Below, piece by piece: positions 1 through 58,453 of a stretch of 58,453 nt of DNA. The position numbers and the translations under genes were made by a program. Within the stretch, counting starts at the first letter, position 1. Each line of letters starts with the position of its first letter. The notes under the pieces were generated by a model, which was not told the DNA's origin, made no database searches, and worked only from the letters and a program-made list of their open reading frames with translations. This DNA comes from Macrostomum lignano (lineage: Eukaryota), in the NCBI GenBank assembly GCA_002269645.1, contig NIVC01002630.1, forward strand, positions 1-58,453, read 5' to 3'.

Positions 1-504
1 ACTATTTTATCAATCAGTCCACTTCAACTTATCTTAAAATGTGCTCTTTTCATTTATAAACACATTAACACCTCTCTAACAACTCAAGCAATGATGTCCT
101 TGAGTGTTAATTAAAAAAAACTGAAAAGCATACAAAATCCCTGTGAATAGATATTTTTACTGAATCTTGAACATGAAGTTTCTTTAGGCTTTGACCAAAG
201 AGCCTGAACTGAAATTTAGAAAGCTTAGAAATCTAATAAACACACCAGTCAATTCCAGTTAATACAGATGAAAAAATTATTAGTCTATTACTGTAATGTT
301 TGGCTACTAAAGAAAAATTTCTAAACCAATTTCAAGATTGAATCTATATACAAAATAAGCTTAAGTTTTCTACATCACAATCCCAGTGTCATTTGGCATC
401 CTGATTCCAAACTCAATATGTTAAATTGATTATAAAAATGCTAGCTACCATTGTAGAAAATTCTATAATAAAATATCAATGATATATCAATATCTACTCT
501 ATCT

Positions 505-1511
505 TAGTGATGGATCGAAATTATTTTTCAAATTGAAATTGAAATTAAAATTTTTGGTTCCTTAGAATTGAAATCAAAATTGAAATTAAAATGGAAATCG
601 AAATTTTTGAGCTTAACAAATTTTTACTTTTTTTGCTTATCATGCAAAAAGGTTAACACCTTGCCTTTGCATGTATGAGCTTACATGTTTTATAAAAAGT
701 ATCTTTGATATGTTTAAACCAGAATACTTAAGAATTAAGATTTAACTTACTTTAAAAATACAAAATAGAAAATGCTGGTGTATTATGTATTATACACTCG
801 TACATAGAAATATAGTAGAAGTTGTATTATACTTATATCCATTTCATAAGTCTTTAGCCAATTAAAATCCACGCCGATGAGTTCAGCCAGTGGGCTTGTG
901 GAGGTTGAGGTGCATACATGCGCAACAGTCGGCCGAGTCGGCCGATCCGGCCGACCGATTTGGCGGCCAATCAAGGAAGTCGCAAAAATGCCCACCCAAA
1001 AAATAACCTGAAGAGTAGTACTAAGTAGCTGACGAGGCATTTTAGCTTAATAAAACAGTCATAGTTACTCCTGCCGTTTACCCAAAGTTGCGTTAATTTT
1101 GCTTTCGGGTTTTTTTATATGTAAGTCGCATTTTTGGCCAAAAACTACGTCGCATTTTTGTTAAAACTAAGTCGCACGGCTGACCGAATTTTGGAGGTTG
1201 CACATGTATGTTGAGGTGGGTGCAGCACAAGGCCTGGAACAGTGTGTGCCCCGCACAATCTTTCTTGTAGAAAAGGCAATTCTCACCTCCCCACTGAGTC
1301 TTTGAACTGCACTTCCTTTCACTTCCTATAGATTTTCTTTCTTGTGTAGCATGATCATCAATGTCTAAATTGTTAAAATATAACCAAAATTTTGAAATGA
1401 TTTTTGATGAATGGTGTCAAAATTTGAAATTGAAATCAAAATTATGTCGATGCAAAATTAGTTTTGAAATTTGGAATATTGAAATCAAAATTGAATTTCG
1501 ATCCATCACTA
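505..1511. mobile_element. Non-autonomous TIR element (hAT-type MITE), about 1.0 kb
   Basis: Perfect 18-bp TIR TAGTGATGGATCGAAATT at 505-522 and inverted at 1494-1511. Flanking 8-mers CTCTATCT (497-504) and CTATATCT (1512-1519) match 7/8. Subterminal (TTGAAA)-type repeats. An 8-bp TSD and a TAGTGATG start fit hAT. Confidence 0.75.
913..1210. mobile_element. hAT-type MITE nested inside the 505-1511 element
   Basis: 14-bp TIR CATACATGCGCAAC (913-926) / GTTGCACATGTATG (1197-1210), 1 mismatch. Perfect 8-bp TSD TTGAGGTG (905-912, 1211-1218). Internal GTCGCA subterminal motifs. Confidence 0.8.
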
Positions 1512-2951
1512 CTATATCTTTAGATTGTTATGTAAGCCTTTCTGAACGAAAGAACTTATAGAAGTTGATAGATTCTACTTTTATTATCTATTACAATACT
1601 AAAAATGTTTGTTTTGGACTAAGAAAAAATAAATATTCTTATAGATATAAAGATTCTTTATTAGGGGTATTTAATCAATAGATATAGCTTCATATAACTT
1701 TTAATTAAATCCAAATGGCAATAGTTAAAACTTGTCATTTATTAATAGGCATTTATCCCAAATTTAGCCAATATTGCCCAAACCACACAATATATATATG
1801 ACATTGAAAATCTATTTTTAAGTCCTTGACAATAGACTTAAAAGCCCTTAGTTTATTAGAGTAATAGCATTTATCTTAAATTTATATTCTTGCCTTTATT
1901 GTCCTAACCTAGCATAAAAAAAGCTCTATTGCTTAAGTCTCCAACCCAAAAGACTTATTATTAACAGTTTACTTTTTTGTAAAAAAATAATAGTGTCTAT
2001 TAGAAACTATTTTTAAAGACATGCCTTTCAAAAAGCTTTTTCTATTGCATTGACTTCTTTCAAATGTCTACAGATTCGTTTTACCATTTTATCCTAAATT
2101 TTTTTTGTTGCAAAATACTTTATACATGTGAAGTATACAATAAGTGGATCACCTATTCATATTCATAGGCATCATTTTTTATAGGAAGTAGACAAATGCT
2201 ATTACCAAAATGGACATATTTTGTTACAGAAGTGGATACACATTTTGTTATTGAAACAGACACACTTTGTTACCCCAAATAGGCTTAGTCAAATAGTCAA
2301 ACAAATAATGAAAACTAAAAAAATGTTAAAAATTAATATTGGAAACCAATATTTTATGACAATTTTAGACTTTGGTAACTTCTAATACAATTTTTAAATT
2401 TATCCAATGGTTTGATATAATTAACTTATATGATTTCATTTGAAAGTCTTGCATATAAAAAAGTTTTTGCATTTAAAAACAAAGCCACTTAGTATTATAT
2501 TAATAGTAAAGAAATAAATATAAATATACTTTTTAGGGATTCATGAAAAAAATTATACAAAAACCTATAAAAAGCTAGCCATAAAATTCAAGTGCCAAAA
2601 AAAGAATAAAAGCACATTTTAATTAAAATAGAAACCTAATATAAAAAGTTGCATAGAATAGAATGCAATTTTATATTCCAAAATTGTGAATGTGATCCAA
2701 AGATGCTATCTTAGAATGAATGAAATATTTGAATAGTTTAGAGAAAGTAATGATAATGTTAATATTTCTTTTTTATATCAATGAAGGTTAAATAATTAGA
2801 TCAAATAATTTAATTAGGTCAAACAACAAAGATTTTCTTTTGTAAAAATGTTTTGAAAAGTTTTTAAAGTCAGTAAAATATGGTTCATAACTAGTTAGGC
2901 TAGTAAAATTAGTAATTATCATTACAATGTACATTAGGCCTACAATGATAT

Positions 2952-3375
2952 GGCGCATGACCAAGACCGCCACATACCAAGACCGCCACAGCTCTTACTG
3001 ACTATTGGAATTGAGGGGAAGCTACCAATCTTCCAGCATTGCTATTGGTTATGATGAGTTGTGGAGTTAGATTAGATGAGGAGGAAGTGTCCTAAGATTG
3101 GTCACTAATAAGATGAATAAGTGGCCCAAAATGATTGCAAGTCAACCAGGGCAATTTTAACAATTCAAATTAAATAAAAAAAACAAGGAACCTGGCTCAC
3201 CACCTACCTGGCCAGGCTGGCCTGCTTACCAGTTCCTCTCTCGTGGCCTTGTCTTGCTGGCTCTCCCCATCTCACCCCTCCTCAGCACCATCCAATAACA
3301 TGGCAAGCCAAATTCCTCCCTCTTAGCTCCCCCAAGTGTGGCGGTCTTGGTGTGTGGCGGTCTTGGTCCTACACC
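2952..3375. mobile_element. MITE with about 39-bp TIRs, superfamily unresolved (GG-start TIR, 8-bp TSD; Merlin- or MULE-like)
   Basis: TIRs 2952-2990 and 3337-3375, each with two ACCAAGACCGCCACA units. Perfect TSD AATGATAT (2944-2951, 3376-3383). Confidence 0.75.
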
Positions 3376-3557
3376 AATGATATTATGTCGATATTATTAT
3401 CCACTAGGGCCTACTATTATTATTACTATTTAGCACTGGCAGACAAATAGTCCACTGGCCATTTAACCATGGCAGACAAATAGTCCTGGATCCTACTACT
3501 TTACTAGACACTCAGGATTGCATCGAAATGTAATATATATTTATAGGGGCCTATTGG

Positions 3558-4258
3558 TAGAGCTGTCAAAATTAGAGATTTTATTCGAGACGAGAAAGGC
3601 TTATAAGTCGAGAATTTCGAGACGAGACAAGACAAAGTAAATCTAAAAAATATATTTCAGAATTGCATCTTGTCTTGCTTTTATCTTGCCTTATCTTGTC
3701 TTAAATTTCTTGATAAAATACAATTCTAAAAAAATATTTTTTAGATTTTCCAGAATACTTTCTTAATTCTAGTTTTAATTCTTTGCTATTTATTCATAAG
3801 AATTTATGCTTGTAGCATATAGGCCCTTGGCCCTACTATGTCTATTACTAATTTGTCAAAAGACCTGTGTAGATTATCTTCAAGTCTGCTATGATACACC
3901 TTGCTGCAGAACTGAAATGATAACTAAAAGAGCACATATACAACAACAACAACAACAGAGCACATATGCAATGCAAACTCGTATATAACAACGTTCGTTA
4001 AATAACTGCTCGACATTGGCTAGATTTTACCATTTGAAAATTGCCCTATCAAGCGTGTTACAACAAACAGTTGTATTTATATGAAAATTTGCTCCCCTTT
4101 TTATATTTTATCACTTAAAAGCTTTTGGAAAAAGGTATCGGAAAAAATCTTGAATCTCGTCTTGAATTTCTTGACAAAATTCGAGATTTCTCGAGACGAG
4201 AAAAAATGTCGAGATCTTGTCTCAAATCTTGTCTCGTCGAGATCTCGTGACAGCTCTA
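3558..4258. mobile_element. hAT-type MITE, 701 bp
   Basis: 11-bp TIR TAGAGCTGTCA / TGACAGCTCTA. Perfect TSD CCTATTGG (3550-3557, 4259-4266). Many subterminal CGAGAC/TCTTGTC motifs at both ends. Confidence 0.8.
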
Positions 4259-6740
4259 CCTATTGGTTCTTATGCTAATATTAGGCCTAGATTAGAAAGA
4301 TAATATAGGCTCAGCTCAGAGTAGATGAAGATTTATATTTTGATCTAAGGTTTCGAATCCTGAATTTTAAAATAGCTAATATCAAGTATGCATCATTACT
4401 GAAATACAACGTTAAGTAAAAAATCTGCTGACGTATTGTTCAACTAGGGCCGACTATGGTCTATTTAACGGCTAGGCCTATATAGAAATCAAAACTAAAA
4501 GCATCTCAAAATAGCAGTTAGGCCCTAGCAGGAAATGTAGATTTTAGGCGGTTCATAAAATGTTTCCTTCCTTAAGTCAATCGATTTAAATCACTGGTAT
4601 AAGTGTATTGTAGTGAGTTTCAATTTTTATCACTTCGCTGTGTTGAGCCTGAAGCCCTCCTCGACGGTTTGCTTAAATGTACCATATTCAAAGAAACAGT
4701 AATTTAATTTGGTGGTTGAATTAGGCACTTAGCAATGGACTGACCAATCCTGTTGTCTAGCAGAACGTAGCTTGTCCAAAGTAAAAAACTTGTTCTGCTT
4801 TCATTTTCCTTTGAATCTAACTCTCAGCACAATTTAATAAAAAGCGTATTGAATAAAATATTATAGGCTGCAATTTCGGCACATTTTTCGATACTAGAAA
4901 GAGTGGTCATTAATAACGCACTTAATTTCATGTGCTTTTAACGACTAGCTACTTCTAACACAAGCATACAAATCAAAGCATATATCATAGCATAAACTGT
5001 AGACTATAGTGACTATACGTTTGATTCTCACCTGACTAATAATACGGCTTGCTCGTGGTTTCTATTGCATTGATCAAATGATTCCCTGTGCAGAATTGCC
5101 CTGAAAAGGATAAACTCTGAAAATACATGGTATTTCAGGACAGGACCGAGAAGCCATGAGTACAGCAGAGTAAAACTTCTATCGACGAAGAATATTATAG
5201 TTTACTGAAATTTCTCAAATCATTTTGTTGTCGGAATCCTTGTCGGGATGTTTGTACACGCATTTTCGCGTTTTCCAATTTTTCAGGAACAGCGCACGCA
5301 TATATCTACAAATTAAGTCGCGTCAGCTTTCCGTTTATTTCCATTTAATATTTCCAATTCATATTTCCAAAGTATTTCCAATAAAATTTAATAAACTCAT
5401 GAAGTTATTAAATTATAGTCTACTGAATTGTCACTTTCACTTTTTATGCATGTATATTCCACTAAAGGAATTGTGCATGAGCCTGTCGATCATTTCTACT
5501 GTACATATGCTAAACAGCCAAACAACTTTATGAATTTTGGAAGCAAAAATGAAATTCGAAATTGTTGAGCATAGCTACTAGCTGAAATGTCTGCAGACTT
5601 TATTCCGACCTATGTCGGCCTTAACGAAACGCTTTTTGCGTCCATTAAATTTTAAGTCACAAATCACATTTGTTTTTTGTCAGTAGTGTACATTTAATTC
5701 ATTTCTTATTTTTCAATGTACTGATGATGCGCTTAAATAACTATTTTTGCAGAGGTGGCCATTAAACTCACGAAATAATTTGGCCTAGCTGTTTATTGAG
5801 CATAAATTAGTACATACATGTAGTTATAGCCTGTATTTTACGTGTGTGTACGTGTACGCCGTAAACATTAATGTACATGCGCAAACACAACATAAAAGCT
5901 ATACGCGTCGCGACTGATTGAGAATGTACGATACATACATGTATACGAGCCACATAAGTGAACTGTACATTTTGGTAGTTAATTTGCGTCTTTTAAAAAT
6001 CTGTCAGTGATTTTAATTGAGTTGAATATTTATAAAATGATATCTTATTTTTACGGCCACTGCTGATGCACCTGCACACGTATGTGAGCTAGTTTATGAA
6101 CAGGAAGTCGAGAATACAAATCATTTTAGTAATTTGCTTCTTCAGTCACCTTATGAAGCTATAACATTAATATTACTTTATTTTTTATTGCTAAAATGAT
6201 GGTGATATCGGGTTGCGGGCAATTGCAAAACACGGCGACAAAGATTAATAATAACGATCGATTACTTAATACATTTGCATTCTAACACTCGTGCGCAATT
6301 AATAGCATCCTATGTTGCGAAATATTGAAGCAGCTGTAATAAAGAGATAATTAATAAATAACAGCTTTCCGAAAAAAAACAGTACATAAGCTAAGTTTGA
6401 TCAATCAGAATGTGAGATTGATTAGCTATTTTTATATATCAGCATGCTGATATTATATGCAATTAATATCAATTAAAAAGCAATTAAAGGTGTCAAAGAT
6501 AACGACAAGATATCGGGAAGAAAAGCAAACAGAAATCGATGAACTGCTTAGTGGGAGAGAAAGTAATGAACTGGGGGGCTCGAAGATTTTTTTAATTGAA
6601 TATTTTTGTTTTAAGTTTATAATTAGGTAACAATCCAAAGGTGAATGCACGAGTTCTTTTTCTGAGTCCAACACAGAGCGAAAAAAACGGATGCAAGAAT
6701 CAGCCGGGGGGAGGCTTTGGTGTTGACTTCAAGTTGACGC

Positions 6741-9700
6741 TTAGCTCTCAGCCGGGGCGGCCTCCCCGGCCTCGCCGCCCTCCTCCGGTTTCTCCTTCTT
6801 CTCCTTGGTCCACTCCGGCTTTTCCGACTGCAATTGCAGGATTGGAGTGGGTTGTCGGGATCGAGACTTGCATGTACGTCGTAAGCTTATAATCGTGATT
6901 TGAAAACTCAGCAGTATCAGTTATATAGCTGCAAATTGCTGTTTTTGATCCAAGTGTGCTAGAAAAGCAGGGGTGGGCAAACTTCGGCCGGTCATATGTG
7001 GCCCACAAAGCCCATCTATCCGACCCTTGGGTCCTTGGACACTTTAGAATGGCAATCCGACCCGCTCAAGGTTTGTCTCTTCTCATTCTTATCTCTCCTG
7101 ATTTCCTCTCTTCTCTCCTCTCTCCTCTCCTCCCCTCTCTCCTCTCCTCTCCTCTCCTCTTCCTCTCCTCTCCTCTCCTCTCCTCTCCTCTCCTCTCCTC
7201 TCCTCTCCTCTCCTCTCCTCTCCTCTCCTCTCCTCTCCTCTCCTCTCCTCTCCTCTCCTCTCCTCTCCTCTCCTCTCCTCTCCTCTCCTCTCCTCTCCTC
7301 TCCTCTCCTCTCCTCTCCTCTCCTCTCCTCTCCTCTCCTCTCCTCTCCTCTCCTCTCCTCTCCTCTTATCCCATTCCTTCTCACTCATCTCTTTTCTCAT
7401 AGCCTCTTCTCACCTCCCCTCTCTTTTGTCATCTCCTCTTTCTTCTCTCTCCTCCATTCCCTTTCCTTTCCACTCTCATCTGGCCCGCAGCCATGAGCTG
7501 GATTATTTATCTGGCCCTTGAGGTAAAAAGTTTGCTGACCTCCATATTAGAGGCCTGAGCCTAATGAAACGGAACAGCGCTCCCGTTGCCATCAACCATA
7601 ATAAAACCTACAGAGAGGCAGCAGCAACACTCACTTCTTCCTTCTCCTCCAGGGCGTACTTGTCCTGGCCAGTGGACTTGAGACCCTCGCGGAAGGAAGC
7701 GGCGCTGGCCTTGTTCTTCTTTTTCAGCTTCTCCAGACGCTGCTCAGTCTTAGAGACCTTCTTCAGCACCGGCTTTGTGAACTTGCCCTTCGACTCGTTC
7801 ACTTTAGCCTCCATTGCGTTGATCTCCAGATCCAGGTTGTGGATCTTCATCTCCCAGTCGTACTTCTCAGCCTCGAGCTGAGCCATCTTCCTGTACAACT
7901 CCTTCACCTTGCTCTCCAGCTGGTCTGCGGTCGGTAATTACATGTAAATGTTGAAATCAGATTATGTAAATTCACATTCACCTGTCGTCTGATAATTGTA
8001 AGTTGTATAAATTTGCTGACCCTTGCTGAGGCCCGAAATGTTGAGCTCGCCAACTACCGACTTGAGGTGGTTCTCGCGCTCCTGAGCCTTGCGCTTCTGC
8101 TCGGCGCGCATCTCTTCAGCTGCCTTCTGCATGATCAGCTGCTTCAGCAGGCGCTTCTTCTCCGGGGTCATTGTGACACCCTTCTTCTTCTTGCCCTTGC
8201 CGCCCTTCTTTGAGGCGGCGGCTGCGGCCTCTTCGGCTTTGCGGGCCTCCTCGGCGCGACGGCGCTCTTCGGCTTCCTCCTCACGACGGCGCTCTTCGGC
8301 CTCCTCTTCGCGACGGCGCCGCTCTGCTTCCTGTAGAGTCAGTAGGAATTTTAATGAGACGTTGAGTTTTGGTAACCTTTGTGGGGGGTGGAGCTTGAGT
8401 TAAGCTTGGTTGAGCTTGGGTTGAGCTTGGGCTGAAGCTTGGGTTGAGCTTGGGCTAAAGTTTGGTTGAGGATGAATTGAGCTTGGGCTGAAGCTTGGGT
8501 TGAGCTTGGGCTGAAGTTTGGTTGAGCATGAATTGAGCTTTGGTTGAGCTTGGGTTGAGATTGGGTTGAGATTGGGTTGAGATTGGGTTGAGCTTTGGTT
8601 GAGTTAGGGTTGAGATTGGGTTGAGATTGGGTTGAAGTTTGGTTAAGCTCGGGCGGGAAGATGAGAACCCCACTCCCTGAACGGTAAGTAACAGCTACAG
8701 CTGTTTACCTCCTCGCGCCGACGTTTCTCAGCTTCGGCCCGCTCCCGTTCCTCCTCCTCCTCCTGCTGCTGGCGGCGACGTCGCTCGGCAGCTTCCTCTT
8801 CCTCAGCTCGCCGGCGATCCTGAAAGCCGATGCGCCAACCACAAGCGTCAATGCAGGAATAAATCAAGCTCATCAACGAAGGCGTCGAGAAAAAATACTC
8901 ACATCGTCGTCGCCTCCGCCACCGCCGCCGGAGGGCTCCTCGGCCGGGGCGGACTCGGCCGGAGCGGACTCGGCCGGAGCGGACTGGAAAGTGGGAAAGA
9001 AAGTCCTTCGAGTTAGCATAGTCCATGAAACAAGCAGGTCTGTTACAGGTTCTCATGCCTCTTATAAATATTTACGAGCATGCTTTGATACAGAGCTTCG
9101 GACTTTATCATCAGTGGGGAGTAAACAGGTCTATAAAAAAAATAATGTGAAGTATTTTAAAGCAGAAGGTCGCAAGATAAGCACATATTGTGGGACGCAC
9201 GCCAATGTCTCTGAATAAGACTTGTCGAGAAGTCACTCACCACACTTCTCAAGATCTTGAGCAAGCACACTCAAGATGTATTACCGAACGCAAAAGCAGA
9301 GCATCCACTCATTAAAGATTTTTTACGAGTGCCAATTGGCAATAGAAAATGAAAATAAAAGAATAGTTAACAAAAAAGTCATCTCTAATGCAGCTAAATA
9401 CATGTTGATGCATTTTATGAATTCGTAGCTGAGGTTAGTAGAAAAAATGGATACAGCAAGACACCCCAACAAAAAGCACATCGGAATGTCAGTGATTAGA
9501 TCAGATCCGTGAAAGCAGAATACTTGAATGTATTTATACTAAAAGCTAGGAATCTTCAGCTTCCGTTCAGTTTGTGTGGGTCGATCGGCTTCACTCACGG
9601 GGGCTTCAGACTCCGCTGCGTCTTCCTCTTCGCCACGCCTGCGTCGGCGCCTTGACGAATCAGCCGCCGGCGCCTCCTATTATTGTACCGTAGCAATTAT

Positions 9701-10903
9701 TAATTTATCGGCTGAACTAGCCAGGAACAGTCTGTTCGGCTTGGAACAAGAAGCAGTCATTGAACCATCGTGCAAAGCATGGGGGGTTAAGGTTCGTTGT
9801 CCCTTGCTGACAAATTACAAAAAATTACAAAACTTTTTTGCTTTTGCCATGCAAAGTTAGAAAACGGACATCCAAAGTTGAAAAGCTTCTAGAAAAAAGA
9901 GAACAAAGATTTCTGACTGCGAAACATAACTTAGAGACAAGCAAATCCATGGCCTAGCGGTATTCTGAATGCTCTCAACTCGGGATGTCCGTTAGCACGA
10001 TAATTGAGACGCAGCATATGAGAAATGCTATGCTAGGTTTAACAGAAAAAACTCATTCGAATATTCTATAATATTTTTCTATACCAAATTAACCTACTGA
10101 TATTAATATACGCTCGTATTGGCAAAATGCTAATCCAAAATATCACTCAAGGTTTGAGTTGTGAAATTAAAAAAAACTGTTGATATTGATAACCCGTTGT
10201 TAGTTAATACAGTACGAATGCGAAGCGCGATACAGGCCGCCCTCTACCAAACTGAGATGCAAAATAATATGCTCGAGAACAACATACAGTATATGCATTA
10301 GCAGGCATGGACTATGAGAATTCGATAGTTTTCTTTTCTAGGCTCTACTGTAATGGACTGCTGATCAAAACTATTCCCAGCGAGCTGGGTCTGACAGTCA
10401 AATCCGTGATAAAGCGCAACTTTACAACGCAACAGGAGTATTTATGAGCGCAACTGTAAGCTCCAACTGGAACGCAGATAGCGCCTAGCAACGGTAGCTC
10501 TCACTTGCTCTAACTGTTCCATTGTAATCCCGGTGATTCCTTAGTAAGCTTCTATACTCACGATACTATCGATGATACTCGATTAGTGATAAAACACGTT
10601 GAGGATTCAAACATAGAAAAAGACAAGTACTTAACAGATGGAAGCTGAAGAGAAATTGACTGCTGCATCGAAGTTACCTAATAGTGGATCTAATGATTAA
10701 TAGCTCCAGTATCATACCTCCTCGGTTCTGGAATGAAAGGGGAGATTTAATTCGAGAGGGTAATAACAACTCACTAGCATATTGCCGATCATTCAAACAG
10801 TACTATGACAAGAATGATTGTTAAAGCTTTGCTATTAGGTGTTTACTCACGCCTGCTGCCTCGCCCTGCGTCGGGCGGCGCGTCGCTCGTCCATGTCGCT
10901 CAT
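6741..10903 (-). CDS. TnI: Troponin I (invertebrate type with E/R-rich N-terminal extension), about 339 aa, 8 coding exons
   Basis: Exons 10903-10851, 10727-10718, 9676-9599, 8983-8903, 8819-8709, 8330-8021, 7924-7635, 6827-6741. All introns are GT-AG with consistent phases; total 1020 nt. Motifs MTPEKKRLLKQLIMQKAAEE, LEAEKYDWE, KGKFTKPVLKKVSK and C-terminal EKPEW match invertebrate troponin I. Confidence 0.92.
6968..7544. mobile_element. Degenerate hAT/Charlie-like MITE in the last TnI intron, carrying the (CCTCT)n array
   Basis: Left end CAGGGGTGGGCAAACT. Right end AGTTTGCTGACCTCCA matches the inverted left end 11/16. Subterminal GGCCC motifs. No clear TSD. Confidence 0.4.
7105..7366. repeat. 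(CCTCT)n pentanucleotide microsatellite
   Basis: Near-perfect run, degenerate at the left edge. It produces the spurious LSSPL/EERRG ORFs. Confidence 0.97.
8403..8645. repeat. Degenerate about 11-bp G-rich repeat (TTGGGTTGAGM) in a TnI intron
   Basis: Repeated GGTTGAGCTTG / GGGTTGAGATT units. Confidence 0.85.
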
Positions 10904-13900
10904 TGTTGCTGCTGTTCTTTCGACGGCAGGTGAAACAATAAACAGAAAATTTGCTACTCGGAGTGGGGCAACAAACGAAACTAAGAACACGACCTGTAAT
11001 GAAGGCTGCCTACATTAAGGTTGAGCTTCTAATTTTGGTATTGCACATACTGGGTCCGAACAATCTTGGACTTACCTGTGTCTAGATGCCGGGGACTGTC
11101 GAGCGAAAGAGTTGGAGACGCGACAGAAAGGATGAAGGAGTGGTGCAAGGCCTTCAATGCCGGGTCACTGGGCTGCCTAAATAGAACCGAGGAAAAGGCG
11201 CGGGCGGGAGGTAGGGGAGAACGAAGAGGAACTGCAGTAGGCAAGGGTTAGAGGGGCCGGGTGGGTAGGAAATGTCAGGTCGAGCTTTGCGCTTACAATT
11301 CTTCCGCTAGCGTCGAAAAAATCATTGCCCATGTGCGCTGCGCCGCAGCCTCCCAGTCCGAACCTCCGCTGCGCCACCATTTGGATCGATAAATAGCGCA
11401 GTGCGGCCCCGCGGGTCCGGGATGGGCCTTCAGAAATACCTTTTCCGTCCGCATCCCGAAGTTTCTGCTGTCTAATACGGTTTCTTGCAGAGAGAGAGAG
11501 GGAGGTAGATTGGGTGAAAGGCGAGCAGAGAGGAGCCAAATGGCATGCATTCGTGAAGTTTCCACTAGGCATCGGCCTCTACACTGCTTTACCTTTACAG
11601 GTACGCGTTCAGCCGTTCCAGTCTTGGCATCTCCCCCCTCGCTGCCGCTGCGCGTGCAGGAGCAGGAACTGTTTCTCCCTCCGATGACACACGGAAAGTT
11701 TTGGAAGCTTTCGAGATCCATTCGGGAGCGCATGCGGCGCGGAAGGAACAAGGAGGTTTAATGCAAGATTTGCCTAGACCGTATTGCAACTTCGATCTTA
11801 TTGGGACGCGTTGCTGCAGTGCTGAACTTTCTGCTGGCGTTCCGAATAGCTGCGCTATCAATCCAAGATTGGTTCGAAAGACTCCTCAGTGTGAACGGCC
11901 TTTATTTCGTACCTCCATGGGCCTGTAGTAGTGTTGTGAACATTTTTAGAGATGGTGATTGTATCACAAAAACGAAACTACAAATGCATTAAACGTATCA
12001 TAGCAGAAGTAGTTCTCGAGATCCGTCTTTATACAGGTCTTTGTTGGCTATAGCATCCTGTATGAAATCTGAAGAAACATTTCTATAAGCATCAATAAAA
12101 CAGTTCGACAAAATTTTGAGTGATGAATTAGCAATTTTTTGTTTAATTTCATATCTTGCTACTTTAAGTAGTCGGTAAGTCCAATTAGAATTAAATTTTC
12201 GTCCAATTTAAGTGCTGGTCACTTTTAACCGCTTGCTCAACAGGAATCGCGGTTTAATGATTGAGCTCACACCACTTGCAACGTCACTGAAACAATTTTT
12301 TTCGTCCGGTCTACAACTCAATTCATGAATAATTCAGGGTTCTGCCTCAATCTTCTCGGCAGGATGGGAATGAGGCCTAGCGCTGTACGACTCTCTCTTC
12401 CCTGCCCTAGACCAGCATTACCGGGTGACTGGGAAGTATTTATACGCGCCAAGAGAGGCCCGAGACAATTTTTTAGCGATCAATAAGGCCCAAGTTACAA
12501 ACTACCGCAGCCCTGTTGCCCTCTCCTGTTCGTCCTCTGGACGCGCTGCTTCTGAAAGATTCTAGCATGCAAATGCGCTAGAGCACGCACTTGGGACCAA
12601 CAAAATCGCACTGCGCCAGTGTTTGCCAGATTCAGGCTCAGCAGAATGACTGGACTCGCGCCTCCTCCAGTGCGAACTTGGACAAGTGTGCGTGCAGTGC
12701 AGGAATCCGATTTGCTCGCGTCAACTCCGATTTCACTCCGTCTCCGAGCATAAATATTTGACGCATCCTCCTGATTCCAGATTCGAACTGAGAGCTTCCT
12801 TTCTAGTGTTCTTGAATACAGGCAGAGAACTGCTATTATTTTGCTTATAGCTGTGTTACTCGGACTTGAGCACTCGGACTTGAAACATAACGCTGTCATA
12901 TGTTCTGTGCGGATACACTCATCCCAGCGATGTCTCTCCATTGCTTTCCAATCATTTTTTCGCATAATCAATGCAGATTCTTGCCTCACCCCTTATCCGC
13001 TTATACGTGCTCGCATGCAGATGGGCTTCAAATAGCATTCTCTCTGCTGCCCACTCTGTTTCGGATAACATTGCCTAAAAGGCAGTCGCGGGCAGCCGTC
13101 GCTCGCATCACTCTCTATGGATAAGTCGCCCATTCCGCGGAGAAAATTCCGCTGTTTACTCCTCGACTAAATTCCAATCCTTATCCAACACGGGTGCCAT
13201 CGATTGGTCGCCACAATCACATCCGACCATATCTGAAACTATCCTGTTTACTTTAGACCGATTAAGGATATTACCAACGGTCAGTATAGGGGTGCGGGCA
13301 GCGGTATAGGGGGAAAACAGATTTACGTCGTAGAGGGTGGCAGCTCTAAGAAGACGCGGCAGAAATATTGGAACTAACGGTTGTTGCGACCCCCTACAGT
13401 CTCAGTCATGTACTAGCTCTACATACATGTACAAGCTATCTCCCAGATGCAGCAGTGTCATGTCCACCAAACTATTGACCATCTGGGTCATGCTTGTTAT
13501 GTCTGATAAAAGCTTAATCAGATAGTTTGCAGGAAGGCTTAGAGAAATCCTGCAAAACAAAACGACGCAGGTGCACAGTGGCTTTCTAATTGACAAAAAC
13601 ACATTCTGTGCCTTGGCGGTTGGTCCTCATGGGCGGGAGTCCCAGATTAATGAGGTCAAACATGTCATTGTGGAACCCTGGGTACTTTGGCTCGACTCTG
13701 GCAGAAGCTTTAATCCTATCGTAATCATCCGTTCACCTACGCTTTAAACCAACTCAACACTCGCGAAAGCTGCACCGAAAAGTGCCTCCTGATATACCTG
13801 ATCCCCCCCCCCGTTTCCAAGCGCATCCACGAGAGAAACCGCGCGATCGAAGTTGCACGCAAACCGCTGGAGAGGCAAAGGAACTGTCGCTCGTGAAACT

Positions 13901-14811
13901 CGATATCGCTAATTCCCCTGCCACCGGCTGCCAGCAACTGTCGCTTTGGTTCTCACTTTCTCCCTCTCTAGCTCTCTCCCTCTTTGCCACCCGCCTCCTC
14001 CATCTCTCTTTCTTGGCAATGCAGAAGCTGAAGCAGAAGGAGGGCCAGCTAATTCCCGCAGCCAGCTTGTCGCGCACTACCTTCACTGCTATATCGCACC
14101 AAGCGTGTTACTCCATCTAGCCACTCTTCTCAGCCTCCCAATTCTAGGCATCTTTCGAGGAGGCAGGCACGCAGGTTGAGGGGGCTGCTGTGGGAGATCG
14201 CGTGATGCAGAAACGGCCTGCTGCCTGGAATTCTAACCCCTCCCCAGCCGCCTCCACTTTTTCTTGCCCTCATCAATTTTGCTCTTTCCTTCTGTCATTC
14301 TCTCGCCCCCCGTGTGAGAAAGTGTTATACCGAGCATAGTAGAGCGCGAGTGAGATGGGGGATATTGGCTAGCAGAGGTGTGGGAAAATAGAGCCGGACA
14401 TTAGGGGAGCTGCTATAAGCCGAGTCCATCTCCCGTCTCTCTCTCACTCTTCCCCTGTCTTTCTCCATCAAGCCAAAGTCGGGGCAGCCAACAATTTCAC
14501 CCTCTTTTTTTTCTCCCATAAAACCCGCGGCAGCAAAGTGGCTCTCCGGCCCGCGGGGGGTGGCCGTTTTACACGCCGAGTGAGGCGCTCCCGTCTCCCA
14601 ATTGCGCCTGATAATATATTCCACAGCTCTGCTGGCTTAATGGCCTCCGCCCAGTCCCTCCGCCCGCGTCACTTCTCATTACAAGTGCGGGCTTCTTCTC
14701 TCTTTCACGCGATCCCCCGCGATCCACCGAATTCCCAGTCTTATACGAGTACTTGTTCCTTGGCAGAAGAAGCTGGGGCGCCATCTACTCCACTGCACAG
14801 CTCTATGCTCC

Positions 14812-15610
<799 letters not shown>

Positions 15611-16282
15611 CTCTATTTAACCATAGCATTTCTTTCACCGTAGTCCCACAGCATGCAATAATGATTACTAAACTTAGCTGTCTCACAGTCGGAGCATGCC
15701 ATGCCTTTTGTGCCTTCTGTCCGTCTTCCCGCAGGTGCGTGCCATTTTCCATATCCCAAAGCAAGAGACTCATTCAGAATTCATTCAGTTCGAATCGAGA
15801 AGAAAAAATGGAGTCCATCGTGTTGCATTGGAGTGCAGTGCGGAGACAATTAGGCTGTGAGTGCACAGGGGTGCAGCGGATTTCAGAGTGCCGCAGGATG
15901 AAGCCGGTTTTCACCTATAAGGTTCCCCATTCAGTCTCCGCAGTTCGGTCCGGGCTTCGATACCAGATTCCCAGCCATTCCGCATAGCCAGATAAAAAAG
16001 CAATTCCAACTGCAGGCTCATAAATCAGCGAGAGAAATGGCAGTTAGAGAGAGACAGCGGCGCACTTCGTAGGTTCAGGTACGGTAGCTGGCGGATTTCG
16101 CTTTCATGGAATTGCAGGCACAGCGAAGCTCTTCATTTGCAGTCTGTTTTAGGTGAGGTCTGCAATACTACAGGGAACAAAGAAAACAGCGCGTCAGAGA
16201 TATGCAAATATTTTTGGAAACATAATTTTGCTTCCGATTTTTTGAGTGATATCGCAGTTCTTCTTACCTTCCCAGCTTCCAG

Positions 16283-16797
16283 AAAGCATGACAGCATGAC
16301 AGCATGACATCATGACAGCATGACATCATGACAGCATGACATCATGAAAGCATGACATCATGAAAGCATGACAGCATGACAGCATGACAGCATGACAGCA
16401 TGACATCATGACATCATGAAAGCATGACATCATGACAGCATGACAGCATGAAAGCATGACAGCATGACAGCATGACAGCATGACAGCATGACAGCATGAC
16501 AGCATGACAGCATGACAGCATGACAGCATGACAGCATGACAGCATGACAGCATGACAGCATGACAGCATGACAGCATGACATCATGAAAGCATGACAGCA
16601 TGACAGCATGACAGCATGACAGCATGACAGCATGACAGCATGACAGCATGACAGCATGACATCATGAAAGCATGACAGCATGACAGCATGACAGCATGAC
16701 AGCATGACAGCATGACAGCATGACAGCATGACAGCATGACAGCATGACAGCATGACAGCATGACAGCATGACATCACGACAGCATGACAGCATGACA
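16283..16797. repeat. 8-bp tandem repeat (ATGACAGC)n with ATGACATC/ATGAAAGC variants
   Basis: Read directly; about 64 units. Confidence 0.97.
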
Positions 16798-17066
16798 AAA
16801 AACCAGTTTGACGTTTGCATTGTTTTAAAATAACAGAGTATTTCAGCAGCAAGTCTGGCAATGGTTCCTCAATCCGCGTACAGTTTATTTACAGGAATTC
16901 AGGGTAATCACAGTTTCTCGAATCGACATTCGCTGAGCAGAATTCCAGCCTTTCATTCTTAATGACAATCGGATCAAGAGCTGGATTTTGCTTTTAATAG
17001 GCCCGAACTCCATCAATAGTCTGTCGAAATGTTTTGAGTCATCAGAACACAAACATTATGATTCTT

Positions 17067-17382
17067 TAATAATAATAATAATAATAATAAAAATAATAAC
17101 TGCCCTAATGGGCAGATGTGCAACCGACAGCTCAGCCGCAGCTATTGCGCGGCGTATCTGAAGGCTGCGTACGGCTGTTCAGTCCAAGGACTGGGGGAGG
17201 GGTCGCCACACACCCTCAATTACCCCAGCTAATGCTGGCACCCATTTTACAGCTGGGTGAACTGAAGCAATGCAGAGTTAAGTGTCTTGCTCAAGGACAC
17301 AAATTGTTCCAAGTGAGTCGAGAATCGAACCCCCGACCTTTCAGTCGCGAGTCTCACGCTCTAACCACCAGGCTACAACCCC
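17067..17382 (-). mobile_element. tRNA-derived CORE-type SINE (copy 1) with (TTA)n tail
   Basis: Minus strand: head GGGTTGTAGCCTGGTGG (A box), GGTTCGATTCT (B box), CORE-like TGTGTCCTTGAGCAAGACACTTAAC...CTGTAAAATGGG, TTA tail. Homologous copies at 27114, 27470 and 47646. Confidence 0.85.
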
Positions 17383-17802
17383 CCCTGAAATTTTACAGTA
17401 CTGACTCTGTGCGGGCTCTACTAACCGCAACTAACTCTGCTTAACTTCCGATTTATTAGCATGTATTGTTTAGCATGCAGCTTTGTTAAACAAAGACTAC
17501 ACAACTCGCGAACTTGTGTTTCGGCAAGCCATTATTTAACTCAGCTATACATATTAATAAGTGCACTGTGTATGCATTTTGCCCAGAACAGATGTCAGTA
17601 TTTTCACTCTTTTTGCACGCTACTAATGCAATGATAAAGATGAGAAATTAATATCTAGTGTATCTGGGTGAAAGTATATATACTCAGAAACATTGAGATC
17701 AGCCACCCTAGAGCATTGAACTTCAGCTCACTACACTTCTAATTCAGGATGGCGGCTTTCAATGCTAAATGAGTACATAGCAAAAATACTCTCTGGTTTC
17801 CT

Positions 17803-20800
17803 CTAAAACAGGGACCCGCCACCCTCCGAGTCGCTCCCCCTGTGGTCGCTCTCCTCCTCGACAATCTTGCAATAGGAATTCTTCCTCGTGTAGCCGTCCT
17901 CGGCAGCCGCCGAGCCGGAGTGGGAGGCGGCGGCGTCGGGAAAAGCGGGCCCGACCGGGCTGAGGGCGGCGTGCCGGAGCCGCGAGTTGCCGGGCGCCGG
18001 GGTGTAGCGCACGGGCTGGGCGGGGTCCAGCACCGAGCAGGCGTAGTGGTTGGAGACCCGGGCGAATCTGGCAGGCGGCTCGCCCTGGCTCTGGCCCGCG
18101 GCCGACTGAGGGACGCCCAGTATGGGGCTGCCGACTGGCGATGAAGCCAAGCGGAGGCTGCGCTCGTGGCCGAGATCGTCCGAGAACGTCAGCTTGAGAA
18201 TTGGCTTCAGGGCCGGCTCAGCCCGAGCCGCCGCCGTCGCGGCCGGGCCGCTCATCACGGATGTCATCTCCAGGTCCGTCAGCGAGGACTTGGCGGCGGC
18301 CGAGGCCTTCTTCCGCGTCGATCCGTTGGATGCTACGAAGGCTTTGTGCCGCTGCTGACGCTGCTGCTGTCTTGGCGACGTCGGCTGCGAGGTTGAGGCC
18401 GCGCCAGAGCTGCTAGCGCCCGACGTTGAGCCGTCGGCCGCTGCCTGGCGTCGACGCATCTGTCGGCGTCTGCGACCGCGGCAGAGGAAGCAAATTAGGA
18501 CGGCGGAGAGTCCGAGGATGACGGCGCTGCAGACGGAGCCGGTGGCCACGCCGGCAATGTAGTGCCAGGGAACGCCTGCGGTTTGAGAGCAGCGGCTCAT
18601 TGACTGAGCACTACAGGTATGGCTACCGTATGAAAGACCTCGCCTGCCTACTATGGCTCCTGCCTTATGCCATTTCCGACACCAATTACTGCACCTTCCA
18701 CCATCAGTACCAGCTAGTTCTTGGCGTTTTCACACTGACTCAGAGGCCGCAGCATACAATCCACGATACCCACCCACACCAACCACCACAGACGCCAAAA
18801 CCCTCGAACCACAACACCCACCTCAAAACACATCCACCCCAAAACACATCCCAGGCCGATCAATCCAAAACGCCCACCCTACAATACAAACTTCACAACA
18901 ACACCAAATCAGAATTAATACCTTTCTGTATAAGCCACGTAGCAATACCACTCAAAACCCAAAACAACCCAGCCTCTGCTGTCACTCACAGTCCTCTTCA
19001 TCCGAGGTCTCAATATGCGAGCAGCTCTGTCGGCCGTCGCATCTGGCGCTTGGATGAAGGCAGTACCTGGGCAGCCGGGTGCAGCTGAGGCCCGCTGAGT
19101 CGCGGCATTGCACAGCACCGCGGCATAGGTAGCCCGGGCAAGCGGCTGTAAGGGAGTGATGATTGATAGGGGATGAATGACAGGTGACGAGTCAAAGTTC
19201 ACGAGTGACAGGTGATGATTGACAGGTGACGAGTCAAAGTTCACGAGTGACAGGTGATGATTGACAGGTGACGAGTCAAAGTTCACGAGTGACAGGTGAT
19301 GATTGACAGGTGACGAGTCAAAGTTCATGAGTGACAGGTGATGATTGACAGGTGACGAGTCAAAGTTCATGAGTGACAGGTGATGACTGACAGGTGACCA
19401 GTCAAAGTTCACGAGTGACAGGTGATGATTGACAGGTGATTATTGATAGGTGACGAGTCAAAGTTCATGAGTGACAGGTGATGATTGACAGGTGACGAGT
19501 CAAAGTTCATGAGTGACAGGTGATGACTGACAGGTGACCAGTCAAAGTTCACGAGTGACAGGTGATGATTGAAAGGTGATAAGTGACAGGTGACGAGTAA
19601 AGTTCATGGGTGACAGGTGATGATTGACAGGTGATGATTAATAGGTAATGAGTGAATGCTGATGAGCTTACCGAGGAGTGACAGACACCAGCTTACCGAG
19701 GAGTGAAAGACACCAGCTTACCGAGGAGTGAAAGACACCAGCTTACCGAGGAGTGAAAGACACCAGCTTACCGAGGAGTGAAAGACACCAGCTTACCGAG
19801 GAGTGAAAGACACCAGCTTACCGAGGAGTGAAAGAAACCAGCTTACCGAAGAGTGACAGACACCAGCTTACCGAGGAGTGAAAGACACCAGCTTACCGAT
19901 GAGTGAAAGACATCAGCTTACCGAGGGGTGAAAGACACCAGCTTACCGAGGAGTGAAAGACACCAGCTTACCGATGAGTGAAAGACATCAGCTTACCGAG
20001 GAGTGAAAGACACCAGCTTACCGAGGAGTGAAAGACACCAGCTTACCGAGGAGTGAAAGACACCAGCTTACCGAGGAGTGAAAGACACCAGCTTACCGAG
20101 GAGTGAAAGACACCAGCTTACCGAGGAGTGAAAGACACCAGCTTACCGAGGAGTGAAAGACACCAGCTTACCGAGGAGTGAAAGACACTGGCATAATCTC
20201 AGCAGAGCTCACATGAATCCTGATGATCTTTCAGCGTTGCCGTGAACATTAGCTCAAAGCTCGACTTCGCTTCTAACGACTTCGCTTCACCAAAGAATCT
20301 GAAATTGTTTTTTTTTGTACTTTCTGGTCTCAAAGTCTGACTACAAAAGCAATGTGTTCGGCACGTCCCCCCGCTCTACGCATTGCCAATTCGTGATTTT
20401 TTCTGAAACTCATAAATTATAAAGTTTGCCTTCACACCTGCTGCTTCTCAATAATTGCAGAAAGCTCCCAAAGAAAAGGCAATTGTTTGAGCAGCGTATC
20501 TATAGCCATAAATCCTATAAATAAGGCTAATTTCTTCGCTAAGCCCGCCCTGGACGCCGTGACGCCGCAGTGGGCGTTCCGCACAGTTGTTGCTGGGTCT
20601 ATAAAAGGACGGGAGCGAGATTTTTAATTAACCACCGACTCCCCGCTGCTCAAATTGGGGAGGTGGGCGCCAAAAGTCAGCCCCCAGCTACCGGCCCGGG
20701 GCAACTGGAAGGCACACAGGGGATTGCAGAAGAAGAATATTCAAATAAAAAAACTTGCCTCGCCCCCCCCCCCCAGGGCGGTGGCTGGTCGGAGGGTCCT

Positions 20801-22338
20801 ATCCCTGTGCGCTGCCGTATGCGCGAGCTCAGAGTCCTCTGCTCCAAGCTGAAGGCCTGAGAAAGCTGAAAGCTCAGCCCCGACGGAGACACCGGGTGGG
20901 AGGGCCAGGAAGCCGGGGCGGATTTTTTGTCTCCCCTCCGCTTTCTCAGTCCTCCCGCAGGCTTTTTTTAATTCCTTTGCTGTCTAATCCCCGGGTCTGA
21001 GAAGGAAAATTGGAAGCGAAGGACTTGAGAATAAACGGCGTTCATAATGAAATCATGAAGTCCGCGGCGCTTAAAGTAGAATTCCAATTTAAGAGAAGCT
21101 AGCTTGTTTGGAAATAAGGACGAAGGAATCAACAGTGTGAAATGCTAGAGAGCTCATTTATGAAGATCCCAGAGGACCTGAGGGAGTTGTGGCGCCAATT
21201 GAAAGGCCTGAGGGAGTTGTGGCGCCAACTGCAAGGCCTGAGAAAGGTGTGGCGCCAACTGAAGGGCCTGAGAGAGTTATGGCGTCAACTGAAGGACCTC
21301 AGGGAGTTGTGGCGCCGACTGAAGGATCCGAAGGAGTTGTGGCGTCAACTGAAGGATCCGAAGGAGTTGTGGCACCAACTGAAGGGCCTGAGAGAGTTGT
21401 GGCGTCAACTGAAGGACCTGAGAGAGTTGTGGCGTCAACTGAAGGATCCGAAGGAGTTGTGGCGTCAACTGAAGGACCTGAGAGAGTTGTGGCACCAACT
21501 GAAGGACCTGAGAGAGTTGTGGCACCAACTGAAGGACCTGAGAGAGTTGTGGCGTCAACTGAAGGACCTGAGAGAGTTGTGGCGTCAACTGAAGGGCCTG
21601 TGAGAGTTGTGGCGTCAACTGAAGGACCTGAGAGAGTTGAACTGAAGGGCCTGTGAGAGTTGTGGCGTCAACTGAAGGACCTGAGAGAGTTGAACTGAAG
21701 GACCTGAGAGAGTTGTGGCGTCAACTGAAGGGCCTGTGAAAGTTGAACTGAAGGACCTCAGAGAGTTGTGGCGCCAACTGAAGGACCTGAGAGAGTTGTG
21801 GCTTCAACTGAAGGACCTGAGAGAGCTGTAGCGCCAACTGAAGGTCACACTTTTCAAACTCCATCGCAGACGGTGACTCACCTGATAAAGAGCATCCGGT
21901 CTTCGCTCACGATTGACTCCGGATAGTTCGTCGACGCGCAGAATCTGTCTTTCGGCGTTTTCGACGCCGTTGGGAAAACGTCGAACACGGAGATGTTGGC
22001 AGCCGAGCAGCTGGAGGCTGCAGTTGGTAGTTTGGGATGATTGCGACTGACTGACTGACTGACTGACTGACTGACTGACTGACTGACTGACTGACTGACT
22101 GACTGACTGACTGACTGACTGACTGACTGACTGACTGACTGACTGACTGACTGACTGACTGACTGACTTGAGTGAGTGGGTGACTGACTGACTGACTTGA
22201 GTGAGTGGGTGACTGACTGACTGACTGACTGACTGACTGACTGACTGACTGACTGACTGACTGACTGACTGACTGACTGACTGACTGACTGACTGACTGA
22301 CTGACTGACTGACTGACTGACTGACTGACTGACTGACT

Positions 22339-22370
<32 letters not shown>

Positions 22371-25300
22371 TGAGTGAGTGGGTGACTGACTGACTGACTT
22401 GAGTGAGTGGGTGACTGACTGACTGACTTGAGTGAGTGGGTGACTGACTGACTGACTTGAGTGAGTGGGTGACTGACTGACTGACTTGAGTGAGTGGGTG
22501 ACTGACTGACTGACTTGAGTGAGTGGGTGACTGACTGACTGACTTGAGTGAGTGGGTGACTGACTGACTGACTTGAGTGAGTGGGTGACTGACTGACTGA
22601 CTTGAGTGAGTGGGTGACTGACTGACTGCAAAAGTGGTCGATCAGATTTCAATGAGTTGCCTTATAAATGAAGCCAAAGATTTCGTTAGATTGATAAAAT
22701 GATTAAGTAGACTGTTCTTTGATCGTTGATTTTCCATTGAGGTTACGTATGGCTTCAAATCTTGAAACAACATGTCAGTACTATAATATAGCCAATTTAA
22801 TGAATCCCTTTATATTGTAGCATAGTCTGGGCGGCATCAATCTTCATCAATTCTTTGCACTTTTAAAAGAAAATCCACTCCTAGAAGCAGCAGTAGAAGA
22901 GAGCTCTGAGAGTTCATCAGATCAGCAGCTATCGATGCCAAACAAGCTTGGACCGATAACTTCCTCTGGAGATCCGCCATGGCGTCCCTCCCCTCCGCAG
23001 CCGGGGCTTTGTGAGACCGTGTAGAGCTTGAATAGCAAAAATGCTGCTGAGAGAGAGAGAGGGAAGGAGTTAGAATTGAGCAGGCAGAGGGCGGAGGCAA
23101 GCAGGAGTCTGCTCAACAATCCTGCGCATACGATGCGAATTCCCTGCTCCAGGAAGTGAGGGCGACATCACGATACCAATGCTAAGTCAGCCTGAATTAT
23201 CGAGGTCACCAGGAGTGATTTATGACTGTCAAGGCAAGCGTGGCAGCTACCGTTAATAAGATGTTTTTACGGCAGTTTGTGAGGCTTCAGCTGTGCTAGA
23301 AGTGACGGAAATCCCGCTAATCACCTGCTTTGCCGAAGTTGAATTTGGTCAGGGTTAGCAGAATTTGCCAGTTCTCTGGCACTTGGATGATCCAGGCGCA
23401 TCGGACATTGTCGGCCACGGTGGATGGGTAGCCCTGGAAGCTGGGCGAGCTGATGACGCCGGAGGCGCCGCTGTAGAAATCTTTGCCGCAGCGGGGGTCA
23501 TTGTTCTCGGCTCTGGCGAGATCCGCTGATTGGTTCGGGGGGATGAAAGAAGTAGCGATTTATTCAATTTTTATCAACTTGGTTGACCGATACTGAGATG
23601 AGTCAGTCAGATGACTCAGACGAGTCAGAAATTTAGATAAGTCATAGACCCAGATGAGTCGTAGACTCAGATGAGCTAGAGACGCAGATGAGCTAGACAC
23701 CCAGATGAGCTAGAGACTCAGATGAGCTAGAGACGCAGATGAGCTAGAGACCCAGATGAGTCAGAGACTCAGATGAGCTAGAGACTCAGATGAGCTAGAG
23801 ACGCAGATGAGCTAGAAACCCAGATGAGCTAGAGACCCAGATGAGTCAGAAACTCAGATGAGCTAGAGACGCAGATGAGCTAGAAACTCAGATGAGCTAG
23901 AAACCCAGATGAGCTGGAAACCCAGATGAGCTAGAGACCCAGATGAGTCATAGTCCCAGAGGAGTCATAGACACATATGAGCCATAGACCCATATGAGCT
24001 AGAGACTCAGATGAGCTAAAAACCCAGATGAGCTAGAAACCCAGATGAGCTAGAAACCCAGATGAGCTAGAGACCCAGATGAGTCAGAGACTCAGATGAG
24101 CTAGAAACTCAGATGAGCTAGAGACGCAGATGAGCTAGAAACTCAGATGAGCTAGAAACCCAGATGAGCTAGAAACCCAGATGAGCTAGAAACCTAGATG
24201 AGCTAGAAACCTAAATGAGCTAGAAACCCAGATGAGCTAGAAACCTAGATGAGCTAGAAACCCAGATGAGCTAGAAACCGAGATGAGCTAGAAACCCAGA
24301 TGAGCTAGAGACCCAGATGAGTCATAGTCCCAGAGGAGTCATAGACACATATGAGCTAGAAACCCAGATGAGTCATAGTCCCAGATGAGCCATAGACCCA
24401 GATGAGCTAGAAACCCAGATGAGCTAGAAACCCAGATGAGCTAGAAACCTAGATGAGCTAGAAACCCAGATGAGCTAGAGACCCAGATGAGTCATAGTCC
24501 CAGACGAGTCATAGACACATATGAGCCATAGACCCTGATGAGTAATAGTCCCAGATGAGCTAGAGATCCAGATGAGCTAGAGATCCAGATGAGCTAGAGA
24601 TCCAGATGAGCTAGAGATCCAGATGAGCTAGAGACCCAGACGAGTCATAGACACAGATGAGTCATAGCTTCGGATAAGCCATCAACCCGGATGAGCTAGA
24701 GAGCCAAATGATTGACAGAACTAGATGAGTCATACCCGTAGGATTGGATAAGTTATGAATCCAGATGAAATATAGACACTCAGATGGGTCACCAACGAAT
24801 TTGATTGATTTATTCATTCAACTAGAGTGTAAATACATTTAGAATTTTAATTTTATCCGCAATACTCACCAATGCGAATGAAGTGATACTTAAGCTGGAA
24901 GCCCCTGTACTCTTCCCATCGGATCTGCGAGCTGTGGAATCTCAGCTGCACCCAGTTACTGGCCGATATGATGGTTCCAATCTTAGCTGAGCCACAGGCG
25001 TTCTCCATTAGCAGAGTTGGCCGGCCTTGCACTATGTTCTTCAGAGAGATGTAGTCCTGGTAGCAGCTGAGGGAGTGGCGCTTGTGTAAGTAAACTTCAA
25101 GTAAACGGCGCTCTTGCAATGATAATCGTTGCCATTTTTATACCAAAGCTTTGCTTTATTTTTTTAATTTTCAGACGCTGATCCAGATCATCCTGCTGCA
25201 CAATGCTGACTCTGCAAGCACACTATCAGCGAGGACAAGGGGGGGGCGTAGCCCAGTGATCTGGCACGGCGCTCTGATGTGCCAGCGGCCCAGGCCCGAT

Positions 25301-26113
25301 TCGAAGTGCAGTCGCATTCATTTGGTTCTGCTCGTGCAATTAACACTCTTGAGGGCCAACCCCCAAGGCGCAGTGAAGTGTACATGCCTAACGATAAATA
25401 AAGTTAGGGCCGCTGTACACTCCTGTGTGAGTGTGTGCCTGTGCGTATGACTGCGTACGTATCCGCGCGCTTGTGTGCCTGCTCAGGGGAGTCTTCAAAA
25501 TGGGCAGCAATGCCTCTCGCCGGTTGTGCGACAATGTCGCTTAGAGTGCACCAGGCTGCACACAGCCCCCTGTTTCCAATAAAAAAATCGTCATAGACTC
25601 GGACTCAGCGTTTTGAGATGCTGGCGGACCAGCATATTCGCTTCCAAGTAGCCTTTATCCATTAATATCCAAACTAGAGACTTGTTTAGCATTCCTTTTA
25701 AAATGCCTAGCATTGACCAACCTTCAGGTGAGGCGAACCTTTCAACTCGATAGGATCCGCACTAAGCAAATTTGAAGCTTGCCATGCTCAAATAGGTAAC
25801 AGAGGAACTTGTGGAAGCAGCAGAAAATATTCATGCCTGGCTGAAGCGCCCAACACCCTGTGAAGTCTTGCGGCTCAGGACTGGACTCGGGATAAGCAGC
25901 GGCAGCCCCAGCGACTAATCCCAGGGATCCCGGCGGCCAGTTCGTTGCCTTCTGCTTCCCTTCGCTCCCATGGCCAGCCCATAGTTTGTCGGATTAGCCC
26001 GCGCACCCACCTCCCCATGGCGGCCTCTCTCGGTCCCCGATGATAAGGGCGACGGCGGCGGATAAAGAAGGAGAGGCTATAACTTCATTTTGCCGAGCAG
26101 CAGTTCCCCAGGT

Positions 26114-26167
<54 letters not shown>

Positions 26168-29100
26168 CCCAGTTGTTGGAACGAGAAGGCGCTATGAGCA
26201 GCCACAAGCCTTGGATTGCTGCGGTACTGCCTGATTTTGTTGGTTTGCTGGCCTCAGCCCGGTCTCGTTTTCGCATTGAAATTCTCCCTCTATGCCCTTT
26301 CCCCCTCCCTGTCTCACTTCCTCTCGCAATCAGCTCGACAAGGACTAAGCAATAAAACCCGGCCGACCGAGCTGTAATGCGCTTAGTTAGCCGTGGCCTT
26401 GGATTTCGAATTTTTGACGCTTTTTTGGTTCGCGGGCAGTGGGGAGGCCAATCTTCGTAGATTTATTGCGACATCAGTGTGGCGAAAGAGTGTTCGGAGA
26501 AGTAGACGATAAAAATATAGCGAAAATTGGTCGTGAATTCGGTAAGGGAATTAGACTGGGCAGCTTTGACACACGAGATTTTTGGCTTCTATTAGCGTCC
26601 AAGTGGCAGTCAGCGTCACTTTGAATAACGTCTACTGTATTTAGCCACGTACTAACCGAGGCCAACTTTGCTTAACTTTCAAGTGATTCACTGAGACTCA
26701 CAGCACAGACTCAGCCAGGTGAATGTCAATAAAGTTGAGCACCACCCGCTCGTTGGGGGAGCCGATGATGTCGTAGGTGCAGTCGGTCAGCGGCAGGTAG
26801 CCGGAGCCGTCGTAACCTGGCGACTTGATGACCCCGGCCGACTGTTCTGCGCTGCTGAACCTGGTGACCCCGCAGCCGCCTGCAATGATGAGATGGGGCA
26901 TTTTAGCTTAGTGTGTTGACTGGTTCACAGAGAGAGCTGTGCATGTACAGCGGCGCTGACTTTCGCATAGTTAGGCATGTACACTCTCTGCCCTTGGGAA
27001 TGCATTCTTTTCTAGATACTCGGAAAAATTAAACCAAGGAATACTATTGCTGAAACAGTGGGAACGAACCATGACAGCTTGCCAGGTCCCCGCACTATTT
27101 AAGTAGAAACTGATGGGTTGTAGCCTCGTGGTTAAAGTGTCGGACTCACGACTTGAAGGTCGGGGGTTCGATTCTCGATCCCACTAAAACAATTTGTGTC
27201 CTTTAGCAAGACACTTAACTCTGCATTGCTTCAGTTCACCCAGCTGTAAAATGGGTGCCAGCATTAGCTGGGGTAATTGAGGATGTGTGTGGCGACCCCC
27301 CCCCAGTCCTTGGACTGAACAGCCGTACGCAGCCTTCAGATGCGCCGCGCAATAGCTGCGGCTGAGCTGTCGGTTGCACATCTGCTCATTAAGAGCAGGT
27401 GTATTCAATTATTTGATAATTTTTTATTATAAGAAACTGAATGACATCGTGACGACTTGCTGGGAGATGAGCTATTGCGCGGCGCATCTGAAGACTGCGT
27501 ACGGCTGTTCAGTCCAAGGACTGGGGGGGGGGCGCCACACACCCTCAATTACCCCAGCTAAAGCTGGCACCCATTTTACAGCTGAGTGAACTGAAGCAAT
27601 GCAGACTTAAGTGTCTTGCTCAAGGGCACAAATTATTCGAGATCGAGAATCGAACCCCCGACCTTTCAGTCGTGAGTCCGACGCTCTGACCACTAGGCTA
27701 CAACCCCTACCACTTCCAAAAATTTCACAAATCACCGGGGTCGCGCAGAAATCGATTGAGAAGAAAAACTGCGGTGCTTCCATTGTGAGGGACGAGCAAC
27801 AGACATTTTTGAAGATTTTCCTCCCACGGGGACTGGAGGCGGGGAGCAGGCAGTCGGATCGGGCGTTTCGCCACCCCCCCCCCAGTCCCCAGTCTCCGAG
27901 CACCAATTCTGTTTAACTAATGGGAATAATAAATTTTCTCCCATGCTGCAGGCCTTTGCCTCTTAGCACTTAGCACCTGATGCTCGCTTGGCTGTTGATT
28001 GCATTTTCTGGGCCGCTTCCCGCTGCCCACGTTTCAGCCGCCACTAGCAGAAATTGTTGCTCGGGCGAAGGGCGAGTATTTGCTATATATCGGGATGTAT
28101 ACATGTATATATAGGAGTAGAGTAGTTGTTAAGATGGAAATAGGAATGGAAAGGGAGAAAAAGGCGTGAGAGCAAGATAAAGCTGTGAGAGGTAGATAAA
28201 GGTGCGAGAGAGAGAGATGTAGGTATGAGATGGAGATGAAGGTGTGGGGGAGATTAATGTGAGAGTGAGATGAAAGTTAGAGGAAAATGAAGGAGTGGGA
28301 TGCAGGCGAGAGTGAGGTGAAGGTGAGAGGGAGATGCAGGCGAGAGTGAGGTGAAGGTGAGAGGGAGATGCAGGCGAGAGTGAGGTGAAGGTGGGAGGGA
28401 GATGCAGGCGAGAGTGAGGTGAAGGTGGGAGGGAGATGCAGGCGAGAGTGAAGGTGGGAGGGAGATGCAGGCGAGAGTGAGGTGAAGGTGGGAGGGAGAT
28501 GCAGGTGAGAGTGAGGTGAAGGTGGGAGGGAGATGCAGGCGAGAGTGAGGTGAAGGTGAGAGGGAGATGCAGGCGAGAGTGAGGTGAAGGTGGGAGGGAG
28601 ATGCAGGCGAGAGTGAGGTGAAGGTGGTAGGGAGATGCAGGTGAGAGTGAGGTGAAGGTGAGAGGGAGATGCAGGCGAGAGTGAGGTGAAGGTGTGAGGG
28701 AGATGCAGGTGAGAGTGAGGTGAAGGTGAGAGGGAGATGCAGGCGAGAGTGAGGTGAAGGTGGGAGGGAGATGCAGGCGAGAGTGAGGTGAAGGTGAGAG
28801 GGAGATGCAGGTGAGAGTGAGGTGAAGGTGGGAGGGAGATGCAGGTGAGAGTGAGGATAAGGAGTGAGGGAGCTACCTTTCTCTTGGAACTCATATCGAA
28901 TCCGGAAGCCATTCGAGGTCCTGTCCCGCAGCGCGCTGTAGTTGCCATACTCAGCGTAGAGCACCAGGGTGACGTTGGACAGGCCGCGGATTTCGCTGCC
29001 GGATTTATCGCCGCACAGCCTGCGCAGGTAGCTGCCCTCCACGTAGATGTCCACGAATTCCAGCTTGCAGCTGCGGTGGGCGGTTTAGCAACAGCGATGG

Positions 29101-32100
29101 GTTTTGAGATTTTATTTTCAACATTTCATTGTGTTGAACTTATTATAGATAAACTTCTAGCTTGACCTTGGAGGAAACCCCTACCTGATTCATTGGAACG
29201 AGATGGAGATTGGAGATGGGATATGGGAGATGGGAGATGGGAGATGAGATATATGAGAGATATGAGATAGGAGACGGGAGACGGGAGACATGAGACGGGA
29301 GACGGGAGACGGGAGACGGGAGACGGGAGATGGGAGACGGGAGATGGGAGACGGGAGATGGGAGACGGGAGATGGGAGACGGGAGATGGGAGACGGGAGA
29401 TGGGAGACGGGAGATGGGAGACGGGAGATGGGAGACGGGAGATGGGAGACGGGAGATGGGAGACATGAGAGGGAAGACGGGAGATGGGAGACGGGAGATG
29501 GGAGACGGGAGACGGGAGACGGGAGACGGGAGACGGGAGATGGGAGACGGGAGATGGGAGACGGGAGATGGGAGACGGGAGATGGGAGACGGGAGATGGG
29601 AGACGGGAGATGGGAGACGGGAGATGGGAGACGGGAGATGGGAGACGGGAGATGGGAGACGGGAGATGGGAGACGGGAGATGGGAGACAGGAGAGGGAAG
29701 ACGGGAGACGGGAGACGGGAGATGAGAGATGGTATATTGGAGACGGGAGATAGGAGACGGGAGATGCATGGTAGGAGATCGGAGACGCGAATGGAAGAAG
29801 CAAAAAACGGGCCTGATTGAGAACAAGTGCACGGTTTATCAGTGCTTTTTTCTAGGCTGTTTTCCGAGGTGCAAAAACTGCCAAAACACCTGTGTCCAAT
29901 AGTTTTCTTATTTGACTATCCTCAGTTTCGCTCAAGAGGTACATAAAATTGAAATAGCTATTTTTGTTTTGAAGGATAGTCTCCGCTGCAGAATAAATAT
30001 TGCATGCCTGAGAAAACAATTTTATGCTCTAAAAAATAGAGATGGCCAAACGTCTCAACAAGCATAAAAAGCCTGACATGCATGAGCCTATAATCAAGAT
30101 AAAACTGCTCATATCCAACTTGAAGCTTTCCTCTTTCTACTTTTCTTCCCTTAACTAAATCCTGCTAAGCGAGAGGCCGATGCAGTGCACTTTCCCATGC
30201 GGGCGCAGAGTCTGATTGAATTGAGTGCGGTCGCAGCTCAATGGTGTGAGAATTTCTGCAACCAGCCACCCTCTGCCATGGCCCACGGCCCCAATGCTAG
30301 CTTCTAGTGCTGAGAATGCCGCGTCTCCCAGTCAGCTGTCAGCTCACAGATTCTAGAAGAAGCAGGGAGTAGAAGAAGAGAGAGGGGATGCGAGAGTAGG
30401 TGAGGAAAACGGAGAGACTGATGGGAGATGAGAGATGGAGATGAGAGATGATAGATCGGAGATTGAAGATGGGAGATAGGAGATAGAAGATGGGGATGGG
30501 AGAAGGAAAATGGGTGAGAAAAGATGGGAGAGAACAGATAGGAGATGAGAGACGGGAGATGGGAGACTGAAGATGGGAGATGCGAGATTGAAGATGGGGA
30601 TGGGAGATGGAAAATGGGTGAGAAAAGATGGAAGAGAACAGATATGAGATGAGAGACGGGAGATGGGAGACTGAAGATGGGAGATGCGAGATTGAAGATG
30701 GGGATGGGAGATGGAAAATGGGTGAGAAAAGATGGAAGAGAACAGATGGGAGATGAGAGACGGGAGATGGGAGACTGAAGATGGGAGATGCGAGATTGAA
30801 GATGGGGATGGGAGATGGAAAATGGGTAAGAAAAGATGGAAGAGAACAGATATGAGATGAGAGACGGGAGATGGGAGACTGAAGATGGGAGATGCGAGAT
30901 TGAAGATGGGGATGGGAGAAGGAAAATGGGTGAGAAAAGATGGAAGAGAACAGATATGAGATGAGAGACGGGAGATGGGAGACTGAAGATGGGAGATGCG
31001 AGATTGAAGATGGGAGATGGGGGATGGGATATGGAAGATAGGAGATGGGAGATGGGAGATAGGAGATGGGAGATTGAAGATGTGAGATGGGGGGTCGGAG
31101 ATGGGAGATGGGAGATGGGAGATAGGAGATGGGAGAGGAGAGATGGGAGATTGAAGATGTAAGATGGGGGATCGGAGATGGGAGATGGGAGATGGGAGAT
31201 GAGAGATGAGAGATGAGAGAAGGTGAGAAAATGAGAGGGAGGGAGATATGGAGAGGAGACAGAGAGGGGAAGTGAGAAGTGATTGGGAGATTAGTGGGCA
31301 AAAGCGAACAGGAGTTGACACTACAGCCAGACAGATAAAAAAGCATTGCGCGCAGAAGGCATGCGGAAGGTCTAGCAGAGTGTGAGGAGGGCGGGACGGC
31401 AGCTCGGTAGGTAAACGGAGAGAAGTAATGAGGAAAGGAAAAGTCAAGGGAGCCCCGCCGCTCCCCTTTCGAGTCTACCCGCTGCCCCTCGGGCAAGATG
31501 AGGCTGGGAGGCTGGAAAGCCCGGGCTCAAAAGTGAGTTCAAAGTGAGCTGGAAAGAAGCAACTGACTGGATCTGAACTCTGAGGAAGAGGGCTGGACTA
31601 AGGGGGGGGTATGGCGGCCTCTCCTCTGTCCTTCGCTTGCAAAATCGACTGCTCAGATGACCGCTTAATGAGCAGATAAGACAGAAATGATGACTGAGAA
31701 ATCGACTCGGGAGTCTAAACGAAAATATGACGGCAGGAATTTTTTGTGGGGCAAAAAAACGGGTTCCGCTTGCACGCTTGCATGACAAAGGGAGAGTTTT
31801 TGTAATTTTTTTGCAATTGCCAGCGCTATCCCATTGTTTTTTTGCCGGCAGCAGAGTTCAGCGCAGATCACTTTCACCCGCTGGCGGCTTCCGGAGCGGC
31901 GCTACTTTGCCGGGGAATTGGGAGGGCGGAAGCTCAGGAGCGGTGAGTGATCCAGTTAGTGCTTTTGGGAAGTTCACAAGCGAGAAATGAGAGGCAGAGA
32001 ACTCAGAGTCAGAGAGAGAGAGAGTCACTCTGAGGTGCCACTTATACTCTCTGGCCCCTGCCGTGGCGTATTTACCTTAATTAATTCAATTACTCAAGAC

Positions 32101-34677
32101 ACAACTGGACCGCTGGGATTTGGCCCGCGGGGGGGGGGCTGCTGAGGTGGGGAACTGCTGGCCACCGTAGAGAAGAAGGCCGGCGAGGTTAGGGAGGCAG
32201 AAATTTTCCAACTCTTCTTTCCAAAAGAGAGCTGGAGCCAAGACCAGAAAAGTACACCTGCACCGAGGCTTGGAGGCCAGCGATTTTATCCTCACGCAGA
32301 CCTGGAGAAATCTATGCTGGAATAGAGAGGGGGCGGATACCCCCAGGCACATTCGGGTGCGATAGTTCTGCCATTTGATACAGATCAATCCTTGATCCCA
32401 GATAGAAATATCCCTATTGAACCGCGCCAGCAGCAGCAGCAACAACAGCTGCAGGTGAATGCCGGCCAAAGTGGTAATCGGCCGTTTCTCGAGACTTGAG
32501 AGAGCTCTGCTACCGCTCTCGCTGCAAATGTACTTCCTCGTCTGTTTTCATCCTGTGCCATCAATAGGGGGGATTTCTTTTCTGTTCTCTCCCTCTGCGA
32601 GGATCGGGATTTGACCAGCAGAGTGTGAATCCCATTTTGATGTTCCCTCGATCCGCCTCGATCCCTTCAGCTCGAACTAGTTTGCGGCGAAATAATTTCT
32701 AGTCCTTCTCAATTTCTCTTCCCATCTCCGAACTTCACTGAGTTGGAGCTCCATAGACCCTGCGGCTCCAAGCCCCATCCCTCCCGATCCTCTCAAACTC
32801 CACAGCTCCGCTTTGGAATCCCCAGCTCCCACCGTTTTTATAAAGCCCGTTTTATCAGTTACTGCGACAGGGTGGCAACACAGTATGGAGCGAGAATGAG
32901 TGCACATCTCATTGGAGAATGAGTGCACATCTCATTGGAGAATGAGTGCACATCTCATTGGAGAATAAGTGTAACCCGAAATGACCTGATATAACTCGAA
33001 CTGATCTGACATAACCGAAAATGACCTGACGTAACCCGAAATGATCTGACATAACCGAAAATGACCTGACATAACCGAAAATGACCTGACATAACCGAAA
33101 ATGACCTGACATAACCGAAAATGACCTGACATAACCGAAAATGACCTGACATAACCGAAAATGACCTGACATAACCGAAAATGACCTGACATAACCGAAA
33201 ATGACCTGACATAACCGAAAATGACCTGACATAACCCCAACTGATCTGACATAACCGAAAATGACCTGACATAACCGAAAATGACCTGACATAACCGAAA
33301 ATGACCTGACATAACCGAAAATGAACTGACATAACCCTAAATGACCTGACATAACCCGAAATGATCAAATTGATTGCGAAATTTTTACCTCGCATTGATT
33401 CTGTTTCATTTTTAGCATCGAGATCCAAAAGAACTCGGATGACTGCATCAAGCCAGCATTAATGCTTATTAATAACAAGAATTGAGTTACAATTTGCAAT
33501 CCGCTTGACCCAGCCAGGCCCTCTCACCCCGAGTTCTCCTGGCCGATCTGAAACTCGATGAGCCGCAGCTGGATGACCTTGGTCGGGCCGGTCAGCAATA
33601 CAAAGGAGAAGCAAATCCCTTTGGGGAAGCTGGAGTGCCCATAGTTCGGAGACTTCAGCTCGCCCGAGCTTGAGAAGTTGCTGTGGTACACGGTCTCATG
33701 CGCTGCAGGAGTGAGCAATCGAAATTGATTACTGTTGAGATTCGTGCAATGACAAGCTCTGTTCTTAGCTCACAGCCGCAGGACACTCAACAACATCACA
33801 GACACCCACAGCCGCAGGACACTCAACAACATCACAGACAACCACAGCCGCAGGACAATCAACAACATCACAGACACCCACAGCCGCAGGACATTCAACA
33901 ACATCACAGACACCCACAGCCGCAGGACACTCAACAACATCCCAGACAACCACAGCCGCAGGACACTCAACAACATCCCATACATCCCCAGCCGCAGGAA
34001 ATTCAACAACATCCCAGACGCCCAAAGCCGCAGGACATTCAAAAACATCACAGACGCCCACAGCCGCAGGACATTCAAAAACATCACAGACACCCACAGC
34101 CGCAGGATTCAACAACATCCCAGCCGCAGGACATTCAAAACATCACAGACCCACAGCCGCAGGACATCACAGACCCACAGCCGCAGGACATTCAACAACA
34201 TCACAGACACCCACAGCCGCAGGACACTTAACAACATCCCAGACAACCACAGCCGCAGGACACTCAACAACATCACAGACACCCACAGCCGCAGGACACT
34301 TAACAACATCCCAGACAACCACAGCCGCAGGACACTCAACAACATCCCATACATCCCCAGCCGCAGGACATTCAACAACATCCCAGACGCCCAAAGCCGC
34401 AGGACATTCAACAACATCCCAGGCACCCACAGCCGCAGGACATTCAACACCATCCCAGACACCCAAAACATTCAACAACCAAGGCAGCAGTAATCAAACA
34501 CTCACCGCTGCACCGAAAGGACCGAACTCCGGGCACGAAGACAGACATCGCTGCCAAAGCCAGCAAAAGAGCAGTGCCGAGATTTAGCCACAGCGACTGC
34601 GTCGGACGCCGCTCTCGCTGCTGCTGAGTGCGCGGTTGGCAGCGATCCGTATCGGTCGACGAGCCGCCGCCAGTCAT
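17803..34677 (-). CDS. Type I membrane protein: signal peptide, 3x CUB, LDLa-like, TM, low-complexity tail (NETO/SOL-1/LEV-10-like architecture), about 755 aa, 10 exons
   Basis: Exons 34677-34506, 33702-33528, 29070-28877, 26879-26702, 25066-24870, 23525-23325, 22017-21882, 20298-20213, 19145-18990, 18575-17803. GT-AG with consistent phases; 2268 nt. CUB motifs GELKSPNY, GVIKSPGY..DCTYDI, GVISSPSF..RCAWII, LCG/ACG/FCA, GFRIRY/GFQLKY. LDLa end RCDGRQSC..SDEEDC. TM YIAGVATGSVCSAVILGLSAVLICFLC followed by RGRRRR. Confidence 0.85.
19179..19640. repeat. 42-bp minisatellite (GACAGGTGACGAGTCAAAGTTCACGAGTGACAGGTGATGATT)
   Basis: Read directly; intron 8 of the CUB gene. Confidence 0.95.
19665..20188. 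repeat. 25-bp minisatellite (AGCTTACCGAGGAGTGAAAGACACC), about 21 units
   Basis: Head-to-tail units with no spacers; intron 8. Confidence 0.97.
21161..21844. repeat. 30-bp minisatellite (ACTGAAGGACCTGAGAGAGTTGTGGCGTCA)
   Basis: Read directly; intron 7. Confidence 0.95.
22045..22627. repeat. (GACT)n microsatellite grading into a 29-bp unit (GACT)4-TGAGTGAGTGGGT
   Basis: Read directly; intron 6. Confidence 0.95.
23595..24720. repeat. 17-bp minisatellite (CAGATGAGCTAGAGACC and variants)
   Basis: Fills most of intron 5. Confidence 0.95.
26114..26167. repeat. (CT)n microsatellite
   Basis: Read directly. Confidence 0.9.
27114..27431 (+). mobile_element. tRNA-derived CORE-type SINE (copy 2), full length
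   Basis: A/B boxes and CORE-like segment. 9-bp TSD AGAAACTGA at 27105-27113 and 27432-27440. Confidence 0.88.
27470..27707 (-). mobile_element. tRNA-derived CORE-type SINE (copy 3), lacking the 3' end
   Basis: Reverse-complement homolog of copy 2, from the head to GCGCAATAGCT. Confidence 0.85.
28295..28860. repeat. 34-bp purine-rich minisatellite (GAGAGTGAGGTGAAGGTGRGAGGGAGATGCAGGC)
   Basis: Read directly; ends about 15 bp from the donor at 28876. Confidence 0.95.
29203..29775. repeat. Heptamer repeat (GGGAGAY)n
   Basis: Alternating GGGAGAC/GGGAGAT units. Confidence 0.96.
30420..31260. repeat. GGGAGAT-derived degenerate repeat containing a 104-bp higher-order unit
   Basis: GAGATGAGAGACGGG recurs at 30542, 30646, 30750, 30854 and 30958. 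Confidence 0.9.
32892..33362. repeat. Three copies of a 23-bp hairpin unit (GGAGAATGAGTGCACATCTCATT) followed by a 20-bp array (ATAACCGAAAATGACCTGAC)
   Basis: Read directly. Confidence 0.93.
33771..34470. repeat. 36-bp minisatellite (CCACAGCCGCAGGACACTCAACAACATCACAGACAC)
   Basis: Fills most of intron 1 of the CUB gene. Confidence 0.95.
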
Positions 34678-34978
34678 CCATAAACCGTTCCGATGCGCTC
34701 GCAGCACGGCGCGCTACCTGAATGGCAGCAGTTGGTTGCGCTGGATAGTGGAGAGCTGGCCGGCTGGCCCAAGCAGTTGGGGACAAAATCTGAGACGCTG
34801 GCACTCGTCTATTGCGGTGGATTGAAGTCTATAAATTGCTCTGCCTTCCTCTGGGCCACGCCGTCTCTGATTGGCTGGCCGGACTTTGGCCACTGTGTGG
34901 GGGGACTGCACCTCGCAGCTGACCGCAATCGCGAGCTGAGCCTAAAATATCTCTCGATAGTCTATTTACCAATCGAGT

Positions 34979-35382
<404 letters not shown>

Positions 35383-35890
35383 GAACGAAGCCGAACAGAG
35401 CGCACAGTCAGTTTCATTCCATCGCCACTAGTAATTCTTTCTCGACCCGTCGCCCGTCAGCCGCCCCCTCCCCGAGCTCCAACTGGCGTAATTGAGTTGG
35501 CCCGAGTTTGTGTCCCGGGGCCGCAGACCCCGAGGCTTCAACTGGCGGTCGGTGAAGCGGAATGCGCAGCTTTAGTAGAAGAGAGCCGGTGCGAAAGGGC
35601 CCGTTTCCTTGCACTTATTTGCATAGACAGGCTGGCCGGCAGGCAGTACAAATGCTGGCCACAGGCGTTCTCTTGCAGCATATGATTAATGCGATTTATT
35701 TCCAATCTCTGCGACACAAATTGTTTGTTTGGCTCGATTCTAACCTAACGCATTCGGTTTCTCTGCGTTTGGAATTTCGACATGACTGGCAAAATCTACT
35801 CCAGGTTGCTTGCGTCTCAGTTGATGAAATTTAAAAGTACAATTGTTGGCTAGCTTGAAACTGCATGCGTGGCGATATCAACTCAAGGTA

Positions 35891-37022
35891 TAGCTCTGCT
35901 CAATGGTGTCTGTTCTCAACACCAGCTCTGCTCGGATGGTGTCTGTTCTCAACACCAGCTCTGCTCGGATGGTGTCTGTTCTCAACACCAGCTCTGCTCG
36001 GATGGTGTCTGTTCTCAACACCAGCTCTGCTCGGATTGTGTCTGTTCTCAACATCAGCTCTGCTCAATGGTGTCTGTTCTCAACACCAGCTCTGCTCAAT
36101 GGTGTCTGTCTGTTCTCAACACCAGCTCTGCTCAGATGGTGTCTGTTCTCAACACTAGCTCTGCTCAGATGGTGTCTGTTCTCAACACCAGCTCTGCTCA
36201 GATGGTGTCTGTTCTCAACACTAGCTCTGCTCAGATGGTGTCTGTTCTCAACACCAGCTCTGCTCAATGGTGTCTGTTCTCAACACCAGCTCTGCTCGGA
36301 TTGTGTCTGTTCTCAACATCAGCTCTGCTCAATGGTGTCTGTTCTCAACACCAGCTCTGCTCAATGGTGTCTGTCTGTTCTCAACACCAGCTCTGCTCAG
36401 ATGGTGTCTGTTCTCAACACTAGCTCTGCTCAGATGGTGTCTGTTCTCAACACCAGCTCTGCTCAGATGGTGTCTGTTCTCAACACTAGCTCTGCTCAGA
36501 TGGTGTCTGTTCTCAACACCAGCTCTGCTCAGATGGTGTCTGTTCTCAACACTAGCTCTGCTCAGATGGTGTCTGTTCTCAACACCAGCTCTGCTCAGAT
36601 GGTGTCTGTTCTCAACACTAGCTCTGCTCAGATGGTGTCTGTTCTCAACACCAGCTCTGCTCGGATGGTGTCTGTTCTCAACACCAGCTCTGCTCAGATG
36701 GTGTCTGTTCTCAACACCAGCTCTGCTCGGATGGTGTCTGTTCTCAACACCAGCTCTGCTCGGATGGTGTCTGTCTGTTCTCAACACCAGCTCTGCTCGG
36801 ATGGTGTCTGTCTGTTCTCAACACCAGCTCTGCTCAGATGGTGTCTGTTCTCAACACCAGCTCTGCTCAGATGGTGTCTGTTCTCAACACCAGCTCTGCT
36901 CAGATGGTGTCTGTTCTCAACACCAGCTCTGCTCAGATGGTGTCTGTTCTCAACACCAGCTCTGCTCGGATGGTGTCTGTTCTCAACACCAGCTCTGCTC
37001 GGATGGTGTCTGTTCTCAACAG
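35891..37022. repeat. 33-bp minisatellite (CTCTGCTCAGATGGTGTCTGTTCTCAACACCAG)
   Basis: About 34 units with small indel variants. Confidence 0.97.
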
Positions 37023-37504
37023 CATGACGCTTCTCTTTCTTGAAAAATGAGGAATTTCTTCTGCTGTAAACAGTCTAACCTGATGTGAAAACATAGAATG
37101 AACAGTCAATAAAAAGCGCAAGAAGATTCTGGCACAGTAGGATCAAGGATAGCGGAAGATGAAGCGCACGTGACAGGCTGGCTCTGCGGGGAATGCTTTC
37201 CGCTTCGGCGGGCAGTATAGGGGATGGAGCGTTACACCTGGCCTCTCTTGCTTCCTGCAGCATCTGGGAGTGAGTTTGCGGCTGATGAAGCGGCGCCAAG
37301 TCTCATGGGGGCTTTGAACTCACTGTATAGGTTTATTCTCTGACTAGCTTACAAGATACAACAGTAGTACAATACTTTTTCAGGGAATCAATGAATGAAG
37401 TTTTTTCTCCAACTTTCCATAGTCTATGGCGCAGATACTACGAGTATAGTCAACTGAATACGAGTACCAAGCAGTGTTCAGTTCGATGAAGGAGTGCACT
37501 TCTG

Positions 37505-38143
37505 GCGGGCAGGTAACGGAGCTTCCGCGCTGTCAGCAGTTCGTCTACCTCGGCGGTCTGGTACCTGACGTTCGCGAAGATCTGCGGCGTCGCCTCGGGC
37601 TTGCCTGGGCTGCCTTTTGCTCTGTGAGGGCGGTCCTGCAGTCCGAGGCCCTGCCTGACCGCCAGAGGGCGGCGCTGTTCCAGGCGGTGGTCGAGACCGT
37701 TCTGTTGTAAAACGCCGAGACCTGGACGCTGACGGATTCGCTCGAACAGCAAGTCAACGCGGCGCACGCTGGCCTGCTGCGCGCCGCCTTTAAGATCAGC
37801 GACGAGCGGATCACTAACGCGGCACTCTATCGCCGCGCCGGCCTGGCCCGTCCAAGTGAACTGCTGAGACTTCGGCGACTCCAGCTGGCAGGCCACATCA
37901 TCCGCGCCGAGTCCTACTGCCCGCAGCCGGTGCAGGAGGTGCTGCTGCTAACGCTGCAGGCACCCTACTACCGGCGCGGCCAGGCCCGAACTCGGCATTT
38001 CGTCGACTGCCTGCTGGCCGACGCTGGCGCCCCGGACTCTGCCGGCGGTGCGGCCTTTGTTCGCGCCCAGGCTCTGAAGCGTGCCCTGTGACGCTGCTTT
38101 TTTTCACCTGACAGCGTACTTTGTTGTTGTTGTTGTTGTTGTT
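37505..38143 (+). mobile_element. 5'-truncated RTE-like non-LTR retrotransposon fragment (RT C-terminal region), inactivated
   Basis: Reads FVYLGG..LRRRLGLAWAAF..VETVLL*NAETWTLT..RRLQLAGHIIR. In-frame TAA at 37708-37710 where Tyr is expected (VLLY.AETW), natural stop 38089-38091, (TTG)n tail 38120-38143. Confidence 0.8.
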
Positions 38144-39198
38144 TGTAAACAAACCATAACAATTAGGTAGAAGCAAACGGTAAAGTAATTTGCGCGCTAT
38201 TCTAAAAACAAAACAAAGGGTCATTAGTTCCATAGTTCCATAGATGTAGTTCCATAGAAACCTTCTCTCGAATTGAGACTTCACCATTCTCCCCAACACG
38301 TCTAACACAGACTTTAGAGGAGCTCGTTTCCACACTAGAGTGAACAAGTCTCACCTTCTCCTGAAATTTAGTCTATGGCTCAACTCTCTACCTATTAGCG
38401 CATCGGAAACAGGCTTGACCATAGACAGAATCTGCTCAACTCCAACATCCAGCCTATCTATCTCTGACATTGAGCCTGAAAATTTCCACACTGTTGCCAG
38501 GAATTTTCTTTATCCAGCTGATTTATACGAAAATCGAGTGTGGTGTCCAACTCTACTTCTGATGTCCGTGATGTGTGCACACTCGCTTTGATCTTTGAGA
38601 GAAAAGCTTGGCTGTTCCATGCTACAATTGCTACAAAAAGCAATTTCATTAAAGCATTATTCTTTTTTAAACAATTTCTGAGTGTCTGTGATTAGCGCAA
38701 CTCACTACTTATAGTAGGAAAATGAATGGAGAAAACAGACAGATGTGAATATATTTTTAACCCAGCCGATTTTCCTGTAATATTCTTTTGAAAGCTATTT
38801 TTACTTTGCTTGTGACAGGGCATGGCAAGGGAAAAACGGACGATTTAAAAAGAAGTGCATGCCCGAAATTTTGGGCCCACCGCATGCATGTCCCACAGGG
38901 TAACGCGGCACCGCAAAAACTCTTTTTTTCTTTGCAAGTCCTTCCGACTACTAGCGGCTCATGAGCAGAGCTTTTTGTTTGCTTTATTTTAAACCGACTT
39001 TTTTATTGAGAATCTTCTCTAGAGTTTGATTCAAGTTTTTATTGGTTATTCTAACACTCTATGGATACTTTTTCAAGTCAGGAAAACCGAAGGCATTCGA
39101 AACCCTTCAGCGTGAATGTTGCTGTTTGAATTGTGGTAGAGTTGCTCGCTTAATTAATAGCAAATAAATAAAGCTTAAGATCAACATTTATGGCGAAA

Positions 39199-39236
39199 AC
39201 CAACGCGTTTCAACCCACTAGGGCCGTCGTCAGGGT
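39199..39236 (-). ncRNA. Minimal type I hammerhead ribozyme motif (3' pLTR, left arm)
   Basis: ACC-CUGACGA-C-GGCCC-UAGU-GGGUU-GAAAC-GC-GUU-GGU on the minus strand. Confidence 0.7.
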
Positions 39237-39452
39237 ATATTTTATCACTGAACGAAACACTCAATATAAATAAGCAAACGATTGTACTATCTCAAGTGTC
39301 AAATTGAAAACGGGAGGGTAACCAATGTACGAAAAACATAAAAAACTAGGGGTTGGAGTTAAGCGAGAATAATGAGAGAGAGAGAGAGAGAGAGAGAAGG
39401 CAAACAGATGTAAAAAAAAACAAAATGTACGCGCAACAAAAAATAGTCAAAC

Positions 39453-41924
39453 TCAAAACACCCTAAGAAGGTGGCCCGCACCACTATGTAGCAATTGCAC
39501 ATTGAGACTGGGATTTTGAGCTTTGATGTGCAGCGCTTCAAGAATGCTAAGCTTGAATTCAGAGTTAGCACGGTCGATAATTTTAAACAATTCAATCTGT
39601 TCTCTGTCACAGCAGCCCTTGCATTCCAGAAGGTGGTCCTGGATAGCAGATTTTTTCAGCCAATGCTCCCTAACTCTGGTGTGCAGGTGTCTTTTGGTTT
39701 TTCCCACGTAAGAGATATTCTGATCTTCAGAACAACAAAATTTATAGACGACACCTGCAACCAGAGCACGAGGAACACGGGACTTGAGATTGCTGACAAA
39801 TTGACCCACCTTGGCAGTGCGAAAGACAATCCTAATCGGAGTGTTGTACCATTTCCGAAAAGATCTCTCAAGCTTCTTTTTCAACAAGATAGACGGGATA
39901 CCATAGAACGGCAAGATCATCACGGGGTCATCCGGCTTTTTACTATGATTCTGTTGCAGTCTGCCAGTAACCTTATCAGTGACAAACTTGAAAATCAACC
40001 GACTAATGAGATTTTTTGGGTATCCGTTCATACTGAAAATCCTAGTCAAATTTTTCACCTCCTCATCAAACGCAGCCCAGGAACTACACAGAGAGTAAGC
40101 TCTGTGCAGCATACAATGGATCAGGCCAATATTCCACTGTTTCGGACAGAGGGCATTGAAATTCAACAGTAAACCAGTAAACGTGGGCTTGCGATAAACC
40201 CGAGTAGAGACTTGGCCACTGCTCAGATCAACCTCAACATCGAGAAACGGAAGTTTTTTACCTCCCATCTCAACGGTGAATTGGATGTTGCTGTGGGTTG
40301 AATTCAGAGCCCGAAAAAACTCTTGGTACTTAGCCCGGTCATCAAAAATGACAAAAGTGTCATCAACATAGCGCTTGTAGAAAGTTGGCGCACACTCAAG
40401 CGACATCCACTCCGTTTCCCAGTGCGCCATGCAAACATTGGCCAGAGTAGGAGCAAGCGGGCTTCCCATGGCACAACCATCAATCTGGCGATAATATTTG
40501 TCATCAAACATGAAGATGCCAGAGGTAGCGAAGCCTAACAACTTTTTGAACACAGTCTTTGGTAACCCAGGCGGATTCATATTGTACACATGATCAGTGG
40601 CGAGATCAATAGCCAGCTTCAAAGGGACATTGGTAAAAAGCGAAGTCACGTCAAAACTGCAGAGAAAATCCTCACTTTTCGGACTGATTTGACTCAAGGC
40701 TTGAATGAACTGGCAATTAGAGTTGACGGAGAATTCCTTTGGTATGCATGGTTTGATCAGAGAATCCAAGTATCTGGCCAGTTCATACTCAGCAGTGTTA
40801 ATCATAGACACAATCGGTCTCAGCGGTTTGTCAGGTTTGTGAGCTTTGCAAAGGCCGTACAGCTGGCCAGGTTGGCTGCCATTCGGCATAATGCGCTTAA
40901 TAATCTCATTGCTAAGATGCTGCTTGGCATGGGTCCTCAAAAAAGTCTGAAGAGATCTCTCAGCCTTGAGAACAGGATGAGCCATAGTGACCTCACTCAC
41001 AGTTCCAAGACATTGAAATTTAGCCTGATCCTGCACAATGCAATTAAGCTTATTCTTGTAGTCATCACTATCCATGATAGCAACGCCGTAGCCTTTGTCA
41101 TAGCCAACAACCTTGATATTGTCATTCCCTTTAAGCTGCTTCAGCGTCTGATGAAAAAGCCTGTTCTGCTTACTAGAAATGCTGTTCTGAGCCCTAGACA
41201 CAAACTGGTCAAAATCAACAATCAAACGATTCCTAAAATTGTCATGCAAGCGGTGCGGGCCCCCATCCTGAGTACAAGAACGAGGAGTGCACTTACTAAC
41301 CAAGGTCTCAAACTCAGCAGCAATGTGAAGTTTGTTCAGTTTAGCCGGAAGAATCGGGTGTCTAAGTCCACGTTGCAGGCAGTGCTGTTCCTTGATCGTT
41401 AGCTGATGTCTTGACAAGTTGGTGATAGAATTGGGAGCCTGAAGCTTGACTTGCTTCTCAAACCAGAGTTTTTTCAGTTTTGCCTCCGTTCTTGTTTTGT
41501 CTACACTGATCCGTTGCTTAGCTGCCACAGAAACCAGGTGTCCTAGCACTGCGTAGGTTATGATGCCTAGCCTGGACTTCAGTTGCTGCTTAATGCCATG
41601 AACCTTTGATTGCAACGTCCGAAATCTCTTACGGTTGAACTGAAGTTGCTTGCGGACCAACAAACCATGAACATCAGAAACATCATCAAATAGGTGCGTG
41701 TCGGGTGTCTTGAACCTTGTGAACCGAGGAGAGAGCTCAAGTTCAACGCATTGTTCCAGGAAGATCCGATCGAGAGAGCATTTGAATAGCGAGTACGTAA
41801 TCCGCTCAAACTTGCGAAGATACGGGACGGTCACATCTTTATAGCGACAGTTGACTTCAAAGTAGAATTGTGGTAGAGTTGCTCGCTTAATTAATAGCAA
41901 ATAAATAAAGCTTAAGATCAACAT
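39453..41924 (-). CDS. Penelope-like element polyprotein: RT + thumb + GIY-YIG endonuclease, 823 aa
   Basis: Motifs YGLCKAHKPDKPLRPIVS, SFDVTSLFTNVP, QIDGCAMGSPLAP, RYVDDTF, LPFLDV, VYRKPT, VVYKFCC..SYVGKTKRHLHTRVREH, LEALHI..PSLN. Uninterrupted. The endonuclease style resembles the Naiad clade (inference). Confidence 0.96.
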   Translation of the reverse strand: MLILSFIYLLLIKRATLPQFYFEVNCRYKDVTVPYLRKFERITYSLFKCSLDRIFLEQCVELELSPRFTRFKTPDTHLFDDVSDVHGLLVRKQLQFNRKRFRTLQSKVHGIKQQLKSRLGIITYAVLGHLVSVAAKQRISVDKTRTEAKLKKLWFEKQVKLQAPNSITNLSRHQLTIKEQHCLQRGLRHPILPAKLNKLHIAAEFETLVSKCTPRSCTQDGGPHRLHDNFRNRLIVDFDQFVSRAQNSISSKQNRLFHQTLKQLKGNDNIKVVGYDKGYGVAIMDSDDYKNKLNCIVQDQAKFQCLGTVSEVTMAHPVLKAERSLQTFLRTHAKQHLSNEIIKRIMPNGSQPGQLYGLCKAHKPDKPLRPIVSMINTAEYELARYLDSLIKPCIPKEFSVNSNCQFIQALSQISPKSEDFLCSFDVTSLFTNVPLKLAIDLATDHVYNMNPPGLPKTVFKKLLGFATSGIFMFDDKYYRQIDGCAMGSPLAPTLANVCMAHWETEWMSLECAPTFYKRYVDDTFVIFDDRAKYQEFFRALNSTHSNIQFTVEMGGKKLPFLDVEVDLSSGQVSTRVYRKPTFTGLLLNFNALCPKQWNIGLIHCMLHRAYSLCSSWAAFDEEVKNLTRIFSMNGYPKNLISRLIFKFVTDKVTGRLQQNHSKKPDDPVMILPFYGIPSILLKKKLERSFRKWYNTPIRIVFRTAKVGQFVSNLKSRVPRALVAGVVYKFCCSEDQNISYVGKTKRHLHTRVREHWLKKSAIQDHLLECKGCCDREQIELFKIIDRANSEFKLSILEALHIKAQNPSLNVQLLHSGAGHLLRVF

Positions 41925-41935
41925 TTATGGCGAAA

Positions 41936-41973
41936 ACCAACGCGTTTCAACCCACTAGGGCCGTCGTCAGGGT
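41936..41973 (-). ncRNA. Minimal type I hammerhead ribozyme motif (5' pLTR, left arm)
   Basis: Same motif, just upstream of the ORF ATG at 41924. Confidence 0.7.
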
Positions 41974-42758
41974 ATATTTTATCACTGAACGAAACACTCA
42001 ATATAAATAAGCAAACGATTGTACTATCTCAAGTGTCAAATTGAAAACGGGAGGGTAACCAATGTACGAAAAACATAAAAAACTAGGGGTTGGAGTTAAG
42101 CGAGAATAATGAGAGAGAGAGAGAGAGAGAGAGAAGGCAAACAGATGTAAAAAAAAAACAAAATGTACGCGCAACAAAAAATAGTCAAACTCAAAACACC
42201 CTAAGAAGGTGGCCCGCACCACTATGTAGCAATTGCACATTGAGACTGGGATTTTGAGCTTTGATGTGCAGCGCTTCAAGAATGCTAAGCTTGAATTCAG
42301 AGTTAGCACGGTCGATAATTTTAAACATATTTTGAGCTTTGATGTGCAGCGCTTCAAGAATGCTAAGCTTGAATTCAGAGTTACAGATTTAGAGAACAGA
42401 TTGAATTGTTTAAAATTATCGACCGTGCTAACTCTGAATTCAAGCTTAGCATTCTTGAAGCGCTGCACATCAAAGCTCAAAATCCCAGTCTCAATGTGCA
42501 ATTGCTACATAGTGGTGCGGGCCACCTTCTTAGGGTGTTTTGAGTTTGACTATTTTTTGTTGCGCGTACATTTTGTTTTTTTTTACATCTGTTTGCCTTC
42601 TCTCTCTCTCTCTCTCTCTCTCATTATTCTCGCTTAACTCCAACCCTAGTTTTTTATGTTTTTCGTACATTGGTTACCCTCCCGTTTTCAATTTGACACT
42701 TGAGATAGTACAATCGTTTGCTTATTTATATTGAGTGTTTCGTTCAGTGATAAAATAT

Positions 42759-42796
42759 ACCCTGACGACGGCCCTAGTGGGTTGAAACGCGTTGGT
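42759..42796 (+). ncRNA. Minimal type I hammerhead ribozyme motif (5' pLTR, right arm)
   Basis: CTGACGA 42762-42768, stem II GGCCC/GGGTT, GAAAC 42784-42788, GTT triplet 42791-42793, stem I ACC/GGT. Confidence 0.7.
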
Positions 42797-42807
42797 TTTC
42801 GCCATAA

Positions 42808-45279
42808 ATGTTGATCTTAAGCTTTATTTATTTGCTATTAATTAAGCGAGCAACTCTACCACAATTCTACTTTGAAGTCAACTGTCGCTATAAAGATGTG
42901 ACCGTCCCGTATCTTCGCAAGTTTGAGCGGATTACGTACTCGCTATTCAAATGCTCTCTCGATCGGATCTTCCTGGAACAATGCGTTGAACTTGAGCTCT
43001 CTCCTCGGTTCACAAGGTTCAAGACACCCGACACGCACCTATTTGATGATGTTTCTGATGTTCATGGTTTGTTGGTCCGCAAGCAACTTCAGTTCAACCG
43101 TAAGAGATTTCGGACGTTGCAATCAAAGGTTCATGGCATTAAGCAGCAACTGAAGTCCAGGCTAGGCATCATAACCTACGCAGTGCTAGGACACCTGGTT
43201 TCTGTGGCAGCTAAGCAACGGATCAGTGTAGACAAAACAAGAACGGAGGCAAAACTGAAAAAACTCTGGTTTGAGAAGCAAGTCAAGCTTCAGGCTCCCA
43301 ATTCTATCACCAACTTGTCAAGACATCAGCTAACGATCAAGGAACAGCACTGCCTGCAACGTGGACTTAGACACCCGATTCTTCCGGCTAAACTGAACAA
43401 ACTTCACATTGCTGCTGAGTTTGAGACCTTGGTTAGTAAGTGCACTCCTCGTTCTTGTACTCAGGATGGGGGCCCGCACCGCTTGCATGACAATTTTAGG
43501 AATCGTTTGATTGTTGATTTTGACCAGTTTGTGTCTAGGGCTCAGAACAGCATTTCTAGTAAGCAGAACAGGCTTTTTCATCAGACGCTGAAGCAGCTTA
43601 AAGGGAATGACAATATCAAGGTTGTTGGCTATGACAAAGGCTACGGCGTTGCTATCATGGATAGTGATGACTACAAGAATAAGCTTAATTGCATTGTGCA
43701 GGATCAGGCTAAATTTCAATGTCTTGGAACTGTGAGTGAGGTCACTATGGCTCATCCTGTTCTCAAGGCTGAGAGATCTCTTCAGACTTTTTTGAGGACC
43801 CATGCCAAGCAGCATCTTAGCAATGAGATTATTAAGCGCATTATGCCGAATGGCAGCCAACCTGGCCAGCTGTACGGCCTTTGCAAAGCTCACAAACCTG
43901 ACAAACCGCTGAGACCGATTGTGTCTATGATTAACACTGCTGAGTATGAACTGGCCAGATACTTGGATTCTCTGATCAAACCATGCATACCAAAGGAATT
44001 CTCCGTCAACTCTAATTGCCAGTTCATTCAAGCCTTGAGTCAAATCAGTCCGAAAAGTGAGGATTTTCTCTGCAGTTTTGACGTGACTTCGCTTTTTACC
44101 AATGTCCCTTTGAAGCTGGCTATTGATCTCGCCACTGATCATGTGTACAATATGAATCCGCCTGGGTTACCAAAGACTGTGTTCAAAAAGTTGTTAGGCT
44201 TCGCTACCTCTGGCATCTTCATGTTTGATGACAAATATTATCGCCAGATTGATGGTTGTGCCATGGGAAGCCCGCTTGCTCCTACTCTGGCCAATGTTTG
44301 CATGGCGCACTGGGAAACGGAGTGGATGTCGCTTGAGTGTGCGCCAACTTTCTACAAGCGCTATGTTGATGACACTTTTGTCATTTTTGATGACCGGGCT
44401 AAGTACCAAGAGTTTTTTCGGGCTCTGAATTCAACCCACAGCAACATCCAATTCACCGTTGAGATGGGAGGTAAAAAACTTCCGTTTCTCGATGTTGAGG
44501 TTGATCTGAGCAGTGGCCAAGTCTCTACTCGGGTTTATCGCAAGCCCACGTTTACTGGTTTACTGTTGAATTTCAATGCCCTCTGTCCGAAACAGTGGAA
44601 TATTGGCCTGATCCATTGTATGCTGCACAGAGCTTACTCTCTGTGTAGTTCCTGGGCTGCGTTTGATGAGGAGGTGAAAAATTTGACTAGGATTTTCAGT
44701 ATGAACGGATACCCAAAAAATCTCATTAGTCGGTTGATTTTCAAGTTTGTCACTGATAAGGTTACTGGCAGACTGCAACAGAATCATAGTAAAAAGCCGG
44801 ATGACCCCGTGATGATCTTGCCGTTCTATGGTATCCCGTCTATCTTGTTGAAAAAGAAGCTTGAGAGATCTTTTCGGAAATGGTACAACACTCCGATTAG
44901 GATTGTCTTTCGCACTGCCAAGGTGGGTCAATTTGTCAGCAATCTCAAGTCCCGTGTTCCTCGTGCTCTGGTTGCAGGTGTCGTCTATAAATTTTGTTGT
45001 TCTGAAGATCAGAATATCTCTTACGTGGGAAAAACCAAAAGACACCTGCACACCAGAGTTAGGGAGCATTGGCTGAAAAAATCTGCTATCCAGGACCACC
45101 TTCTGGAATGCAAGGGCTGCTGTGACAGAGAACAGATTGAATTGTTTAAAATTATCGACCGTGCTAACTCTGAATTCAAGCTTAGCATTCTTGAAGCGCT
45201 GCACATCAAAGCTCAAAATCCCAGTCTCAATGTGCAATTGCTACATAGTGGTGCGGGCCACCTTCTTAGGGTGTTTTGA
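42808..45279 (+). CDS. Penelope-like element polyprotein: RT + thumb + GIY-YIG endonuclease, 823 aa
   Basis: Translation identical to the 39453-41924 copy in the supplied ORF track; same motifs. Confidence 0.96.
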   Translation: MLILSFIYLLLIKRATLPQFYFEVNCRYKDVTVPYLRKFERITYSLFKCSLDRIFLEQCVELELSPRFTRFKTPDTHLFDDVSDVHGLLVRKQLQFNRKRFRTLQSKVHGIKQQLKSRLGIITYAVLGHLVSVAAKQRISVDKTRTEAKLKKLWFEKQVKLQAPNSITNLSRHQLTIKEQHCLQRGLRHPILPAKLNKLHIAAEFETLVSKCTPRSCTQDGGPHRLHDNFRNRLIVDFDQFVSRAQNSISSKQNRLFHQTLKQLKGNDNIKVVGYDKGYGVAIMDSDDYKNKLNCIVQDQAKFQCLGTVSEVTMAHPVLKAERSLQTFLRTHAKQHLSNEIIKRIMPNGSQPGQLYGLCKAHKPDKPLRPIVSMINTAEYELARYLDSLIKPCIPKEFSVNSNCQFIQALSQISPKSEDFLCSFDVTSLFTNVPLKLAIDLATDHVYNMNPPGLPKTVFKKLLGFATSGIFMFDDKYYRQIDGCAMGSPLAPTLANVCMAHWETEWMSLECAPTFYKRYVDDTFVIFDDRAKYQEFFRALNSTHSNIQFTVEMGGKKLPFLDVEVDLSSGQVSTRVYRKPTFTGLLLNFNALCPKQWNIGLIHCMLHRAYSLCSSWAAFDEEVKNLTRIFSMNGYPKNLISRLIFKFVTDKVTGRLQQNHSKKPDDPVMILPFYGIPSILLKKKLERSFRKWYNTPIRIVFRTAKVGQFVSNLKSRVPRALVAGVVYKFCCSEDQNISYVGKTKRHLHTRVREHWLKKSAIQDHLLECKGCCDREQIELFKIIDRANSEFKLSILEALHIKAQNPSLNVQLLHSGAGHLLRVF

Positions 45280-45496
45280 GTTTGACTATTTTTTGTTGCG
45301 CGTACATTTTGTTTTTTTTTTACATCTGTTTGCCTTCTCTCTCTCTCTCTCTCTCTCTCATTATTCTCGCTTAACTCCAACCCCTAGTTTTTTATGTTTT
45401 TCGTACATTGGTTACCCTCCCGTTTTCAATTTGACACTTGAGATAGTACAATCGTTTGCTTATTTATATTGAGTGTTTCGTTCAGTGATAAAATAT

Positions 45497-45534
45497 ACCC
45501 TGACGACGGCCCTAGTGGGTTGAAACGCGTTGGT
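45497..45534 (+). ncRNA. Minimal type I hammerhead ribozyme motif (3' pLTR, right arm)
   Basis: CTGACGA 45500-45506, GAAAC 45522-45526, GTT 45529-45531. Confidence 0.7.
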
Positions 45535-46883
45535 TTTCGCCATAAATGTTGATCTTAAGCTTTATTTAGTTGCTGTTTGATGTTAAAAGCAGCCTGATTT
45601 CCTGCCTTAGGTGCAGTGGAGTAGAATTTCATTCATTTGCACGTCACCCAGCTGTCAACCCGTTCGAACAATTCATGCAGGAATTTCGTTCGAGCAGAGT
45701 TTTCAATTTTTTTCAGCTAATTTTTAGAGCTTGAGATTCGATCTTGACCAGGAGGAACTGCGGTGGCGAATCAATCAACACAGAAGCTGGCATGTCCTGA
45801 CCGCTCTAAATGGCTGTCTGGCCCACCACTCTGTTCTCAATAAAGCCAGCTCAAACTGAGCCGTGTTAAAGTGACCTCGCTTGGCTGAGCGCCCGGGCCC
45901 ACCTCCTACTGCTTGTGAAGAAATGCCCCCCCCCAACCTCCAAAAAACAACCCCCATCCCCCCGGCGACTTCCCCGCTGATTCTGTCGCGCTTCCTTCTT
46001 CGTCTTCTTCATTCTATTCTTTACTTACATGACGGCGGCGGTGGCAGCGGTGACGGCGGCAGCAGCAGCTTGCTGATGGGGGGGGGGGTCGCCCAGGCGC
46101 GTCGCAGGGACGGCTCAGACCTACCGAGGCGCCGGAAGTGGCGCTTTTCATGCGCGCACAGAGGCCGACGAGGTCGGCGGGGTCCCTCCCGGTGAGCCGT
46201 CGCCTCTGGGGTGGGGCGCTTGTCAGTGGCTGGCAGTCTGGCTGTGCGTGTGTGTGTGTGTGTCACTGCCGCCCCCACACCAGCTTGAAGACTGCAGGTG
46301 CCCCAAAGGAAGAGGAGAGACAGATTTCCAGAGCTGTGTGCGCAGGGTGCGCCTTGGTGCTAGCAGTTGTAGGAGCAAACAGGGCCAGCTGCCGCGTGAT
46401 GCAGCTGGGGGGGGGGGGTACAGAGGGAAATTGCAGGGGAAGTTGACCTCGCCCGACTGGCAAGGAAGAAGAAAGAGGCAAGCTTGAAAGAGTCCGGGGG
46501 GTTGAGCATTGTGCCCGTGTCGAGACCCCTGTCGCCCCTCGCTGCGCTGGAAAATGTTGAAATAACCGACGAGATTTTCAGCAGCGCAAATTTACCGTGC
46601 ATGTCGTTTTTGGGGGTAAAGAGGGAGAGCAGGCGCGGGCCAGAGATAGAAGCACTTCCATTGGACAGCCCTGTCATGCACTGAGTCCGCAGTTCGCGTC
46701 CATTCAGCTTGGCTGTAAGAATTTTCTCACTAGCTACCTATATAGTTTGACTTCTCTTCCATCAATTTCATCCATTATTCTGATTCTCGGCCAAATCTGC
46801 TAGTATATAAACTGGCTGGGAACTCGGTTTGACTTCAGTCCTCCTGCCAGGCCACTCAGTCACTTTCCTCGCAGCTGTTTGGC

Positions 46884-51026
<4,143 letters not shown>

Positions 51027-51487
51027 ACTAAAGAAAGCTCAGTCGCGTAAGTTTTATAGCTTGATTGACTCAATGTTTGACTTCACCAATAAACAAAGCT
51101 TCAGAATAGTCAATGTTTTCATTCGTTTGAAAAGCCTATGCAAAAATCTATATTTAGCCAATCAATCTAAACAGTTTTTGCTTTATTTCTACTGATAGAA
51201 TCCTGTCAGTTAACTAAATGTAATATAAATTCTTTGTTACATTTAGTTTTACTTTTTACCTTGTTGGTTCATGTGGCTTTGTAAATTTTTCTCATTGCAA
51301 TATTAGGGCATCTTATGATGACGTTCGTAACTTATAGAACAGTTTTGACTCATGACTCCAACTCATCCTGCAAAAAATCGATTATTGGATAAAGACATTC
51401 TTGCGATTTTTCATTAGATGATATGCACTCTTGGACTCGTAGTTTGCTTGCGTTCAGCCCACTTCTAATAGTCTGTAACAGTTCATA

Positions 51488-51750
51488 AAACTGCAGTAGT
51501 TTGTGCATCAAAACTGCAGTAGTTTGTGTATCAAAACTGCAGTAGTTTGTGTATCAAAACTGCAGTAGTTTGTGCATCAAAACTGCAGTAGTTTGTGCAT
51601 CAAAACTGCAGTAGTTTGTGTATCAAAACTGCAGTAGTTTATGCATCAAAACTGCAGTAGTTTGTGTATCAAAACTGCAGTAGTTTGTGTATCAAAACTG
51701 CAGTAGTTTATGCATCAAAACTGCAGTGGTTTGTGCATCAAAACTGCAGT
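51488..51750. repeat. 23-bp tandem repeat (CAAAACTGCAGTAGTTTGTGYAT) with an internal inverted repeat
   Basis: About 11 units between the convergent BAMBI and MICAL-like 3' ends. Confidence 0.94.
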
Positions 51751-52393
51751 TAGCTAAAATCTTACTAAACCAAGACCCAAAAGAAGTTACGCTTGAGGTT
51801 TCATACTTCCACAAAATAATACTCATGGAAAAAATTCATATAGATGTTTCTGCCTATTCTATATTGTTAAGAACCTCTCTGCTTTCGTTGCTCAAAAAAA
51901 TAATATTTTCGATTATTAAATCAACTGGAGAACTCATCCAGCTTGTACATGAGTTTCTATTTTGTTTAAACTTGAACGTTTGGATTAGAAATTTTCGAAA
52001 TTTTTAAATAATAAGACCAATGTTTAGTCAACACTGGCTGTTACGTATAAAATAGAGCTTCATATTTTGAAGTGCAGTTTAATTTCTTTCTGAATATTTT
52101 TTCTCATTTGCTAATGTTGTGCCTATTTCATATTTTCGTTAAAAAATTATAAAACGCTTCAACATATGCACAGTTATCAAATTTTATTTGATCAGAAACA
52201 GGATTTTAATGAGTTGCAATGTTTTTTACATTTTTATTGGCAAGAATCTGGTTTATTTCACATATTTTTACAGTAGGTATTTGCAGCTAATAGAATTTCA
52301 AAGAAAATACACTTGATTTCATCATGTCTCGATAGGGTGAAAGAGTGCACGCTAGTGAGCGAGTGAATTCATTTAATGAGTTCAAAAGTTGAT

Positions 52394-52800
52394 GAGTTCA
52401 CGAGTTCACGAGTTCACGAGTTCACGAGTTCACGAGTTCACGAGTTCATGAGTTCACGAGTTCACGAGTTCACGAGTTCACGAGTTCACGAGTTCACGAG
52501 TTCATGAGTTCACGAGTTCACGAGTTCTTGAGTTCACGAGTTCACGAGTTCACGAGTTCTTGAGTTCACGAGTTCACGAGTTCATGAGTTCACGAGTTCA
52601 CGAGTTCACGAGTTCACGAGTTCATGAGTTCACGAGTTCACGAGTTCTTGAGTTCACGAGTTCACGAGTTCACGAGTTCTTGAGTTCACGAGTCCATGAG
52701 TTCACGAGTTCACGAGTTCACGAGTTCATGAGTTCACGAGTTCACGAGTTCACGAGTTCACGAGTTCATGAGTTCACAAGTTTATGAGCTCATGAGTTCG
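52394..52800. repeat. 8-bp tandem repeat (GAGTTCAC)n
   Basis: Read directly; variants GAGTTCAT and GAGTTCTT. Confidence 0.96.
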
Positions 52801-53106
52801 TAAGCTTATGAGTAAGATAATGAGCTTGAGTCTATAGTTGATTATTGCATGAGTTAATAATGACTATATGACTCCATGAGGGAGTGAGTCAGGGCGGGTA
52901 AGTGGATCAGGGGTGGGTGAGTGGGTGAGTAAGCCGAATTTTCCCAGGAGGTAGAGAAGCGTTGAATGTGACCAAGTCAGAAATAGCAGCCACAGAAGCA
53001 GCAGTTTATTGCAATGGGATTTCTAAAACGCTTGGAAAGACGCTATACATTAAAATCATATAGTGACAATGAATGTTTGATTTAGTATATGTTCGAATCG
53101 CGCATC

Positions 53107-56100
53107 TCATTTTCCATTTTTAGATTTTGTGCCCTTCTGCTTTTTCTCTTTCTTCTGCTTCTTCTCTTTTTGCTTCTTCTTCTTGTCCTCTTTCGCGCCG
53201 CTCTCCGCCGCCTCAGTTGGAGAACGCAGGCGCTGAAGCTTCTCAGCCAGGGCCGCGGCCAGCTCCGCCTCCGCTTCGGCCTCCTCCTGCTCGGACTCGT
53301 GTATGAGCTCCGTGATGAGGGCTCGCCTGTCCACCACCGACTTCAATTCGGCCAGCAGCTGCTTTTCGTTCAGCCTGTCCTGGTCGTTTCGCTGCTGGTC
53401 TGAAAGGGGTGGCAGACCATTTTTTAGACTCTTGCGAGCCCCGAAGCAACAGGCTCTGTACATGCTTGACAACGAGAAAGTCAAGGCAGCTGTACAACAA
53501 CCGACTTTTTTAGGTGCCATTAAATTAACACGCAACACGCGGCGTTTGTCAAAGCATTGAATTGGCAAGAAGCAAAGATTAGCAGTACTTTTAAAAGAAA
53601 ATTTCTCACCTGACTTGGAGAGGGAGACGCGCAGGTCAAATTCGATTACCGAGTGCCGCAGCTCGAGTTCCCGCTCCTCAGAGCTGAGGGAGGTCGCCGG
53701 GGGGATCGTGAAGAGAAATGCGAAAAGACAAAGAAAACATTACTTTACATGACTAGATGTTATAATACACCTCAAACTGGATCAACTGCAGGTTGAAGCG
53801 GGTTTTTCTGATCTGTTTTGCACTTGGAATAAGTGCTGCATATTGTACTTTTCTAATGTGAAGTAGAAAGCATGAAACTGAGAGCTACGCACCGTCGTAG
53901 CAAGTACATTTCCTTGCGGCAGAGCTGGTTGCGCTCATTGACTAGGCTGATCCAATCGGCAAGAAGTCGCTTCTCCTCGGCGGGGTTCTGCGTCTCGGCT
54001 AAAGAAAAAGGCGGGAAAATTTCGACTAAAAATGAAACAGTATGAGTCAGAACACCAGATGAAACTCACCTGTTTTAAGCAGCTCATACAGATCTCTGCC
54101 TCGCTGCTCAACTTCCACCTGGAGTCGATTGATGCCGGCTAGTTCCCGTTCGATGTCTTCGTAGGCTTCGAACTCGTCCGGAGCCTCGGTGCGGATCACT
54201 CGGCGACCCTCTGGGCTCGCGTCGGGGCCAACCGTCTCAGCGTCGCTCAGAACAGGCGGTGGAGTCGGTGGAGGAGTTGACGGACGCTGGCGAGCCTGAA
54301 TTCGCAGTGAAGGACCAACTGGTGCGCCAGGCTGAGCCTGTTTCTTTGAGAACAATGGCGATGGTGACTCCACGTGATCTACTGAATGTTTTGCCTGAGG
54401 CTGCTTCGTTTGCCTGAGCTGCGATGGAGGCTCGGATTCAGTTTTGGATGAGGCTTGGGACTGCGATGACGATTTAAGCTGATGCTGGGACAGAAGCTGT
54501 ATCGGAGGTCCTGGAGTATCCTGTCTTTGCGTCAAATTTATTGGAGTAAATTTTTGCGATGGTTGAATCAACCGCTCTCCATGAAAACTTTCCTGTCCAT
54601 GCTTGTCGGTTTTTCTCAAGCTTAAATGCTGTGAAAGAGGCTGGGACTGAGAACTGGATGGCGTTGACAGGCCTTGGCTCTCAGTCTTTACCGTTTGAAT
54701 AGTCTGCGACGTCGGCTGCAACTGTGCTAGCGAGTTCGGCTGTAATGGTTTGTCCGCTTTTGTATCTTTGAAGCACGAAGGCTGCGTGTCGACGCTTTTT
54801 GAGTACAGTTGTGATTTAGAGTCAGGCTTGAGATGTGATTGTTGCTGCTCTGCGTTCAGTCCGCTGGTTGGTAATTTTTGAGTCAACAATTGAGATGAGG
54901 GAGCTGTGTGGGGCCTTGAGTAATTGCTCGCTGTCTGTGTTTTTTGACCCAACGACTGCGACGGTGGTTGTTTTGATGAGCATGAAGTTTTCGTGAGGGA
55001 ATGCGACTGCGGCCTATGCTTTCCTGCATCTGCGGACGGCTGGCTTGAAGATTGCAACGGTTGCGGCTTTAACCAAGAAGACTGTGCTGATGGTTGTGAC
55101 GAAGGCTGTGGCTTCTCCAGCGGCGGGACTTTCGATTCTATGGGGTTCGAAGCAGACACGGACGTTGAAGATAAAGGTGTTGGCTTCAGAATTTCCATCG
55201 CTGATGGTCCCGACGGCTTTGAGTGCGCCGACTGGCGAATCGGTTCAGGTGCGAACTTGGACTGCGGTTGTGGAACTAACCGGATGTTCGGATTTGCTAC
55301 CTTCTCCTGCTCATCCGCCAGCTGTCGATCACGCGGCGACAAAGATGGTGATTCTGGAAGCGTGTGCAGAGCTGGCGGCAGAGGCGACACCGAGCGAGGC
55401 CGTGATGGAGCAGACGCCTTAGAAACTGGACTTGTAAGCGTCTGTAACATTGGTGGCGGCTTCGGCGACACCAAAACTGGAGGCGGAAGCACTGGAGCTG
55501 CCGTCTTTGCCGGAGGCTCCTCTGTTCCGGTTGACTCCTCTTCCAGTTTCCTGCGTCTGTAGGCCACCGAAGCCCGGTGCAACGATTGCCGGCGGTCTTC
55601 CAAGTGGCACTGTCGGTGATATAGTTTTCCGGCTTCGATATGGCGCTCTAGGAAGAAGACCGGATCGCCGCACTGAGCACAAACGGCGGCTGGTCGCTGG
55701 GGTGAACGTCGTGGAGAATTGCCACGGGTTGATGAAGGGGATGCTGCCGGCCTCGTTTTTACTGGCATTGTAGCTGCGGCTGTTACCTCTGTAGGTACTT
55801 TTAGCGGTTTCGCTGCCGGTGACTTCTTGATCGACGCTGTCACTTGCGCTTCTGTTGGTGGCTTTGCGGGTGCTGCTGGTGATACAACTGCCGCTGCGGC
55901 TGGCCGGCCGTTTGCAAATAAATTCACATCAGGACCACCGGCTGAGGGCAAAACGAACGTTGGAGGATTATAATTAGCATGCAGTCTTTATACTTTTTGA
56001 TACTTACTCCTCTTTGGGATTGGAGTTCTTACCTTTCTCCTTCCCCTGCAGGTTGAGATTATAGTAGGTGACATAGGTAATAATGCTAAGCTTCTCCGGC

Positions 56101-56363
56101 ACCTCCATGTCTTCCGCGTCAAGCAACGCAGGGATGCCCAGAGTCTCAGCTGTCTCAAACGCTAGCCGGTTGTTCTCCAGCCAATCGGCCGGCTGGAGGC
56201 TGTGAAAGTTGACCAAGTCCGGCCGGTAGCGGTGCAGAATGGCGCAGAAGGCCAGGCCATCCTTGAAGCTGCTGGTGAAGTTGCTAACGCGGACGTTGGC
56301 GTAGCCGTCGGTCTGTTGCTGGCACCAGCGCAGCAGAGCCTGGATCTTGTCGGCGTAGGACAT
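53107..56363 (-). CDS. MICALL: MICAL-like protein (CH domain, single LIM-type zinc finger, P/S/Q-rich linker, bMERB Rab-binding coiled coil), about 891 aa, 5 exons
   Basis: Exons 56363-56033, 55941-54070, 53998-53893, 53683-53610, 53399-53107; consistent phases, 2676 nt. CH: [57 protein letters not shown]. Finger: [25 protein letters not shown]. bMERB: [40 protein letters not shown]. No monooxygenase domain. Confidence 0.87.
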
Positions 56364-57656
56364 TGCAACACTGTGGCGACGATGGCTGCTGAAATCAGCT
56401 GATTCGGTAAAGAGATTCGGTAAAGTAGCGTCTCAGTTTCCGAATTCTGGACTTGTCTTGCAGTTAATATTTCAAAGAAGCGAACCCAACAGAAACTTTT
56501 TAGCTTAAAGAGATCAAGTTGCAGAAACTGGCTTAGAGGAGACCTCCTTTCGTTTTCACAGCTCCCTTTCTGCCGTTTCTGGGATTTATTGCTTAATTTA
56601 CTGCGATAAACGGGTACTCCACTGGTACTGTAATACTCTAAAGGTTGAGCAAACAGGTAGATTTATTTCCAGAAAAATTATGCACTTACGAATTCTAGAC
56701 AAACTAGATGCCAGAATATTCAATTGGAAACACTTTTAGTGCAGTGTCGGTTTCTCTTGCAATCATTTAGTAAGAAGTAAGATTTGCAGATTGCAGTTGC
56801 GTAGTTGTTGTAAAATCTTTTCAATCTTTAAAGAAATTTTGGAAAGAGCAGAGTTGTACAGTTTTGTTTCAACCGACGTCAGCTGAGTCAGACAAGCTGT
56901 GCGCAGAAGAGAGAGAGAGTAAAAGCGTGCAATGCACTGCAGTTTATTAGCAAGACTGTTCAAGCCAGATCAGGCATGTGGTACTCATTACAGTCTGAAT
57001 AGAATAATACAGAAGCAGCTCTAAGGTACTTAATGTAGGGCCTGGTTTGAGGTTCGCTGCACGTTCCAACTCTGCCTATAACGATGTGCCCCGCCGCAAG
57101 TTTCTCCGTCCACTTATGGCTTCGGTAACCATATTTGTGGATGGCGCATGATTAATTTATAGGGTTGGTAGAGCCAGAAACTCGAAGTCTTTCCGTCTCG
57201 CCCACGTGCAAACAGCTTGTGCAACGTGTGCAATATTTCTTGCGCCGATAAAAGATAAGAAATAATTACAACGAACTACCTATCTGAACACTAGCATTCC
57301 AAGTTCAATAGGCACTTTGCGTTCAAAAGACTCTGCTGAGTTGAATATTAATTCATGGTACATTTTACCAAGCTTTTCCTGCTCCCACGCGCGGGTCTTC
57401 TCTGGCATTGCTAGAGTAGTTGTACTTACAGTGGCTTAGTCAGGATTTTCATAGAGATGATCACACATGTATTTGACTTGGGGCGTCTCTTAGGGCGTTA
57501 AAAGTGTTGACAAAGTACGCTTTTAAATTGGGGAGAGTACAGACAATACTCGCATTGTTGACTGCGTGCGGGATCATGAAACCATGTCCGCTACCCCTTG
57601 CATTGTTCCTGGTAGTGGAACAATACGTTTGGAATTCAAGGTTTATTTTTCAAAAA

Positions 57657-58198
57657 CTAGCAATCTAGTGCCCCCCTTTGGGGCGCCCAATAAGCAAGGA
57701 GCAAAAAACATTATGCAAATCCATTAAAAAAACATTTTCTTAAGAATCAATTCCTTCTCCAGTTTTATAAATCACTTGACAGTAAAATTGTCATGGACAA
57801 AGACGTTTGTGTGAGTCTCTTCTTTCTAAAAGTAAAAAAAGACACCACAAAATAAAGCCTTCACAAAGATAGCAGGCATTCCCCCTAATTAGAAAGCATC
57901 CCCCAGATACCCAGATAACAAACACCCCCCCCCCAGATAGCAAGCACCCCCCCAGATAGCAAGCACTCCCCCCAGAAAGCAAGCACCCCCCCATATAGCA
58001 AGCACCCCCCAGATAGCAAGCACCCCCAGATAGCAAGCACCCCCCAGATAGCAAGCATCCCCCAGATAGCAAGCAACCCCCAGATAGCAAGCAACCCCCA
58101 GATGGCAAGCACCCCCCATATAGTAAGCATCCCCCAAACAGCAAGCATCCTTCGATAGCAAGCATCCGTAAATAGAAAGCATGTGTACACAATGTAGA
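57657..58198 (-). mobile_element. Probable non-autonomous Helitron
   Basis: Minus-strand 3' end: hairpin GCGCCCC-AAAGG-GGGGCAC, 7 nt, then CTAG followed by T. Candidate 5' end A|TCTACATT at 58199/58198. Internal minisatellite. The 5' boundary is uncertain. Confidence 0.5.
57895..58166. repeat. About 18-bp minisatellite (AGATAGCAAGCACCCCCC)
   Basis: Read directly; variable C-run. Confidence 0.93.
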
Positions 58199-58453
58199 TC
58201 TTGAATTGAAAGTCTGAGAAGCTAAGACAATACCCAATCTTATTGTTTACACCAGAATTAATTTATTTTCTTCGAAAAATCTAATCTAGTTAGTCAAAAT
58301 CTATCAATTTATTTTGCCCATAGTAAGAGTTAAGTAAGCGTTCAGAGCCCAGCTGGTCAGTAAACAATATCAGACAAAGAACTCGTCAACAGAGTCGGTA
58401 TCCAGGGATTGTTGGTACAGCCGACTGACATCATCCTGGCTGATTTGAAACTG

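What the first reader, a model, noticed from the sequence alone, without database searches (positions are those of the whole stretch)
39118..45580. Head-to-head inverted dimer of two complete Penelope-like elements inside one 12-bp TSD
Seen: arms of 3198 bp (-) and 3178 bp (+), each pLTR-ORF-pLTR with the same intact 823-aa protein, separated by 63 bp. GTTGCTGTTTGA occurs as a direct repeat at 39118-39129 and 45569-45580. Both outer ends are element 3' ends with different tail lengths (58-60 vs 23 nt). Established: PLEs often show inverted pLTRs or partial tandems, and L1 twin priming gives 5' inversions from one RNA. Inference: both strands of one staggered cut primed more-than-unit-length reverse transcription, from two RNAs or from a multimeric or circular template, and the cDNAs were joined 5' to 5'. 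Unique flanks, the TSD, unequal tails and non-mirrored T-tract lengths (9/10/9/10) argue against a hairpin-read assembly artefact.
Basis: partly seen in the sequence, partly recalled or inferred. Interest (0 to 1): 0.88.

Follow-up and report, generated by a model that had tools for sequence, protein, structure and literature searches.

The report
Head-to-head double Penelope retrotransposon insertion
Two complete, virtually identical copies of a Penelope-like retrotransposon sit head-to-head inside one 12-bp target duplication in what looks like a flatworm genome; this is an unusually complete example of an insertion architecture already known for this class, not a new kind of element.

Summary
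Arms 39130-42327 (-) and 42391-45568 (+) are each pLTR-ORF-pLTR (about 1.16 units of 2737 bp) and encode the same intact 823-aa RT + GIY-YIG protein. They differ by three homopolymer indels and no substitutions. A 63-bp filler separates them, and GTTGCTGTTTGA flanks the whole structure. Both outer ends are element 3' ends, at ORF +23 and ORF +58/60. The 35-37 nt difference is the published PLE "tail". A minimal hammerhead motif sits in all four pLTRs.

Head-to-head arms with one tail and one TSD are the canonical PLE architecture (Craig 2021; Arkhipova 2013; Schostak 2008). A purified PLE protein cleaves and extends both target strands in vitro (Frangieh 2024). Two distant relatives fetched here (L003, L005) show the same layout, with 12-13 bp TSDs and one tailed end, but their inverted arms are truncated.

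What is unusual is only that both arms are full length. Their 5' ends lie 16 nt apart. Together with the arm lengths, this favours two separate full-length RNAs copied from the two nicks over one multimeric or circular template, simple snap-back, or L1-type twin priming. Assembly over-expansion cannot be excluded without reads. Verdict: new member of a known kind, modest interest.

The parts
39118..39129 (.). Left copy of the target-site duplication GTTGCTGTTTGA. The last 2 nt (GA) are ambiguous with element sequence.
39130..42327 (-). Left arm: a complete PLE copy (5' pLTR - ORF - 3' pLTR, about 1.16 units). Its 5' end is at the centre (ORF nt 2336 of the upstream partial unit). Its 3' end is at ORF +58..60.
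39130..39164 (-). 'Tail': the 35-37 nt (ORF +24 to +58/60) carried by the left arm's outer end but absent from the right arm's outer end.
   Evidence: literature
39128..39605 (-). Left arm, outer (3') pLTR. It covers the last 153 nt of the ORF, 265 nt of UTR and the first 58-60 nt of the ORF. Tracts: A9, G4, (GA)12.
39453..41924 (-). Left ORF, 823 aa: N-terminal region, DKG motif, RT (YVDD), C-terminal GIY-YIG endonuclease with CCHH.
41865..42327 (-). Left arm, inner (5') pLTR, starting at ORF nt 2336. Tracts: A10, G4.
42328..42390 (.). 63-bp centre filler: t (42328) + a 55-nt third copy of ORF nt 2358-2412 in left-arm orientation (42329-42383) + cagattt (42384-42390). Positions 42383-42389 (acagatt) repeat ORF nt 2325-2331.
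42391..45568 (+). Right arm: a complete PLE copy, with its 5' end at ORF nt 2320 of the upstream partial unit and its 3' end at ORF +23 (no tail).
42391..42830 (+). Right arm, inner (5') pLTR. Tracts: T9, C3.
42808..45279 (+). Right ORF, 823 aa, identical to the left ORF.
45127..45568 (+). Right arm, outer (3') pLTR. Tracts: T10, C4.
45569..45580 (.). Right copy of the TSD GTTGCTGTTTGA. It matches the element's own next 12 nt (TTTGCTATTAAT) at 7 of 12 positions.
42762..42793 (+). Minimal type-I hammerhead motif in the pLTR: CTGACGA - bulged C - helix II GGCCC/GGGTT (loop TAGT) - GAAA - CGCG - TT|. ACGCGT is a palindrome that would form helix III in a dimer. The predicted cut lies 14 nt upstream of the ATG.
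   Evidence: descriptor hits only the four pLTRs; 0.005 expected per random 58 kb; PMC4209133
45500..45531 (+). Same hammerhead motif, right outer pLTR.
41939..41970 (-). Same hammerhead motif, left inner pLTR.
39202..39233 (-). Same hammerhead motif, left outer pLTR.

Best explanation
This is the product of one retrotransposition event of an active, canonical (C-terminal GIY-YIG) Penelope-like element.

Proposed steps:
1. The element's endonuclease nicked the two target strands 10-12 nt apart. Each nick lies 3' of the 12-mer on its own strand.
2. Each free 3'-OH primed reverse transcription at one of the element's two internal start sites near the beginning of the ORF: ORF +58/60 on the top strand and ORF +23 on the bottom strand.
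3. Each cDNA ran to the 5' end of its own full-length pLTR-ORF-pLTR RNA, reaching ORF nt 2336 and 2320 of the upstream partial unit.
4. The two cDNA 3' ends were then joined at the centre by template jumps or end joining. This left a 63-bp filler: 1 untemplated nt, a re-copied 55-nt piece and 7 more nt.
5. Fill-in of the 12-nt stagger gave the TSD.

Shown by the sequence: the anatomy, the single TSD, the identity of the arms, the intact protein and the conserved termini.

Inferred: the order of events, the use of two separate RNA molecules, and that nt 2320-2336 marks the RNA 5' end (transcription start).

Consequence: two divergently oriented, apparently functional transcription units. The locus forms a 3.2-kb perfect palindrome, so read-through from outside would give long double-stranded RNA.
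For: - Anatomy, single TSD and the chance estimate for the TSD.
- Protein: RVT_1 plus GIY-YIG. It aligns end to end with relatives, with DKG, YVDD, GIY/YVG with two Cys between them, and H, R, H, E, N all conserved.
- Minimal hammerhead in every pLTR, as described for PLEs (PMC4209133).
[quoted passage not shown] Pen2a_Av has an inverted pLTR, a 31-bp tail and a 9-bp TSD (PMC3846280).
- Published biochemistry: the PAc protein cleaves and extends both strands, and its two RT start sites delimit the tail (PMC11167929).
- Comparative evidence obtained here: L003 has a 13-bp TSD with arms ending at ORF +65 (tailed) and +26. L005 has a 12-bp TSD with arms ending at +39 and +65 (tailed).
- The tailed terminus falls 1-5 nt after the conserved L-P-K/Q codons in the window, L001, L003 and L005. 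The outer ends are therefore canonical start sites and not random breaks.
- Two RNAs: both arms are 1.16 units long and their 5' ends are 16 nt apart. For independent random stops in a 2737-nt unit the chance of this is about 33/2737 = 1.2%.
- The right arm holds 16 nt (ORF 2320-2335) that the inner end of the left arm lacks. It therefore cannot simply be a copy of the left arm.
Against: - No reads are available, so the physical existence of both full arms is not verified.
- No empty allele and no other copy of this family could be found: the exact protein is not on record, the closest proteins are 41% identical, and the metagenome scan gave only one distant hit. The family-wide 5' boundary and termini therefore could not be measured.
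- Nothing marks nt 2320-2336 as a transcription start. This rests on analogy with Penelope's internal promoter, as quoted.
- The centre filler needs at least two extra jumps.
- Palindrome centres are prone to secondary rearrangement, so the 16-nt asymmetry and the 55-nt block could be later events.
- Arm identity could partly reflect arm-to-arm gene conversion rather than youth.
Confidence: 0.6

Rival explanations
1. Assembly over-expansion. The real locus is the common PLE form 'inverted pLTR + pLTR-ORF-pLTR' inside the TSD. The assembler walked from the inverted pLTR into a second, non-existent inverted ORF, because the pLTR is a repeat that also borders the ORF.
For: The common form has exactly this outline with a short inverted arm (L003 and L005). 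PLE tandem/inverted structures are known to cause assembly problems (PMC8557442; PMC3846280). The only differences between the arms are homopolymer lengths, which are typical consensus noise.
Against: The window resolves more than 25 minisatellite arrays of up to 1.1 kb without gaps or Ns. This points to long reads, which would span a 6.4-kb structure. The four pLTRs carry three distinct tract combinations, whereas copies built from the same reads should polish to the same consensus.
Confidence: 0.12
2. One cDNA plus snap-back (self-priming). Only one nick primed reverse transcription. The cDNA 3' end then folded back on a short palindrome and copied itself, giving the second arm, which was joined to the other target end by end joining. 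The centre was later remodelled.
For: Self-priming was proposed for PLE inverted junctions with palindromes (PMC3846280). It would explain directly why the two 5' ends nearly coincide. The inner pLTR contains natural palindromes (AAGCTT, GAATTC, TTTAAA) near the junction. The right outer junction shows partial homology to the target, 7 of 12.
Against: - The right arm has 16 nt at its inner end that the left arm's inner end lacks.
- The T and C tracts differ between the arms at three places.
- The right arm stops at ORF +23 instead of running to +58/60 and into the flank. A tail-less end at +26 or +39 recurs in relatives, which fits an independent initiation better than a chance end-joining point.
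Confidence: 0.13
3. One long template. A multimeric read-through RNA or a circular (hammerhead-processed, ligated) RNA served both primers or supported rolling-circle reverse transcription. Alternatively, a pre-existing palindromic dimer was transcribed and copied as one unit.
For: PLE loci are transcribed as multi-copy RNAs (PMC11167929). Hammerhead-bearing retrozymes related to PLE pLTRs are thought to use circular RNAs. Each arm is longer than one unit.
Against: - With one multimeric RNA, the downstream cDNA should end at the upstream start site (1.0 unit) or at the RNA 5' end (2.16 units). Both arms are 1.16 units.
- Rolling-circle copying gives no reason for both cDNAs to stop within 16 nt of each other (about 1.2% by chance).
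- Each arm contains two uncut hammerhead sites.
- The RT start sites lie 37 and 72-74 nt downstream of the predicted hammerhead cut, so a unit-length processed linear RNA could not template the arms.
- For copying of a whole dimer from one RNA, the 5' end of that cDNA would have to coincide with a canonical 3' terminus.
Confidence: 0.1
4. Two independent insertions, the second landing exactly at the 5' junction of the first.
For: PLE endonucleases are reported to recognise and cut their own sequence, which favours insertion next to existing copies (PMC11167929).
Against: Neither arm has its own TSD, and the only flanking duplication brackets the whole structure. The arms have no substitutions between them. 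Both outer ends are 3' ends, so the first insertion would have had no TSD partner at its 5' side.
Confidence: 0.03

Closest known systems
Canonical EN+ Penelope-like elements with inverted pLTR architecture (for example Pen2a_Av of Adineta vaga, PMC3846280; the D. virilis Penelope form with large inverted terminal repeats, PMC2377424; general scheme in PMC8557442 fig. 2)
   Same: - Single ORF with RT plus a C-terminal GIY-YIG/CCHH endonuclease.
- pLTRs formed by a partial tandem; the pLTR includes the first codons of the ORF.
- Minimal hammerhead in the pLTR.
- Head-to-head inverted copy at the 5' side.
- A 30-40 nt tail at only one outer end.
- One short TSD (9-13 bp) around the whole structure.
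   Different: In the published typical form, and in relatives L003 and L005, the inverted arm is 5'-truncated (about 180-460 bp). Here it is a second complete pLTR-ORF-pLTR copy with an intact ORF. The protein is only about 41% identical to the nearest database sequences.
PAc (Poseidon of Anolis carolinensis) in vitro TPRT, Frangieh et al. 2024 (PMC11167929)
   Same: It provides the mechanism that fits: cleavage and extension of both target strands, a predicted protein dimer, and reverse transcription starting at two adjacent internal sites in the first part of the ORF that delimit the tail. Unprocessed RNA (hammerhead uncut) is used as template.
   Different: - The PAc start sites lie at about ORF +80 to +118 in an AC-rich stem-loop. 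Here they are at +23 and +58/60, and no stable fold is predicted.
- In PAc the hammerhead cut is 26 nt inside the ORF. Here it is 14 nt upstream of the ATG.
- In vitro there was no strand bias in start site. Here and in L003 and L005 the two ends always differ.
L1 twin priming (Ostertag and Kazazian 2001; from my own knowledge)
   Same: The same nick geometry applies: the second-strand 3'-OH also primes on RNA, giving an inverted 5' part inside one TSD.
   Different: Twin priming uses one RNA. The second primer anneals at a random internal site by microhomology, and the two segments are non-overlapping parts of one template. Here both arms start at the element's canonical 3' start sites and each contains the whole unit.
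Mu killer-type inverted duplications of transposons (from my own knowledge)
   Same: A long perfect inverted duplication of an active element that could give hairpin RNA if transcribed through.
   Different: No evidence here for read-through transcription or small RNAs. The two units are oriented divergently from the centre.

Membership tests
Penelope-like elements, canonical C-terminal EN+ (Penelope/Poseidon-type) | Single ORF with a PLE-type reverse transcriptase, including the DKG motif upstream of the core RT | tested here: met
   Pfam RVT_1, E = 1.6e-10. D276-K277-G278 and Y519-V-D-D522 are invariant in the alignment with 7 relatives. DKG is named as diagnostic in PMC8557442.
Penelope-like elements, canonical C-terminal EN+ (Penelope/Poseidon-type) | C-terminal GIY-YIG endonuclease with the CCHH motif (two Cys between GIY and YIG) and catalytic R, H, E, N | tested here: met
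   The Pfam GIY-YIG hit at residues 724-804 is weak: E = 4.5e-4, 20.9 bits, just below the 22.6-bit cut-off. VYKFCCSEDQNISYVGKT has C730/C731 between the motifs. H746, R750, H754, E796 and N808 are invariant. Definition in PMC8557442.
Penelope-like elements, canonical C-terminal EN+ (Penelope/Poseidon-type) | No CX2-5CxxC zinc-finger linker upstream of the EN (this separates Penelope/Poseidon from Neptune and Nematis) | tested here: met
   There is no cysteine in the roughly 60 residues before the GIY motif; criterion from PMC8557442. No phylogeny with named reference elements was made, so clade placement rests on this one character.
Penelope-like elements, canonical C-terminal EN+ (Penelope/Poseidon-type) | pLTRs formed by a partial tandem (a 5'-truncated upstream unit before the full unit) | tested here: met
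   Direct repeats of 442-479 bp at 2737-2738 bp spacing in both arms.
Penelope-like elements, canonical C-terminal EN+ (Penelope/Poseidon-type) | Hammerhead ribozyme motif in the pLTR | tested here: inconclusive
   A descriptor for the minimal type-I HHR hits only the four pLTRs, on the sense strand, with 0.005 hits expected per random 58 kb. The descriptor requires the CUGANGA and GAAA cores, a helix II of at least 4 bp with an optional 5' bulge, a short helix III and a helix I of at least 3 bp. The hits also show a palindromic ACGCGU at the helix III position, which was read by eye and not required by the descriptor. The features match PMC4209133. However, Rfam models gave no hammerhead hit at E <= 1, and cleavage was not tested.
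Penelope-like elements, canonical C-terminal EN+ (Penelope/Poseidon-type) | Optional 30-40 nt 'tail' at one outer end, and a short TSD of variable length | tested here: met
   Tail of 35-37 nt on the left arm only; TSD of 10-12 bp. The same is seen in L003 (39 nt; 13 bp) and L005 (26 nt; 12 bp).
L1-type twin priming product | Inverted and direct segments are non-overlapping parts of one template, and the second priming site is internal and arbitrary | tested here: not met
   Both arms contain the whole unit and both begin at canonical 3' termini conserved in relatives.
Fold-back (hairpin-read) assembly artefact | Everything distal to the turn-around point, flanks included, is mirrored | tested here: not met
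   The flanks are unique and not reverse complements of each other. A direct 12-bp TSD is present. The outer ends are unequal, and the centre is asymmetric by 16 nt.
Rolling-circle or circular-RNA templated insertion (retrozyme-like) | Head-to-tail multimers with arbitrary end points, and a template processed at hammerhead sites | tested here: inconclusive
   The arms exceed one unit, but both stop within 16 nt of each other and contain uncut hammerhead sites. No RNA data are available.

The most novel reading that the evidence does not exclude
PLE integration may be a concerted, two-template reaction. A dimeric RNP would carry two full-length RNAs, possibly held together through the palindromic helix III of the dimeric minimal hammerhead, and would copy one RNA from each nick. 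As a rule, one end would start at the fixed protein-directed site (the tailed end). The other would start where the target primer can partly pair with the tail region (the tail-less end). Under this reading, the common 'inverted truncated copy' is an aborted version of this full dimer.

Support here is thin. All three head-to-head insertions examined have one tailed and one tail-less end. The targets at the tail-less ends match the tail at 19 of 36 positions (19 of 20000 random draws reach this).
Probability: 0.2. Interest if true: 0.6.

Novelty: new member of a known kind. Interest (0 to 1): 0.3.

Why it matters
How PLEs integrate is still unsettled. [quoted passage not shown] A young insertion in which both arms are complete is a natural experiment with both junctions, both termini and the centre unblurred by decay. 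It shows that the second strand's cDNA can be as long as the first. It also shows that both cDNAs start at canonical sites, and that the two templates most likely had the same 5' end. That supports the two-strand extension seen in vitro in 2024 and argues against some self-priming and single-template models. It does not reveal a new kind of element. On the practical side, it marks an apparently active PLE family in a flatworm-like genome, and a locus that could produce hairpin RNA against that family.

Tried and rejected
- Rfam scan of 38500-46200 at E <= 1 gave no hammerhead. The only hits were sub-threshold miRNA-precursor models at 42292-42477, which merely reflect the hairpin potential of the palindrome centre (DNA fold -109 kcal/mol). 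I rejected these as genes.
- Exact-protein look-up found nothing on record. The protein search found nothing above 48% identity over partial alignments (41% for full-length matches). The metagenome locus scan gave one distant fragment (34% identity). No same-family copy or empty site could therefore be obtained, and the planned family survey of termini and centre junctions was not possible.
- Folding the ORF 5' region as RNA gave no structure better than shuffles (z = +1.18). The AC-rich stem-loop reported for PAc start sites is not evident here.
- Evgen'ev 1997 and Pyatkov 2004 could not be read because they are not held. Statements about them are taken second-hand from PMC2377424 and PMC11167929.
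- Searches for 'Penelope-like' with 'twin priming' or 'cryo-EM' found no newer mechanistic study.
- Independent double insertion was considered and rejected (no separate TSDs). So was a fold-back read artefact (flanks not mirrored).
- A promoter scan was not run, because the available tool models only bacterial sigma-70 sites.
Full report
**1. What is there**

The region 39118-45580 is a near-perfect 6.4-kb palindrome made of two copies of one retroelement.
- The repeat finder gives a 2677-nt, 100% complementary inverted repeat, plus direct repeats spaced 2737-2738 bp within each arm.
- Each arm carries the same 823-aa ORF: 39453-41924 on the minus strand and 42808-45279 on the plus strand.
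- A global alignment of the arms shows no substitutions and three one-base indels, all in homopolymers.
- Read in element orientation, each arm is a 5'-truncated upstream unit (the 5' pLTR), then the full ORF, then the 3' pLTR, about 1.16 units in all.
- The four pLTRs have T tracts of 9/10/9/10, C tracts of 4/4/3/4 and an identical (TC)12.
- The left arm runs 39130-42327 (39128 if the ambiguous GA is counted) and the right arm 42391-45568.
- No other copy or fragment of the element is in the window, and the flanks are unique.

**2. The ends**

GTTGCTGTTTGA occurs only twice in the window, directly abutting the two outer ends. In about 2990 random boundary pairs with +-6 nt slop, none had a flanking repeat of 10 bp or more.

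Both outer ends are element 3' ends.
- The right arm stops at ORF +23.
- The left arm stops at ORF +58, or +60 if the 2-nt overlap with the TSD is counted.
- The extra 35-37 nt (39130-39164) is what the PLE literature calls the tail. [quoted passage not shown] It is 31 bp in Pen2a_Av, whose pLTR likewise includes the first 12 (22 with tail) codons of the ORF (PMC3846280).

**3. The centre**

The inner ends are ORF nt 2336 (left arm) and 2320 (right arm) of the upstream partial unit, so they lie 16 nt apart.

The 63-bp filler has three parts:
- one t;
- a 55-nt third copy of ORF nt 2358-2412 in the polarity of the left arm;
- cagattt, of which acagatt repeats ORF nt 2325-2331.

Short untemplated additions and re-copied pieces are what serial template jumps or end joining at cDNA 3' ends would leave. 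That reading is inference. The sub-threshold Rfam miRNA hits here only reflect the hairpin potential of the centre.

**4. What the element is**

- The protein has RVT_1 and a weak GIY-YIG match.
- It aligns end to end with its nearest relatives, which are unnamed metagenome proteins at 35-42% identity over full-length alignments.
- DKG, YVDD, the GIY/YVG core with two cysteines between, and the H, R, H, E, N residues are all conserved.
- It has no CX2-5CxxC linker. By the criteria quoted from PMC8557442 this is the Penelope/Poseidon type of EN.
- A descriptor for the minimal type-I hammerhead hits only the four pLTRs, on the sense strand. About 0.005 hits are expected per random window. The hits have a bulged base 5' of helix II, a short helix I and a palindromic ACGCGU in place of helix III, as described in PMC4209133.
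- The Rfam hammerhead models did not score it, so I call the motif present but unproven.
- The predicted cut lies 14 nt upstream of the ATG. Both RT start sites therefore lie downstream of it, and each arm contains two uncut sites.

**5. Host and context**

An exon-like ORF at 7608-7907 (-) is troponin I. Its best match is Hymenolepis diminuta at 63% identity, and a further hit is Trichobilharzia. The host is therefore probably a flatworm not represented in the protein collection. The window is otherwise dominated by more than 25 unrelated minisatellite arrays. These are resolved without Ns, which suggests a long-read assembly.

**6. Comparison with relatives fetched here**

I read eight loci encoding relatives.
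- L001, L006, L007 and L008 show direct pLTRs or tandems.
- L002 starts inside an inverted junction.
- L003 has a 13-bp TSD (TATGTACCAATAG, 7430-7442 and 9591-9603). It encloses an inverted 458-bp arm ending at ORF +65 and a direct 1.7-kb arm ending at ORF +26.
- L005 has a 12-bp TSD (AGACTCAACCTA). It encloses an inverted arm of about 300 bp ending at +39 and a direct arm ending at +65.

The tailed terminus lies 1-5 nt after the conserved Leu-Pro-Lys/Gln codons in the window, L001, L003 and L005. The window's outer ends are therefore canonical termini of this lineage. The architecture is recurrent. Only the completeness of the inverted arm is special to the window.

**7. Mechanism**

The TSD geometry puts a 3'-OH at each side pointing inwards, and each arm's antisense strand is continuous with one of these primers. 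The simplest reading is target-primed reverse transcription on both strands. A purified PLE protein does exactly this in vitro, starting at two adjacent internal sites that correspond to the tail (PMC11167929).

Three features of the window's dimer narrow the template question.
- *Arm length.* Both arms are 1.16 units. A single multimeric RNA used by both primers predicts 1.0 or 2.16 units for the downstream cDNA.
- *Coinciding 5' ends.* The 5' ends are 16 nt apart. This has about a 1.2% chance for independent random stops, as expected on a circle. It fits two full-length RNAs with one transcription start, in line with Penelope's internal promoter downstream of the start site (PMC8557442).
- *Asymmetry.* The right arm has 16 nt that the left arm's inner end lacks, the arms differ in three tracts, and the right arm ends at a recurrent tail-less position. 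All of these argue against simple snap-back copying, which is the self-priming idea of PMC3846280.

None of this is proof. Centre remodelling, slippage and gene conversion are possible.

**8. What cannot be excluded**

The main technical rival is that the assembler expanded a real 'inverted pLTR + pLTR-ORF-pLTR' locus into two full arms. Only reads can settle this. No empty site or second family member could be retrieved.

**9. Novelty and score**

Every component has been published:
- the head-to-head arrangement;
- pLTRs;
- a tail at one end;
- a single TSD;
- the hammerhead motif;
- extension of both target strands.

The window adds a new, apparently active family and an unusually complete, undecayed example that is useful for discriminating between models. 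I rate it a new member of a known kind, with interest 0.3.

**10. Side observation**

All three head-to-head insertions examined have exactly one tailed end. At the tail-less ends, the first 12 nt of target match the element's own tail at 7, 6 and 6 positions (19 of 36). Only 19 of 20000 random draws reach this. Two tailed ends give 5 and 2 of 12.

This could mean that the tail-less end is set by partial pairing of the target primer with the template. It could instead mean that the endonuclease prefers tail-like targets. With n = 3 it is a lead only.

Noticed in passing
window 45569-45580; L003 9591-9602; L005 5375-5386: At the tail-less outer end of each of three head-to-head PLE insertions, the target (TSD) matches the first 12 nt of the element's own tail at 7, 6 and 6 positions (19 of 36). 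Only 19 of 20000 random draws reach this. Two tailed ends with a known continuation give 5 and 2 of 12. All three insertions have exactly one tailed end.
   Followed up: partly
L003 7430-9603 and L005 5375-7831 (ENA ERZ25070167, long-read contigs): Two distant relatives (44-45% protein identity over partial alignments) show the same layout as the window: head-to-head arms inside one 13-bp or 12-bp TSD, with one tailed end. Their inverted arms are only about 460 and 300 bp.
   Followed up: yes
window 7608-7907 (-): Exon-like ORF encoding a troponin I segment (...EKYDWEMKI...GKFTKPVLKKVSK...). The best database match is Hymenolepis diminuta troponin I at 63% identity, and a Trichobilharzia hit follows. 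This suggests a flatworm host that is absent from the protein collection.
   Followed up: partly
window 7100-37100 and 47000-58200: More than 25 unrelated minisatellite or microsatellite arrays of 0.3-1.1 kb are packed a few hundred bp apart. Examples are a 33-mer x34 at 35892-37021, a 17-mer x60 at 23646-24661, (TCTG)200 at 14813-15610 and (TGTC)100 at 34980-35382. They produce strong local GC and AT skews, for example at 28-32 kb.
   Followed up: no
window 17054-17382, 27115-27707, 47650-47903: A dispersed repeat of about 250-330 bp (89-96% identity) is present three or four times, twice as an inverted pair at 27.1-27.7 kb. It is probably a small non-autonomous element.
   Followed up: no
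window 1-7000: A low-GC block (25-39% GC) contrasts with about 45-60% GC in the rest of the window.
   Followed up: no
window 42292-42477: Rfam miRNA-precursor models (MIR2606, MIR8706, mir-75, mir-240, MIR408) give sub-threshold hits centred on the palindrome junction. They are caused by the long hairpin potential and are not miRNA genes.
   Followed up: yes
window 39374-39397, 42111-42134, 42599-42622, 45336-45359: Each pLTR carries a (TC)12/(GA)12 microsatellite next to an A9-10 tract. The microsatellite length is identical in all four copies, while the homopolymers vary.
   Followed up: partly
L006 3160-4713 (-): Next to a PLE relative lies an ORF with a weak Exo_endo_phos (AP-endonuclease) match. 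It is probably a LINE inserted beside the PLE.
   Followed up: no
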